Positions 1 through 64,000 of a stretch of 64,000 nucleotides of DNA are shown piece by piece (the first letter of the stretch is position 1; every line of letters begins with the position of its first letter). A program made the translations under genes and the position numbers. The DNA lies in the NCBI GenBank assembly GCA_963812015.1, contig CAWETI010000002.1:1613213-1677212 (forward strand), in the 5' to 3' direction. The DNA comes from an uncultured delta proteobacterium. GTDB lineage: Bacteria > Desulfobacterota > Desulfobaccia > Desulfobaccales > 0-14-0-80-60-11. The notes below the pieces were generated by a model. It did not search any database. It was given only the letters and a program-made list of their open reading frames with translations, and was not told where the DNA came from.

Positions 1-1
1 C

Positions 2-106
2 GTAGGAAGCCTGCGACCCCAGGAGACATGCTACCAATTCAGTGCAGAAGGCGTTCGCGCTTTCGCAGCGTTTCTCCGTGACTGTGGAGGTTTTGAAATT
101 TACTGA
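2..106 (+). CDS. 3' end of phage-type hypothetical protein (partial)
   Basis: Frame 2 reads ...CYQFSAEGVRAFAAFLRDCGGFEIY*, a C-terminal motif I recall from phage hypothetical proteins. Confidence 0.5.
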   Translation, partial: VGSLRPQETCYQFSAEGVRAFAAFLRDCGGFEIY

Positions 107-129
107 TGCTACAAGGGAGGGGGAAAACA

Positions 130-231
130 ATGTCTGATGGTAATGTGTCTGACCTGTTCGAGAATTATACCCGGGAGGCAATAAAATTCCAGTTGGGAAT
201 GGGAGCCGAATATAGTCACTCTCAAAGTTGA
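130..231 (+). pseudogene. Short ORF resembling the N-terminus of the PC4-like gene
   Basis: GGGAGG RBS; MSDGNVSDLFENYTREAIKFQLG resembles MSEKPICEIQKNARESIQLRLG. Confidence 0.3.
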
Positions 232-298
232 AAATCAGGCGCACCTTTACCCGACAAGCCACCTTATTCGCGGCGTGGCGGCACTTTTATAAGGAGCA

Positions 299-568
299 AT
301 GGTTATGAGCGAGAAGCCTATTTGCGAGATTCAAAAGAATGCACGGGAGTCTATTCAACTTCGCTTGGGAACCTTTAAGAAACATCGGTTTGTAGATATG
401 CGGATTTTCATTAAAGAGGACGGCAAAGCCCCGGCCCCCACTCCAAAGGGCTTGGCGGTTTCTCCTGCCTTATGGCCCCAATTCAGGAGGGCTCTTGCCC
501 AAGTGGAAGCGAAAATGATTGAAGGAGGCTGGCTGGATAAAGAGGACCTGGAGGTGCAGGATGAATAA
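299..568 (+). CDS. PC4/p15 (YdbC-like) ssDNA-binding protein
   Basis: FKKHRFVDMRIF...PTPKGLAV PC4 signature; AAGGAG RBS. Confidence 0.8.
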   Translation: MVMSEKPICEIQKNARESIQLRLGTFKKHRFVDMRIFIKEDGKAPAPTPKGLAVSPALWPQFRRALAQVEAKMIEGGWLDKEDLEVQDE

Positions 569-1238
569 GACAGACATCGAGTGGACTGATTTTACATGGA
601 ACCCAGTGACCGGTTGCCTGCATGGGTGCCCCTACTGCTACGCCAGGGGCACGGCCAGGAGATTCTACACGCGGGAGATCGGCTTCTCCCCTCATTTCTG
701 GCCTGAACGGATAGACGAGCCGGGACGTCGGAGGAAGCCGGCTAAAATATTCGTGACCAGCATGGGTGATTTATTTGGTGATTGGGTTCCCGTCAACTGG
801 TGGCGGGCGGTGTTTGATGTGGTGAGTCAATGTCCCTATCACACCTTTCAATTCCTCACCAAGAACCCCAGACGGCTTAAGGAGTTGAACCCCTGGCCCG
901 ATAACTGCTGGGCAGAGGTCACAGCTACGGATCAGGAAATGTTTGATGTGGCGACCGGTCACCTTAAAGAGGTGGAAGTCGCAACCAGGTTCGTTTCGGC
1001 GGAGCCTCTCCTGGGTCCTATCAGGATGAAAGAAGCCCCCGGCCTTGACTGGCTCATCATTGGGGCTCAGACCGGCAGGAGGCCGATGCAACCCTTGAAT
1101 GCCTGGGTAGATGATCTGGTGGCCGACGCCCAGTGCTGGGGGATAAAGATTTTCTGCAAAGGTAACCTGGAGGGCTATCACATCAGGGAATGGCCGGCTG
1201 GCTTTTTGACACAAAGACCTGATGGGCGGTGGAGGTAG
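561..1238 (+). CDS. DUF5131 (phage Gp37/Gp68) radical-SAM-like protein
   Basis: TDIEWTDFTWNPVTGCxxxCxxCYA, IFVTSMGDLF, FQFLTKNP, FVSAEPLLG; start overlaps the PC4 stop. Confidence 0.9.
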   Translation: MNKTDIEWTDFTWNPVTGCLHGCPYCYARGTARRFYTREIGFSPHFWPERIDEPGRRRKPAKIFVTSMGDLFGDWVPVNWWRAVFDVVSQCPYHTFQFLTKNPRRLKELNPWPDNCWAEVTATDQEMFDVATGHLKEVEVATRFVSAEPLLGPIRMKEAPGLDWLIIGAQTGRRPMQPLNAWVDDLVADAQCWGIKIFCKGNLEGYHIREWPAGFLTQRPDGRWR

Positions 1239-1391
1239 AAATTGGTGGTTTCTTATGCGGTATGGGGGGCAGAATAGAGCCTTGTGCTCAAAGCCCGGAT
1301 CCGCCGGTTTCCAGGAAAAAGTATAAACCCTCCGGCTATTTCGAGCTACAGCAATGGGACATCACATTCAAGACCAACAAAGGAGATTACA

Positions 1392-1790
1392 ATGGACGAT
1401 TCAGGAAGATGCGAATGTTGTGGGCGACTTTCAAGTGAACTAACACCCTTCTGCAACGGCGCGTTGTTGGGCAAAACATACAGGGTAATGGGCCCGGATA
1501 ATGAAGAACGCGAGGCAATGTATGCATGTTTGGAAGAATTCCCCCATGGAGTCGTGACGGAAGAGGAGTTATGCGAAGCTATCGCTGGGCGCAATGAAAA
1601 ATACGGGAAAGAAAAAGTCTGGCGGATGATTGAAGCTGTCCAAACGCCAAGGACGGTTGGCGTCAGTTGGGAGTGCAGCGATTGCATAAGATTGGATGGA
1701 GACGAGTATCGGAAAAGGCGACGGAAGGGATATGAGGCTTATTTATGGAGAAAAACAGAGGAGGGGATTGAAATCCCGACGTCTCCATAA
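1392..1790 (+). CDS. Hypothetical protein with CxxC pairs (possible Zn ribbon)
   Basis: AGGAG RBS; CECC near N-terminus and CSDC near C-terminus. Confidence 0.6.
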   Translation: MDDSGRCECCGRLSSELTPFCNGALLGKTYRVMGPDNEEREAMYACLEEFPHGVVTEEELCEAIAGRNEKYGKEKVWRMIEAVQTPRTVGVSWECSDCIRLDGDEYRKRRRKGYEAYLWRKTEEGIEIPTSP

Positions 1791-1967
1791 AATTATCCCC
1801 GATTGGTTTTGAAGTGGCCGGGGGTCTGGGGGTAGCGCCAACTTACCCTGCCCTTGGAGACGTCAAACACGATCTCTTCTTACCCAAACGTTCGGCCTCA
1901 GGGGGCCCCCCGTGGCCTAAGCATATCTATGAAAGTTGAAGAACTCTGGCCCGGTGTATAAGCGGCC

Positions 1968-2017
1968 ATGGTTAAAGGTGGCTGGTTGGACCGGAGGACC
2001 TGCAGGCCCAGGGGGAT
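1968..2017 (+). pseudogene. Degenerate copy of the PC4 gene 3' end
   Basis: atggttaaaggtggctggttggaccg-gaggacctgcagg aligns with 514-560 atgattgaaggaggctggctggataaagaggacctggagg. Confidence 0.45.
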
Positions 2018-2030
2018 TGGAGTCGAGTTT

Positions 2031-2327
2031 ATGGGTAATACGAGATTATCTCCGCGAGCGATGAAATTTTTAGAACTCTATTTTGGTGGCGCTTTAATGA
2101 AGGACGCCGCCCGTGCCGCGGGTTATAAGGGGGCAAGCAACCAGGCACTTTGCAACAGCGCGAGGAGAATCCTGAGCAAATTCAGCAAGACCCCCTGGGC
2201 CACTTTCCGCCGAGCTGAGGCACGCAAGAGGAAGATTGCCCAACTACTTACAGATTTTGATGGCAGATCCGAGCTTCAACAATTAAAAGCACTGAAGATC
2301 TTGTCGAGGTGCATAAGAGGAGGTTAA
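2031..2327 (+). CDS. Terminase small subunit-like HTH protein
   Basis: LSPRAMKFLELY...DAARAAGYKG...SARRIL matches the TerS N-terminal pattern (L.PKQ..F..EY...AAI.AGYS). Confidence 0.5.
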   Translation: MGNTRLSPRAMKFLELYFGGALMKDAARAAGYKGASNQALCNSARRILSKFSKTPWATFRRAEARKRKIAQLLTDFDGRSELQQLKALKILSRCIRGG

Positions 2328-2330
2328 CCC

Positions 2331-2633
2331 ATGGGCCGGGGACTATCACCTGTTCAGCGCCGGATTTTGGCCTTTGTTGGGCGGGAAAAGTTTGTCATGT
2401 GCCAAGACCTTTTAACGCTGTGGGAAGTCCAACCTGGCGCTGGTGATGATAAAGCCAAGTACGCCGCGGCTCATGCCGCCTTGTCTCGGGCCTTAACCCG
2501 TTTGTTTTGGAGGGGGCTGATCAAATATTGGGTAAATAAATTTAGCCGTTATCGAACGGCAGTCACCTTGACCGATAAGGGGAAGGGGCTGGCCCAGGCC
2601 ATTTTCACGGAAGATCAAAAGGCGCAGTATTAA
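2331..2633 (+). CDS. Hypothetical winged-helix DNA-binding protein
   Basis: GAGG RBS; LSRALTRLFWRGLI...VTLTDKGK wHTH-like pattern. Confidence 0.5.
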   Translation: MGRGLSPVQRRILAFVGREKFVMCQDLLTLWEVQPGAGDDKAKYAAAHAALSRALTRLFWRGLIKYWVNKFSRYRTAVTLTDKGKGLAQAIFTEDQKAQY

Positions 2634-3155
2634 GGGTTAAGAGGGCTTGAATTGCCAGAAATGTTCATAGAATAATTCCGACTGGAAACATAATAACCAT
2701 ATTTATTTAATATTAAAAGTAAGTTAAGCGCTTTCAGCAAAGAAACCTTGAGAATTTTTTTGGCAATCTTCCACGTGCCATTCATCCTTTTCCCGCATTT
2801 TCCCACATCCCCACTCCTATGCATGAATTTCCTGAAAGGTATTGTTATTTAAGGATATAATCCATGATCCGATACATTCTTGTCTGCGTCTGCATATGAG
2901 TTTTAGGTTAATCAATTCTGGTCATTTCACCGTTTCCGGCAAGCGACCTCTCAAAAATCCTTCAGGCCATGCAATTTGTCGCCCTAAACTCTCCAAAAAA
3001 GTCTTAACCATTTCTTCTTCATCGTGGCATAATGCCCATGGGTGAGGCCCGATGAATCCTTTGGAAACCTGCCCCAAGGAACTTACCGAGATCTGCGCCT
3101 CCGGAGCCGGTGGAAAAGGCTTGGGTCTGAAATCCCAAGAAGGTAGGAGTCAGGA

Positions 3156-4526
3156 ATGAGTTTGTTAAACGAGCATCAAAGGCAGAGAGCATTAGAAGTA
3201 ATGCGGGAATTCCTATCGGCACCTGCCGGGGCAGACGGACAGACCCCGGTTCAGGCTGGAGATGCATGCGACCATGAACGGATTCGACTTATTGAACAAG
3301 AAATAAATCCGCTCCTTTCCGGCTACCTTGAAGGGACAATTCCCTTGGCCGATTTCAAGTCTAAAGTGGACAGCATAAACAAGCGTAATAGTGGCCTATG
3401 GGGTTTCAAGGGCATCAAGGGCCAGATGTTCTTCAACATGGTGGTCAATGTGACCGACAATCCCGGGGAATGCGATCAGGAACTCAAGGCGGCAATAGCA
3501 GTTCCGTCCAGCGACCAGATAGGCGCAAGTCGCTTGAAAACCTTTACCAGCTATGTAAAGCGCCTGGGAGAACAGTGGGTAGAGGCTGGCCACACCGGGC
3601 ACGGCATGCCCAAAGTGGGGAGCATTCCGTTCTTTGTCTCATATTTCTGGCAGATTCAGGAACGGGAGACTTGGCCTGTTTATTACACCAACAGCGTGCA
3701 GATGATGACCGACCTCAATCTCTGGCAACCTTCGGGCGAACTGGCCGAGGATTACATAAACTTCAAGCATCTCCACGAAGAGCTTGCCGATCTCTTTACG
3801 CGAGAGAGCGGCCAGAGATTCGACCTCTACCGGGTGGAACATGTCTTCTGGCACCGCGGCGGCAACCCGTATGCCGGTGGCCCCAGACCACCAGTTGGCC
3901 CAACACCTCCACCAATTCCCCTGGTCGGCGTGGATGTCCTGCCCGAAAGCTACGTGCCGCCCATCATCGCCATCCTTCCTCGCGTGGCCTTGAATGAACC
4001 TACCATGATTGAAACAGCCCGAAATTCTGGAACTTCCCTGGAACGCGCCTTCGAGAAATACATCAATTCGGCTTTTACTATATTGGGCTACAAAGCAGAA
4101 CTCCTTGGAATGGGGAGGGGGCGGGTGCCGGATGGCTTAGCTCTGGCCCACGATGAGAACTATGCTATTCTTTGGGACGCTAAGATTAGGGCAAACGGAT
4201 ACAGCATGGGAACCGACGACCGTACCATACGTGAGTATATTACTACCCAAAGCCGGGAATTGAAGCGTCGACGTTTCATGAGAAACATCTATTACCTTAT
4301 CATTTCCAGCGCCTTCACGGATGATTACGATGATGCCATCCGCTCCATCAAAATGGAGACCGACGTGAACGAAGTTATCCTCATGGAAGTCGACGCCCTG
4401 GTGGCTATGGTGGATGCAAAACTTAGAGCGCCTTTGGATGTAACTTTAGGTCCCGACGGCTTGCAGCGCCTGTATTCACAAAGCGGCATCCTCACCTCCG
4501 ACACGGTGCGGGAGCTTTTGATATAG
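3156..4526 (+). CDS. Putative restriction endonuclease with C-terminal FokI-like cleavage domain
   Basis: IETARNS..FEK..GYKAELLG..RVPDG..YAILWDAK..GYS aligns by eye with the FokI nuclease domain; Pro-rich linker precedes it. Confidence 0.75.
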   Translation: MSLLNEHQRQRALEVMREFLSAPAGADGQTPVQAGDACDHERIRLIEQEINPLLSGYLEGTIPLADFKSKVDSINKRNSGLWGFKGIKGQMFFNMVVNVTDNPGECDQELKAAIAVPSSDQIGASRLKTFTSYVKRLGEQWVEAGHTGHGMPKVGSIPFFVSYFWQIQERETWPVYYTNSVQMMTDLNLWQPSGELAEDYINFKHLHEELADLFTRESGQRFDLYRVEHVFWHRGGNPYAGGPRPPVGPTPPPIPLVGVDVLPESYVPPIIAILPRVALNEPTMIETARNSGTSLERAFEKYINSAFTILGYKAELLGMGRGRVPDGLALAHDENYAILWDAKIRANGYSMGTDDRTIREYITTQSRELKRRRFMRNIYYLIISSAFTDDYDDAIRSIKMETDVNEVILMEVDALVAMVDAKLRAPLDVTLGPDGLQRLYSQSGILTSDTVRELLI

Positions 4527-4536
4527 AGGTAGCATC

Positions 4537-7500
4537 GTGACAACGACATTATCCACATCTGTTGAAATCCAGCTTACGACCTATGCCCAAGAAGTAACGG
4601 CCAAGTTTGCCCTCCCCATAGATTTTAACCCTGAGGACCAGCTTAAAACTCCTACCGATACTCTCTTCAAAGGTATCGGTGCTGCGCTGGATCTTGAAGT
4701 CAAGGTGGTGACGGAGGTGCAGACCGATCAACTCGGCCGCCCCGACATGGGTATCGCCGTCAAAGGACTTCTGGCAGGTCACGTGGAGTTAAAAGCACCC
4801 GGCAAAGGCGCTGACCCTGATAAGTTAAAGGGAGATGACAAGAGGCAATGGGAGCGGTTCAAGAACCTTCCTAACCTGATCTACACCGACGGCAATGAGT
4901 GGGCCTTATACCGCAGTGGCGAGAGGGTAGGCAAAATTGTAAGGCTCTCCGGCGATGTAACCTCCGAAGGCCATGCGGCTATCGGCCTGGGCGACGCAGA
5001 GGCCATCATTGAGATGATGCAAGACTTTCTCCGCTGGGAGCCTATTGTCCCTGCGTCGCCTACAGCGCTGGCCAAGATGCTGGCCCCCCTCTGCCACCTG
5101 CTGCGCGCCGATGTTCTGACCGCCCTCCAAAATCGGGAGTCAAATCTTTCTCTCCTGGCCGCGGATTGGCGCAAGTACCTCTTTCCTGACGCCGACGACT
5201 TTCAATTCGCCGACGCCTATGCCCAGACGCTCACCTACGCATTGCTCCTGGCTCGCCTCTCCGGCCCGGGCGAGGGCCTCTCCATCACCCAAGCCGCGGC
5301 CGCGATCCGTACCGGCCATCGCCTGTTGGCCGACGCCCTCGGCATCCTGGGCGACCCCAAGGCCCGGGAAGAAATTGAGACCCCGGTGTCGGTGCTGGAA
5401 CGGGTTATCGGCGCGGTAGACCCCGTGGCTCTCACCCGCAAGGCCAAAGGCGACCCCTGGCTCTATTTCTATGAGGACTTCCTGGCCGCGTATGACCCGA
5501 AAATGCGCAAGGACCGGGGAGTGTACTACACCCCGGTGGAGGTGGTCCAGGCCCAGGTGCGCCTGGTGGCCCAGTTGCTGGAGGGGCGCTTTGACGCCGA
5601 CTTTTCCTTTGTGAACGAGAAGGTCATCACCCTGGACCCCGGCGCCGGCACCGGCACTTATATCCTCGCCGCCCTGCAACATGGCCTGCACCAGGTTGAG
5701 CAGGAAAAAGGCCCCGGCATGCGAGCTGTTTTTGCCGGCCAGGCCGCCAAAAATCTCCACGCCTTCGAGCTCTTGGTGGGCCCCTATGCCGTGGCCCATC
5801 TGCGGCTCACCCAGCAAATCCTGGCCGAGGGGGGCCAGATGCCGGCGGACGGCGTCCACGTCTATCTCACGGACACTCTGGAATCCCCCCACCAGCCGCC
5901 GCCCGCGTATCCGATGCTCTATAAGGAATTGGGAGAGGAATACAAACGGGCCCAGCGGGTCAAGGCCGACGTTCCGGTTCTGGTCGTTCTTGGCAATCCG
6001 CCCTACGACCGCCAGCAGATCGAGGCGGCGGAGGCGGGGATGGTGCGGCGCAAGGGCGGCTGGGTGCGCTACGGCGAAGGCGGGAAAGAAGGCGAGAGCA
6101 TTTTCAAGAGCTTCCTCAAACCCTTGGAGGCCCTTGGCTGGGGGGTGCACGCCAAGAACCTTTACAATGATTACGTCTATTTCTGGCGCTGGGCCTTGTG
6201 GAAGGTCTTTGAGAATAAGGGCGGCCCCGGAATCGTCAGCTTCATCACCGCCTCCTCCTACCTCCGGGGGCCAGGCTTCGCCGGTATGCGCCGGGTGATG
6301 CGGGAGACCTTTGACGAATTATGGATCATAGACCTCGAGGGCGGCCAGGGGGCGCGGCAAAGCGAAAACGTCTTCGCCATCCAGACCCCCGTTGCCATCG
6401 CCGTGGGTGTGCGCTATGGCGAGCCCCAGCCGGAAACCCCGGCTGCGGTGTACTACACCCGCCTCAGTGGCACGGAGAAGGAAAAGCTCAAGACCTTGGA
6501 GCAGGTGACTTGCTTTGCAGACCTGCCCTGGCGGCCTTGCCTTTCCGGCTGGATCGACCTTTTCCTGCCCACCAGCGACAAGCCCTACTGGAATTGGCCG
6601 ATACTGACCGACCTCTTTCCCTGGCAGGAAAACGGCGTTCAGTTCAAGCGCAACTGGCCTATTGGCGAGACTCCAGAAGTTCTACGAGGGCGCTGGAACG
6701 CGTTTTTAAAAGAACCTCCCGAAAAGAGAGGTGTATTATTGCGCGAAACCGGGGCCCGCAACACTGCGAAAGCCTTTACTGACCCCATGACGGGAAAGCA
6801 ATTATCCTCGTTGAGCAAACTGAAACTTGGAGACCCTGTGGTGGAGCCGGTTCGATACGCCTACCGAAGTTTTGACAGGCATTGGGCTTTGCTGGACATT
6901 CGCCTCTGCGACCGCCCCAGACCGAACCTGTTGAAAGCTCACAGCAACCACCAGGTCTACCTTACCAGCCTACTCACCGAGGTTTTGGGCGACGGGCCGG
7001 CAGCTGTAGCAACAGCACATATACCGGATTTGCACCATTTTCGAGGTTCATTCGGCGGCGCCCATGTCATTCCCCTCTGGCGGGACGCTGGGGCCACGGA
7101 GCCCAATCTCACCGCCGGAGTGCCGGAGGCCATGGCCCAGGCTTACGGCCGGGCCGTCTCGGCGGAAGACCTTTTCGCTTATTGCTATGCAGTCCTGGCT
7201 TCGCCGGACTACATGCGCCGCTTCTGGGACGAACTGACCATCCCCGGCCCTCGCCTCCCCCTTACCCGGGACGCGGCCTTGTTCGCCCGCACCGCTGACC
7301 TGGGCCGCCGCTTGCTGTGGCTGCACACCTATGGCGACCGCTTCGTGCCACCGGGACACAAGCCCGGCAGAATTTCTCCGGGAACAGCGAAGTGCCTGAA
7401 AGGGACTCCAGCCGTCCCTGAGAAGTATCCCGAATACTCTTCCTATGATCTGGCCGGGCAGCAGTTGCATGTGGGGGAGGGTGTTTTTGGCCCGGTGAGC

Positions 7501-7824
7501 CAAGAGGTGTGGAAATTCAGCCTCTCCGGCTTCCAGGTGGTCCAGCATTGGTTGGCTTCCCGGATGAGAAAAGGGGCTGGCAAAAAGTCTTCTCCCCTGG
7601 ATAAGATTCGGCCTGCTGCCTGGCACTTCGACGAGGAACTGCTGGACCTATTGTGGGTATTGGAACACACCGTGGACCTGTGGCCCTCTTTGGCCCAAAT
7701 CCTCAATGACATTTTAGCCAGCGATCTGTTCACCGCCCAAGAATTCCCCGGGCCCAAGCCCGAAGAACGGGCGGCCAAAGGACATCTGCCGCTCCTGAGC
7801 GCCATTGCTTCAGATGAAACCTAA
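4537..7824 (+). CDS. Type IIG / Type ISP-family fused restriction endonuclease-N6-adenine methyltransferase (no helicase domain)
   Basis: N-terminal PD..ELK nuclease motif; GVYYTP, DPGAGTGTY (motif I), GNPPY (motif IV); C-terminal YAYRSFD specificity region. Confidence 0.9.
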   Translation: MTTTLSTSVEIQLTTYAQEVTAKFALPIDFNPEDQLKTPTDTLFKGIGAALDLEVKVVTEVQTDQLGRPDMGIAVKGLLAGHVELKAPGKGADPDKLKGDDKRQWERFKNLPNLIYTDGNEWALYRSGERVGKIVRLSGDVTSEGHAAIGLGDAEAIIEMMQDFLRWEPIVPASPTALAKMLAPLCHLLRADVLTALQNRESNLSLLAADWRKYLFPDADDFQFADAYAQTLTYALLLARLSGPGEGLSITQAAAAIRTGHRLLADALGILGDPKAREEIETPVSVLERVIGAVDPVALTRKAKGDPWLYFYEDFLAAYDPKMRKDRGVYYTPVEVVQAQVRLVAQLLEGRFDADFSFVNEKVITLDPGAGTGTYILAALQHGLHQVEQEKGPGMRAVFAGQAAKNLHAFELLVGPYAVAHLRLTQQILAEGGQMPADGVHVYLTDTLESPHQPPPAYPMLYKELGEEYKRAQRVKADVPVLVVLGNPPYDRQQIEAAEAGMVRRKGGWVRYGEGGKEGESIFKSFLKPLEALGWGVHAKNLYNDYVYFWRWALWKVFENKGGPGIVSFITASSYLRGPGFAGMRRVMRETFDELWIIDLEGGQGARQSENVFAIQTPVAIAVGVRYGEPQPETPAAVYYTRLSGTEKEKLKTLEQVTCFADLPWRPCLSGWIDLFLPTSDKPYWNWPILTDLFPWQENGVQFKRNWPIGETPEVLRGRWNAFLKEPPEKRGVLLRETGARNTAKAFTDPMTGKQLSSLSKLKLGDPVVEPVRYAYRSFDRHWALLDIRLCDRPRPNLLKAHSNHQVYLTSLLTEVLGDGPAAVATAHIPDLHHFRGSFGGAHVIPLWRDAGATEPNLTAGVPEAMAQAYGRAVSAEDLFAYCYAVLASPDYMRRFWDELTIPGPRLPLTRDAALFARTADLGRRLLWLHTYGDRFVPPGHKPGRISPGTAKCLKGTPAVPEKYPEYSSYDLAGQQLHVGEGVFGPVSQEVWKFSLSGFQVVQHWLASRMRKGAGKKSSPLDKIRPAAWHFDEELLDLLWVLEHTVDLWPSLAQILNDILASDLFTAQEFPGPKPEERAAKGHLPLLSAIASDET

Positions 7825-8068
7825 GTACATGAGAATGATGGATGGCAACAGGCTCATAAACGAGTCGGCCTACTGGCAGAACATCCCGGCCAGGGTGTGG
7901 GGCTACTGCATCGGCGGCTATCAAGTGATCAAAAAGTGGCTCAGCTACCGGGAACGCAATCTCCTGGGCCAGCCCCTTATCCGTGAAGAAGCCCGGGAAT
8001 TCACAGGCATGGGGCGGCGCTTGGCTGCCATTGTCCTGATAGAGCTGGCCTTGAATATAAGCTACTGA
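7805..8068 (+). pseudogene. Orphan C-terminal fragment of a Type ISP-family R-M enzyme
   Basis: YWQNIPARVWGYCIGGYQVIKKWLSYRE parallels FGPVSQEVWKFSLSGFQVVQHWLASR in the upstream gene. Confidence 0.7.
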
Positions 8069-8407
8069 TGATTAAGGAATCGGGCTCTCAATGGTCAAAC
8101 TTCAAGAAAGAATGATTATTGCCGATCTATATGAATCAGATGGCGCGGTTCTTTTCCAACCATAGTGTCATCAGAAAAAAAATGGAAAAAAACATAAATT
8201 CGTGATATTAAGAATTCCTTAAGGGGAAATATAGGCAAAAATGCCTATTGAAAAACCAATCTTAAGTCCATAATTATTTATCAAGATCCCTTGAGAAGGG
8301 GCGAAGAGGGACCTCTGCCTGGCGTGCAGAATTGAACCTCGCATTTTGACTCTTCGTGTTGCAGGGAACCTCAAAGAGTCTCCACAAAAATGAAAGGGGC
8401 GGCGAGG

Positions 8408-8635
8408 ATGGCGAGAGTGAGAGAATCGCGTGTTTACGAACTTGAGGTGAAAGGAAGAGGGATTGTCCCTGAGTCAAATCACTTAACCCAGATGATCAAA
8501 GAGATTGAGTCCGATCGGTTCATGGCCTGGGGTAAGGATTTTTTCCACAAACGAACTTTCTTTAAAAAGTATCTTACTGGCGTCGACAAATACAGTCTCA
8601 CGGCCACAGACCCGTGGGCGCTCACCAAAGGCTGA
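8408..8635 (+). CDS. Small hypothetical protein (75 aa; alternative start 8390)
   Basis: Open frame with upstream purine-rich RBS, followed by a terminator-like hairpin. Confidence 0.5.
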   Translation: MARVRESRVYELEVKGRGIVPESNHLTQMIKEIESDRFMAWGKDFFHKRTFFKKYLTGVDKYSLTATDPWALTKG

Positions 8636-8678
8636 ATAAGTTTTTGCGACCTGCTATCGTATCTCCCTAATTCCAGGG

Positions 8679-8715
8679 AAAAAGAACAGGAACCATGGGG
8701 TTCCTTTTCTTTTTT
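8679..8715 (+). terminator. Intrinsic terminator-like hairpin
   Basis: AGGAACC-atgg-GGTTCCT stem with flanking A- and T-tracts. Confidence 0.6.
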
Positions 8716-8728
8716 AGGGTGCTAAAGA

Positions 8729-11033
8729 ATGCAGCAAAAAATTGGCAAAGAGGGAATTAAGGTTACCTTTATTCAAACCCTGCCAGGGATGGAGATCCAG
8801 GTGGCTCACCAGCTGGTACAGGCTTGCCGGGCCGCGGGGGTCAATCGTTATGCCTTTTTCAAGGCCCTTGGGGGATGTGACATTATTATGGTCTATCCCT
8901 CAAACTACTTCGGCTTTCAGCTCACTAAGTATGGAATTATCTCCGGCATTTTGAAATACAACACCTTTCTATGTTTTCCTTACCGCTGGACCGATTCCCC
9001 AGATAGGCCAACTGATGCCATAAAGTTTCTGAACCAATCTACATTCGCTGGCTTCAGCCTCTTGAAAATGAATTCTGAAGGGGAGACCAGTTTCCAAAAT
9101 ATTGAAGAACACTTCTTTTCTTTTTTAAATCGCAGACACCCGATAGATTCTCTTACCTTGGGTACCTTAGGGTGGAACGAACTCGTCCTTATATTAACCG
9201 AGGAAAGCCTGGGGCAGATCATAGAGGACCTCATCAGGTTGAGCTATGAGGCGTCTCTCAATCCTGAGACCTCTTATCCCTTGATCAAGACTTTTTCTTA
9301 CTTGGCCATTAACTATGATCAGCTTTTTGGACATGGATGGAGCGCCAAAATAGCTAAAATGGTAAGCCCCAAAGAATTCGAGGACTTTTTCAAAAAATCT
9401 CTAAAAGAGCAAAAGTTTGGCGAATTGATTCGTGAGGAATCAGAGGCCCACGCTATGCATCACCACCCCCCCCGGTCAGCCACACCAAACTATAAAGGAT
9501 TACTGGCGAAATAAAAAATTTCAGTGTTTAGATACCTTAGGGGAGCAAGATATCCAGGTTATCCCTCCTCAACGATATAGAAAGTCGTGGGGAGATTTTC
9601 TGTCCGATATTCTCATCTTTCGGTGGAAATTCCGCAATCTTATTCACTCGACCAGCACCATGTTGAACTATGAACTGGGTGATTACGCCAAACTTTCAGG
9701 AAAAACTGGACTGAAATCCGCTCTTGGCCACCGGTTGGACCTGGAAATTTTCTCCAGATCTGATTACCCATACGAGGACTTGGAAATATTTTTTGGGGAA
9801 AAGGCTGCCCCAATGCTGGCGGCCCAACTCTTCGCCCTTAATAGCATGAGTCAAAACCCAACGAGCGGTCAAGTATTTCGGGATATGCGCTACTACCCCA
9901 AGATAATTATGAATAGAGGATACAAGCGCTATAATAAATTCAATGCTCCGGATGAACTCATGGCCTTCAAATTTGCCGAGGCGTTAAGTCATGGGTTGGA
10001 ACTGCGATCTTATGGAACTTACGGCCATGTGGAAAAACCATATGGCCGGATTGCTAAGCTCAAGGGAGGGGTACAAAGGGCTCTCTTGGCAATGGAATAC
10101 CTGCCTTCCAGAATTTTAGATCGGGCCTGTCCCCAACCCTGGTTCGGTTTCATCAATGCCTATGAAGACCCAAAGTTTGCCCAAATACAAGAAGTTATTT
10201 ATGTCCCCCTCGAAGCTCTCTGGACACCCGAGAACTGGTGGGCGCTGTTTCATGAGGTCGCGCATATAATCGTTGACCGGAGTCCTAAACTATTATCTGA
10301 AACCGATCAGGTGATCCAGAATTTTCTGACTTATAAAGAGAATTACGGCGCTTGGATGAGGTTTTTTAATGAACTGGCGGCGGAGGTCATCGGTTTTGAG
10401 TTGGGGTTTTTCGGGGATTTGGATCTGTTCATTAAGACGCTCTGGCCATATTTGAAAAAAATTGAATTGACCCTTGGGGACTATTCAAGCCTGGAAGTCT
10501 ATTTGTTCCGCACCTTTTGTGTAGAAATCTGGCACAAATGTTTTGGGGCGGTAATGGAAAGACAGGGAAGCCCAAAGGTCACCATTGATAATTACCGCGA
10601 TGATGACTTTTTATATAAAAGTCTCATAAATCATATTAGAAAGGTGGAAGGCCTTATCGGCAAATTAGAAAAGAGAAATCTTGCCATTGCGAGTTTCATG
10701 GGTATTTTCAAAGAAATATTTCCGTTTATCAAAGACTTGTATAGCAAAATTAAAGATATAGAAGAAAACCAGCAGGTAAAAATATTTCACCAGAAAGCAT
10801 GGGTTGAAGATAATAATGTAAAAAATATTACCAATCATTTATTAGAAGGCAAGGTTTACTGGGGTAAGATCGAATATCCAGAAGCTGTTTTATACAATAT
10901 CTTAAAGCAAAAAATGAAAATAAGGTCTAAGGAAAAGAAATTTCCTTTTGTCATGGCCATTATCCTTACCTTTTGGAACGCTCAGTTAAAATGGTTAAAA
11001 ACTATGCCTCCCACTCACTTTAGAGCTCTCTAA
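8729..11033 (+). CDS. Large hypothetical protein, N-terminal Lrp/AsnC-like repeats plus HExxH motif; split by a frameshift near 9430-9450
   Basis: ORFs 8729-9514 and 9432-11033 overlap in different frames; repeated I..xPG...LGxxD/E motifs; ALFHEVAH..ELAAE. Confidence 0.6.
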
Positions 11034-11051
11034 GGACTTCTTTTCATTCCG

Positions 11052-12242
11052 ATGGAAGAAAAACCTCCCATACTAAAACTGATTCAACTCTTAATTGATT
11101 CTCCGGTTCAGGTTCTCCCTCCGGAACACCAGGCCAAGTTTTCTGGCAAATTGAGTTCATATGCGCATAAATCTTCAGAGGCAGAAAAACTTAGGCTCAT
11201 CACTGAAATGATGGAGTTGTTGTGGCGCGAAGGAAATAGTGCCCAACTTCTCAAATATTTTGCCAATTTTGAGCGTTTTCTACGAGCTGTTGGTAAGAGA
11301 GATCACTTCATTCATCAATTTGAGGTATATCTTTTAGGCTGGTTTATTATCCATGCCTTGGAAATTAGGGGATATCACATCGGGGAATTCACGTCCTTGA
11401 GTTCTGAGCTTTTCCTTCAAACCTGGCTGATGACCGCAATGGGGCACGATTTGGGCCTGCCGTTACAAGAAGAACCGGCAATCATAAAGGTTCTTAAGGA
11501 ACTCCACGAAAGTGTGGGGACCCGCACTATTGCGGGGAATTACGCTAAATTGGAAGCGAAACTTTCCCATATAGGAAGTAAGGGGAGGCAGATCCTGATG
11601 AAGGATCTCCTTAGTGGTGAAGGTTCTAAAATTGCTCATCAAATTAGAGCTGGAATTAAGATAACCACTGGTTTCAGCTTAACGCAAACAAGGGCCGTGT
11701 GGAACGCGCTGGTGAAATCTGGGAAAAACCATGGACTTATCAGCGCTATAATCCTGGGTCGAGACCTTTCCGGCTTTTTTGTCCCCGGCGGTGATTTCCA
11801 AGGGGCAGAAGCTGCTGATGATCCGGAGCTAAAACGTTTCCGGTTACTGCTCTCAGCTATTGCTCTTCACCATCTTAAAGAGGAAGGGGACTCTGAACAC
11901 GTGGTGAAAAATATAAGGTTCACCGCAAATCCTTTTGCTTATCTTCTTTATATTGCAGACAATCTTCAGGAGTGGGGCCGGGATATTGGGGGCTGGGCAA
12001 ATGTCCCCGAAACCACTTTGACTGATTTTGAATTCAATGATCCCAAATTAACTCTGACTTTCACGCTTTCTCACGATGACTGGGGAATAGGTGACGCTGA
12101 AAAGAATGTTTTGGCAGAAATTCGCAAGGCTGATCACCGTCTAAAATGGCCACAAAGACCCTACAAAGGCTTATCCATTGAGGCTATATATAATAGTAAT
12201 AGCAAGATAATCAATGCCGAGAAAATTACTGTGGAAATTTAG
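11052..12242 (+). CDS. HD-superfamily metal-dependent phosphohydrolase
   Basis: RDHFIH, GHDLG, NHGLISA, ALHH, IADNLQEWGR. Confidence 0.75.
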   Translation: MEEKPPILKLIQLLIDSPVQVLPPEHQAKFSGKLSSYAHKSSEAEKLRLITEMMELLWREGNSAQLLKYFANFERFLRAVGKRDHFIHQFEVYLLGWFIIHALEIRGYHIGEFTSLSSELFLQTWLMTAMGHDLGLPLQEEPAIIKVLKELHESVGTRTIAGNYAKLEAKLSHIGSKGRQILMKDLLSGEGSKIAHQIRAGIKITTGFSLTQTRAVWNALVKSGKNHGLISAIILGRDLSGFFVPGGDFQGAEAADDPELKRFRLLLSAIALHHLKEEGDSEHVVKNIRFTANPFAYLLYIADNLQEWGRDIGGWANVPETTLTDFEFNDPKLTLTFTLSHDDWGIGDAEKNVLAEIRKADHRLKWPQRPYKGLSIEAIYNSNSKIINAEKITVEI

Positions 12243-12445
12243 TTCCAGCCTGATTTTTAATTCCCCAAATAACCTTGCCGAGCTATCTTCACGCCGGGAA
12301 TTACCGCTCCTTTTGGCCATCGTAAGTTGGCTTTCCTGGTCCGGCAGGTATGGCCACTTCTCGTTGAATTTTCTCTCTAAGAGTTTCAAAGCCAGGACCC
12401 AATATCCTGGTATTATCTCCCCAAAACCCACATTTATACCTCACA

Positions 12446-12730
12446 GGTCGAAACGTGTACTTGCGGCAGAAAGCGTGTCACGCTTTTTTAGAGGCTATAC
12501 AAGGGTTGGGGCATGACCATAATCCGGCCGGGTTCAAGTGGCCCCACGGACGCGGTTACGATCTCCGGAACAAAGGGATTTTTCCTCTAAAATTTTTGCC
12601 ATGGGTCCCATAACAGGGGGGTTGCTTCTATTTTTCCGGGCCCGAAATTTTGAAAAATTCCCGTGCGAAGCATGCTGACCGGGGGGGCGTAGGAGTCCCA
12701 CCGCGGGTTTGCGTTCCTGGGCCGAAAATC
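12446..12730 (+). repeat. Non-coding block, diverged copy 1
   Basis: Shares ggtcgaa.cgt, cagaa(a)gc.tgt(a)cacgcttttag.ggc and G7(c)gtaggagtccca..gggttt..gttcc..gcc.aaaa with 52255-52728. Confidence 0.6.
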
Positions 12731-13021
12731 TTTTAGACTATCGGTGGCGCAGGTGGCGGGACCGTGGTGAGCGGGTGACCATTGGTGGACACCAGGGCGC
12801 CAGAGACAAGGCCGTCAGGCATGGGCCGGCCATGTGCTAGAACTTCCCATATCCAGACCATATCTGCAATTGTGAAGGCTTTGGGGATAAGTGCTCAGTT
12901 TGGCAAGTTATCCGCTACCCGAACTTGCATTCTCCCATGAGTTGACTGCTACTAAAAATTTTGTGATCAGAACTTTTTTGGCTCAGGTTGCAGGCCTGTC
13001 TCATAACCTCTGTAAATTTAT

Positions 13022-13038
13022 TTGCAACTCAGTTGTTT
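13022..13038 (+). promoter_or_regulatory. Candidate Zur/Fur-family operator
   Basis: ttGCAACtcaGTTGttt, imperfect TGCAAC-n3-GTTGCA palindrome just upstream of the Fur-family gene. Confidence 0.5.
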
Positions 13039-13050
13039 TTCGATTATTTT

Positions 13051-13488
13051 ATGGGCATGGGTGATCATTGCGATTTTTTCCAATGGCTGACACGGGAAGG
13101 GGTAAGGCCCACCACGATCCGCTTGACCATACTGGAGATCCTGGGCGACTCTTCCCGGGCCCTACGAGCCCAGGAGATCATTGAGGGCATCCGTTCCCGC
13201 CGCCGGGTCAACAAAGTGACGGTGTATCGCATTCTTGAGGACTTTACGCAGCGAGGCATGGTGCGCCGCCTCTCCCTGGAGGGCCGGGTGTCCCACTATG
13301 AGCTGGCCTGTGAGCACCGCCCGCCCCATCCCCATTTTCAGTGCCACACCTGTCGGGAGGTCCAATGCCTGGACCCGGTGTTCCTGACCCGCGTGTGGAC
13401 CGAACTTCAGGGGCCTGTGGGGAACCGGGCTGACCACATCGACATTCGAGTGGAGGGCCTCTGCCACAAGTGCCGGGAGGATAGCTGA
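13051..13488 (+). CDS. Fur-family transcriptional regulator (probable Zur)
   Basis: TVYRIL, HPHFQCHTC, GLCHKC; adjacent to a Zn ABC operon. Confidence 0.9.
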   Translation: MGMGDHCDFFQWLTREGVRPTTIRLTILEILGDSSRALRAQEIIEGIRSRRRVNKVTVYRILEDFTQRGMVRRLSLEGRVSHYELACEHRPPHPHFQCHTCREVQCLDPVFLTRVWTELQGPVGNRADHIDIRVEGLCHKCREDS

Positions 13489-13493
13489 AATGA

Positions 13494-13510
13494 AAGAAAC
13501 CCGGTTGCAC
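13494..13510 (+). promoter_or_regulatory. Candidate Zur/Fur-family operator
   Basis: aaGAAACccgGTTGCAc, second copy of the palindrome, upstream of the Zn ABC operon. Confidence 0.5.
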
Positions 13511-13564
13511 CTAAAATCCTGGCGGTGATCGATAGAGGTCAGATGTCGCTCCTTGCGGGAGTCC

Positions 13565-13756
13565 ATGCCGATGAACAACAATCCTAGTTCCCTTGATAAG
13601 AGTGAGCCTTTGGAAAAAAATCTGCCGGAATGCCCGAAGCTTGGGCAGATTCTTGCGTCTCCGCTCGGCTGGAGCATCAAAGGCCGCCTGATGTGCGCCG
13701 CGGCAGCCATCGCCCTGCTTTGGTTGTCGGTGGCCTGGGCCATCGGCTGGCTATGA
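13565..13756 (+). CDS. Small membrane protein preceding AztA-type ATPase
   Basis: RLMCAAAAIALLWLSVAWA TM segment; ATGA overlap with next gene. Confidence 0.6.
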   Translation: MPMNNNPSSLDKSEPLEKNLPECPKLGQILASPLGWSIKGRLMCAAAAIALLWLSVAWAIGWL

Positions 13757-14496
13757 TGGATGCTATTGTTCTGCACGACCTGACCCTGGGCTATGACGGG
13801 CATCCTGCCGTCCACCACCTCTCCGGCGTCTTTGAGGCGGGATCGATGACCGCGGTGGTGGGGCCGAACGGTTCGGGCAAGAGCACCTTGTTGAAAGGAC
13901 TTACCGGCATCCTACACCCGCTGGGCGGCCGTATCGAGCTGGGCAGCTTAAAGACTTCCCAGATCGCTTACCTGCCCCAGCAGGCGGAAATTGACCGGAG
14001 TTTCCCGATCACGGTTCTGGATACCGTGGCCCTGGGGCTCTGGCATGCCGTGGGCATGTTCGGCGGCATGAAGACCGAGCACTGGCAGCAAACCAGGCAA
14101 GCCCTGGCGTCGGTGGGTCTGGAAGGTTTTGAGCAGCGAACTATCGGCAATCTGTCGGCCGGACAGTTCCAACGGGTTCTGTTCGCCCGTCTGCTGCTCC
14201 AAGACTGTCCCGTCATTCTTCTCGATGAACCCTTCACCGCCATCGACACGCGGACCACGGCCGATCTCCTGGACGTGGTCCAGAACTGGCACGCCGAGAA
14301 CCGCACGATCATCGCGGTGCTTCATAACTTCGATCAAGTGCGGTCCCACTTCCCCAAAACCCTGATGATCGCCCGTGAACCCATCGGCTGGGGCGATACG
14401 GCTGAGGTTCTCACTTCCGAGAATTTACAGTGCGCCCGCCAGATGTCCGAGGCTTGGGACGAGTCGGCGGAGGTGTGCTTTAGAAGCGAGACATGA
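13753..14496 (+). CDS. Zn/Mn ABC transporter ATP-binding protein (ZnuC/AztA-like)
   Basis: GPNGSGKST, LSAGQFQR, LLDEPF. Confidence 0.92.
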   Translation: MMDAIVLHDLTLGYDGHPAVHHLSGVFEAGSMTAVVGPNGSGKSTLLKGLTGILHPLGGRIELGSLKTSQIAYLPQQAEIDRSFPITVLDTVALGLWHAVGMFGGMKTEHWQQTRQALASVGLEGFEQRTIGNLSAGQFQRVLFARLLLQDCPVILLDEPFTAIDTRTTADLLDVVQNWHAENRTIIAVLHNFDQVRSHFPKTLMIAREPIGWGDTAEVLTSENLQCARQMSEAWDESAEVCFRSET

Positions 14497-15368
14497 ATCA
14501 TCTCTTCGACATCTTCCTGGCCCCCTTCCTGGACTTCATCTTCATGCGTCACGCCCTGGTCGCCTGCATGGCGCTGGCCCTGGGATGCGGGCCCATCGGT
14601 GTGCTCCTGGTCCTCAGGCGCATGAGCCTGGTGGGCGACGCCCTTTCCCATGCGGTGTTGCCGGGGGCGGCAGTCGGCTTCCTGGTTGCCGGCCTATCCC
14701 TCTATGCCATGACGGTGGGAGGCATCGTGGCGGGGCTCGCAGTAGCCCTGCTGGCAGGCATGGTCACCCGCCTCACGATGCTGCGGGAGGATGCCAGCTT
14801 TGCGGCCTTGTACTTAATTTCGCTATCTTTGGGGGTCCTCATCGTCTCGCTGCGCGGCAGCAGCATCGATCTTATGCATGTGCTCTTTGGCACTATCCTG
14901 GCGGTGGATGATGCCGCCCTGATTCTGGTCGCCGCCATTACCACGGTGACGCTTGCGATCCTGGCGATTATCTACCGGCCTCTCATCGTCGAATGCTTCG
15001 ATCCCGGCTATCTGAGGTCCGTAGTGGGGCGGGGCACGGTCATGCACTTTACCTTCTTGGTCCTGGTAGTCCTCAACCTGGTGGCGGGGTTCCAGGCCCT
15101 GGGTACCCTGATGGCAGTAGGTCTGATGATGGTGCCGGCGGTATCCGCCCGCTTCTGGGCCAGACAGGTATGGTCCATGGCCATGGTGGCCGTGGTTATC
15201 GCACTGCTGTCCGGATATACCGGGCTGTTGCTTTCCTTCCACGCCAACCTCCCCTCCGGGCCTTCGATCATTCTCACCGCAGGCTTTTACTACATTTTCT
15301 CCGTCATCTTTGGCAGGCTTGGCAGCATCTACAACCGTCGCAGACCAGACCTCCATCTGGGGGGCTGA
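14493..15368 (+). CDS. Zn/Mn ABC transporter permease (ZnuB/AztB-like)
   Basis: RRMSLVGDALSHAVLPG; multiple TM helices. Confidence 0.92.
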   Translation: MNHLFDIFLAPFLDFIFMRHALVACMALALGCGPIGVLLVLRRMSLVGDALSHAVLPGAAVGFLVAGLSLYAMTVGGIVAGLAVALLAGMVTRLTMLREDASFAALYLISLSLGVLIVSLRGSSIDLMHVLFGTILAVDDAALILVAAITTVTLAILAIIYRPLIVECFDPGYLRSVVGRGTVMHFTFLVLVVLNLVAGFQALGTLMAVGLMMVPAVSARFWARQVWSMAMVAVVIALLSGYTGLLLSFHANLPSGPSIILTAGFYYIFSVIFGRLGSIYNRRRPDLHLGG

Positions 15369-15394
15369 ATTCTTGATTCAGGAGGACAAAGATT

Positions 15395-16327
15395 ATGCCG
15401 GTCATTGTCAGGGGTCTCATGTTCTTTTTGGCCCTCTGCCTGGCTGGAAGCGGTACCCAGGCAAGAGCCGAGAAAAAGGTCAAAGTAATCGCCAGTTTTA
15501 GCATTCTCGGCGATATGGTCAAAAATGTGGGCGGCGATCGGGTGGAGGTTACCGCCCTGGTGGGTCCCAACGGTGACGCCCATGTTTACGAGCCGACCCC
15601 TGCCGATGCCAAGGCCGTGAGCGCCGCCGACCTGGTTATCGTCAATGGGCTGGGTATGGAGGGCTGGATGGACCGACTCATCAAGACGTCCGGCTATAAG
15701 GGGCCCATCGTGGTGGCCACCAAAGGAATCAAACCTCGGGAAATGACCAAAGAAGAGGAAGCGGAACACGAGCATGGCGCCAAGCACGAGCATAAGATCG
15801 ACCCCCATGCCTGGCAAAATTTGAGCAACGGCCTGATCTATGTGGACACCATCGCCAAGGGGCTCAGTTCGGTGGATGCCGCAGGCACCCCCGTCTACCA
15901 GGCCAATGCCGCCGCCTATAAGACCAAGCTCGCCGAACTGGACAAGTGGGTGAAAATGGAGTTCGCCGCCATCCCTAAAGCCAAACGCCGCATGATCACT
16001 ACCCACGACGCCTTTGGCTATTTCGGCGCGGCCTATGGCATCACCATTCTCTCCCCCGTGGGCTTTAGCACCGAAAGTGAAGCCGCCGCCGGCGATATCG
16101 CCAAGCTCATCAAACAGATCCGTAAGGAAAAAATCACCGCGGTCTTCATCGAGAACGTCACCGACCCACGCCTCATGCAGCAAGTCGCCAAGGAAAGCGG
16201 CGTGACCTTAGGTGGGGAACTCTATTCGGACGCCTTGTCCAAGCCGGATGAAGCGGCCCCGACCTATATCGACATGTTCAAGAACAACGTCACCAAAATT
16301 GTGGCTGCCATGCGGATAGGCTTCTAA
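15395..16327 (+). CDS. Zn/Mn ABC transporter substrate-binding protein (ZnuA/AztC-like)
   Basis: DAHVYEP, His-rich loop, DPHAW, THDAF, YSDAL. Confidence 0.92.
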   Translation: MPVIVRGLMFFLALCLAGSGTQARAEKKVKVIASFSILGDMVKNVGGDRVEVTALVGPNGDAHVYEPTPADAKAVSAADLVIVNGLGMEGWMDRLIKTSGYKGPIVVATKGIKPREMTKEEEAEHEHGAKHEHKIDPHAWQNLSNGLIYVDTIAKGLSSVDAAGTPVYQANAAAYKTKLAELDKWVKMEFAAIPKAKRRMITTHDAFGYFGAAYGITILSPVGFSTESEAAAGDIAKLIKQIRKEKITAVFIENVTDPRLMQQVAKESGVTLGGELYSDALSKPDEAAPTYIDMFKNNVTKIVAAMRIGF

Positions 16328-16495
16328 AATAAACGCCCGCCAGGAGCGCTGCTGCTCAGCTGGCATCTTTACTTCTTCCTGACTGAATCAGCTTTTTTCC
16401 AAAACCATGATCGTTGGGGCAGTGTTGCGATTGCATCGGATTTTTTGAACCAACCCAATATGCTATAATTCCTCCATCAAGAATGAGGGCAGGCT

Positions 16496-17368
16496 ATGTG
16501 TATCTTTTGCGGGGGTCAATGCGGCGGCTTGGGAGAGTTTCTCATTTCCCTGGGTTTGCCGTTTCTAGCGTTATATTTTTCGAGAATCAAGAGGGCGCTG
16601 GCAAAAATAAAAAATAAAATTCTGCGAAGAGACCTTCCAGGGGCAGTGCTGGATGAGCCAATTACCTGTAAATGTTGTGGGGAGGCCCTACGGGACTGCA
16701 GGGGGATATCTGCTCAGTCACTTGATCGTGAAAACTTAGAGCAACTTGAACTGAAATTTCAAGACAATGAATCGGCAGAAATCTCAATGTCAATAGAAAC
16801 AAAAAAGCCTAATAATCAAATAAGATTAGAAACTGAAACGGGGCTAAAAGGCGTCAAAGGCTGGTTATTATTGCTGTGTCTAAATCTTACTATATTTATT
16901 CCTGCATCATATCTTTATCAATTTAATTGTATTCTCGATTTATATAATTCTACCAGGAATAAAATATTACTCTTAATGTTCAAGAAACTACTATTATTTA
17001 ATATAGCGACTGGCGCCACGATGCTATTTTTGGCTATATTTAGTTTCTATGTGGGCATGAAGCTTTGGAATATCAAATCAGGAGCAGTGAGGATCGGCAA
17101 AGCATTTCTAATCATTCAATTATTTTTAATATTTATCATTACCATCATCCGGCCGTTCATGACATTCTCCATAGAACCCAAAGGAACGATCTTTGGCGCT
17201 ATATTATTAAGTCTTATACCGTCATTATTTCAGTTTGGCTTATGGTACTTATATTTAAGCAAATCTAGCCGAGTTTACAATACCTATAGGGGGACCGAAG
17301 AAAAGAGATCAAGCATCATGCCGCCCCCGACAAAATTAGACAGTTATACAGAACTTAGCCAAGGATAA
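16496..17368 (+). CDS. Membrane protein, DUF2569-like C-terminus with Cys-rich N-terminus
   Basis: MCIFCGGQC, CKCC; GVKGWLLLL and WYLYLSKSSRVYNTY. Confidence 0.65.
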   Translation: MCIFCGGQCGGLGEFLISLGLPFLALYFSRIKRALAKIKNKILRRDLPGAVLDEPITCKCCGEALRDCRGISAQSLDRENLEQLELKFQDNESAEISMSIETKKPNNQIRLETETGLKGVKGWLLLLCLNLTIFIPASYLYQFNCILDLYNSTRNKILLLMFKKLLLFNIATGATMLFLAIFSFYVGMKLWNIKSGAVRIGKAFLIIQLFLIFIITIIRPFMTFSIEPKGTIFGAILLSLIPSLFQFGLWYLYLSKSSRVYNTYRGTEEKRSSIMPPPTKLDSYTELSQG

Positions 17369-17642
17369 AGCTGGCGCCGTGCTGCAGTAAGTTCCAAAGG
17401 CACCAATGATAAAGCCGCCCTGAGAATACCCAGGGGTTAGCAGGAGTTGCTATCCCCTTTAAATTTTTTATATCAGTCCTCAGAGGAGCCAAGGTACTGG
17501 GTGCCATGTGCATGTTCATGGCTGGGTCGGGGTGGGGCACAATCTGGTGCAAATAAGCACTGCTGAGCACTTTAGATGATAGAAAAACAACTCAACGGGA
17601 AAAAACTTCACCAGCGTCAAGTAGACGCACTCTAAGATCGCT

Positions 17643-18611
17643 ATGAATCAAGACGTACAACTTTTCACCTCCACAGCGACCGCGGTATTCTTGGAGGCCT
17701 CTCCCTTTTTACTTTTGGGAGCATTGCTTTCGTCTGTTTTTGAGGTTTATCTGCCGTCGGATCGCCTGGAGAAGTTTATGCCCAAGGGCCTTCTCTTAGG
17801 CCTGCTTTTCGGGCTGAGTGCCGGGATGTTGATCCCCACCTGCGAATGTGGCGTGGTTTCTATCGTGCGCCGGTTATTGAAAAAGGGCGTCCCACCACAT
17901 GTGGCGATGACCTATATGCTCTCGGCGCCGGTTATCAATCCGCTGACCATAGCTGCCACCTATATTGCTTTTCGTGGGAATATCTGGATGGTTCTGGGGA
18001 GAATCGGTATAGTTGCGGCCTGCGCCTCCTGTATAGGACTGGCCTTGGCCAGGATCAATCCAGTTCTGCTGCTGCGAGGGAGGGAAACCGAGCCGGACCT
18101 CTGTGATCATGGCCACACAATTTGTCGCCCTGCCGATGTGAACCATATGCCTCACGCCCGTCTTGATGTGGCCCAGGGGTGTAGCTGCGGTTGTGCCATC
18201 CCCAAAGGCTCCAGGCTGATACAGGTTTTCCAGCATACAGCTTCGGAGTTCTTAGATATGGGGACGTATCTCATTATAGGCGCTTTGGCGGTCGGTTTTT
18301 TCAGGGCCGTGCTCCACCAAGAGTGGCTGGCTTTTTTTCAAGACAACGTCTTCCTGGCCATTGGGATGATGATGTTACTGGCTTTTTTTCTGTCCATTTG
18401 CTCGCAAGCCGATGCCTTTGTGGCAGCATCCTTTGTCACTTTTCCCGTTGTGGCCCAGCTCTCCTTCGTAACGCTTGGGCCAATGGTTGACCTTAAACTC
18501 GTCGCCATGTATGGGGCGGTGTTCCGCAAGCGCATAGCGCTCACGCTCATCTTTGTGCCGATAATCCTTATTTATATTTTATCGCTCCTGCTGGGGATAG
18601 TGATCAGGTAA
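17643..18611 (+). CDS. DUF318 (YcgR-like) permease
   Basis: EASPFLLLG, PTCECG, SAPVINP, SICSQADAF, GPMVDLK. Confidence 0.9.
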   Translation: MNQDVQLFTSTATAVFLEASPFLLLGALLSSVFEVYLPSDRLEKFMPKGLLLGLLFGLSAGMLIPTCECGVVSIVRRLLKKGVPPHVAMTYMLSAPVINPLTIAATYIAFRGNIWMVLGRIGIVAACASCIGLALARINPVLLLRGRETEPDLCDHGHTICRPADVNHMPHARLDVAQGCSCGCAIPKGSRLIQVFQHTASEFLDMGTYLIIGALAVGFFRAVLHQEWLAFFQDNVFLAIGMMMLLAFFLSICSQADAFVAASFVTFPVVAQLSFVTLGPMVDLKLVAMYGAVFRKRIALTLIFVPIILIYILSLLLGIVIR

Positions 18612-19402
18612 TGATGGGACGAATCGGTGGAATTATAGAAGGACTCATTCTGCTGGCGATAGGTGTCTATGCCGGTCTGCTGGTTATTTACGGGGATTAT
18701 TGGCGGTTTCTGAATCCTAAATTTAAATGGCTGACCGGTTTGACCGCGGCCATGCTGATTCTTATAGGCACAATAGCCATCTTCAAGACCAACAAACGGG
18801 CAAGCTATTTCAGGATTTGCATTTTCCTTATCTTTCTGGGAATCATCTTTTGGGGGAATTCAGGAAGACCGGTAAGCCCAAAAACCCACTCAAAGGCTCT
18901 TTCGGAAAGCCCGGCTGACGCGGTGTCCCGAGGTGAAAGGCTTGCTGAAGAGAAATCTCGCCTGGCCATGAATGGCCTCGAGTACATAAAAATCAATCTT
19001 GGCGAACTTTACTCACTCTGCCAAGAACCCAAACCAGACAAGATAGATAAGCGCTATGTAGTCCGGGGGATCGTCAAACGCACTAAACCAACGGATCGTT
19101 TGGGGCACTTTGTGCTTCTCAGGAGCGCGGTAGTTTGCTGTCTGGCTGATTCGGTAGGGGTTGGGTTCAGGGTGAAGTATGATCGACTGAATGAACTTGA
19201 GGATGGGCAATGGGTGGAGGTCTATGGGACCCTGAAGAGCCTGTCGCAGAAGTTGCCAAAGCCTCGCCTGCGCATCAAAGAGATTCGTTTGGCTGTCTTG
19301 TGCGATTCTCATATTTTGGTCGCGGATAGAATTGTCAAAACCGAAGAGCCGGAAACTCCTTTCATGTTCGAGTTCAGTGATACCGAGCCATATAGATTCT
19401 GA
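18611..19402 (+). CDS. TIGR03943/DUF1980 (YcgQ-like) permease partner
   Basis: LLRSAVVCCLAD, DGQWVEVYGT; coupled to the DUF318 gene. Confidence 0.8.
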   Translation: MMGRIGGIIEGLILLAIGVYAGLLVIYGDYWRFLNPKFKWLTGLTAAMLILIGTIAIFKTNKRASYFRICIFLIFLGIIFWGNSGRPVSPKTHSKALSESPADAVSRGERLAEEKSRLAMNGLEYIKINLGELYSLCQEPKPDKIDKRYVVRGIVKRTKPTDRLGHFVLLRSAVVCCLADSVGVGFRVKYDRLNELEDGQWVEVYGTLKSLSQKLPKPRLRIKEIRLAVLCDSHILVADRIVKTEEPETPFMFEFSDTEPYRF

Positions 19403-19469
19403 GATTTATCGCACAACCATGTTTAAATATATTAACCGCTCCTTCGTCTCTTAACTTAAGGAAATTTTC

Positions 19470-21407
19470 ATGATCAGTAAGAATTTGCTCTGCCTGTGGA
19501 TAGCTGGCATGTTTATCGTTATGGCCGGGTGTAGCGAAGAGACCCCACCGGCGCGGAAAGAAGTGCGGCTGATCCCGATGCAGGATTTCTTCCGGAACCC
19601 GGAGAAAGCCGGATTCAAGATTTCTCCCAACGGCGAGTACCTCTCCTTCCTGATGCCCTGGCAGCACCGCCTCAATATCTATGTCCAGAAGATCGGTCAG
19701 GAACAAGCCATCCGGATTACCGAGTCGACCCAACGCGATATTACCGATTATCGCTGGGCTAACGACCAGCGGCTCCTCTACCTGATGGACAAAAACGGCG
19801 ATGAGAACTATCGGGCCTATGGCGTTAACTGCGACGGCTCCGACTTCAAAGAGCTGACGCCTTTTGAGAATGTCCGGGTCAGTGTCATTGATGGGCAGGA
19901 AGATATCAAAGACGAAATCTTGGTCGGCATGAATAAACGTAATCCGAAAATCTTCGATGCCTACCGGCTCAACATCTATACCGGCGCAATGAAGATGGTG
20001 GGGGAGAACCCGGGCAACATCTCGGGATGGATGGCTGATAACGCCGGCCGGCTCCGGGTGGCAGAGGCTACGGATGGGGTTAATGAGACCCTGCTCTACC
20101 GGAAAACCGAAGCCGATCCCTTCAGAGCCATTGTCACCACCAACTTCAAGGATACTTTAGCGCCTCTTTTTTTCACCTTTGATAATCAATCTCTTTATGT
20201 ATCCTCCAACCTGGGCCGGGATAAGCAAGCGATTTACCGCTACGATATTGAAAATGACAAATTGTTGGACCTGATTTACGAACATCCGGAGGTGGATGTG
20301 GAAGTGCTCTTGCGGTCGAAGGCACGCAAGGTCATTACCGGGGTTTCGTTTTTTACCGATAAACGGCATTATTATTTCTTCGATAAGGCCCGGAGACAGA
20401 TGCAGGAGACCCTGGAAGAGCAGCTGCCCGGCTACGAGGTAGTTGCAGGCGACGAGGGCAGAAACCTGCGGAGCAAAGATGAAACCAAGGTAATCGTCCG
20501 CACCTACAGCGATAAATCCCTGGGGGCATATTACCTTTACAATCAGCTAAGCCACGACCTGAAAAAGCTGGCCGACGTCAGCCCCTGGCTCCAGGAAGCC
20601 GAGTTAGCCGATGTGCAACCGATTCAATTCCAATCCCGGGATGGCATCACCATTCATGGTTATCTGACCCTGCCCAAGGGGGCAGATCCGAAAAACTTGC
20701 CCGTGGTAATTAATCCCCATGGCGGGCCATGGTCCAGAGACCGTTGGGGCTTTGATCCAGAAGTCCAGTTCCTGGTCAACCGCGGCATGGCGGTGCTGCA
20801 GATGAACTTCCGGGGGTCTACCGGCTACGGCAAAGCTTTCTGGCAGGCGGGCTTCAAACAGTGGGGCCGCCTGATGCAGGACGACATCACGGACGGGGTG
20901 CAATGGTTAATCCAACAGGGCATCGCCGATCCCAAACGCATCGGGATTTATGGCGCCTCTTATGGAGGGTATGCCACTCTGGCGGGCGTAACCTTCACTC
21001 CGGATCTTTATGCCTGCGGGGTGGATTACGTGGGTCCCTCCAACCTCTTCACCCTGCTCGCATCCTTCCCACCTTACTGGGGCCTGGAACTCCAGAAGTT
21101 TTATGAGATGATGGGCGACCCGGTGAAAGACAAAGAGTTGCTGATGGAAGTTTCCCCGCTGTTTCACGCCGATAGGATCAAGGCGCCGTTGTTCGTGGCC
21201 CAGGGAGCCCATGACCCCAGGGTGAAAAAGGCGGAGTCCGACCAGATTGTCGCCGCTCTCAAAAAACGCGGTATCGCAGTCTTATACATGGTCAAAGATA
21301 ACGAAGGCCATGGCTTCAGCAACGAGGAGAACCGCTTCGACTTTTATCGAGCCATGGAAGAGTTTTTGGGCAAGCATCTGGGGAGCAAGGTAGAAAAGCG
21401 AAGCTAA
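19470..21407 (+). CDS. S9 family peptidase (prolyl oligopeptidase-like lipoprotein)
   Basis: HGGPW, GASYGG nucleophile, DPRV, EGHG; lipobox MAGC. Confidence 0.92.
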   Translation: MISKNLLCLWIAGMFIVMAGCSEETPPARKEVRLIPMQDFFRNPEKAGFKISPNGEYLSFLMPWQHRLNIYVQKIGQEQAIRITESTQRDITDYRWANDQRLLYLMDKNGDENYRAYGVNCDGSDFKELTPFENVRVSVIDGQEDIKDEILVGMNKRNPKIFDAYRLNIYTGAMKMVGENPGNISGWMADNAGRLRVAEATDGVNETLLYRKTEADPFRAIVTTNFKDTLAPLFFTFDNQSLYVSSNLGRDKQAIYRYDIENDKLLDLIYEHPEVDVEVLLRSKARKVITGVSFFTDKRHYYFFDKARRQMQETLEEQLPGYEVVAGDEGRNLRSKDETKVIVRTYSDKSLGAYYLYNQLSHDLKKLADVSPWLQEAELADVQPIQFQSRDGITIHGYLTLPKGADPKNLPVVINPHGGPWSRDRWGFDPEVQFLVNRGMAVLQMNFRGSTGYGKAFWQAGFKQWGRLMQDDITDGVQWLIQQGIADPKRIGIYGASYGGYATLAGVTFTPDLYACGVDYVGPSNLFTLLASFPPYWGLELQKFYEMMGDPVKDKELLMEVSPLFHADRIKAPLFVAQGAHDPRVKKAESDQIVAALKKRGIAVLYMVKDNEGHGFSNEENRFDFYRAMEEFLGKHLGSKVEKRS

Positions 21408-21777
21408 ACTGAAATTCGATAAATTGATTTTAAAACCGCGAAGGCAGATTCGATGCAACTTGCGCACAACGTATTGTTATGCCCATTCTCATAGACCAGT
21501 CTGTTAGACAAACATCGTAGGTTTCACTAACTGCTATAATCCGAAACTTATCACCGGCCCAAAAACTTCCTATATCCAGATCATATCGCCAATTTATGCT
21601 CTTCGATGATAACTGCCGCTTCTGGCAAGTTAGCTGCAATATTCAATATAGAATTAGAAGGAAAATAAAAAGACGGCCCGCAGGCCGCCTTGCAGGTTTT
21701 CCAGAAGCTCTCGTCTTAGAAGTGGTAAGCCTCTCCCACCAAGGTGGGTGAGTAAATGATCCCCAAGAAGGCGATTT

Positions 21778-24483
21778 CTACTTTGGTAGCGGCCCTTGAG
21801 TTATCTGCACCAGATCTGCCGGTCTTACCCACTTGGCAAAGGCCCCTTTGACCTGCTCAGCGGTCATCGCCGCATAGACTTTAGCGGCGGTGATCGGTTC
21901 ATCAGGCGGCAAGTCCAGAATAGAGCGTTTGATCAACCCTTGAGCAATGCTCTGCAAACTGGATTCGGACAGTGGAATTCTTCGCAGCAACATCAATTTT
22001 GCCTGTCGTAATTCGTCGGGATTTACCCGTTGGGACTGCATCTCCATTAAATTACGCTTCACGATGCTATGGACTTTGGCAACATTGTCCGGATCGCAGG
22101 CATACTCAATGGCATAAAGGGCGCGGGTCTGATTGGCTTGCAACTCCACCTCCACGGAATATACGAGACCGGTTTCTTCCCGCAACTCCCGGTAAAGCCG
22201 GGTAGCATAAAAGCCACCTCCCAGGACGTGATTACCTAACACCAGGGCGTAGTAATCCGGATTGGACCGTGTCAGCCCCAGGGTTTCTGCCAGATTAACC
22301 TCATCTTGCTTCCGGCTGGCATTTGGTACGGCCACAGAGGCAGGAGCATTGGGTGGTACAGGCGGTAACAGGGTATTTGGTTTAGGACCAGAAGCCGTCC
22401 ATTGTCCAAAGTATCGCTCGATTACCTGTCTTGCCTGCTTCTTGGTCACCTTGCCGATAACAACAATAATGGTCTGGTCTGGTCGAAAGACTTTCGAAAA
22501 ATATTCTTTGACATCCGACAAAGTCAACCCTGAGACAGTGCCCGGGGTGGCCTGGCGCAAGGTCGGGTCGCTTTTAGGAAATAAAGCCGCTTTGAGTGCC
22601 CGGTGCGTCAGGTAATCCGGACTTTGGAGCTTGCCTGCTATGGTATCGGCTACCTGACAGCGAACAATTTTGAAGGCGTCCTCCGGTAGAGCCGGATGGA
22701 GTTCATTATCCGCCAATAGCTGCACCCCGCGCTCGAAGTGGTCGGACAATATCTGTAAAGAAAAAGAAGTTCCGGTGGAGACTTGCGCCGCAATATCATC
22801 CAGGGCTTTCTGAAAGGCCAACCGATCCAGTGAGGTGGTGCCGTATGAAAAAAGCTGGTCCAGTACCTGATCGATGCCCTCCTGGCCTTGAGGCTCCTGT
22901 AAATCCGGCTGATTTTTAATATGGCCGTAAACGCTGATCGTGTTGCTAATAGATTCATCCTGAACAATTAATTTAATCCCGTTGGGCAAGATGCTCACCA
23001 CCGGATGAATGGTGGAGGTTGGAATGGACAATCGGTCTAAGGTACTCTTGGCCCACTCGGGCAGGGTAACGTTTTTGCCAGGCCGCAGATTGAAGGATTC
23101 TTTGCCGGCAAAGCCTTTGGCGGATGTGGGTTGGCCGGAGGCCTCGGGAGTAAGGATGGCCACCACCGCATGATTGAGATCCAGGTATTGGCGGGCGACG
23201 CGATCAACGTCCTTCACCGTAACCTTTGTAATGGCCTGAACGTCGTCTGCGGGAGACTGCCGGCCTTCCACCGCCAGAGCTTGTGACCACGTCATGGCCA
23301 GCTCGGACACCGAATTTTTTTGTTCTTCCAGTTGCGCCAACTCATGGTTTTTGGCAGCTTCCACCAGATCGGCGGCGATACCCTGTTTAACGCTTTTGGC
23401 TAAGACTTCTTTGACCTCCTGAAGCAAGTTCTGAGGATCGCCGCCCTTAGGGAATGCGCCCAGCGCATAGGCCAGACCTGCCTCGGGGAAGGTGTTCAAT
23501 GCAAAGCCGGTGTTTAAGGCCTTGCCCGCCGCCGTTAGGCCATATAAGTCCGCCCGTTGACTGTTCAAGACGTCGGCCAGCACCTGGGACGTGGCATAAT
23601 CAGGGCTGTTATAGCCGGGTAAGCGAAAAGCGACAATGACCAACCCGTAAGGCAAATCCGTGTTCATCTCGATCTTTTCGGCTGCTACCGGCTGCAGCCG
23701 AACCTCCGGCCGTAAGGGCAGTTTTTTCCTGGGGATATTCCCGAATAGTATCTTTATGCTCTCAAGCGTTTTTTGGGGATCCACATCCCCGGTGATCACG
23801 AGAATGGCGTTATTGGGGGCGTACCAGGTATCGTGAAACTTTTTGAGCATGGCGCCGGTGGTCAGGTCGAAAGAGGCGCGAGTGCCCAGCGCATCGTGGG
23901 CATATGGCGTCCCCTTGAACATGGTCGCCAGGAGTTTAGTATAAAAGACATATTCAGGATTGGAGAGATCCTGGGCCACCTCCTGCTCAATCGCGCCTCG
24001 CTCTTGATTCCAGAGTTCGTCACTGTCGAGGACGTCTCGCATCCGAATGGCCTCGATATGCAAGGCCACATCAAGATCCTCGGCCGGAACGGTAAAAGTG
24101 TACTGGGTGACCACCTGCTGCGTTTCAGCGTCGAAACCCCCACCCATAGCTGCACTGATGGCAGCCAGCTGGCCAGCCGAAAGCCCCGGACTGCCGCGAA
24201 ACATCATGTGTTCCTGAGCATGGGCCATTCCTGGGAAACCTTCCGGAGCCTCGTTTGATCCGACCAAATAATTGACCACGGTCGTGGCCACGGGAGCGAT
24301 GGGATCTTTCACAATCACCACGCGCAGGCCGTTGCTCAAAGTGGCTCGCAAAACGGCATCTTGGTTTTCCCCGGTGCCACAGGCTAATGAAGCCGCCAGC
24401 GAAAAAATCACGAGCACTTTCCACCCGATGTCGGCCAGCCAGTTTAGATCCAGTCGTTTTCCGAATAACAATCGTTTGGTCAT
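21778..24483 (-). CDS. M16 family zinc protease (PqqL-like)
   Basis: HAQEH inverted Zn motif; tandem M16 domains; start uncertain (24483 or 24519). Confidence 0.9.
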   Translation of the reverse strand: MTKRLLFGKRLDLNWLADIGWKVLVIFSLAASLACGTGENQDAVLRATLSNGLRVVIVKDPIAPVATTVVNYLVGSNEAPEGFPGMAHAQEHMMFRGSPGLSAGQLAAISAAMGGGFDAETQQVVTQYTFTVPAEDLDVALHIEAIRMRDVLDSDELWNQERGAIEQEVAQDLSNPEYVFYTKLLATMFKGTPYAHDALGTRASFDLTTGAMLKKFHDTWYAPNNAILVITGDVDPQKTLESIKILFGNIPRKKLPLRPEVRLQPVAAEKIEMNTDLPYGLVIVAFRLPGYNSPDYATSQVLADVLNSQRADLYGLTAAGKALNTGFALNTFPEAGLAYALGAFPKGGDPQNLLQEVKEVLAKSVKQGIAADLVEAAKNHELAQLEEQKNSVSELAMTWSQALAVEGRQSPADDVQAITKVTVKDVDRVARQYLDLNHAVVAILTPEASGQPTSAKGFAGKESFNLRPGKNVTLPEWAKSTLDRLSIPTSTIHPVVSILPNGIKLIVQDESISNTISVYGHIKNQPDLQEPQGQEGIDQVLDQLFSYGTTSLDRLAFQKALDDIAAQVSTGTSFSLQILSDHFERGVQLLADNELHPALPEDAFKIVRCQVADTIAGKLQSPDYLTHRALKAALFPKSDPTLRQATPGTVSGLTLSDVKEYFSKVFRPDQTIIVVIGKVTKKQARQVIERYFGQWTASGPKPNTLLPPVPPNAPASVAVPNASRKQDEVNLAETLGLTRSNPDYYALVLGNHVLGGGFYATRLYRELREETGLVYSVEVELQANQTRALYAIEYACDPDNVAKVHSIVKRNLMEMQSQRVNPDELRQAKLMLLRRIPLSESSLQSIAQGLIKRSILDLPPDEPITAAKVYAAMTAEQVKGAFAKWVRPADLVQITQGPLPK

Positions 24484-24763
24484 GTCACTATCTTCTTTAT
24501 TTAGATGCATAAATTGCATGGGTTCCGAAATTGATATAAGCCATTACCTCATGAAATATAATCACTTAAAAACTTCTTGTGTTTCCTTCGAACGGAAAAT
24601 TTCCAATGCTAAAAATCTTAGATCCCCAGTTCTATAGGCTGACTGAGGTTGACGGTATATCCGGGCCTATAGTTTACTTGTCCATAAAGGGCCCGGTAAT
24701 TGCCGTTGCCCCTGCCTGGCAAGGATACGGAAGTTGTTATCGCTTGATCGCTTTGAGGATACG

Positions 24764-25630
24764 TTAAAAACCAATCCTATAAAGCCAGAGGACGCCGGCG
24801 GAGGCAAAGAGGCAGTAAAGCCCGAACAGTTGCCAGCGGCCTTGCTCCAGCCAGCGAGAGAGCCAGCGGAGGGCAAGCAATCCGGCGAGACAACTGAACA
24901 CCATGCCCAGGAGGCTGGGGAAAAAAAGGGTGAATACACCGTTCCCGTGAGGCAATGCAGATGGATGAGCCTTTAACAATCTCCAGATCTCCCGCCCAAT
25001 GACCGGCGGGGTCAAGACCACGGCCAGGGCGAAGCTGAACTCCTCGACTCTCTCTTTGTTAATCCCCAAAATCAGCCCCACGGAAATAGTCGCACCGGAA
25101 CGGGAAAACCCCCGAAAGGGCAGGCAGAGGCCCTGAACCACGCCGATTAATGATGATCCTTGTAGGCCGGTATGGGAGGGGCGCCCCGAGCGCTCAGCCC
25201 GAACCCCGGCATAAATAATCAATATCCCTACCGACCCCAGTGCGATGCCAATTAAGCCCAGATTCCCAAAGATCAATTCAATTTCGGCATGCGGCACGCC
25301 TTTGAGGGCGAAATTCTCTATAAGAAATTTCAGTGCCAAGCCTACAACACCAGTCAGTGCGGTAGCGACGGCCACTCGCTTGGCGAAATTCCAGAATATG
25401 CGGCGAGAGGCGAAATAGTTCTCTTTCCAGGCCTTCCAAAAATAGAAAATCACCGCCACCATCGTGCCGGTATGCAGCATCACCAACAGCAACGTCATAT
25501 CCGGCCTCGTGGGATCGAGACCCATTAACTTCTCCGCCACGATGACGTGCGCTGAACTCGAAACCGGCAGCAGTTCAGCCGCCCCTTGAACAATGGCCAA
25601 AACTAAAATTTTGAGGATGAGCATAGGCAT
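24764..25630 (-). CDS. uppP: Undecaprenyl-diphosphate phosphatase
   Basis: VQGAAELLPVSSSAH, GFSRSGATIS. Confidence 0.9.
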   Translation of the reverse strand: MPMLILKILVLAIVQGAAELLPVSSSAHVIVAEKLMGLDPTRPDMTLLLVMLHTGTMVAVIFYFWKAWKENYFASRRIFWNFAKRVAVATALTGVVGLALKFLIENFALKGVPHAEIELIFGNLGLIGIALGSVGILIIYAGVRAERSGRPSHTGLQGSSLIGVVQGLCLPFRGFSRSGATISVGLILGINKERVEEFSFALAVVLTPPVIGREIWRLLKAHPSALPHGNGVFTLFFPSLLGMVFSCLAGLLALRWLSRWLEQGRWQLFGLYCLFASAGVLWLYRIGF

Positions 25631-25952
25631 ATCTTTGCGGTCGCTCCAGCAGGTTCTAACCAGAGACCATGTGGCAGCCTTGATTTCCCTTTCTGAGTTT
25701 TAACCTTGAAAAGCTCCTTCTTCGAAAATCCTGTCTGGTGAGAGGAAAGATACCCGCAGCCTCAAAAAGGCCCCAACCTGCAAAGGGCCACATGTCTTCT
25801 CACGTCAACCGCATACAGATTCGATAACTAATTATATCTGAAATTCCGGACTCTCCGGCGATAGTTATGGATTCCGGCAAGAACTGTTGAACACGCTATT
25901 TTGGAACAGGGTATTTCTTTTGGGTCCAGAGCCTTTGGAATGAATCCTGGCG

Positions 25953-26762
25953 TCATGGATCAAAGGGACGCCCGAGAAATCTCCTGGGTACTAAGGTGAC
26001 CCGTGGCACCCGGCCGAGAGGGTTTTCATCCACCAACACAGGACAGCCGTAGGCTTGCTCCAGCAGCTCATAGGTGAGCACGTCCGCGGGGCGTCCCGAT
26101 TGGATGGTTTTTCCCTCGGTCATCAAAAGCAGTTGTTGGCCATACATGGCGGCCAGGTTCAGGTCATGGGAAACCATGACCACCGTCAGACCCCATTCTT
26201 GTTGCAACTGCGACATCAGGTCCATGATGTTTATCTGATGCGCCGGATCCAGGGCCGCGGTGGGCTCGTCCAGCAGAAGGAGTCGCGGCTGCTGGCAGAT
26301 GGCTCGGGCAATGATCACCCGCTGTAATTCCCCGCCGCTTAGTTCCGGCAAGGGCCGCTGGGCCAGGTGGGCCACGTTCGTAAAGGTCATGGCTTCCACA
26401 GTCAGATTCAGATCTTTTTGTTGTTCAAGGCCCATCCACCCCACGTGGGGTGACCGCCCCATCAGGACCACTTCCTGGACAGTAAAGGGAATATTCGTGG
26501 CAACCCGTTGGGGCACGACCGCAACGAGACGGGCTAAGGCCTTTTTGGAAAAATGACTCACCGGTTTACCCCAAATCTCCACCTGCCCCTGTTGGGGTTT
26601 CACCGCCCCGGCTATGGCCCGCAAGAGAGTGGTTTTTCCTGAGCTGTTGGGACCGATGATAATGAAAAAGGCCCCTTCCGGCACTTCGATGGAGAGATCA
26701 CGGAGGATTGGTTGACGGCCATAAGAGACCTGGAGGTGCTTTACCAGAACCGCCGGAGGCAT
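25953..26762 (-). CDS. Cobalamin/Fe-siderophore ABC ATP-binding protein (BtuD-like)
   Basis: GPNSSGKTT, LSGGELQR, LLDEPT; last gene of the B12-riboswitch operon. Confidence 0.9.
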   Translation of the reverse strand: MPPAVLVKHLQVSYGRQPILRDLSIEVPEGAFFIIIGPNSSGKTTLLRAIAGAVKPQQGQVEIWGKPVSHFSKKALARLVAVVPQRVATNIPFTVQEVVLMGRSPHVGWMGLEQQKDLNLTVEAMTFTNVAHLAQRPLPELSGGELQRVIIARAICQQPRLLLLDEPTAALDPAHQINIMDLMSQLQQEWGLTVVMVSHDLNLAAMYGQQLLLMTEGKTIQSGRPADVLTYELLEQAYGCPVLVDENPLGRVPRVTLVPRRFLGRPFDP

Positions 26763-27769
26763 CACCTGGACCTCATTAACAGGAGCACAAACAGCGGCGC
26801 GCCCACCATGGCGGTGATCACCCCCACGGGCATCTCCCCCTGGGCGGGCAGCACCCGGGCGACCAGGTCGCACACTATCAGGAAACTTCCCCCTCCCAGA
26901 AGACAGGCGGGAATGAGGAGCCGATGGTCCGGCCCTAACATGAGCCGGAACAGATGGGGAACCACCAACCCGACGAATCCCACCAGGCCGGATTGACAAA
27001 CCGCCAAGCTCACCATCAGAGAGGTAACGACCAGCAGGATCCGGGAGGTCAAGGCCACGTTCAAGCCCAGGTACAGGGCCGTCTCTTCTCCCATGAGCAA
27101 AAGATTCAGGGGGCGGGCCAGACAGAGAACCACCAGGAAACAGGGTAGCAAGAAATAGATCAGGAAAGTGGTCTGGTCAGGGGTGGACATGGAGAGATCA
27201 CCCATCAGCCAGTAGAGCATGTTGTGTAACCGCGCATCCTGGGTGATGGACACCAGGAAAATGATCACTGCGGAGCAAAAGGCGTTCACCATGACGCCTG
27301 CGAGGAGCAACGAACCTTTCCTGCCCCGGGGTTCCCCGGCAGTGATCGCCAGGACCAGGAGCAGAGTGCTCATGCTTCCCAAAAAAGCCAGGAGCGCCAC
27401 GCCGGGGAAGGGCGCCAACCCCGCCAAAAGCCCCAAAATAGCCCCCACCGCGGACCCGCCGGAGATCCCCAGGATATAGGGATCGGCCAGGGGGTTGCGC
27501 AGCAGGGCTTGAAAGACCAGGCCCCCCAGGGACAGCGTGGCGCCCACCAGACCCGCCAGGAGCGCCCGGGGCCAGCGAATCCGCCAGATAATGGTGGTCA
27601 GGATGTCCTCGGGGCCGCCCTGGCCCAGGAAAGCGGCCAGATTTTGCCGCCAGCTTGCGGGGGTGGAGCCCAAACTCATTCCCAGAACCAGACTGAGGGC
27701 CAAAAGCACGCCACCAAGCATGAGTACCCACAGCAAACGCCGGCCTAAGGGGAGACCGCTCCAGCTCAT
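26762..27769 (-). CDS. FecCD/BtuC-family permease
   Basis: IRWPRA, LRNPLADPYILGISGG, GFVGLVVPH. Confidence 0.9.
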   Translation of the reverse strand: MSWSGLPLGRRLLWVLMLGGVLLALSLVLGMSLGSTPASWRQNLAAFLGQGGPEDILTTIIWRIRWPRALLAGLVGATLSLGGLVFQALLRNPLADPYILGISGGSAVGAILGLLAGLAPFPGVALLAFLGSMSTLLLVLAITAGEPRGRKGSLLLAGVMVNAFCSAVIIFLVSITQDARLHNMLYWLMGDLSMSTPDQTTFLIYFLLPCFLVVLCLARPLNLLLMGEETALYLGLNVALTSRILLVVTSLMVSLAVCQSGLVGFVGLVVPHLFRLMLGPDHRLLIPACLLGGGSFLIVCDLVARVLPAQGEMPVGVITAMVGAPLFVLLLMRSR

Positions 27770-28692
27770 AGCTGCTCTCCAGTCAACTCTGGATGGATCA
27801 GGCGAAAGAGCATTTCAAGGCCATCCAGGAGTCGGGGAGAGGGGCGATCCACCAGGTCGGAATCGATGAGAAAGATGCGGTGGTTACGGGCGGCTGGCAC
27901 AGTCTCCCAGCGCTCCCAGCCGGCTTTGACCTGCTCAAAGGCACCTCCCCGGTCCATTGAGGTAATGATGATGACCTCAGGCTTCAGGGCCAAAATTTGT
28001 TCTTGAGAAAAACGGGGATATGGCACCTTACCCGCGGCCAGGTTCAGTCCGCCGGCGGTGGTGATCAATTCATCCAGGAAGGTGTGGGAACCGGCGGAGA
28101 CGATGGGAGAGATGCCGATCTGGAAAAAGACCCGGGGACAGCGAGCGACGTGGGCCGCGAGGTCTTTGATGCGTTGATAGCGGCGGCTGAGGTCAGTGGC
28201 CAATTTCTCGGCTCTGGCCTTGGTGCCTAAGAGATTGCCGATTTCTTTAATAGTGGCAATCACCCCTGGCACGTTATGAGGGTCAACCACATAGACCGGA
28301 ATGCCCAGACTTTGTAGGCGGTCCACCACATGGCGAGGATTGCCGTCTTTGATAGCCAGACAGAGGTCTGGCCGCAACGCCACGATCCTCTCCAGATCAG
28401 GGGAGATATATGAACCCACTTTAGGCAATTTCCGGGCGTCGGGGGGATAATCGCTGAACTGCTCGACACCGCACACCCGGGAGCCCGCTTCCAGGGCGAA
28501 GACCATCTCGGTGAGACTGGCAGCCATGGTCACCAGGCGCTGCGGAGCAGCCGGGACCTGTACCTGGCGTCCCAACTGGTCAGCCTGAACCCTGGCTAAA
28601 GCGTGGCAGGGCGACAATCCCGCCAGTAGCCCCAAGGCGGCAATCGATACGAATTTTCGTGTATTCTTGCAAAGTCTCAACTTGCGAACCAT
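27766..28692 (-). CDS. Cobalamin-binding periplasmic protein (BtuF-like)
   Basis: SLTEMVFAL, SDYPP, ERIVALRPDL, VDRPSPRL. Confidence 0.88.
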   Translation of the reverse strand: MVRKLRLCKNTRKFVSIAALGLLAGLSPCHALARVQADQLGRQVQVPAAPQRLVTMAASLTEMVFALEAGSRVCGVEQFSDYPPDARKLPKVGSYISPDLERIVALRPDLCLAIKDGNPRHVVDRLQSLGIPVYVVDPHNVPGVIATIKEIGNLLGTKARAEKLATDLSRRYQRIKDLAAHVARCPRVFFQIGISPIVSAGSHTFLDELITTAGGLNLAAGKVPYPRFSQEQILALKPEVIIITSMDRGGAFEQVKAGWERWETVPAARNHRIFLIDSDLVDRPSPRLLDGLEMLFRLIHPELTGEQL

Positions 28693-28732
28693 CGGTTTTC
28701 TTATGTCCTCCTTGGGTGACCTAACGGGCCGC

Positions 28733-30754
28733 CTAAGGTATGCCGCCTGGCTGGGAGCGGGCCGCCAGCCCATTAATAAAAGCCTCACAGGCCATGTGCA
28801 GCGGCCGCGGCAATTCTCCCTGAAAAGATATCGTCTGCCACTCAGTTACCGGTTTGCCTGCCAGCTCCCGCGCTACCATTTTGCAATAATCTGCAAAGGC
28901 GCTTAAATCGAGCACTTGACCCCGTTCGTACGCATCACTCAGGGCCATAGCCGTTTCCATAAAGCAGGCGTAGTGCGGCTCCAGCATAACGCTCTCCCAT
29001 GACGATAAGACCTGCCCCCGATAAGCCTTAGGAAGGTTCCGAACCAGATCATAAAGTCCCAGTCGGCGTTCCTGTAACCGTTGCCAGAGGGGACGAGAGG
29101 AGATAATGCCGTTCTGTTTGGCCACCGCCTCCCGCACTCCCTGGTAAACCGCTCTGCCGATCAACTCCCCCATTTTGGAGTGTCCTCCAGCATTATCTAT
29201 GGCCGGACCCTGGCCTCCCACCACGATGATATTATCCGTCCCGGTCCCCGTGGCTTGGTAGGTTAAAGGGTGCTCCGAACTGCGAACGTCCAGATCCTGG
29301 AGGGCGGCGGTTTTGGCCTCGGTGGCGGCGATCAGAGCCCGGCTCATAGCCCGGGGAGAAAACTGGCAGTTGCTCAACAGAAGGATATTGATGGTTCCGG
29401 GTTCATAGAATCTGCCCTCATCCTGGGAGAGTCGCAAGGCGTTGCCCTCCACCCCGGCAGTAACCAGGGCATACACTTTGATATCCTTAAACGTTGACTG
29501 CTGCACCGAGAGATTGGCCATGTCGGCCCCGGTGAACAGGAAGCTGGTATTTTGGCCGGTTTTTTTCAGGACCCGGTAGAGCTGGGCTCTATCTTTGGCC
29601 AGACCCAGGTAGTGGGAGATTCCCCAACCGGGTGGCGGGGTGTAATGGTTCCCAACGGTGAGGATGCCCTGGCGGGGGCCCTCCAGGGTGGAAATAACGG
29701 CCACGGGGGTTTTAAAGTCGATTACCAAGGACTTGTGCTCAAAGTCCATAATGCGGCTGCGAGTCACCCGGGCTTGCCGCACATAAGGGAGATCCAGAGT
29801 AAGCGGGTCACTGGCGAGCACGGCATCGGGCCGCACCCGGTTCTTTGGGTCGGCAAAATCCTTGAGGTAGAGCGTGGCGGCCAGCCAGGCCACGAAGTCT
29901 CCGGCATGCACCGAGGCGCGGCAGGTCAACTCACAAGGAAAGCGGTAGATTCTCCCCTGACGCACAGCCTCCACCTCTTGCCAGCCCGGCTGCTGCACCA
30001 ACTTTTGCACCTGCTTCAGGTCGCTGCCGCAGGTGAAGATGACCTGGGGGTTGAATTGTTGCCATTCTGAGAGGGTGATGGGAACTATCGCCCCCTTTTT
30101 CCCCAGGCTGGGAGAGATACCCCCGGCATGCCGGATATAGTCGTTCTGGAAGGAATCATCACCGGGAACCACCATCTGCTTGTCACTCATCAGCCTGAGG
30201 GCTCGTACCCGCTGGGAGTCAGGAACCCGGGCGACTTTTTCCCGGATGAGGTCCATTTTGTCCTGGATCTGACGGCAAAGAGCATCCGCCTGCTCCTGCC
30301 GCTGAAACATGGCCCCCAGCAAGCGCAGATTGGCGAGGATGTCCGAAACCGTATGGGCCTCCAGGTGTACCACCGGAATGCCCGAGTCCTTGAAGCGTTC
30401 CTGCACTTCCTTCTGTATATCGGACACAAAAATACAGTCCGGTTGACATTGGGCGATGACTTGGGTTATGGGGTTAAAAAAACCGCCCACCACGGCGGGT
30501 TTCCCCGTTTGCGGGGGGACGCGATCATAGTAGGTCACCCCCTGCAAGGTTTCTCCCACCCCTAAAGCCAGAAGCATTTCCGTGACCTCGGGGACCAGAG
30601 ATACGACCCGTCGGGGGGGCTGGGCAATGGTCATGGGGCGGTTATAGGCATCAGTGACGCTGACTTCGTTTGCGCCTCCGGCCCACAAGGGTATGACCAG
30701 ACAGCCAACGAACAGGACCGTCACTATGAGAATCGAGGAAACCCGCTTGTTCAT
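28733..30754 (-). CDS. Fusion of BtuF-like binding domain and adenosylcobinamide amidohydrolase (CbiZ)
   Basis: Signal peptide and RVVSLVPEVTE SBP domain, then FTGADM, VTAGVEGNA, GTINI, TEAKTAAL, ATGTGTD CbiZ motifs. Confidence 0.85.
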   Translation of the reverse strand: MNKRVSSILIVTVLFVGCLVIPLWAGGANEVSVTDAYNRPMTIAQPPRRVVSLVPEVTEMLLALGVGETLQGVTYYDRVPPQTGKPAVVGGFFNPITQVIAQCQPDCIFVSDIQKEVQERFKDSGIPVVHLEAHTVSDILANLRLLGAMFQRQEQADALCRQIQDKMDLIREKVARVPDSQRVRALRLMSDKQMVVPGDDSFQNDYIRHAGGISPSLGKKGAIVPITLSEWQQFNPQVIFTCGSDLKQVQKLVQQPGWQEVEAVRQGRIYRFPCELTCRASVHAGDFVAWLAATLYLKDFADPKNRVRPDAVLASDPLTLDLPYVRQARVTRSRIMDFEHKSLVIDFKTPVAVISTLEGPRQGILTVGNHYTPPPGWGISHYLGLAKDRAQLYRVLKKTGQNTSFLFTGADMANLSVQQSTFKDIKVYALVTAGVEGNALRLSQDEGRFYEPGTINILLLSNCQFSPRAMSRALIAATEAKTAALQDLDVRSSEHPLTYQATGTGTDNIIVVGGQGPAIDNAGGHSKMGELIGRAVYQGVREAVAKQNGIISSRPLWQRLQERRLGLYDLVRNLPKAYRGQVLSSWESVMLEPHYACFMETAMALSDAYERGQVLDLSAFADYCKMVARELAGKPVTEWQTISFQGELPRPLHMACEAFINGLAARSQPGGIP

Positions 30755-30790
30755 AAACAATCTCCTGAGCGCCTGATATCTTGCGCCGAA

Positions 30791-32845
30791 TTATATCATC
30801 AGTCTGAGACCCCCGATAATTTGAAACCGGGGAGAGGAGTACCCAAACACTTCTTCATATTTTTTATCGAAGAGATTCTGGCCGCGAACCATGAGTTGCA
30901 CGCGGTTAACATAGCCCCAGTTTTGTATCACCGTATAATAGGCCGCCAGATCGGCAGTAAAATAGCCGCCATTGACCAAGCGGCTGGCGTAAAGAGGTGG
31001 ATTAATGTCAGGCCGGAAGTCATCCCGGGCCCCGACGTACAGCCCGTGGAAATTCACTTCCATGGGGCCGTGGACGTAGTTTAGATCAAAATTCCAGGAC
31101 TGCCGGGGACGGCGCAAGAGGTTCTGGCCGGTGATGATACCGATATTCTCTACCCCCCCGGCATCCAACACCTTGAGCTGGGTTAGATAGGTGTAGGCGG
31201 TGCGCACAGTGAACCCTTTAAAGGGTTTCGCCTGCAAATAGAGTTCAAAGCCCTTGGTACGCGCCGCGGCGATATTGAAAAAACTGCCGGTGGTCAAACT
31301 GGTCTCGGCGAATTGGATCATGTCGGTGAAATGGTTCTCAAAATACGTCATACCGCCTTGCACCCGGTCCTTCCACAGCCATTGGTCCAAGCCCACCTCC
31401 CAACTGACATTTTTTTCCGGCATCAGTTTGGGATTGCCGAGATAAAATGGGTTGAGAGAATTGGTTTCCAGGAAAGACGGTGCTAACACTGCCTTGCCGC
31501 CTGCAGCCCGCAAGGTGGTGTCGGTTTCCGGGAAACGCAGGGCGGCTGAGGCCCGGGGACAGAATTCCAGCTTCTGGAAGGCCCTGTTGTCCTCGACGCT
31601 GCTGCCCATGGTCAAGAAAAGTCGGTTCCACGCCCCCACCTGCTCCTGAAGATAATAGGTGAAACTGCCCCGGCGGGCTTTATTCATGCTATCGCTGTAG
31701 GAAGAAATATCATAGTCATAACTGTGGCTCCAGCCTTTATACTGGGCATGCAGCGTCTCCACCCCCAGCGTCGTCGTGGAAGCCAGGCTCTCTTTGGACC
31801 CGAAGTAAAAATTGGAGCGGTAATTCGCGGTCCATTGTTTCTCCATATCCCGGCTATAATAATCGGTAGTCTGGAAGTTGACGAAGAATGGGTTGGCCGG
31901 ATTGTTATACCGGGAATCGAGATTCAGGAATCCCAGCTTCAGTACATTTTCCCACCAGGAAAAGGGCCGATAGTTTCCCGACAAACCGGTTAACACCGTC
32001 GTCGCTTTTTGGTTCTGGTCTGGATCCAGGCCATTGCCGCCGAGACTCTTGGCGTCGAGCCGGTCTCCGTTGGTGGTCGGAAAACCATAATAGGTGCCCA
32101 CATAAAAATTCATCAGGGTCAACTTCAGTTCATCCGTGGGTTCCAAGTCAAAACGGGAGTTCACCACATTGTTCCCATAACGGTTGTTGATCGGCAAGAT
32201 CCCGGTATCATCATAGTGGCCGTAGGCCATGGAATAGGAAAATTTATTGTATGAACCCTCGAAACTGACCCGCTGTTCATCGATTAGGTTATTGGGGCTA
32301 TGACCTTCGGCATGGCCGCCCCAAAGGCTGGTCATGGTAAGTTTGGGCGGACCCTGGCCCTGGCGGGTAAACAGATTGACCACCCCGGTCATAGCGTCAT
32401 TCCCATACAAAGAGCTCATGGGTCCCCGCACCACTTCGATGCGGTTGATGTTGTCCACCGTCATTTTACTGAAGTCAAAGGCCCCGCCGGTATCATTGAG
32501 CCGAAACCCATCGAGCATGATCAGGTTCATGTTGCTGTTGCCACCCCGGATAAAAAGGTCAGACTGGCCGCCCCGGCCGCCGCTTTGCGAGACGATGGCC
32601 CCGGGGACATCCCGCAGAAAATTATCCACCTGGGGGGTTTGCCGGGCATCCATTTGCTGGTTGGTAATGATCGTCGTGGACGTGCTGTTTTCTTTCAACG
32701 GGACTTCGGTCCCGGTGGCAGTGATTGCTATTTCTTTTAATGTCTGAATACCTTGCGTGTCGGCTTCTTGCCCCCAAAGAGGGATTATGCCGAAAAGAAC
32801 CGATAGCAAGGAGAGACCGCCGCAAAAGAGAGCTATTTTTTTCAA
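30791..32845 (-). CDS. TonB-dependent cobalamin receptor (BtuB-like)
   Basis: Plug motifs (FIRGG, RIEVVRGPMSSLYG), LLRRP, NLFDKKYE; under a cobalamin riboswitch. Confidence 0.88.
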   Translation of the reverse strand: MKKIALFCGGLSLLSVLFGIIPLWGQEADTQGIQTLKEIAITATGTEVPLKENSTSTTIITNQQMDARQTPQVDNFLRDVPGAIVSQSGGRGGQSDLFIRGGNSNMNLIMLDGFRLNDTGGAFDFSKMTVDNINRIEVVRGPMSSLYGNDAMTGVVNLFTRQGQGPPKLTMTSLWGGHAEGHSPNNLIDEQRVSFEGSYNKFSYSMAYGHYDDTGILPINNRYGNNVVNSRFDLEPTDELKLTLMNFYVGTYYGFPTTNGDRLDAKSLGGNGLDPDQNQKATTVLTGLSGNYRPFSWWENVLKLGFLNLDSRYNNPANPFFVNFQTTDYYSRDMEKQWTANYRSNFYFGSKESLASTTTLGVETLHAQYKGWSHSYDYDISSYSDSMNKARRGSFTYYLQEQVGAWNRLFLTMGSSVEDNRAFQKLEFCPRASAALRFPETDTTLRAAGGKAVLAPSFLETNSLNPFYLGNPKLMPEKNVSWEVGLDQWLWKDRVQGGMTYFENHFTDMIQFAETSLTTGSFFNIAAARTKGFELYLQAKPFKGFTVRTAYTYLTQLKVLDAGGVENIGIITGQNLLRRPRQSWNFDLNYVHGPMEVNFHGLYVGARDDFRPDINPPLYASRLVNGGYFTADLAAYYTVIQNWGYVNRVQLMVRGQNLFDKKYEEVFGYSSPRFQIIGGLRLMI

Positions 32846-33156
32846 TGCAGCACCCTCCCATTCGCGGAAGCCCTTGGCGACTCTGCCGCCACCCGGGCCA
32901 CACCCGTAAGGCGTATCAGGGGATAGAGGGGGTTCAGGCGGTCCTGCTCAGCCTGGGTGACTAAGAGGTGGATCGGTTCACAGCCCCTGTCCAGCAGAAA
33001 ATGCCAGGCGTCGTCTAGTTCCAAGATGCCCGGCTGGGAGACCACCACTTCCACAGGACCCGTAAGATGGCTCAGCTCCTGATAGTAGGTCCCGGATTCT
33101 ACGCCCGCCGGCGGCTCCCCGCCACCCAGCAAATAGATGATTACTCCCTGTGTCAT
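32842..33156 (-). CDS. Small hypothetical protein, possibly CbiX-like fold
   Basis: GGAGG RBS; first gene after the riboswitch; GVIIYLLG..LDDAWHFLLDRGCEPIHLL. Confidence 0.55.
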   Translation of the reverse strand: MTQGVIIYLLGGGEPPAGVESGTYYQELSHLTGPVEVVVSQPGILELDDAWHFLLDRGCEPIHLLVTQAEQDRLNPLYPLIRLTGVARVAAESPRASANGRVLH

Positions 33157-33348
33157 CACGCCCTCCATGCCAATAAGATAAGGAAGCCCAGGCTTCCCGA
33201 GGCATGATCCACCCGGACAAAAAAAATCCTTGAGCCCATGTGGACCCAAGGATTGCACCCAGTTTGCTTGATCCCTGGCTGGGCTGAGGAGATTTGCCAT
33301 CTCTCCGCAGCCCCTGCATCCCCAATGCCTCGTTGGGGCGGCAGTTCA

Positions 33349-33515
33349 GCTTACAGGCAGGTCTTCTGACTCCCGGATCTTTCTACTCCCTGCGCCTTCC
33401 CGTCCTCTTAAGAAAGGATAGTGGCTTTGTGCAGGTTTCGTCCCCGGTTACAGCGGCGGGACCATGCCGGACTTGCACCGGCTTCCCTTTTAAGCCCTGA
33501 CGGGCGCCTGTATGC
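33349..33515 (-). ncRNA. Cobalamin riboswitch
   Basis: Reverse strand: aaaagggaagccggtgcaagtccggca..cccgccgctgtaa..gccact..gggaaggc..gagtcagaagacctgcc (B12 box). Confidence 0.95.
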
Positions 33516-33530
33516 TAAATGTTGTGACCG

Positions 33531-33558
33531 ATTATAAGCCCTCCTTTTATCTTGTCAA
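33531..33558 (-). promoter_or_regulatory. Sigma70-type promoter of btu operon
   Basis: TTGACA-16nt-TATAAT. Confidence 0.75.
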
Positions 33559-33565
33559 TATTAAA

Positions 33566-35545
33566 TTAGGCAGGACTGAATTTTATCAGATCCTCAACTT
33601 GGGCCACCACTTCCGGGGCTCGCAGTTCCTGGATCTTATAGTATTTTGCCCCCAGCTTTTCGGCCAGCTCAGGGAGGCAGCTCAGGTTCAAAAACCCCGC
33701 CTCGGTGTCCAGGATCAGGGAGGCGATCTTTAAATCCTTCAGTCGGGCGGCCAGCTCTTTGGCTTCTTCTACCGCCGCCCCGCCGCCCAGACTGATATTG
33801 GCCTTGCCATCGGAAATCAATACCAACAGGAAGGCGTCTTGAGGATGCCGGGCCTTCTGCTTCTGAAGAATTTCATGGGCCAGATGCAGGGCCTGGGGGA
33901 GAGGGGTTTTGCCGCCGGTGGGGAGTTCTTCCAGACATTGTTGGGCTTGCTCCACGCTGTGGGTAAAGGGCAAGGCCAGGTGGGCGTCCTGTCCCCGGAA
34001 AACCACCAGCCCCACCTCCTCCCGTTTCTGATAGGCATCCAGGAGCATGGAGAGGATGGCGCCCTTGGTTTCCACCATCCGCTGATTGGCCCCCATGGAA
34101 CCGCTGGCGTCCACGACGAACAGGATATGATGGCCGATGCGTTTTTCCCGCACCTTGTGGCGCAGGTCGGAATCCGTAATCGCCACGGCCAGGTTGCCTT
34201 TATCCCGCACAGTCTGGTGGGGGGCGGCGGCCCGCAAGGTGGCGTCCAGGGCCAGATCCGGCGGCCCGGCCGGGCTCATGGTGGGGCGCACATAACGACC
34301 GCTCCGGTTATTGGTCTGGGCCCGGGTCCGGCGCCCCTGGGACTCCTTGGACAGACGGTCGTGGGGCAGGTCCAGGGGGCGCACCGGGAAGGGCGAGCCG
34401 GCCTCAAAGGCAGTCTCCCCGCTTCCCGGAGGAGCGTCGGATGGGGGAGGGGGAGGAGGCTCCTCCGGGGGCGGAGAACCGTTTTCCGGCGGCGGATCGT
34501 GGTGATGTTCCTGCTGGTGTTTGCGGATGCTCTCCTCCAGCTTTTCCTGATCCAAACGTTGCTCACTGAGGGGTTTGCGGCGCATCCGATGGGGCAACAC
34601 CAACTCCGCGGCTTCCTGTACATCGGCTTCCGTTACTTCATGCCTCCCTTCCAGGGCCGCCAGGGTCCTCGCCACCTTGAGGATATAGATATCCGCCCGG
34701 TGGCCGTCCACGCCTTGATCCAGGCAAATGCGGATGATCAGGCCCAAGATATCCGTAGTATGGCGCACCTGGGGCAGGCATTCCCGGGCCAGGCAGATCT
34801 CCTGGCGCAATCGCGCCTGTTCATCCCGCCAATCCCGAAAGAAGGCCGCCGGATCATCTTCGTAGGCTAACCATCGCTGCACCACTTCCATGCGGTCCCC
34901 CGGGTCTTGCAAGCCGCTCACCTCCACACAGAGACCGAACCGGTCCAGGAGTTGGGGCCGCAGTTCCCCTTCCTCCGGGTTCATGGTCCCCACCAGGATA
35001 AAACGGGCCGGGTGGGCGAAGGAAATCCCTTCCCGTTCCACGACATTGAGGCCCATGGCCGCAGCATCCAGGAGGACATCCACCAGATGATCATCCAGCA
35101 GGTTGACCTCATCCACATATAAAATACCACGATGGGCCGCGGCCAGGATGCCCGGTTCGAAATGCTTTTCGCCGGTTTTGATCGCTTTTTCCAGATCAAT
35201 GGTGCCCAGCAGGCGATCCTCCGTGGTGCCCAGAGGTAGGTCCACCACGGACATGGGCCGTTCCACTCCGGGGAGGTGTTGATGCTGCTGCAAATGCTTG
35301 AGGCAGGCTTGGCACATCTGCTGAGGTTGGTCCGGATCACAGTGGAAGGGACAGTCGGCCACCACCTTGATGGGGGGCAGCAACTCGGCCAGTCCCCGGG
35401 CGGCGGTGGATTTGGCAGTGCCTTTCTCGCCGCGGATGAGCACCCCCCCCAAACGGGGATTGACGGCATTGAGGATCAAGGCCTTCTTCAAGCGTTCCTG
35501 GCCCACCAGGGCCGCAAAGGGATAGGTGGGATGATTGTCGGTCAT
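33566..35545 (-). CDS. Class I chelatase ATPase, ChlI/ChlD-type fusion (AAA+ and vWA)
   Basis: [25 protein letters not shown], Pro-rich linker, DASGSMG MIDAS. Confidence 0.92.
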
Positions 35546-38500
35546 TTCTTACCTCCTTGGGACAGAAAGGCGAGGGTTTTTTGCATGGCGGCTTTCCAGG
35601 AATCGACCTCGGAAGCGGTGACGATATCCACCGCCCCGCCCTGGAAATTGCTGCCCGCGGCCTCGCCCATATCTTCTTCCAGCCAACCTTCGATCTCTAA
35701 GTAAATCTGTTTCAGTTCCGCCAGGACCTCCGGGTCGGCCTCCCAGAGGCCCCGCTGCTCCGCCTCCAGGAGGCGCCGGGCGATCTCCTCCAGGGCCCAG
35801 GGGTTTTCTTTCTGGAAGAATTCCCGGTTTTCTTTATCCAAGACAAAGGTGCGGGTAATATCATCGAAGATCCAGTCGTCCACTTCCTGGGTGGTGGCCT
35901 CCCAGCCATAAACCCGGCCGACGCGTTTGCTGATCTCCCCGGCGCCTTTATAGCCGTGATTTTTCATGCCGTCGATCCACTTGGGGTTGAGCACCTTGGC
36001 CCGGGCCACCCGGCGGATCTCATCGGCCAGATCCCGGACGGTCACCCGCTCGGGGGAGCGGGTATCGCCATAATAGGTCTTGACCGGCTGCCCGGAGAGG
36101 TGCCGGGCCGCGGCCGTCAGACCGCCATGCGTCCCGAAATAGCCGCAGCAGCCGAACAGATCGTATTCATCCGTGACGGCCTTGTTATACGTCACCCTGG
36201 CGGTGCTTAAGCTATGGGCCAAGGCCTGGGGCGCCGGTTCTCCGAACACCCCCTTGCCATAGGCATAGCCGTTCCAATAGAGAAAAACCTGGGCCAGGTC
36301 CGCTTCATCCTTCCAGGCGGAGGCATAAACCGCCAGTTGAGTCCCAGCAGAATAGGTGCCGGGTTGGCTGGCAAAGACGCGATAGGTGGCCTGGCGCCAG
36401 GCGGTGGAATCACCGGGGTCCTGGTCTAATTTCGCCATTAATTCAAGACTATGGCGTCGCAGAAAATTGTCCTCGAACTCTTCCGGCAAGGAGGCCACCG
36501 CCTGAATGGCCTCATCCACCAACTCGATACAATTGGAGAAATTGTCCCGAGTGATCCCGGAGACCCGGATGGTGACATCGATGCGGGGCCGGCCCAACTC
36601 AGTCAAGGGAATGATTTCAAAACCCTGCACCCGGCCGTTGCTCTGCCAAACCGGACGCACTCCGATGAGGTACATGATCTGGGCCATGCCTTCGCCGTCG
36701 GCCCACATGATGTCGTTGGCCATCCAAAAGAGGGCGACATTTTCCGGGTACTCGCCGTTTTCGGTCCGATATTTCTGGACAATGGCTTCGGCCAACCGTT
36801 TTCCTACCTCCCAGGCCCCCCGGCTGGGCACCCGCTGGGGGTCCAAAGAATAGAAGTTGCGGCCGGTGGGCAGGACATCATCCCGGCCGCGGGTAATCAA
36901 CCCGGAGGGGCCGGGAGGAATAAAACCGCCGGAGAAGCCGTTGAGCAGGGCCTCCATTTCTCGGGACTCCTCCAGGCGGCGGGTAAGGTCCCGCAATCGC
37001 TCCTCAAAATGCTCGATCTCCGCCAGGCTGTCCTGATAACGCGCCGCTGCACAGGTTTCCTGGATGATCTTTGCCAAGGACTGGTCCATCGCGGTGAGCC
37101 AGCGATTGATGATGGTGCGCCCAGCCTGGTCCACGGCCTCCTGGCCCCGGCCGGTTTCATCGTCATCGAGGGAAACCCCGGCCAAACGGCTTATGAGCCG
37201 GTTCCAGGAAGGTCCGCCGCTCACGGGAAAGCGGATGATGGCCTGGAGGAAATCCGCCCGCCGCTCTTCTTGGGGCAACTGGCCGAAGATGTGCATGCCG
37301 TCCGGGATTTGGGTATTACGGATCAGGGACAGGCCGTCATGGATACGGTGCACCACCTGGTCAAAAGACATCTCCGGAGAGAGGGAAATTTGCTGGCTGA
37401 GATGACTCTTCTCCAGGGATTCCAGAATGAGATGTTCCATCACGTGAGCCCGGCCCGGCTCGACGCTTTTCAGCCGCTCGTATTCCGCCAGCAAGCGGTC
37501 CAACTCGCCCATTTCGTCGTAGAGGCCGGCAGCGGTCATCACCGTTTGCATATGATCCACCAGGACAGCATAACTGCGGCGCTTGGCAATGGTGCCCTCC
37601 GGCGGGTTGTCGGCGTTGTAGATATACAGATGCGGCAGATGACCCAAAGCGACATCCGGGCAGCAGCCTCCCGACAGCCCGGTAGACTTACCGGGGAGGA
37701 ACTCCAAAGTGCCGTGGGTGCCCACATGTAGGACGACATCCGCCCCGAATTCCTTATCCAGATAATGATAGGTGGCGATATATTGGTGCGGCGGGGGTAC
37801 ATCAGGATCATGGAGAATCTTGCAGACCCGGCCGTCGCAGCGGGCCCCGGCGCAGCCCCGCTTGGGCTGGACGCAGAGCACGGCGTTGCCGTAAGCGATC
37901 CCGGTAATCACTATCTGCCCCTGGGAGACCATGGCGGCGGGGATACCGTTCTGTTCCCGGCCGGGCGGTTCCCCCCAGGCTTCCGACAGCCGCTGTTGCA
38001 GTGCCGGGGGAAATTCGCTAAACCAGCGGCGGTAGGTATCCTCCGATACCCGGGCCAGGGCGCCCCCCTTGGTGATGATCTCCTCCACGGTGGTCCAGCG
38101 GAATTCACTGATGGCCTTGCGGCCCATGATGGTGTCGATCAGCTCTTTGCCGTCCGCCGGAGAATTTTCTATCCCATAGCCGGCCTGCTCCAGGATCTTC
38201 AGGAGGCGGGCCACGCTCTCCAGGGTATCCAGGTGCGCCCCCGCTCCCACCGTGGCTTCCACCGAGGCACAGGCGTTATTGTGCAAGATGATGGCGATCT
38301 TGCGCTCGGCTGGAGGTTTGTCTTGCAGGCGGAGCCAGCGGGCCACCCGGTCGGCCAGACGTTCGGCCCGCTCGGCAATGGGCAGGCGGCCGGCGATGAG
38401 GTCCGCCTCCACCTCGGTTTGGGACATACCGGCCGCCACCAGCAAGGGTTCAATAACCCCCTCGAATTCCGGCAGCGCCAGGCTCCAACCGATTTCCATC

Positions 38501-39417
38501 CCCAAGCCCTGGGGGTCGGATTCCCATTCCGCCGCGGTTTTGTAGTAGGAGGTCAATGGCTGGATCAGGGGGATATTAAGCCGGGCCAGCAATGCCTGGC
38601 TGGTTTGGGCCGTGCCACCCTGGCTGACGGTCCCCTTTTGGCTTCCCAGAAAGAAGGCGGTCAGCTTGATCAGGGCGGCTATCCGGGGGCGGCCTTGAGA
38701 ATCAAAAAAATAATCCTGGATAATTTCCAGCCCGCCCCGAGTCCCTAAGCCTTCATCCTTAAGGGAATAATAGAAGACCGGGATCACCCCTATGCCGCGG
38801 CTCTCCAGGGCCTGGATGAGGAAATCGTCCAATTCCAGGTTACCCGTGGCCCAATCATGCCGGGAAAACATGATCCCGACCATGGTCTCGGTGGGGAGCC
38901 TCTGGCGCCGATACCAGTCCAGATAGTCGACCGCGTCGGTAAAAAACTGCCCGGCCCGGGGGTGATAGAACCCTTCCCAGGGCAGGTCCTCAGGGGGCAA
39001 GACCGCGAGGTCCAGGTGCAGCACTTCCTTACCGACATAGTTCAGCAGGCGGCGCAAATTTTCTAAGCCGTTGCGGATGATATATTGATAAGCGTTGGCC
39101 GCCACTTCCAGGGGCACGGTGGAGGGACGCCACAGGGATGGATCGGAGCCGGTGGTAATCAGCGGTATCCGGGTGGAGAGATCTTTCAGGCGACTTTCCA
39201 TCTGCTCCCAAAAGGCGTCCGGGGTGCGATATAACAGGATAAAATCCGCCGATTCCATGGCGTCGAGAGCCTGGGCCAGCTTCTCGGGATTTTCTCCCAC
39301 CATTCGATGTGAATAAACCTTGAGATCCAACCAGGGACAATCCCGGCTCGCCTGGTTGAGCAGGGGAACATAGGCGTTCCACATAACGGCTACACCTTTA
39401 ATCGGCGTTGTGGTCAT
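35542..39417 (-). CDS. cobN: CobN/ChlH-family chelatase large subunit
   Basis: [38 protein letters not shown]. Confidence 0.9.
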
Positions 39418-40151
39418 TCGCTATACCTCTTTACGATAATGATCCCTAAAGCGATGCAGCCCAGCATATATACCGTCAGCACCATCAGCGAGCCCAACCC
39501 CGCCAGGGTCCAGGTGGGAAAGCGCAGCAGGTGGTTGGTATGGGTCAGGGGCAGGCAGTGGATGATCCCCCGGACCAGCCAGGGCATTTCATTCACCGGA
39601 AAGAAGGTGCCGCAGAAAAAAGCCATGGGCATAATCAGGAAGTTGGTGAAGGTGGCGGTATCTTCATGGGATCGGGACCTCATCCCCACAATTACTCCCA
39701 GGGCGGCAAATAAGGCGCAGTTCAAGAGCAATGCCAGGATAAACATCAGGCTCATTTGAACGTGGCCGCCTAAAAGCCATCCCAGCCCCAATAAGATCAG
39801 GGAGGCGAACAGGCCCCGGGCCAAGCCGGCCAGTAATTCTCCCACCACAATAGCCGCGGCCGAAACCGGCGCCTGGACATAGACCTGAAAGGTGCGGAAA
39901 TGGAGGCGGCCCACGGTCAGGCTGTTAGCCACCCAGGTATAGGCATTGGTCATGGAGCTCATGGCAATGAGCCCGGGCAGCAAGTAGTCCAGATAGGAAG
40001 TCCCCGGGATGGTCACCCGTTTGCCCAACCCCAGTCCGAAGGCCACGAGATAGAGCAGGGGGGCAAATAGGGCCGAGACCACGTAACCCAGGCGGAGCAA
40101 GCGGCGCTGGAAGAGCAGGATTTCCCGGTAAAAAATGGGGAACCAGTTCAT
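39414..40151 (-). CDS. ABC-2 type permease
   Basis: YLDYLLPGL, FFCGTFFP, PLTH. Confidence 0.85.
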   Translation of the reverse strand: MNWFPIFYREILLFQRRLLRLGYVVSALFAPLLYLVAFGLGLGKRVTIPGTSYLDYLLPGLIAMSSMTNAYTWVANSLTVGRLHFRTFQVYVQAPVSAAAIVVGELLAGLARGLFASLILLGLGWLLGGHVQMSLMFILALLLNCALFAALGVIVGMRSRSHEDTATFTNFLIMPMAFFCGTFFPVNEMPWLVRGIIHCLPLTHTNHLLRFPTWTLAGLGSLMVLTVYMLGCIALGIIIVKRYSE

Positions 40152-40984
40152 TGGGTCAGCCTTTCCCCGGTAAGCTGGATAAAGACGTCTTCCAGATTGA
40201 CCTGCCGGATGATGACCTCACAATTTTCCGTCTGGGCGCAGGCGTAGGCCGTGGTTTTATCCTTTGCCAGGTGATACTCCCGTTTGCCGTTATGGGTGGA
40301 TTCCACCACGTAGCCGCCCAGGCGGGCCACCAGGGTCGCAGGGGTATCCAGGGAGATGAGGCGGCCGCGGTTCAAGATGCCCACCCGGTCGCACAACATC
40401 TCGGCCTCTTCAATGTAATGGGTGGTGAGCACAATGGTAATCCCCTCCAGCTTGAGTTCCCGAATCAGGCTCCATAATTGCCGCCGGACCTGGGGGTCTA
40501 ATCCCACCGTGGGCTCATCCAGAAACAAAACCTGGGGACGAGAGATGAGGGCCCGGAGGATCAGGAGCCGTCGCTGCATGCCCCCGGAGAAGCCTTTGAC
40601 CAAATGATGGGTTCGGGCGCTCAGGTCGCCGAAGTCCAAAAGCTCTTGGATCCGGTTTTTCAGATCGGGAACCCGGTAGAGCCGTCCATAGATCCACAGG
40701 TTTTCATAGGCGGTCAGCTCCTTGTCCAGATTGATCTCCTGGGGACAGACCCCCAGGAGCCGCTTGACCTGGAGCGGTTGGCGCACCACATCAAAGTTTT
40801 GGATTTGAGCCGTGCCCCGGGTGGGCCGAGCCAGGGTGGTCAAAATCTTAATCGTGGTGGTCTTGCCGGCCCCGTTGGGTCCCAATAAGCCGAAGATTTC
40901 CCCCGGGGGGATTTGCAAAGATAGACCCTCCAGGGCCACCACCTCCTGATACTCCTTGCCGAGATTGTCGGTAACGATCATCAT
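40148..40984 (-). CDS. ABC ATP-binding protein (DrrA/NodI-like)
   Basis: GPNGAGKTT, FSGGMQRR, LDEPTVGLD. Confidence 0.9.
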   Translation of the reverse strand: MMIVTDNLGKEYQEVVALEGLSLQIPPGEIFGLLGPNGAGKTTTIKILTTLARPTRGTAQIQNFDVVRQPLQVKRLLGVCPQEINLDKELTAYENLWIYGRLYRVPDLKNRIQELLDFGDLSARTHHLVKGFSGGMQRRLLILRALISRPQVLFLDEPTVGLDPQVRRQLWSLIRELKLEGITIVLTTHYIEEAEMLCDRVGILNRGRLISLDTPATLVARLGGYVVESTHNGKREYHLAKDKTTAYACAQTENCEVIIRQVNLEDVFIQLTGERLTQ

Positions 40985-40995
40985 ATTTATGTCAG

Positions 40996-41763
40996 TTATG
41001 TTAGTTTGGGGTACAACAGCCTTTGGCCGCCCTGGCAGATCATGCCCACTTCCAGCCCGTAAAGATGGGCCATGGTTTCCGGACCGATGACGTCCGCCGG
41101 GCGGCCCTGGGTCACGATCCGGCCGGCCGCCAACAGGATGACTTGATCCGCGAAAACCAGGGCCAGGTTGGGGTCATGAAGGGTCAGTAACACCGTCAGC
41201 CCCTGTCGATGAGCCAGATTCCCGATCAATTGCAGGATCATCACCTGATTCCTAAAGTCCAGGTGGTTGGTGGGTTCATCCAAAAGCAATACCTGGGGCT
41301 CCTGGGCCAGGCACCGGCCCAGCAAGGCCAGTTGCCGCTCGCCGCCGCTGATCCGGGTATACGGCTTGTCCGCCAAATGTTTGATTCCCAGGAGTTCGAT
41401 AATCTCCGTTACCACTTCGCGATCCCGGGCCCCCGGCTGGGACCAGAATCCCACCCGGGAGAGCCGGCCCAAGAGCATCACCTCCCGGACGGTGTAAGGG
41501 AAAACCGGGTGATGCTCCTGGGGCACAATCGCCAGCACCTGGGCCAGGTCCCGGGTCTTGAGCTCTGCGAGGGGCCGGTCGGCCAGCACGATGTCTCCCT
41601 GGAGGGGGATTATCTGGGCGCTGAGGCTCAAAAGGAGGGTGGTCTTCCCCGAGCCGTTGGGCCCCAGGAGGACCGTGACTTCCCCCGGCCGCGCCTTAAG
41701 GTTCACCTGGTGGAGAATGAGCTGGCCGTTGAGCCGGACGCTGAGATCGTTTACGGCAATCAT
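40996..41763 (-). CDS. FecE/BtuD-family ABC ATP-binding protein
   Basis: GPNGSGKTT, ISGGERQL, LDEPTNHLD. Confidence 0.9.
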   Translation of the reverse strand: MIAVNDLSVRLNGQLILHQVNLKARPGEVTVLLGPNGSGKTTLLLSLSAQIIPLQGDIVLADRPLAELKTRDLAQVLAIVPQEHHPVFPYTVREVMLLGRLSRVGFWSQPGARDREVVTEIIELLGIKHLADKPYTRISGGERQLALLGRCLAQEPQVLLLDEPTNHLDFRNQVMILQLIGNLAHRQGLTVLLTLHDPNLALVFADQVILLAAGRIVTQGRPADVIGPETMAHLYGLEVGMICQGGQRLLYPKLT

Positions 41764-42752
41764 AGGCTCCAGGATTCCGCCCCGCCCCGCTTCAAGAGAT
41801 AAATGAAGAAAGGGGCCCCGAACAGGGTGGTGATGATGCCCACCGGGATTTCTCCTCCCACGATGGTGCGGGCCACCGTATCGGAGAGCACCATGAAGCT
41901 GGCGCCCGCGGCCATGGACAGGGGGATGACTCGCCGGTGGTCGGGCCCCACCAGCATCCGGACTATATGGGGGATCATCAGACCCACCCAGCCGATGATC
42001 CCGGTGACGGAAACCGCCGCAGCCACCGTCACCGCCGCGGCCAGGATAAACAGCCCCCGTTCCCGGCCCACATCCACCCCCAGGGCCCGGGCCTCAGCGT
42101 CTCCCATGGACATGGCATTGAGGCGCCAGCGCCCCAGCCAGATGAGGACGGCTCCCGCCAGGATCCAGGGCCCCGCCTGGCGTACCGCCCGCCAGTCGGC
42201 CTGGGACAGGCTCCCCATGAGCCAGAAGACGATGCTGGCCAGCTTCATGGGGTCCACCATAAACTTGATAATGGAGACCAGAGCTGTAAAGAAGGCGGAC
42301 ACCACCACCCCGGAGAGGATCAGGGACAGGGTCGGGACCTCCCGGCGGGTTCGGGCCAGGGTGAAAGCCAGGAAGGCCGCGATCAGGCTGAAGATAAAGG
42401 CTCCCACTTGAATGGGCAGGGCTGGGACCAAGGCCACGGAGAGGGCGCAGCCAAAGGCCGCCCCGGCGGATAACCCCAGGATAAAGGCGTCCACCAGGGG
42501 GTTGCGGAACACGGCCTGAAGGGTGGCGCCGGAGGCCGACAGGCCCAATCCCACCAACATCCCCAGGACAATGCGGGGCAGCCGGATATCAAAGACGATG
42601 CTCTGGATCTGCACTTCTTTGCCGTGACCGGATGCGAGCACGTGCCACCAGGCCCGCCAAGGCACCGGGTAGGCCCCCACCTGCATCGCCATGAGGAAGG
42701 CCGGTAAGGGGGAGAGCAACAGCAGCCAGTAGACCCAGGTGCGGGGCCTCAC
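41760..42752 (-). CDS. FecCD-family permease
   Basis: IRLPRI, FRNPLVD, GWVGLMIPH; GTG start after GAGGAG. Confidence 0.9.
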   Translation of the reverse strand: MRPRTWVYWLLLLSPLPAFLMAMQVGAYPVPWRAWWHVLASGHGKEVQIQSIVFDIRLPRIVLGMLVGLGLSASGATLQAVFRNPLVDAFILGLSAGAAFGCALSVALVPALPIQVGAFIFSLIAAFLAFTLARTRREVPTLSLILSGVVVSAFFTALVSIIKFMVDPMKLASIVFWLMGSLSQADWRAVRQAGPWILAGAVLIWLGRWRLNAMSMGDAEARALGVDVGRERGLFILAAAVTVAAAVSVTGIIGWVGLMIPHIVRMLVGPDHRRVIPLSMAAGASFMVLSDTVARTIVGGEIPVGIITTLFGAPFFIYLLKRGGAESWSL

Positions 42753-43741
42753 GGCGTCTCCTCGTAAGGGATACCGAAACATTCCCGGTAGAAGCTATCA
42801 GCGGCCTGACGAAACTCCGCCGGGGAGATCTCTTGGGGAAAAAAGCAGTGGGCCATCCACCAGGCCAGGACCACCACTCGGGGCGACCAAGTAGAAGACC
42901 GGTCGGCCTTAAACACCCGGCCCGTTTTCACCGCCTGGACGTTCTGCCACTTGGGGTCCCTTAGCAGGTCGGCGACCCCGTAGGAGGCGGAACCCCAGAT
43001 CAGCACCACTTCGGGATTGAGGTCCACCATAGTTTCCATGGACAGTTCCTGGTTGAAGTTATCCACCTTGCCGCCCAGGTTGATCCCCCCCGCCAGGGTG
43101 ATGAGCTCCCCCACCACCCCTTTATTGCCGGTGATGGTGGTGGGCTTGCCCCAGAGCCACACCACCCGGGGGTGGGCCGCGGCCGGGATTCCCGCCAGGC
43201 GTTGCTTCAAGGCCTCGAAGTGACGGGCCATCAACTGCGTCACTTTTTCGGCCCGCTCGGCCTGCCCCAAAAGCCTTCCTATTCGCAGGGTGTCCCGGCG
43301 GATATCATCCAACCCCTCGGGATAGAGGGTGAACAAGTGGAATCCCTGACGCCGCAAAAAATCCACCTGCTCCGGTCTGCGGTCCCAGGTCACCACCATG
43401 TCGGGCTTCAGGGCCATCAGGGCCTCCACGTTGGCGACAAACCCGGTGCCCGGCGAGGGAATCTCCTGGAGATGGGGCACCACCCGTTTCAGCAAATCAT
43501 TGTCATAGGCGTACCGGGAAATCCCCACGATGCGATCCCAGGCCTGGAGCGCTGCTACGGTTTCATAGAATTCGAAGAGGACCACCCGGTGCGCCTCCTG
43601 GGGAGAGTTGCCCCCCGGGGGGCCCAGGGGGCACGGCCTCTCGGGAAGGGCCCCCTGGATGGGCCCGGTGAGGCCCAGGAGCAGCACCAATCCGCCCATC
43701 GCCCAGGCCCACCGGGAAGTTTTGGAGATTCTGTCAGCCAT
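42749..43741 (-). CDS. Periplasmic binding protein (FecB/BtuF class)
   Basis: Signal peptide, NVEALMALKPD, VQAVKTGRV. Confidence 0.85.
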   Translation of the reverse strand: MADRISKTSRWAWAMGGLVLLLGLTGPIQGALPERPCPLGPPGGNSPQEAHRVVLFEFYETVAALQAWDRIVGISRYAYDNDLLKRVVPHLQEIPSPGTGFVANVEALMALKPDMVVTWDRRPEQVDFLRRQGFHLFTLYPEGLDDIRRDTLRIGRLLGQAERAEKVTQLMARHFEALKQRLAGIPAAAHPRVVWLWGKPTTITGNKGVVGELITLAGGINLGGKVDNFNQELSMETMVDLNPEVVLIWGSASYGVADLLRDPKWQNVQAVKTGRVFKADRSSTWSPRVVVLAWWMAHCFFPQEISPAEFRQAADSFYRECFGIPYEETP

Positions 43742-43760
43742 CAATTGCCTGCTCCTTGCC

Positions 43761-46103
43761 TCAATATTTCAGCGTCAGCATGCTCCAGATGGTCCGGCCG
43801 GGAGTCCGGTAGTAGTAGTAGTATTCCCGGTTAAGGATGTTATCCACCGCAAAGGACATGTCCACATACTTCACCGGGCTAAAGATTATTTTTGAATTCA
43901 GGGTGAAGAAAGGATCGTAGGCGCCGTAAACCCCATAGACAGAATCGCCGTTGTCATCCCGGGCCGTCAGTCTGGAGGCATAACGGCCTGAAAGGTTGGC
44001 CTTGACCTTCCAGTAGGAAGCCGTGACCCCAAAGTTGAATTGCTGCCGGGGGGTATAGGTGAGATTTTTGCCCACCGTGACCGGATTATAGGGGTTGTTC
44101 CTGATCCTGGGGTCCACCAGGGTGGTGTTGCCGAAGACTTCCAGCCAGGACCAGAGCTTCTGGTTAATTTCTATCTCCACCCCTCGAATCTGGGCCTTGG
44201 CGGCATTAAAATAATTCTGGGTCTTGCCCGTTGGATCGGTAGGATCAGTAGTCCGGTAAATCAAGTCCTTGACGAAATTTTGAAAATAGGTGGCGGTGAA
44301 CGTGGTCCCTTTAAAGGGTTTCAGGGTGGTGCCGACCTCCCAGGAGAGGGCGGTCTCGGGTTTGAGATCGGGGTTGCTCTTATACAGGGTGCCGGTGCTG
44401 GACTGCCAGGTGACGTAGAGTTCGTAAATATTGGGGGCCCGGAAGGAGCGGCCCACCGAGGCTTTCCAGGTCATCCAGTCCCAGGGGCGGTAGAGCGCGG
44501 CGAGCTTGGGGCTGACCGCAGTTTGGTCCCGGCTGGGCAGGTCCACAATGGGAGTGCCGGTGGCCTTCATGTAACTGCCCCCAAAGGTCTCCCACCGATC
44601 CAACCGCACCCCCAGCACCGTATTGAACTTGGGATGCCAGGCGATTTCATCCTGAAGATAGGCCCCGATATTGCTGTCCCGGCCGCCGCCCAGGGAGCTG
44701 AAGTTTATATACGAACCGGGACTGCGCCAGTTGTACAGGTTATACTGCGAGTTGCGCGCCCAGCCGGCATTGTAGGAGAGGCCGCCCACGAACTGCTGCT
44801 TCTGGCCGATGGCCTGGTCCACCTGCACCTCCCCCACCCAATTCTGACTGGGAGTGCTGGACACGGTCCCCGGGCCGCCGCCGAAGGTGGTCAGGGCGCT
44901 GGTGGAACTGGGCGTGGTGTACCAGTTTTCCGGCTGGTTCACCAGGCCGAAATGGGACTTGAGTTTCGTGGTTTCCGTAAGCTTGTTTTCGGACGTCAGG
45001 TTGTATACTTGGGTATTGTTGCGTCCATCGCCGTTGCAAAAGAGGCCTTGCTGGAGACTGCTGAATTGCGTGTTGGTGCCTAACAAGCCGACGGTGCCAC
45101 TAGTCACCCTGGCGCCAGTGGCTGAATTGTTCAAATAGGAATGGTACATGTCATAGCCATAGTCGTAATAGCTCTGCAAGGTGCTGAACTCCACCTTATG
45201 GCCCGGGGCAATATCCCAGCTGATTTTGCCGTTGAAGCTGTAATCATTCCAGTTATTATCGCCGGTATCGCCGATGGTGTTCGTCCAGCCGCCGGTGGTC
45301 GTCTGGGTGGGTTGCCAGCCCAACACACTGGTTTTGGTCGTCTTGGCTAAGGCGGCGGTGGTTTTTTGCACCAGGCTGGTGGGATAACCGGTGGAGATAC
45401 GATAATTGAATCCCGCCTGGATGCTTACTTTATCCCAGAGACGATCGCCCGCCCCCAGGTAGTAGGTCCAGGCATCGTAGGTGCCGTAACCGCCCTGGGC
45501 CAGCATTTCCAGTTTCTGGGGGGTCTTGGTGATGATGTTGATGACCCCGCCCATGGCGCTGCCGCCGTAGAGGGCGGAGAACGGCCCTCGGATCACTTCG
45601 ATCCTTTCGATATTCTCCACCGGTATGCTATTCCAGATCACAGTGTTGGTGTAGGCGGTGGAGACATTCTGGCCATCCAGCAAGATCAGGGTGCGTTTCT
45701 GGTTATCTCCGGGAAAGCCCCGGAGATTCACATTAGCCAGGGTGTCCTGCCAGCCCTTGCCCCGGCGGTCGAAGGCCCCGGGGACCTGGGCCAGGGCCTC
45801 GTCCACCGTCTGGATGTTCTGTTTCTTAATGTCCTCTTTGGTGATGATCGTAATGCTAGCCGGGACGTCGTCCGGATTCCTCTCGGTCCGTGTGGCCGTC
45901 ACCACAATCTTCTCCAAGGCCTCGGCCTTTTCTTTCGGAGCCGGGGCGGGAGCTGGGGTTGCCGCCTTTTTACCTTCATCCGGGTCCACCACCGTCACCT
46001 TGTCCTCTGCTTCCTGGGCCCACGCCGGGGACTGCACCCCGAGGGTCAATACGCACGAGAACGCCATAATCACTCCAAACCAGAGCCCACGCCGCATTTG
46101 CAC
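43761..46103 (-). CDS. TonB-dependent receptor
   Basis: IVVTATRT TonB box, IERIEVIRGPFSALYG, NPDLKPE, C-terminal aromatic residue. Confidence 0.92.
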   Translation of the reverse strand: MQMRRGLWFGVIMAFSCVLTLGVQSPAWAQEAEDKVTVVDPDEGKKAATPAPAPAPKEKAEALEKIVVTATRTERNPDDVPASITIITKEDIKKQNIQTVDEALAQVPGAFDRRGKGWQDTLANVNLRGFPGDNQKRTLILLDGQNVSTAYTNTVIWNSIPVENIERIEVIRGPFSALYGGSAMGGVINIITKTPQKLEMLAQGGYGTYDAWTYYLGAGDRLWDKVSIQAGFNYRISTGYPTSLVQKTTAALAKTTKTSVLGWQPTQTTTGGWTNTIGDTGDNNWNDYSFNGKISWDIAPGHKVEFSTLQSYYDYGYDMYHSYLNNSATGARVTSGTVGLLGTNTQFSSLQQGLFCNGDGRNNTQVYNLTSENKLTETTKLKSHFGLVNQPENWYTTPSSTSALTTFGGGPGTVSSTPSQNWVGEVQVDQAIGQKQQFVGGLSYNAGWARNSQYNLYNWRSPGSYINFSSLGGGRDSNIGAYLQDEIAWHPKFNTVLGVRLDRWETFGGSYMKATGTPIVDLPSRDQTAVSPKLAALYRPWDWMTWKASVGRSFRAPNIYELYVTWQSSTGTLYKSNPDLKPETALSWEVGTTLKPFKGTTFTATYFQNFVKDLIYRTTDPTDPTGKTQNYFNAAKAQIRGVEIEINQKLWSWLEVFGNTTLVDPRIRNNPYNPVTVGKNLTYTPRQQFNFGVTASYWKVKANLSGRYASRLTARDDNGDSVYGVYGAYDPFFTLNSKIIFSPVKYVDMSFAVDNILNREYYYYYRTPGRTIWSMLTLKY

Positions 46104-46300
46104 TCTCCTTCCGCTTTGAGTTTGCGCCTCGGCCCTGGTTCTGATAGAAAAAGAGTGGGCCGATCTTCCGCATTGAGGATTGGTCTGAAGGAGGGGCTGG
46201 GACTCTTGGCGGGGTGCCGCCCCTCCTTCCTGTTACCGCATTCTTTCTATTAAGACCTCTCTGCCGTCAGGACCCTGTCAGCCTCGGCCCTCACCAGGCG

Positions 46301-46442
46301 AAAAAAAAGACCACGATTATCAAGCGGCGTTTTGCCGCCAGACCTTCGTGGCCATTCAAATACTTCTGAGAATTTTAGCTATCCGAAAGGGCTTCATGCC
46401 CTTCGACGGTTTCTATATAGCCCCTCCCGCAGGTGCTGTCAA
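46301..46442 (-). promoter_or_regulatory. Promoter + twin-hairpin/terminator leader (copy A)
   Basis: TTGACA-17-TATATA; GGGC-ATGAA-GCCC; GGCC-ACGAA-GGTC overlapping CCACGA..TCGTGG + T8. Confidence 0.8.
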
Positions 46443-46505
46443 GCAATAATCCGGGGCAGTCAAAAGCACATGCAGGTTTCTCGCCTTTCAGGATTCTTTG
46501 ATCGG

Positions 46506-46646
46506 GGTGATGTCCATTAAATTGTGGAAATTTGTCTCAGGTTTTTACCCCTACAGTTCTTGTTGAGCATTTGGATGATGCCATACAGGATACGGTCGGA
46601 GCTGGCCTCATTGGTGAAACAGTTGTTCATGGGTCGGGTGCGCCGG
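46506..46646 (-). mobile_element. IS256-family remnant (transposase C-terminus and right end)
   Basis: Reverse strand RRTRPMNNCFTNEASSDRILYGII..., ending atttccacaatttaatggacatcacc, like IS256-type IRs. Confidence 0.6.
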
Positions 46647-46744
46647 GGTTCCCCAGCCGTGGTGAAGGCCAACTTCAGCGAATATTTACAACGGCATCTC
46701 TGATCATTCAGCTTCCGCAGGCGACCTAACCCGCTTCCTGGGGG

Positions 46745-46933
46745 TTATTTCTCCACAAGAACGATTCTATGGTTCACCAGATTAAGCCGGTGGATGTCAG
46801 CCCTGATAACTCTTTGTTCGCCGAAAATGTTGACCACGCGCAGACCGTCCCCTTCGGGTTCGATGATGTCTACATCCGCCAACAATAATTCCTCTTGACC
46901 GTTTTTCATAACATAAGCGGTAGCTTCACACAT
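46745..46933 (-). CDS. CooT-family nickel-binding protein (Sm-like, Pfam 'predicted RNA-binding')
   Basis: MCEATAY..VNIFGEQR..LNLVNHRIVL; Cys2 conserved; 62 aa. Confidence 0.85.
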   Translation of the reverse strand: MCEATAYVMKNGQEELLLADVDIIEPEGDGLRVVNIFGEQRVIRADIHRLNLVNHRIVLVEK

Positions 46934-47393
46934 GTTTCATCACCTCTCTTAAGCGTTGGGTAATAACTTTCTCCACCAAGTGGGGCAGGGGTTCGGGAAC
47001 TAGCCCCACAATCTCCACCCGAGCCCGGGTTAAGGGCAGGAGAAGCTTAGGAGCCGGGGCCAACAAGATGGCCTCGGCTATGTGGGGTGTAACTTCCCCC
47101 ATCATGGCGTGGGCTAAAACGATAGATAGGGTTCCCAGGATTGCGTGCGCTTGGGGGACTGTTTGGACAATGGCATTTTCGCCGCTAGCTCCCCGGTTGG
47201 CCCTGGCCTTCATCATTTGGGCTGTGGCCACGGCGTTGGTCCCCAGCGCGATAATTTCGTATTCTTCTCCGTACTCCTCCTTTAGACGTTTAATAAGAGC
47301 TACGCCGATGCCGCCCCTCTGGCCGTCAATGACACAAATGCGAGGTCTGTTCCCTTTAAAGGTAGACCTGATTTCTCCTTGGGCTCCTGTCAT
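46926..47393 (-). CDS. DUF3842 family protein
   Basis: ICVIDGQRGGIG, ALGTNAVAT, GASGENAI, MMGEVTP; start uncertain. Confidence 0.85.
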   Translation of the reverse strand: MTGAQGEIRSTFKGNRPRICVIDGQRGGIGVALIKRLKEEYGEEYEIIALGTNAVATAQMMKARANRGASGENAIVQTVPQAHAILGTLSIVLAHAMMGEVTPHIAEAILLAPAPKLLLPLTRARVEIVGLVPEPLPHLVEKVITQRLREVMKHV

Positions 47394-47488
47394 GCGGTCT
47401 CCTGAACCAGACATCGGGGAATGTCGACCTCCCGTAAATCCCAGGAGGCGGTGACTGGACTAAGCAAAATTATTGATATGCGTCCACT

Positions 47489-48325
47489 TCAATCATTGCT
47501 CAGACGAAATGCCAGGGGGACTTCGATGGTCAACTTCTGGCGGTTGAGTTCGGCTGGGAAGGGAGGAAATTTCCCCACCCGGCGCAGGGTATTCTGGGCA
47601 GCCTCATCCAGAAGGTCCTGACCTGAGGAGCGGCTGATCCGCGCACCTTCGATTTGCCCCCCGGAGCCGATAGTAAACACTAGCGCTACTACTCCTTGAA
47701 TATTGCGGCGGCGGGCTATGAGGGGATAATCTTTCTGCTTTTCCAACAGCCGGCGAACCTCTTTGAGATAGCCTTGGAGCGCCGAACCGGCGCCTGAGCC
47801 CGGCCCCTGGCCTTGGCCAATACCACCGCCGGCCCCGTCCCCCCGTCCCCCGCCTTGGCCCCCCTCGCCGGTGCCCGAAAGGCCGCCCGGGCCACTGGTC
47901 CTGCTTCTGGTGATCGCGGTATCAGAGGGTTTAGCCCTGGTGATCGCGGGTGGCGGCGCCGGCGTAGGGATCACCGGTCCTGCGACGGGTTCCGGCGGCG
48001 GCGCCGGTTTGACCTTGGGCCGCGGTTTCGGCTTAACCTCAGGTTTGGACGGGGGGGAAACCGGCGGCGGTTTGGGGGTGGCGGGCTCAGGCCGGGTCAC
48101 GGGGCCGGGCCGGCCGCCGCCACCCCCGGCGGGTCCCGATTTGAAGGGGACCAGGGCGATGGCTTCCACCGGCACCACCACCCGGGGTTTCGATGGTCTT
48201 TCGTGAAAAGCAAGGATCACCGCGACCACAATCAGGACATGAACGACCACGGAACCCACTATGCCCCAGGACCAGGCGCCTCGAGAATTCCAGGGCTCGT
48301 CTAACCCTTGGTAACCGCTGGCCAT
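47489..48325 (-). CDS. tonB: Energy transducer TonB
   Basis: N-terminal TM with His, Pro/Lys-rich linker, YPLIARRRNIQG, SSGQDLLDEAA. Confidence 0.9.
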   Translation of the reverse strand: MASGYQGLDEPWNSRGAWSWGIVGSVVVHVLIVVAVILAFHERPSKPRVVVPVEAIALVPFKSGPAGGGGGRPGPVTRPEPATPKPPPVSPPSKPEVKPKPRPKVKPAPPPEPVAGPVIPTPAPPPAITRAKPSDTAITRSRTSGPGGLSGTGEGGQGGGRGDGAGGGIGQGQGPGSGAGSALQGYLKEVRRLLEKQKDYPLIARRRNIQGVVALVFTIGSGGQIEGARISRSSGQDLLDEAAQNTLRRVGKFPPFPAELNRQKLTIEVPLAFRLSND

Positions 48326-48327
48326 GG

Positions 48328-48723
48328 CTATTTCTGGTCTACCTCGATGCCAATGCGCTGGACCTTCAGACCCCGGAGGCGGTCAATGACTTCAATGAGC
48401 CGCCCGTGGCGGGTGTCCGTATCCGCGGCAATAATGGCTTGGGGCTCCTTCCCCTGGTGCTGGGCCGCAAACACCTTTTCAAAATCGTCATCTTTTGTCA
48501 GCTTTACCCCATTGACCGCGATATGACCTTCCCGGTCGATGCTGATGATAATGGGGACGCTTTCCAACTTGTCGGCCTGGGTGGCTTTGGGCAAGGCGAT
48601 GGCGAAGGTCCGGGGCATCATTACCGTGGCCGCCAACAGAAACACGATGAGGATGACCAGAACGATATCCACGAAGGGGGTCATGTTAATTTCGGTGATA
48701 GGCCCGTGAATGTTGCCTTTCAT
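48328..48723 (-). CDS. exbD: Biopolymer transport protein ExbD/TolR
   Basis: EINMTPFVDIVLVILIVF. Confidence 0.9.
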   Translation of the reverse strand: MKGNIHGPITEINMTPFVDIVLVILIVFLLAATVMMPRTFAIALPKATQADKLESVPIIISIDREGHIAVNGVKLTKDDDFEKVFAAQHQGKEPQAIIAADTDTRHGRLIEVIDRLRGLKVQRIGIEVDQK

Positions 48724-49415
48724 ACCGTTCTCCCGGCTTGCCGGACGGAGGGGAAGAGGTCTTTATCGGGAGCGGCGATTTCCCCGGTCCCAGCCGCGTC
48801 ATCCAGGTGGGCCAACAGCAGTTGCTCCAGAAACCGGCAGCGCTCCTGGACCACGTGCAGGCGGCGATGAAAAAAATTGAACATCATCACCGCGGGAATA
48901 GCTACCAGCAACCCGATGGCGGTGGCCACCAGGGCCTCGCCGATACCAGCCATCACCGCGGGGCCGCCGCCCCCTTCGGTCAGGGCTAAATCTTTGAAGG
49001 CATGAATAATCCCCAGAACAGTGCCGAACAGGCCGATGAACGGCGCATTGGCTCCCAGGGTCCCCAGGAAACTCAAGCGCCGCCCCAGAAAGAGACCCAC
49101 CCGGATCCGCTCACCCTCCATGATGTCCTGGACTGCACTCTTGCCCCGGGGAATTTCCCGGAGGCCGGCCACCAGCACCCGGGCTTCCATGCCGGGTTCC
49201 GCCTCACACCGGGACATGACTTGGGGCCAGTCGCTTTGCCGCAGCAACGGTTCAATCTCAGCCACAAAAGATTCGAGATTGAACCGGTAACGATAGAAAG
49301 CCAAAGCCTTGTCGAAAATGATCGCCAGAGAAGCGACGCTCAACCCCAAGAGCAGCCACAGCACCCAGGCGCTACCGCCCAGGGCTATATTAAGCAGGGC
49401 CTTGGTTATGTCCAT
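48720..49415 (-). CDS. exbB: MotA/TolQ/ExbB proton channel
   Basis: APFIGLFGTVLGI, GIGEALVATAIGL; start MDITK after GGGAGG. Confidence 0.9.
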   Translation of the reverse strand: MDITKALLNIALGGSAWVLWLLLGLSVASLAIIFDKALAFYRYRFNLESFVAEIEPLLRQSDWPQVMSRCEAEPGMEARVLVAGLREIPRGKSAVQDIMEGERIRVGLFLGRRLSFLGTLGANAPFIGLFGTVLGIIHAFKDLALTEGGGGPAVMAGIGEALVATAIGLLVAIPAVMMFNFFHRRLHVVQERCRFLEQLLLAHLDDAAGTGEIAAPDKDLFPSVRQAGRTV

Positions 49416-49426
49416 GCATCCTCCCG

Positions 49427-49577
49427 AAAAAAAACAAGCCATGCTGCTGCGATCCTTCCGGACCGCGGTTGCCTTCATGGCTTGGATTCACTCTATTGAG
49501 TTGCTTAGTTCGATCTTCAGGGAGTTCAATCTCCCTGGATAGCAAAAATTATAGTTCTCCTCTGCATCGGATGTCAA
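49427..49577 (-). promoter_or_regulatory. Promoter + twin-hairpin/terminator leader (copy C)
   Basis: TTGACA-18-TATAAT; CAGGGAG-ATTGAA-CTCCCTG; GCC-ATGAA-GGC overlapping CAAGCCATG..CATGGCTTG + T8. Confidence 0.75.
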
Positions 49578-49648
49578 CCAGAATCGTTTTGCAGGCTCAC
49601 CCGGTGGAAACGATGGCTTGCTTGGTTTCCTTCCCGTTAAATTATTGT

Positions 49649-49794
49649 TTGACAACATCTCCGTACGACGCTATATAAATGGGAAATTATCGGGGGGCAT
49701 GAAGCCTGCCCGCATAGAAGAGCTCGCAAACAGGTTTTAATTGGCCACGAAGGTCAGGCGGCAGAACGCCGCGTGATTTTCGTGGCTTTTTTTT
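49649..49794 (+). promoter_or_regulatory. Promoter + twin-hairpin/terminator leader (copy B)
   Basis: TTGACA-17-TATATA; GGC-ATGAA-GCC; GGCC-ACGAA-GGTC overlapping GCCACGA..TCGTGGC + T8. Confidence 0.8.
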
Positions 49795-49835
49795 CTGGTG
49801 TGGCCTGAGTTCCAAGAGCCTGCGGAGAGGGATTT

Positions 49836-51974
49836 ATGGCAAGGGCAGCAATTCTTATTTGTACTTGCATGATTTGGACAGCCCTTAGCGCCTGGGGGTG
49901 CTGGGCAATTGGAACCGCTTGCGCCGAGGACGCGTCGGGGGGAACTGTCCCCACGGTGACCTCTTCTCCCGAGACGGGCAAGACCCCAAAGGACACGGCC
50001 CAATTGCCCGAGATAGTGGTGCAGGAGCGCAGCGACAGTATGCTCGGCATTGCTGATACCTCGACGCAGGGAACGATTGGCGCCAAAGAACTGATGGATC
50101 GCCCCATCTCGCGTCCCGGAGAGGTGCTCGAGGCCATGCCCGGAGTCATCGTCACCCAGCATAGCGGTGACGGCAAGGCAAACCAGTACTTCCTGCGGGG
50201 CTTTAACCTCGATCACGGCACCGATCTGGCTACCTTTGTCAACGGGATTCCCATCAACCTGCCGTCGAACGCCCATGGGGAAGGGTACACGGATCTTAAT
50301 TTTCTCATTCCTGAACTGATCCAGAGAATAGACTACCAGAAAGGACCCTACTTCGCAAACGTGGGTAACTTCGGCTCCGCGGGCTCTGAAGACATTGTGT
50401 ACTTTCAGAAGCTTCCCGCCGGGATTGCAAAAGTCGAATACGGAAGCTGGAACTATGAGCGCGCGTTGCTGGCCGACTCGGTGAAGCTCGGGCCGGGCAA
50501 CTTCCTCTTCGCCCTTGAAACACAGCACACCGACGGGCCATGGTCAACCCCCGAAAATTACATAAAGTTCAATGGATTGCTGACCTATAGCCAAGGGGAC
50601 AAGAGCAAAGGCTTCAGCGTGACAGCCATGGGCTATCACGCCCCCACGTGGAATGCGACCAACCAGATCCCTGCGCGCGCAGTCGCGGAAGGGCTCATCT
50701 CGCGTTTCGGAAACCTCTCCCCCTCGGACGGCGGTTATACGGACCGCTATACCCTGCAGGGTGAATGGCACCAGGCCGATAAGGACTCCACTACTAAAAT
50801 CATGGCATATGCTTATTATTACAATATGGGCCTCTGGAATAATTTCACCTTTTTCCTGAATGATCCCGTCAATGGGGACCAGTTCGAGCAAAGGGATACC
50901 CGGTGGGTGCAGGGAGTCAGAGCCACCCGCACATGGTTCGGCAAATTGGGCGACTCTCCGATGGAAAACACTCTCGGGCTCGACGTTCGCAACGACGCGA
51001 TCCATGACGGCCTTTACCACACCGTGGACCGCGTGGTGATCGGCGTCACGCGTGTCGACAATGTTGTGGAAACCAGCCTAGCGCCCTACTTCGAGAACAA
51101 GTTACAATGGTTTCCGTGGTTTCGCACCGTTGCGGGCTATCGCGAAGACTTCTACAGGATGCATAACCACAGCGACCTTGCCGCTAACAGCGGCACTGTC
51201 TTGGCCACTGTCCCGGAGCCAAAATTCTGCGCGATCTTCGGCCCCTGGGCAAAGACGGAATTCTATCTCAACGGCGGCCTCGGCTTCCACACAAACGACG
51301 CGCGCGGTGCGAACACCACCGTCGATCCGAATACGGGCCTCCCGGTGCCCAAGGCTGTACCTCTGGTGCAATCGCAAGGAGCTGAGATCGGCGTGCGCAC
51401 GCTTGCCGTGCCGAACCTGCAAAGCACGTTGACGTTTTGGGCGCTCGACCTGAATTCCGAACTGGTGTTCGATGGGGATACGGGAACGACCGAAGCGACT
51501 GGCCCCAGTCGCCGCCTCGGCATAGAGTGGGCGAACTACTACACACCGACGAAGTGGCTTACGATCGATGCCGATTTTGCCGACTCCCGGGCGCGTTACC
51601 GCGGACACCCCAGCGAAGGAAACTACGTCCCCGAGGCAGCGCAATTGATCATCAACTCGGGCATCACGGTGCACGATCTCTACGGTTTTTCCACCAGCCT
51701 GCGGGTGCGCTATTTCGGGCCCCGCGCTCTCACCCAGGACGACAGCGAACGATCCCATAGCACCACCCTGCTCTACTACATGCTCAGTTACAAAATCAAC
51801 CAGATCTGGTCGATCCGCGGAGATATCTTTAATCTTCTCAATACGAAAGCCGCCGATATCACCTACTACTACGCCTCTCGGCTGCCGGGGGAACCGGCCC
51901 AAGGCGTGAACGACTTCATGTCTCATCCAGCAGAGCCGCGCACCGTCCGTGGTTGGGTGACCGCGAACTTTTGA
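49836..51974 (+). CDS. TonB-dependent receptor (putative metal uptake family)
   Basis: QHSGDGKANQYFLRGFNLDHGTD plug, HPAEPRT, C-terminal F. Confidence 0.9.
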   Translation: MARAAILICTCMIWTALSAWGCWAIGTACAEDASGGTVPTVTSSPETGKTPKDTAQLPEIVVQERSDSMLGIADTSTQGTIGAKELMDRPISRPGEVLEAMPGVIVTQHSGDGKANQYFLRGFNLDHGTDLATFVNGIPINLPSNAHGEGYTDLNFLIPELIQRIDYQKGPYFANVGNFGSAGSEDIVYFQKLPAGIAKVEYGSWNYERALLADSVKLGPGNFLFALETQHTDGPWSTPENYIKFNGLLTYSQGDKSKGFSVTAMGYHAPTWNATNQIPARAVAEGLISRFGNLSPSDGGYTDRYTLQGEWHQADKDSTTKIMAYAYYYNMGLWNNFTFFLNDPVNGDQFEQRDTRWVQGVRATRTWFGKLGDSPMENTLGLDVRNDAIHDGLYHTVDRVVIGVTRVDNVVETSLAPYFENKLQWFPWFRTVAGYREDFYRMHNHSDLAANSGTVLATVPEPKFCAIFGPWAKTEFYLNGGLGFHTNDARGANTTVDPNTGLPVPKAVPLVQSQGAEIGVRTLAVPNLQSTLTFWALDLNSELVFDGDTGTTEATGPSRRLGIEWANYYTPTKWLTIDADFADSRARYRGHPSEGNYVPEAAQLIINSGITVHDLYGFSTSLRVRYFGPRALTQDDSERSHSTTLLYYMLSYKINQIWSIRGDIFNLLNTKAADITYYYASRLPGEPAQGVNDFMSHPAEPRTVRGWVTANF

Positions 51975-52254
51975 GCGGAGCGGCCGCAATCGCTCACCGC
52001 AGAGGGAGCGGAGCACGCGGATGACCCTCCCCCCAAAAAACTGATCCACAAGTTATATTGAAGTAGTGCGCTGAAGGGAGGTAGGGAGATGAGCAGGAAG
52101 CGGTTTGCCCCCCAGGAGAAAGTCCGATCTTAAGGCTTTCGCTATCTGCTATATCTCCGCACTTCTCCTCCCGGCATTTGGCTAGCTGATATGCTCACCA
52201 TATACTGACCTCTGACCCAACCTCGCCCCCTTTCTCCCTCAACCCTAACTCATG

Positions 52255-52728
52255 GGTCGAAGCGTTTAGGCGCTCCAGAAGCATGTACACGCTTTTAGGG
52301 GCATTTTAAGAGGTAGGATGGTTGTCCTCTATAGATCCCGGGGCCAGCTAAATTTTGCGCTTGAAAATTATGGGGTGGATCCCTTGAGCAGGGAGGATTG
52401 GCGACATTCCGATCCGGTCTGGAGCTAAGTTTTTTTGATGTCGTGAAGAGATCATCATGGGGCCCCGGGGAGGTCTCCTCCCATCACCAGATTTCAGAGT
52501 ACCAACAGTTCCATGGGGTGTCTGAAAGTCGGCCACCAGTTCCCCCCGAGAAAAGATTTTTGGGTTTGAAATTTTTGGGAGGTGGGGGTATAGGGGGGGG
52601 TCTTTTTCTCACAACCACACCCAATTATCACGAAAAAGATTTTGGGGGATTTTGTCTGTACCATCCTTTAAGAGACATGGGGGGGTAGGAGTCCCAATCC
52701 CGGGGTTTCGGTTCCGGCGCCAAAAAAT
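52255..52728 (+). repeat. Non-coding block, diverged copy 2
   Basis: See 12446-12730; shared gtaggagtccca at 52685 versus 12689. Confidence 0.6.
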
Positions 52729-52968
52729 TATAGGGCATAGACAGATCCAGCAGTTGTCGAATGGTGGACATCAATGGCTGGGCAAGAGCAAGACCAAGGC
52801 CTGTATGCGCCAGGCCCCCATCATGACCCCCATTGAAGCCTCCCGCGGCCAAGAAATTAGCAAGATTAGCAACTTTAGCGTATGCCATCTTTTTCCCCCA
52901 AAAAGGTAGTGATTACTCCATAATTTTTTACTTGACAATATATAACCAATGGTAATATTATTACAGCC

Positions 52969-53166
52969 ATGATTGGAAGTGATTTGAAATTGTGGCGGAA
53001 GAGATGGTCGATTACCCAAGTGGACCTGGCCCGGAGGCTGGGCACCTGCCAGGTGACCATCGCCAGGTGGGAGACAGGTGCGAGAAAGATCCCTTTTCTC
53101 TTAGCTCTGGCCCTGGAGGCCCTCGAAAACCAAATGAAGGAGGGTAGACATGGCAGTAAAGGTTAG
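52969..53166 (+). CDS. XRE-family HTH protein (regulator/excisionase candidate)
   Basis: ITQVDLARRLGTCQVTIARWETG; overlaps integrase start. Confidence 0.8.
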   Translation: MIGSDLKLWRKRWSITQVDLARRLGTCQVTIARWETGARKIPFLLALALEALENQMKEGRHGSKG

Positions 53167-54298
53167 GGAACGACCCAAGGGCTCCGGGGAGTGGTGGGTT
53201 TTCATTGACCACCAGGGAAAGCGCAAGGCCAAGAAGATCGGCAGAGACAAGAGGTTTGCCCAAGAGGTGGCCAAGAAGATTGAGGCCAGGCTGACTCTTG
53301 GTGATGTGGGGATTACGGATGAAAGGCAGAAAAGTCCCCTGTTCAAAGATTACGCCGAACTCTGGCTTAACGGCTATATCAAAGGGATGCGCCGGAACTC
53401 CACCTTTGTGCGCTACAAGGATATTTTAACTCGCTACGTTTACCCGGCCCTGGGGAATAAGCCGGTTGACGAAATTAAACGGGGGGAAATCCGGGACCTA
53501 CTTCTTAAACTGAATACCAAGGGGTTAGCCCGGGCCACCATCTGCCTGGTGCGGGACGTGATCAGCGGCCCCCTATCCTTCGCTCACGATGAAGAACTGA
53601 TACCTGTGAACCCCATAGTGGGCATTACCAAACGTCTGCAACTCCGACGGGAGAAGAAGACGGTTATCGAGCCCTTGACCGGGGAGGAAGTTAGCCTGTT
53701 CCTTGAGACGTGCGTTGTCAGGACCACGGAATACTACCCCTTCTTCCTGTGCGCCTTCCGCACCGGGATGCGCCTGGGAGAACTCTTGGGGCTCCAATGG
53801 GGCGATGTGGACTGGCATGGGAGGTTTATCAAGGTTGAGAGATCATACAAACTTGGCCGGATAACCCCCACCAAAACCGGCAAGGTGCGCCGTGTGGATA
53901 TGTCGGACCAGCTTATTGAGGCCATGAGTAGCCTACATACCGAAAGGAAAAGGGAAGCCTTACAGGAAGGCCGTGGTGAATTTGTGGAAACAATTTTTCA
54001 TCGGGCTGGGAAACCGATGGAGCAAAATTACATTCGCCGGGTGTTCAAAAGAATCTTGGTACAGGCCGGGCTTCGGGAAATCCGGCTGCACGATATAAGA
54101 CACACCTTCGCCAGTCTGCTATTAAGCGATGGAGCCAGCCCGGTGTATGTTAAAGAGCAATTAGGCCATAGCAGCATTCAGATGACCGTGGACATTTACG
54201 GGCACCTGATTCCCAGCAGTAACCGGGAGATGGTAAACCGCTTAGATTCGCAACTATCCGCAACCCAGCCGCAACCTAATAAAATAGGAAAGGCGTAA
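53150..54298 (+). CDS. Tyrosine recombinase / phage integrase
   Basis: Arm-binding N-terminus; TGMRLGE, HDIRHTFAS, LGH, catalytic Y (DIYGH). Confidence 0.95.
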   Translation: MAVKVRERPKGSGEWWVFIDHQGKRKAKKIGRDKRFAQEVAKKIEARLTLGDVGITDERQKSPLFKDYAELWLNGYIKGMRRNSTFVRYKDILTRYVYPALGNKPVDEIKRGEIRDLLLKLNTKGLARATICLVRDVISGPLSFAHDEELIPVNPIVGITKRLQLRREKKTVIEPLTGEEVSLFLETCVVRTTEYYPFFLCAFRTGMRLGELLGLQWGDVDWHGRFIKVERSYKLGRITPTKTGKVRRVDMSDQLIEAMSSLHTERKREALQEGRGEFVETIFHRAGKPMEQNYIRRVFKRILVQAGLREIRLHDIRHTFASLLLSDGASPVYVKEQLGHSSIQMTVDIYGHLIPSSNREMVNRLDSQLSATQPQPNKIGKA

Positions 54299-54329
54299 CC
54301 TAATAAGATCACGCCTTTTTTATATCTAA

Positions 54330-54416
54330 TGGTGCCGAAGCGGGGATTTGAACCCCGACGAGGAAACCCTCACTGGACCCTGAACCCAGCGCGTCTACCA
54401 GTTCCGCCACTTCGGC
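54330..54416 (-). tRNA. tRNA-Leu(CAG)
   Basis: GCCGAAG acceptor stem, CTGGG-TTCAGGG-TCCAG anticodon arm, long variable arm, GTTCAAATC, CCA end. Confidence 0.95.
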
Positions 54417-54522
54417 CGGATGCCGAGGATAACCTGAAGCGCTTCACCCTGGCAATTTCCGACTTAGGAATATATAATTTCACGATGAATAATGTCAAGG
54501 CCAAACTGCGAAAGGCGACGCG

Positions 54523-55452
54523 TTGATGGTTTATCATGATCTCCCCCCGGGGGAGACAGGTTTTTCCCGGACGGTGGCCACCATCGGCAATTTTGATGGG
54601 GTGCACCTGGGGCACCGGGCCATCCTGGCCCGGGTGTGCCAGCGGGCCCGGGAGTTGGGAGGGCAGGCGGTGGCGGTAACTTTCAACCCGCATCCCGTCA
54701 AGGTGCTGCGGCCGGAAGTGAATTTACCGCTGCTCACCACCCAGGATCAGAAGGTGCAGCTGTTGTCGGACTCCGGACTGGATGCGGTGGTAGTCCTGCC
54801 CTTTACCCGGGAATTTGCGGCGCAGCCGGCCCGGGAGTTTGTGAAGCATTATTTTTTTGACCGCCTCCGGGCCCGGGAAGTGGTGGTGGGCCATGATTAC
54901 TGTTTCGGCCGGGGCCGGGAAGGCAATATCGACCTCCTCAAGGAGATGGGGGAGATTTACGGGTTTACCGTGCAGGTGGTCTGGGCCGTGGAAGTGGACG
55001 GCGCGGTGGTGAGCAGCTCCCTGATCCGGGCCATGCTGCGCCTGGGCAAAGTGACGGAGGCCGGGCGCCTCCTGGGCCGCCCCTATGGGGTGGCGGGCCG
55101 GGTAGTCCAGGGCAAAGGGCGGGGGGCCAAGCTCCTGGGTGTGCCCACGGCCAATATCCTCACCCCCAACGAACTGCTGCCATCCTGCGGCATCTATGCC
55201 GTCTGGGTCCGCCGGGGCGACGCCATTCTGCCCGGAGTGGCCAATATCGGCACCTGTCCCACCTTTGATAACACCGAACTCTCCTTAGAGGTACACCTCA
55301 TGGAATTCTCCGGTGACCTGTACGGCGAATCTCTGGAGGTGCAATTCGTCACCCGCCTCCGGGAGGAACAACGCTTCCCTTCCCTTGAGGCCCTGGCGGC
55401 CCAGATCCACGCGGATATCGCCGCGGCCCGCCGGGCCCTGGCCCCGCACTGA
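54523..55452 (+). CDS. ribF: Bifunctional riboflavin kinase / FAD synthetase
   Basis: GNFDGVHLGH, VSSSLIR, PTAN, EVH. Confidence 0.95.
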   Translation: MMVYHDLPPGETGFSRTVATIGNFDGVHLGHRAILARVCQRARELGGQAVAVTFNPHPVKVLRPEVNLPLLTTQDQKVQLLSDSGLDAVVVLPFTREFAAQPAREFVKHYFFDRLRAREVVVGHDYCFGRGREGNIDLLKEMGEIYGFTVQVVWAVEVDGAVVSSSLIRAMLRLGKVTEAGRLLGRPYGVAGRVVQGKGRGAKLLGVPTANILTPNELLPSCGIYAVWVRRGDAILPGVANIGTCPTFDNTELSLEVHLMEFSGDLYGESLEVQFVTRLREEQRFPSLEALAAQIHADIAAARRALAPH

Positions 55453-55522
55453 GGCGGGGTGCAGGCGAGCCGGAGATGGAGGGGCCGAAGTTCAGATTTG
55501 GGTTGGCGAGGGAGAAAGAATC

Positions 55523-55792
55523 ATGTGGCGCCATCGTGCGACCTGCAGTCATTGCGGCCTGGGGTCGAAATGGAATCAAGATCGGGAAGTGAGCGAGCAG
55601 GAGATCTTGGCCCACCTGAAATATAAGCACAACGTGACGGCACCGCTGGTTCAGGATGATTACCGGGTGGAGCGGGAGCGCCAATGCGACTTTTGCCTTT
55701 CGCCATACCTGGACGACTGCACCAAATGCCGCCAGGATTTTTGCCACCTGCACGCCGGGGACATCGACGGCTTGTGCGGCGGGTGTATCTGA
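55523..55792 (+). CDS. Small Cys/His-rich (zinc-finger-like) hypothetical protein
   Basis: CSHC..HLKYKH, CDFC, CTKC, CHLH, CGGC; GGGAG RBS. Confidence 0.65.
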   Translation: MWRHRATCSHCGLGSKWNQDREVSEQEILAHLKYKHNVTAPLVQDDYRVERERQCDFCLSPYLDDCTKCRQDFCHLHAGDIDGLCGGCI

Positions 55793-55910
55793 AGCAGCCG
55801 GTGGTGAGGGCGGGGCTCCGTGCTCCTGAGCCGGATTTGATAAATTATTTCCTGCCCGGAAAAATTCTGGCCCGGGATGAGGGCAGGGGGGCTTGAATAT
55901 GACTCATGCA

Positions 55911-55948
55911 TAATCCCCCTAAATCCCCCTTGAGGAAAAGAGGACTTT
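55911..55948. repeat. REP-like intergenic palindrome
   Basis: taatccccctaaatcccccttgaggaaaagagg, similar to 62977-63062. Confidence 0.55.
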
Positions 55949-56004
55949 AAAGCGGCTTAGAAAGCAGGGCAGCAAATTTATCCTCTCATCCTCTGAGCAC
56001 AGCC

Positions 56005-56361
56005 CTAGTCCAGGGCGTCGTCAGCCTCCGCCACATATTCCGGCCAATCTTCGGTCCCCGTCGACCCCTGAGTGGGCCAGGTTTCCCGATACAGCCGGAG
56101 ATGGTTCTGGAGGCCGAAGACGGACGCAGGCGGCAGAGGGCATTGGCGGCTGACCCGCCCCCACCCGGAGGCTGAGAGCTGGGCCGATAAATCCTGGTGA
56201 AACCCGGAGGGGGGGTCGACGGGGTCCGGGGGCAGCTGGCCGGATTGCCCCCGGGCCGTGGAGGAGACCAGCAGCAGGGCGATCAAGCCCGAGAGGACCA
56301 CACGGAGGCCGGCGGCCAGCGTGGTGGTTGCCGCATTTTGGACTTTTGGCATATTCTTCAT
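56005..56361 (-). CDS. Hypothetical exported protein
   Basis: Signal-peptide-like N-terminus; GGAG RBS. Confidence 0.45.
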   Translation of the reverse strand: MKNMPKVQNAATTTLAAGLRVVLSGLIALLLVSSTARGQSGQLPPDPVDPPSGFHQDLSAQLSASGWGRVSRQCPLPPASVFGLQNHLRLYRETWPTQGSTGTEDWPEYVAEADDALD

Positions 56362-56585
56362 AAGTTTTCTCCGGCACTGAGCGTTAGCAGTCCTATCGGC
56401 GGCACTTCGAATTAACTTTAAGGAAGTTCAGATTTTTCTGAAAAAAAGGGTGAATGGGGCAAGGCCGGGGCCGGGGGGAAGGGGAGGCGCTTTTTTTCGG
56501 ACCGGCACCGGGAGACCGGCAGATTGGGCTTTATTCAGGATATCCCTTGACTTTTTCGGCGGAATTTAATAAAAATACTTGTTGA

Positions 56586-56661
56586 GCGGGCATAGCTCAG
56601 CTGGTAGAGTACAAGCTTCCCAAGCTTGGTGTCGCGGGTTCGAATCCCGTTGCCCGCTCCA
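56586..56661 (+). tRNA. tRNA-Gly(CCC)
   Basis: GCGGGCA acceptor, CAAGC-TTCCCAA-GCTTG, GTTCGAATC, CCA end. Confidence 0.95.
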
Positions 56662-56912
56662 GCCCCGGGGCGAGACGGTTGGCGATCGAGGCCAACCGGT
56701 CCACCGGGGAAACCCGCTTCCCCCATCGAGGGGGCCGATATCAGGGGCAAGAACGTCGGCCAGCTTTGAGGGCGGAGAAACGTAGGTACTCTGGGGTGCC
56801 CCGAGATAATTTTTCTTGGATTTTCCCGGAAGTGGGCTGCGGCCCGCTTTTTTTTTATTGGCGAGATTGCCTGGTTCGGGAAAAAAGTTAGTGAATCAAA
56901 GAGGATATGCAC

Positions 56913-57104
56913 ATGAAGGGCATCCAGTTTGTGGTAGATGATACGGGCAAGAAAAAAGCCGTTCTCATCGATCTTTTGGAGTGGGGAGAACTCTGGGAAG
57001 ACATCTATGATGTCCTGGTGGCGCAATCTCGGAGAGGCGAACCCATGGTGGACTGGGAGGACTTAAAGTCCGAAATGGTTCAGGAGGAGACCAAGACTGG
57101 CTGA
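56913..57104 (+). CDS. Putative antitoxin
   Basis: IQFVVDDTGKKKAVLID..WEDIYD..WEDLK; acidic; overlaps RelE gene. Confidence 0.75.
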   Translation: MKGIQFVVDDTGKKKAVLIDLLEWGELWEDIYDVLVAQSRRGEPMVDWEDLKSEMVQEETKTG

Positions 57105-57357
57105 TTATCGGATTCAGTTTGCAGTCTCGGCAGCCAAAGAATTTCGCTCTCTGCCACTGGATATCAAGCATCGGGTGGAGATGGTAGTAGATAAATTGCG
57201 CCAAAAGCCCCGTCCGCGAGGGGTGCGGAAGCTCCAAGGACATGAAAGATTATATAGAATTCGGGTCGGACAATATCGCCTGGTTTATGAAATAGATGAT
57301 TTGGTGCAATTGATTGTGGTCACTCACGTTCGGCACCGTCGGGAAGCATACCGATAA
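57097..57357 (+). CDS. RelE/ParE family toxin (apparent CTG start)
   Basis: ADYRIQF..AAKEF..PRPRGVRKL..YRIRVGQYRLVYEIDD..HRREAYR. Confidence 0.85.
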   Translation: MADYRIQFAVSAAKEFRSLPLDIKHRVEMVVDKLRQKPRPRGVRKLQGHERLYRIRVGQYRLVYEIDDLVQLIVVTHVRHRREAYR

Positions 57358-57548
57358 AAGGTATCTCAGGGCGAGGTTGTGATAGGTATTGAGTCCGTTA
57401 TTCAGCCTGGCGGAATAATTCCGGCGCATCGGGTTGGGGCAGGCGGGAATTCGCAACGGTGTCAGGTTTTTTACGTAGCCGGTGAGGGGGCGCAGGACCC
57501 GGAGCAGGCGAAAGTGACCACGGGGATATACTTGAGGGGCGGCAAACC

Positions 57549-58049
57549 TTGCAAGACGAAATAACACCGAAGGAAACCGTGGTCTCCCGGCTGGAGGAGT
57601 TGATCCAGCCCCTGGTCGAGTCCCAGGGGGCGGATCTGGTGGAGTTGCAATATGGCCGGCCCAAGCGGGGGCGGGGCATCCTTAGGCTGTTCGTGGACCG
57701 GACCGGGGGCATCACCATCGAGGAACTGGCCCGGATCAACCGGATGGTGGGGGCCCTGTTGGAAGTCCATGACGTCATTCCCGGGTCCTACACCCTGGAG
57801 GTGTCGTCGCCTGGCCTGACCCGGGCCTTGAAGAAGCTTCAGGATTATCAGCGCTACGTGGGCCGGCTGGTGCGGGTCACCACCCGGACCCCCTGGGAAG
57901 GCAGCCAGGTGCACAGCGGCATCCTCCAGGGCCTGGATGGCGAAATGGTGTGCCTCAAGGAGGGGGAAAAGGTGGTGTGCATCCCCTTTAGTGAGATTGC
58001 CCGGGCCCGGCTGGATATTGACCTGAAAAATAAGAGCAAGGAGGGCTAG
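57549..58049 (+). CDS. rimP: Ribosome maturation factor RimP
   Basis: LRLFVDRTGGITI, YTLEVSSPGL. Confidence 0.92.
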   Translation: MQDEITPKETVVSRLEELIQPLVESQGADLVELQYGRPKRGRGILRLFVDRTGGITIEELARINRMVGALLEVHDVIPGSYTLEVSSPGLTRALKKLQDYQRYVGRLVRVTTRTPWEGSQVHSGILQGLDGEMVCLKEGEKVVCIPFSEIARARLDIDLKNKSKEG

Positions 58050-58057
58050 CACCTCTC

Positions 58058-59351
58058 ATGAATCTGGAATTAAAACGGATTATTGACCAGGTATGCCGCG
58101 ACAAGGGGATCGAGAAGGATCTGCTCGTGGGGGCCATCAAGGACGCCATCCGTTCCGCAGCCAAGAAGAAGCACGGGCCGCGTCTGGAGATCGAGGTGGA
58201 ATACCGGGACGAGACCGGAGAGATCGAGGTCTTCCAATATAAGGAAGTAGTGGAAGACGTCAAGGACACCACCCAGGAGATTTCCCTGGAGGAAGGCCGG
58301 AAAGAGGACCCGGAATGCGAAGTGGGCGACAGCCTGGGCTTTAAGATGGACGCCTCGGCTTTTGGACGCATCGCGGCGCAGTCGGCCAAGCAGGTGATCA
58401 TGCAGCGCATGAAGGACGCCGAGCGGGACCTGGTGTATGAGGACTACAAGGATCGCAAAGGCGAAATCATGAACGGCATCGTGCAGCGGTTGGACCCTGA
58501 AGGCATCATCGTCAACCTGGGGCGCACCGAAGCCCTGCTGCCGCCGATGGAGCAAGTTCCCCGGGAGATTTACCACAAGGGTGAACGCATCCGGGCGTAT
58601 GTCCTGGACGTGAAGCGCCAGACCCGGGGACCCCAGATCATTTTATCCCGGACGCACCCCCAGTTCCTGGTGGCCTTGTTCGATGCCGAAGTGCCGGAGA
58701 TCTCCGAAGGGATTGTCCAGGTGTTGGGCTGCGCCCGGGAGCCCGGCAGCCGTTCCAAGATTGCCGTATCCTCCCGGGACTCGGATGTGGACCCGGTGGG
58801 GGCCTGCGTCGGCATGAAGGGGGCCCGGGTGCAAAGCATTGTGCAGGAGCTGAGGGGGGAAAAGATCGACATCATCCCCTGGCATCCCGACCCGGCCAAG
58901 TTTACCACCAACGCCCTGGCCCCGGCCCAAGTGAGCCGGATTATCCTGAGTAAGGAGAGCCAGAGCATGGAGGTGATCGTGCCGGATGACCAGCTGTCCC
59001 TGGCCATCGGCAAACGCGGCCCAGAATGTGCGACTGGCCTCCCGCCTAGTGGGATGGAAAATCGACGTTAAGAGTGAATCCAAGTACTCTAAATCCTTAA
59101 AAGAAGGTTATCTCTCGTTGTTGAGCATTCCCGGGGTGGGGGAAATCACCGCCAGTCTGTTGCACGAGGCGGGATACTCGTCGGCCCGGGAGGTGGCGGA
59201 AACCAGCCTGGAAGAGCTGCTCCAGTCCACCGGCTTGACTGAGAAGAAGGCTGCGACGCTCATCGCCGCGGCCCAGGAAATGGCCAAAGGGGGCGCGCCG
59301 GAAGCTGCGTCCGATGAGGCTGAGAAGACGGTTGAGGTCAAGGAAGGCTGA
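58058..59351 (+). CDS. nusA: Transcription factor NusA (one-base frameshift at about 59020)
   Basis: FGRIAAQSAKQ, S1/KH domains; AIGKRG/QNVRLASRLVGWKIDV split across frames. Confidence 0.92.
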
Positions 59352-59407
59352 GAGGATTGTTGCACCGCGCCAAGGGCGAAATCAGTTTCGGGGGTTAGGT
59401 TAGATAT

Positions 59408-62227
59408 ATGGGCAAGACCAGGATTGTTAATTTGGCCAAGGAATTTAAAATGGATGTCCGGGAGCTGATCCAGCGCCTCAGAGATGAATTGGGGCTGCAG
59501 GAAAACTTCACCTATCTCAGTTCAGTGGATGATGAGCTGGTGGCCCGGGTGCGGCAAACGATCAGCACCGCGGCGCCCCAGGTCGAGGAACTGCGGGTGG
59601 GTGATAATGTCAAGCGCCGCCGGCGGGTGGCGCCGCCGCCGGTGACCCCGATGCCGCCGCCCCCGGAGATCGCCCCGGAGACGGAAGCCGCGCCGCCGCC
59701 TAAGGAGGCGGCCAAGCCCCGGAAACCCAAAGAGACCGTGGCCCGAGTCGTATCACTGCCTCCTAAAGAGAAAGCGGCCCCCGTTGAGGCCCCGGCGCCA
59801 CCCCCGGCCGAGACCATCCCGGTGACTCAAGCAGTGACCCCCGAATTACCCCCCGAAATTCCGGAGACTGCGACGGCTGCGCCTCCGATCGCACCTGCAC
59901 CTGCGGCCCCAATGGCCGCCCCCAAGGCAACCGCCCCGACGGACTCGGGCACTGCGTTGAAACGGCAGCGAGGTAAAGCCAAGAAGAAAGAGGTGCCGGC
60001 TCGGATCATCAGCCTACCCCCGGAGAAGCCGACGACGCCGCCTTCGGCCTCTGAGGCGCGCCCAGCGGTGGAACGGGCCGCATCCCGGCCCGGAGCCAGA
60101 CCGGCCGGAGCCAGACCGGCCGGAGCCAGACCGACCGGAGCCAGGCCGGCCGGAACCAGACCGCAGGGCGAGGCGGCCAGGCCAGGGGCCGGACCGGTTA
60201 AACCGCCGGTGCTGGAAGAAAAGAAGGACCTCAAGGGCAAGAAGAAGATCAAGCGTCCGGAAGTACCGGATACCACCCGGGCCAAGCCCGTAAAAAAACG
60301 GGAAGTTCGGGAGCGGGCCGACCTCTATAGCGGGGGGGAAGGCGAGACCCGGGGTTCGGGCCGCAGGAAAGGCATGAAAAAGGCCATCAAAAAGCTCTCC
60401 AAGGCGGAGCTCACGGTTCCCAAGGCCATCAAACGGCGGGTCAAGGTGGGAGAATCCATCACCGTGGGAGAGTTGGCCAAACGCATGGGCATCAAGTCCG
60501 GCGCCATCATCAAGCAACTGATGCAGATGGGAGTGATCGCCAGCATCAATTACCCCATCGATTATGATTCCGCGGTCATCGTGGCCGGGGAATTCGGGTA
60601 TGAAGTGGAACACGCCAGCATGCAGGAAGAAGATCTGCTGGCGCTGGCCCCCCGCAGCGCCGGCGTTGCCAAGGCCCGGCCCCCGGTGGTCACCATCATG
60701 GGCCACGTGGACCACGGCAAAACCTCGCTGTTGGACGCCATTCGCCGGACCCGGGTCACTGAAGGGGAAGCCGGCGGGATTACCCAGCATATCGGCGCTT
60801 ACTATGTAAATCTGCCGGAAAAGCAGGGGGAAGTGGTCTTCCTGGATACTCCGGGCCATGAGGCCTTTACGGCGATGCGGGCCCGAGGCGCCAAGGTCAC
60901 GGACCTGGTGGTGTTAGTGGTGGCTGCGGACGACGGCGTCATGGAACAGACCACTGAGGCCATCAACCACGCCAAGGCCGTGGGAGTGCCCCTGGTAGTG
61001 GCCGTGAACAAAATCGACAAAGCCAATGCCAACCCGGAACGGGTAAAGCGGGAATTGTCCCAGGCCGGGGTGGTCTCGGAAGAATGGGGCGGCGACGTCC
61101 TGTTTGCCGAAGTGTCGGCCAAGCAACGCATCGGCATCAAGGAATTGCTGGAGAAGATCCTCCTCCAGGCGGAAATCCTGGATCTCAAGGCGGTGTCGGA
61201 GGCGCCGGCCTCTGGCCGGATCATCGAATCCCGCCTGGACAAAGGCCGGGGCCCGGTGGGCACGGTCCTGGTCCAGGAAGGCACCCTGAAACCCGGGGAT
61301 TACTTCGTGTGCGGGACGCAGTACGGCCGGGTGCGGGCCCTATTCGACGACCGAGGCGAAAAAGTGGAAGAGGTGCCCCCGGGCATGCCGGCGGAAGTCC
61401 AGGGATTCAGCGGCGTCCCCGAGGCCGGGGACGAATTTCTGGTCCTGGAAGACGAACGCAAGGTCAAGCAGATCGCCATGATGCGGCAGCAGAAGCAGCG
61501 GGAAGCCACTCTGGCCCGGATCAGCCGGGTAACCCTGGAGAAGCTCTACCAGCAGGTGAAGGACGGGGCGGTCAAGGAACTCAAGATGGTGCTCAAGGCC
61601 GACGTGCACGGCTCCATCGAGGCCCTGGCCCAGGCCCTGTCCGAGTTGGGGACCAAGGACATTAAGGTCTCGATCATCCATTCCGGTCTGGGGGAGGTCT
61701 CGGAGAACGATATCATGCTGGCCACGGCCTCGGACGCCATCGTAGTGGGTTTTAATGTCCGGGCCAATCCTAAGGCCCAGGCCCTGGCGGAGCAGGAACA
61801 GGTGGACGTGCGGTATTACGACATCATCTACAACCTGCTGCAGGATATCCACGCGGCCCTGGAAGGACTGCTGGAACCCATCGTGGAAGAAAAGGTGGTG
61901 GGGCGGGCCGAAGTGCGGGCCGTCTTCAGCATCACCAAGGTGGGCACCATAGCCGGTTGTATGGTCCTGGACGGCAAGATCGAACGCAACTCCCTGGCCC
62001 GGGTGATCCGAAAGAAGAAGGTGGTGTCGGAAGGCGGCAAGATCAATTCCCTGAAGCGCTTCAAAGAGGACGCCAAAGAGGTGCAGTCGGGGTATGAATG
62101 CGGCATCGGCATCGATCGGTTCAACGACTTCCAGGTCGGGGACATCATTGAAGCTTATACCCAGGAAAAGGTGAAGGCCATTCTGGAAGCGCCATCAGCC
62201 AGGCCCGAGGCCGCAACCGCCGAATGA
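59408..62227 (+). CDS. infB: Translation initiation factor IF-2
   Basis: [21 protein letters not shown]; Pro-rich N-terminus. Confidence 0.97.
60090..60163 (+). repeat. 15-bp in-frame tandem repeat (GARPA) in infB
   Basis: ccggagccagaccgg, about 5 copies. Confidence 0.8.
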
Positions 62228-62276
62228 GGCAGGGACGCGCCGGGGTTGCCCCGGGGAAGTCGCGGAGAGCGTCACT

Positions 62277-62570
62277 ATGATAATCGCTGCCGCCGTCATA
62301 ACCCTGATGATCCCGGAGAACGACTCTCTGAAGGGTAAACGACGGGTGGTCAAGAGCCTCATCGAGAAAGTGCGGCACAAGTTTGAGGCCGCGGTGGCCG
62401 AGGTGGGAGACAACGATCTGTGGCAGAAGGCCAAGATCGGGGTGGCCCTGGTGGGCAACGACTCCCAATTGCTCAGCACCCGGCTGCAGAACATCATGAT
62501 ATTTATGGAGAACCAGCACCTGGCGGAGATCATCGATTCCCAGGTGGAACTCTGTTACCTGGAGAAGTGA
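62277..62570 (+). CDS. DUF503 (YlxP) protein
   Basis: SLKGKRRVVKS, AEVGDNDLWQ. Confidence 0.9.
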   Translation: MIIAAAVITLMIPENDSLKGKRRVVKSLIEKVRHKFEAAVAEVGDNDLWQKAKIGVALVGNDSQLLSTRLQNIMIFMENQHLAEIIDSQVELCYLEK

Positions 62571-62575
62571 GACAC

Positions 62576-62950
62576 GTGAAGCATCGGACCCCCACAGGCC
62601 GCCCCCACCGGGTGGCGGAGTTGCTCCGGGAACGGCTGGCGCTGATCCTGCTGCATAAGTGCGCCGACCCGCGCTTGAAGGAACTCACCCTTACCGAGGT
62701 GGAGATGAGCCCGGATTTGAAGCAGGCCCGGGTGTTCTACGTGGTCCGGGAAACCGTGGATCCGGACCAGGTGCAGATCGCTCTGGACAAGGCCCTGGGT
62801 TTCATCAAGCAGGAAGTGGCCCGGGAAAACCTTTTCCGGTTGATGCCGGCCATCATCTTCCTGCCGGATACGGGGCTGGACCGGGCGGCGCGGCTGGAAA
62901 AGTTGTTTCAGGCGGCCAAGGTTGGAGCTGGGGGCGATTCCGAGACGTAA
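62576..62950 (+). CDS. rbfA: Ribosome-binding factor A
   Basis: RPHRVAE, DPRL, VEMSPDLKQARVF; GTG start. Confidence 0.9.
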   Translation: MKHRTPTGRPHRVAELLRERLALILLHKCADPRLKELTLTEVEMSPDLKQARVFYVVRETVDPDQVQIALDKALGFIKQEVARENLFRLMPAIIFLPDTGLDRAARLEKLFQAAKVGAGGDSET

Positions 62951-62976
62951 AGTTGACTGACCGGCAAGTCAGGCTC

Positions 62977-63062
62977 CATCCCCCTTTTTTAAAAGGGGAT
63001 GGAGGGGGATTATAAAATATAGACTAATCCCCCCTCCCCCCCCCTTGAGAAAAGGGGGGTTA
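62977..63062. repeat. Inverted pair of REP-like palindromes
   Basis: atcccccttttttaaaaggggatggagggggatta...taatcccccctccccccccttgagaaaagggggg. Confidence 0.6.
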
Positions 63063-63122
63063 AAAGAAGCAGTTTATGACCAAGAATTATAAGGATTATA
63101 AGGGGCAGGGATTCAGCTCGAG

Positions 63123-64000
63123 ATGATCTCCGGCATCCTGCTCATGGACAAAGCTGAGGGCGTCACCTCCTTCGAGGTGGTGCGCCGGGCCCGGCGGGCT
63201 TTAGGGATACGGAAGATCGGCCACCTGGGCACCCTGGACCCTATGGCCACGGGGCTGTTACCCCTGTGCCTGCTGGAGGCCACCAAGCTGACGCCGTACC
63301 TGATGCCCGAGCCTAAGGTGTACCGGGCCCGGGTCAGGTTGGGGATCGCCACCGACACCCAGGATGCCACCGGGGCCGTGGTGGCCCGGTGCGAGGCGAT
63401 GCCCTTCCCGGAGCAGATTTATCAGGCCGCGGCCCGTTTTGTGGGAGAGGTGACCCAGATCCCGCCGATGTATTCCGCGGTGCACTATCAGGGGGAGCGG
63501 GCCTACCGCCTGGCTCGGCGGGGAGAGGTGGCGGATTTGGCCTCCCGGACAGTGACGGTCTACGAACTGGTGGTGGCGGACGTGGCCATTCCGGAGTTCA
63601 CCATGACCGTGCGGTGCTCCCAGGGGACTTATATCCGCACCCTGGCCCAGGATTTGGGCGAGGCCCTGGGATGCGGGGCGCATCTGGCGGCGCTCAGGCG
63701 CCTGGCGGTGGGGGCGTTCCGGGTGGAGGAAGCCTTGCCCCTGGCGCGCCTTCCTGAACTGGACCGGGAGGAACTGGCGGAGAGGGTCATGCCGCTGTCG
63801 GCCTGCCTGCCGGGGTTGCGCTCGGTTGAGGTGGGCTGGACGGAGGCCCGGCGGTTGCGCCAGGGGCAGCCCCTTTCGCTGCCGGCTGACGATTGGCAGG
63901 ACGGAGAACGGGTGCGGGTGCTGGCGGACGCCGAACTGGTGGCGGTGGCCCAGGTAAGGAGCCTGGCGCCCCAGGCGGTGCTGGCCCCGGTGCGGGTGTT
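63123..64000 (+). CDS. truB: tRNA pseudouridine(55) synthase (partial, runs off window)
   Basis: MISGILLMDK..KIGHLGTLDPMATG..PPMYSA..CSQGTYIRTLA. Confidence 0.95.
   Translation, partial: MISGILLMDKAEGVTSFEVVRRARRALGIRKIGHLGTLDPMATGLLPLCLLEATKLTPYLMPEPKVYRARVRLGIATDTQDATGAVVARCEAMPFPEQIYQAAARFVGEVTQIPPMYSAVHYQGERAYRLARRGEVADLASRTVTVYELVVADVAIPEFTMTVRCSQGTYIRTLAQDLGEALGCGAHLAALRRLAVGAFRVEEALPLARLPELDREELAERVMPLSACLPGLRSVEVGWTEARRLRQGQPLSLPADDWQDGERVRVLADAELVAVAQVRSLAPQAVLAPVRV

Follow-up and report, generated by a model that had tools for sequence, protein, structure and literature searches.

The window, by which we mean the whole 64,000-nt stretch of DNA analysed, contains three leaders placed before genes of TonB-dependent uptake (Table 1). 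Leader A precedes a receptor gene and a row of seven further genes that is probably co-transcribed, since the open reading frames are close-packed on the same strand. Leader B heads an exbB operon, and leader C precedes a second receptor. All three were located where an earlier note on this DNA had placed them, with the architecture it described.

Table 1. Leaders and downstream genes in the window
Feature	Coordinates	Strand	Remarks
Leader A	46301..46442	-	promoter, hairpin 1, hairpin 2, terminator, U8
Leader A promoter	46437-46442 (-35); 46414-46419 (-10)	-	TTGACA; TATATA
Leader A hairpin 1	46384-46405	-	loop AUGAA
Leader A hairpin 2	46341-46353	-	loop ACGAA
Leader A terminator	46309-46353	-	apical hairpin 46324-46339; U8 46301-46308
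Leader B	49427..49577	-	diverged copy; same parts as A and C
Leader B promoter	49572-49577; 49548-49553	-	TTGACA; TATAAT; 12/12 consensus match
Leader B hairpin 1	49517-49538	-	loop AUUGAA
Leader B hairpin 2	49471-49481	-	loop AUGAA
Leader B terminator	49435-49484	-	apical hairpin 49449-49466, loop GGAA; U8 49427-49434
Leader C	49649..49794	+	promoter, hairpin 1, hairpin 2, terminator, U8
Leader C promoter	49649-49654; 49672-49677	+	TTGACA; TATATA
Leader C hairpin 1	49691-49712	+	loop AUGAA
Leader C hairpin 2	49743-49755	+	loop ACGAA
Leader C terminator	49743-49786	+	apical hairpin 49757-49772, loop AGAAC; U8 49787-49794
TonB-dependent receptor, first gene after leader A	43761..46103	-	Pfam Plug and TonB_dep_Rec_b-barrel
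Remainder of the leader A row	33566..43744	-	Pfam
Periplasmic binding protein (leader A row)	42749-43744	-	Pfam
FecCD permease (leader A row)	41760-42782	-	Pfam
ABC ATPase (leader A row)	40996-41763	-	Pfam
Second ABC ATPase (leader A row)	40148-40984	-	Pfam
ABC-2 permease (leader A row)	39414-40151	-	Pfam
CobN-type chelatase (leader A row)	35542-39417	-	Pfam
ChlI/ChlD-like AAA+VWA protein (leader A row)	33566-35545	-	Pfam
Leader B operon	46745..49415	-	Pfam
exbB	48720-49415	-	Pfam
exbD	48328-48723	-	Pfam
tonB	47489-48325	-	Pfam
DUF3842	46926-47414	-	Pfam
CooT	46745-46933	-	Pfam; start overlaps DUF3842 stop
TonB-dependent receptor after leader C	49836..51974	+	Pfam Plug domain

The three leaders share one plan: a sigma-70-like promoter, a 5′ hairpin (H1) with an A-N-G-A-A loop, a small hairpin (H2, CC-A(C/U)GAA-GG) about 48–52 nt further on, and a long intrinsic terminator, a GC-rich hairpin followed directly by U8. 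As had been claimed, the 5′ arm of the terminator consumes H2 in A, B, and C alike. The inner terminator hairpin is also as previously described, with the addition that a third NGAA loop (H3) caps the terminator. An AUUGAA loop, formerly placed in copy C, does exist but belongs to leader B (49427–49577), and the distances between loops 1 and 2 measure 48, 52, and 48 nt in A, B, and C, in place of the hairpin spacings of 48, 48, and 51 nt given before. Each leader folds better than all of its 200 shuffles (z of -3.4, -4.0, and -5.6). In the computed folds, H2 alone contributes -2.5 to -3.1 kcal/mol and the terminator -25.7 to -33.4 kcal/mol.

Distribution and covariation of the element

The three leaders are copies of one conserved element, widespread among relatives of sulfate reducers, that is absent from Rfam. 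The covariance model R2 gives 104.2 bits for leader A and 102 bits for leader C; leader B, which has a 93% identical paralogue on contig C3, scores just 22.1 bits, and only with filters off. Searched in 151 related genomes at E ≤ 1e-3, R2 matches 95, among them 67 of the 68 genomes of the same family and all 14 of the sister family. A strict sequence pattern, run on 301 genomes of the phylum, is found in 90, the reversed pattern used as a control having 0 matches in the same 301. The element is present in named records of Desulfosarcina, Desulfarculia, and Thermodesulfovibrionales.

Counts of covariation, loops, and spacings rest on 93 hits. The two terminator helices are paired at 94.8% and 94.9%, with the observed score reached by 0 of 500 shuffles, and H2 is paired at 94.4%. 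The outer pair of H2 is AU (47), GC (19), GU (8), or other (19), and the next pair GC (78), GU (9), AU (5), or other (1); the closing pair of H1 occurs as GC (29), CG (12), UA (11), AU (7), and UG (5). Both the terminator and the alternative H2 thus covary, and the homologous leaders that the earlier note had asked for turn out to be numerous. A promoter-like site lies upstream in 80/93 hits. The H1 loop is mainly AUGAA (63), with AAGAA (9) and ACGAA (7), and the H2 loop is ACGAA (81) or AUGAA (10); the apical H3 loop is NGAA in 48/93. Loops 1 and 2 are 43–49 nt apart in 82 hits, loops 2 and 3 16–18 nt apart in 80, so that the spacing is tight with a free linker sequence. The linker holds extra GAA triplets in 71/93 hits (about 45.5 expected from shuffles) and UGAA in 41/93 (about 14 expected).

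Ribosome-mediated attenuation by a leader peptide might be read from the AUG or UUG contained in the H1 loop and from 13-codon frames in copies A, B, and C, but the AUG is not conserved (AUGAA in 63 hits, otherwise AAGAA, ACGAA, and others) and in paralogue D the frame stops after 7 codons, so that its length is not kept. The conserved start codon and short open reading frame of a leader-peptide attenuator were thus not observed. A promoter and a terminator are also present in each unit, as they would be in a small-RNA gene; yet the units always lie immediately before uptake genes and in the same orientation, and the terminator of copy B adjoins a Shine–Dalgarno sequence. A leader peptide, or free-standing small RNAs instead of cis-acting leaders, is therefore very improbable.

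With Rfam 15, the leaders have no match at the gathering score and, at E ≤ 10, only chance-level matches to unrelated families; the Cobalamin, NiCo, mini-ykkC (guanidine-II), and Moco models match at neither threshold, as expected from the earlier remark that the leader is unlike cobalamin, NiCo, and Moco riboswitches. A description of the element was not found in the searchable literature, and with the Rfam result this bears out the wording "possibly undescribed".

The guanidine-II riboswitch, with ACGR tetraloops that kiss and translational control of guanidine exporters, likewise has a pair of small, similar hairpins with a variable linker and with A-C-G-purine conserved in the loops. The leaders here differ from it by their (A)NGAA loops, by the nickel uptake genes behind a terminator, and by the lack of a match to its Rfam model.

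As described in PMC3369931, the ANTAR leaders targeted by EutV, NasR, and AmiR have two small hairpins of at least 3 bp, with similar conserved loops (hexaloops with A1 and G4), variable stems, and, in eut, linkers of 5–12 nt; hairpin 2 is built from the terminator 5′ arm, and stabilising it leads to read-through. The same logic is present here, with two hairpins of at least 3 bp and the second overlapping the terminator 5′ arm, and the AUUGAA loop of copy B happens to carry A1 and G4. However, the loops are A-N-G-A-A pentaloops (one hexaloop among 93 H1 loops), a third NGAA loop is often present, and the loop spacing of 43–49 nt (82/93) is far beyond the eut linkers reported there (PMC3369931). 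The ANTAR domain (PF03861) has 0 matches in the genome itself and occurs in 31/151 relatives (1/68 in the same family, 0/14 in the sister family, and 30 elsewhere), so that the absence of an ANTAR gene, noted earlier for this DNA, is genome-wide and extends to nearly all carriers. Pentaloops, long spacing, and the missing domain contradict an EutV/NasR/AmiR-like regulator bound to the two hairpins, a reading that we regard as scarcely credible.

Genes behind the leaders

The first open reading frame after 88 hits is CbiM/Nik(MN) in 22, a TonB receptor in 11, a Phenol_MetA_deg-type channel in 9, DUF3842 in 8, DUF4198 in 7, CooT in 3, OprB in 1, and FmdE in 1, with no Pfam match in 26. The sole CbiM gene of the genome is preceded by a leader copy. 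By their domain assignments, the downstream genes make up a predicted nickel/cobalt uptake regulon, with Nik(MN)/CbiM, NikK-like DUF4198, TonB receptors, ExbBD–TonB, outer-membrane channels, CobN-like chelatase, CooT, and DUF3842. This agrees with the metal/tetrapyrrole import regulon proposed before, the genes being those of metal uptake, CobN-type chelatase included. In Desulfosarcina variabilis, about 23 sites occur, also before CobN, methyltransferase, flavodoxin, and GNAT genes, so that the signal may extend beyond nickel. Cobalt could also be a substrate of the genome's single CbiM system.

Textbook control of nickel uptake is by DNA-binding repressors such as NikR, and Rodionov and colleagues reportedly assigned such genes to NikR regulons in delta-proteobacteria. 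The contents are alike, with nik(MN)QO, NikK-like proteins, TonB receptors, and outer-membrane proteins; but NikR acts on DNA, whereas here a terminator stands in an RNA leader, and a search for NikR_C in the genome, which is 99.86% complete, gave no match (the same search is positive in 5 of 14 control genomes). The NiCo (czcD) riboswitch, which we take to be Rfam RF02683, would share with the leaders a response to nickel or cobalt at the RNA level. Unlike them, it is a four-way-junction aptamer turning on exporters; here the genes are importers and Rfam gives no match.

Control of the terminator and its possible readers

In the scheme that we propose, transcription would start a few bases 5′ of H1 and the RNA could adopt two folds. 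In the first, the long intrinsic terminator, followed by its U-run, would stop transcription before the uptake genes. In the second, three small hairpins, H1, H2, and H3, would each expose an (A)NGAA loop, with H2 (RRCC-A[C/U]GAA-GGYY) sequestering the terminator 5′ arm. By itself, H2 is much too weak a hairpin to rival the terminator, and a trans-acting factor is therefore proposed, which would be a non-ANTAR protein. When nickel is scarce, the factor would recognise the NGAA loops and keep H2 in place, allowing RNA polymerase to read through; with sufficient nickel it would release the RNA and the terminator would form. As candidate for this factor we favour the nickel-binding CooT dimer together with DUF3842, to which it is translationally coupled. 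We infer in which direction regulation runs, that nickel is the signal, and both the existence and the identity of the protein reader. A transcription-attenuation family controlling nickel (possibly nickel/cobalt) uptake through such a factor, with CooT/DUF3842 foremost, is a reading that we consider evenly poised. The earlier proposal of protein-dependent or ligand-sensing antitermination is supported to the extent that its checkable parts, which concern a predicted switch, held.

CooT and DUF3842 are encoded in the exbB operon of the window, and a second pair lies behind coaD. Among the 301 genomes, the strict pattern and DUF3842 occur together in 82, the pattern only in 8, DUF3842 only in 35, and neither in 176, a table that overstates the link since related genomes are not independent. 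CooT, cross-read by eye, is found in 87 of the 90 pattern-positive genomes; 8 are without DUF3842, 3 without CooT, and 2 (G134 and G235, with one putative strict-pattern match each) without both. CooT follows DUF3842 in 35/40 loci, mostly with an 8-nt overlap. The window CooT has the PF10133 profile (Pfam E 3e-24), matches PDB 6fan (E 2e-13), and carries the conserved Cys2; Cys2 and His55 are invariant across 37 sequences. A structure model of the paralogue behind coaD (71% identical to the window copy) superposes on 6fan with a TM of 0.93.

It is possible, and we put it forward tentatively, that CooT, alone or with DUF3842, is a nickel-sensing RNA-binding antiterminator, which in its nickel-free form would grip the NGAA loops of H1, H2, and H3 and prevent termination, and which Ni(II) bound at Cys2/His55 would release from the RNA. 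The link of the leaders to DUF3842/CooT fits equally well if both are nickel chaperones within the regulon and not its reader. The one function so far ascribed to CooT, to our knowledge, is that of a chaperone supplying nickel to CO dehydrogenase; those who solved the CooT structure from Rhodospirillum reportedly noted an Sm-like fold but obtained no support for a part in RNA metabolism. CooT is acidic by sequence, and the structure model of DUF3842 has a generic Rossmann-like fold for which an RNA-binding relative was not found.

Neither fold being a known RNA binder, the repeated triplets might be read by some other RNA-binding protein, such as an oligomer of the HutP or TRAP type, with DUF3842 and CooT as nickel-trafficking cargo only; it is common for metal starvation to induce a metallochaperone. 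HutP of the Bacillus hut operon is a small oligomeric protein that needs a ligand and a divalent metal and binds two sites of repeated short motifs in RNA, one of them in the terminator 5′ arm. The proposed design is alike, with repeated short motifs and one in the terminator 5′ arm, but the HutP motifs are single-stranded UAG triplets and those here are hairpin loops. The three NGAA loops and the GAA and UGAA excess in the linker would suit such an oligomer; however, across some 90 loci inspected, no further gene family was seen to accompany the leaders, and we judge it improbable.

The leaders could also act as a riboswitch without any protein, a doubtful though possible reading, in which the NGAA loops would dock on each other or on the conserved CCACGAA/UUCGUGG helix and a small ligand would shift the balance between H2 and the terminator. 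Candidates for the ligand would be Ni2+/Co2+ bound at guanine N7, a chelate of nickel, or some metabolite that signals a need for nickel. The conserved nucleotides are few and repeated in two or three loops, and the spacing of the loops is constrained where the linker sequence is not. Position 2 is C or U in 91/93 of loops 2 and U or C in most of loops 1, and from these counts we read that each could pair with G3, which is invariant, in the opposite loop. The 8 pattern genomes without DUF3842 and the 2 without both candidate proteins also point this way. On the other hand, about 11/93 of loops 1 have A or G at position 2, which would break a kissing pair, a pocket selective for a metal would have very little conserved core to build on, and the Rfam guanidine-II and NiCo models are without match. 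Moreover, H2 stabilised by a ligand would turn uptake on, the opposite of what would be expected if the imported metal itself were the ligand.

The sole nickel/cobalt-sensing RNA known to us switches on exporters. Here, in a large group of anaerobes, a predicted RNA terminator switch precedes the genes for nickel import, for the TonB machinery, and for the handling of nickel; the group comprises 90 of the 301 phylum genomes sampled and also a Thermodesulfovibrionales genome. With the element defined, hundreds of genomes could be better annotated, and assignment to the regulon would suggest a likely substrate for many TonB receptors, outer-membrane channels, and CobN-like chelatases that are now orphans. 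The element would also offer a concrete, testable starting point for learning what DUF3842 does and whether CooT has a second role. If CooT is the antiterminator, this would be the first metal-uptake regulon under a metal-sensing RNA-binding protein, and DUF3842 would gain a function; whether the leaders are read by a new RNA-binding metal sensor or form a new small riboswitch, a new class of sensor would result either way.

Architecture of the leaders

Three promoter–leader–terminator units lie within 46301–49794 of the window (leaders A, B, and C; see the table). Their promoters combine TTGACA, a spacer of 17–18 nt, and TATATA or TATAAT, with leader B at consensus in 12/12 positions. The 5′ hairpin (H1) has the loop AUGAA in leaders A and C and AUUGAA in leader B. 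A small second hairpin of 3–4 bp (H2) follows, its loop reading ACGAA in leaders A and C and AUGAA in leader B; the loop-to-loop distance is 48 nt (A), 52 nt (B), and 48 nt (C). In all three, the whole of H2 is contained in the 5′ arm of a long hairpin followed by U8, so that the twin hairpins described in the earlier note, the second overlapping the terminator, are indeed present. Each leader folds better than 200/200 shuffles; the folding energy of H2 alone is −2.5 to −3.1 kcal/mol and that of the terminator −25.7 to −33.4 kcal/mol.

With Rfam 15 at the gathering score, only a cobalamin riboswitch and two tRNAs are found in the window, and the leaders have no match. At E ≤ 10 over 46150–49950, only chance-level rows appear (plastid rpl20 3′UTR, snoRNA, miRNA), in agreement with the earlier claim that the leaders do not match the cobalamin, NiCo, or Moco riboswitches. 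In the literature outside subscription journals, we found no description of the leader, and the one paper on DUF3842 is unrelated. Leader-peptide attenuation was rejected because neither an AUG nor the ORF length is conserved.

Coordinates of the leaders, of further copies, and of neighboring features (C2 and C3 are contigs of the window's genome, G000)
Feature	Location	Strand	Context
Leader A	window 46442-46301	-	upstream of TonB-dependent receptor
Leader B	window 49577-49427	-	abuts Shine-Dalgarno of exbB
Leader C	window 49649-49794	+	upstream of second TonB-dependent receptor
CooT start over DUF3842 stop	window 46926-46933; locus L002 1501-1508	-	8-nt overlap, ATGTGTGA
Copy F	C2:741871-741979		upstream of 358-aa secreted protein
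Weak R2 match	C3:1061552-1061644	+	26 bits; inside locus L226, ~0.5 kb past cbiO-like gene
Chelatase genes	window 33566-39417	-	CobN-type chelatase (1291 aa), ChlI/ChlD-like AAA+VWA protein; leader-A gene row
Cobalamin riboswitch	window 33339-33526	-	119.9 bits; directly past CobN/ChlID genes of operon A
Genes behind that riboswitch	window 25953-33300	-	152-aa ORF, TonB receptor, binding-protein–CbiZ fusion, second binding protein, FecCD, ATPase
Cobalamin riboswitch	C2:743458-743644	-	~1.5 kb upstream of copy F
Phage-type integrase	window 53150-54298	+	just downstream of leader-C receptor
tRNA	window 54333-54416	-	near integrase
tRNA	window 56586-56658	+	near integrase

Occurrence and covariation

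On contig C3, BLAST and the covariance models reveal a paralogous divergent pair: copy D, upstream of a TonB receptor/ABC operon, and a leader of the exbB type that shares 93% identity with B. Copy E precedes the sole CbiM gene of the genome (a CbiM+PDGLE fusion), which is followed by CbiQ- and CbiO-like ORFs, assigned by position and size. In a further R2 match, on C3, GCCACGAAGGC and a matching terminator are present and H1 is not clearly recognizable; this copy may have degenerated or may lack H1.

A first covariance model (R1), for which copies A, C, and D served as input, finds the element in 69/151 relatives. Rebuilt from 32 hits (R2), it finds homologous leaders in 95/151 at E ≤ 1e-3, including 67/68 genomes of the window's family, 14/14 of its sister family, and another 13 from other parts of the phylum. 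By the source names of homologous proteins, the lineage belongs to Desulfobaccales/Thermodesulfobacteriota; one DUF3842 homolog bears the name Desulfobacca acetoxidans. The diverged exbB leaders B and B2 are missed by both models at default filters (B reaches 22.1 bits against R2 with filters off only), and these counts are therefore lower bounds. Further lineages carry variants, namely Desulfosarcina, Desulfamplus, and Desulfarculia (named records) and Thermodesulfovibrionales (one MAG); H1 often has an NGAA tetraloop in these. A strict pattern (RCCAYGAAGG, 14–45 nt, TYRTGGY, 0–2 nt, TTTT) is present in 90/301 genomes drawn evenly over the phylum, and its reversed control in 0. A looser form (CCAYGAAGG...YRTGG...TTTT; 123/301 genomes) was dropped, since inspection showed chance matches (genomes G313, G338, and G341).

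In the alignment of 93 hits at E ≤ 1e-6, which is fitted to the model and hence biased toward the modeled structure, pairing amounts to 92% in the inner stem of H1 (where all four Watson–Crick forms occur as the closing pair), to 94.8% and 94.9% in the terminator helices, and to 94.4% in the alternative H2. The outer pair of H2 is AU in 47 hits, GC in 19, GU in 8, and other in 19; the next pair is GC in 78, GU in 9, AU in 5, and other in 1. The covariation score of the terminator is reached by 0/500 shuffles, and all slid controls are far lower. Pairing is thus kept in both the terminator and H2, and therefore both of these mutually exclusive folds are maintained.

The loops read AUGAA (63), AAGAA (9), ACGAA (7), or others (14) in H1, and ACGAA (81), AUGAA (10), or others (2) in H2. 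The spacing between the two loops is 43–49 nt in 82/93, with the linker sequence free, and a promoter-like site is immediately upstream in 80/93. The apical hairpin of the terminator (H3) has an NGAA loop in 48/93 and another NGNA loop in 21/93, positioned 16–18 nt past loop 2 in 80/93; the linker contains GAA in 71/93 hits, against ~45.5 expected from shuffles. Some TonB-receptor leaders of Desulfosarcina (loci L202 and L204) have a CCACGAAGG terminator and an H1 without any GAA loop, and therefore recognition of H1 may not be universal.

Genes behind the leaders

The receptor gene behind leader A is followed by genes for a periplasmic binding protein, a FecCD permease, ABC ATPases, and an ABC-2 permease, and then by the CobN-type chelatase and ChlI/ChlD-like genes. 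The leader-B operon is exbB-exbD-tonB-DUF3842-cooT. Among the 93 aligned hits, 92 have a downstream ORF, and 88 first ORFs were scanned with Pfam (excluded were the two window receptors, scanned already, copy D, and one ORF common to two tandem leaders). The tabulation that the earlier note had proposed yields metal-uptake families: CbiM is the commonest (22/88, many as PDGLE fusions), followed by TonB-dependent receptors (11), Phenol_MetA_deg-type outer-membrane proteins (9), DUF3842 (8), DUF4198 (7), CooT (3), OprB (1), and FmdE (1), while 26 have no Pfam match at E ≤ 1e-5 (17 of these with 330–394 aa). Second ORFs contribute CbiQ, CbiM, binding proteins, TonB, and CooT. Desulfosarcina variabilis has ~23 sites; the 19 first ORFs scanned there comprise seven TonB receptors, two periplasmic binding proteins, one each of FecCD, CobN (locus L215), DUF3786, DUF3450, Flavodoxin, GNAT, and Methyltransferase, and three without Pfam match.

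We read the genes behind the leaders as a probable nickel uptake regulon, because they include Nik(MN)-type fusions, NikK-like DUF4198, and CooT (families that Rodionov's comparative work reportedly assigned to nickel), because a search of the 99.86%-complete genome for NikR_C found none (control positive in 5/14 genomes), and because B12 uptake here is under its own cobalamin riboswitches. Cobalt is also possible as the metal.

With its transport genes, the window riboswitch past operon A forms a B12 salvage/uptake unit back-to-back with the nickel-type unit. The copy F locus, where a 1219-aa ORF follows the secreted protein, is a second case of adjoining B12 and nickel-type units. The integrase and tRNA genes may mark the border of an integrated element.

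Candidate readers and a proposed mechanism

CooT follows DUF3842 in 35/40 loci, usually with the 8-nt start/stop overlap, an arrangement that hints at coupled translation of the two genes in a fixed ratio. In the window's genome, the pair occurs once behind rsmD-coaD without a leader and once in the exbB operon; in relatives, it is often directly behind a leader. In loci L045 (G041:C44), L039, L057, L078, and L106, two leaders are in tandem or flank the pair (leader, DUF3842, CooT, leader, CbiM), which is thus enclosed by what may be its own target. Over the 301 genomes, which are related and non-independent, the strict motif and DUF3842 occur together in 82, the motif only in 8, DUF3842 only in 35, and neither in 176. 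CooT is found in 182/301 and, read by eye, in 87/90 motif genomes.

In CooT, Cys2 and His55 are kept in 37/37 aligned sequences, and the model of the paralog encoded behind coaD, the first row of alignment A11, agrees with solved CooT structures. Beyond CooT entries, only RimM/Sso7d-like rows appear, a kinship set aside as too weak (E 0.06–0.8). DUF3842 is modeled with confidence as a Rossmann-like fold that includes a DGQGGGIG loop. It has no match among PDB sequences and none with Foldseek at E ≤ 1e-3; a wide structural search returns generic Rossmann-like matches (Z 8–9.5), uninformative on function.

ANTAR proteins are ruled out as readers. A first search of the window's genome found none, but its controls were silent, and it was hence repeated on the 151 relatives: the domain occurs in 31/151, with only 1/68 and 0/14 in the two carrier families. 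In addition, the loops and spacing of the leaders do not fit the definition of ANTAR targets published in PMC3369931. The non-ANTAR character proposed in the earlier note is thereby borne out. The main rival to a protein reader is an RNA-only switch with loop–loop or loop–helix docking, which we consider less likely.

The data on DUF3842 and CooT fit equally well a reader role and a starvation-induced nickel-handling cargo; CooT, with or without DUF3842, is the leading, if tentative, candidate for the reader. In the nickel-reversible antitermination that we propose, and hold as a whole with middling confidence, a non-ANTAR factor would sit on the NGAA loops under nickel limitation; once bound, it would stabilize H2 and prevent the terminator. 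With nickel present, the factor would be released and transcription of the uptake genes would stop.
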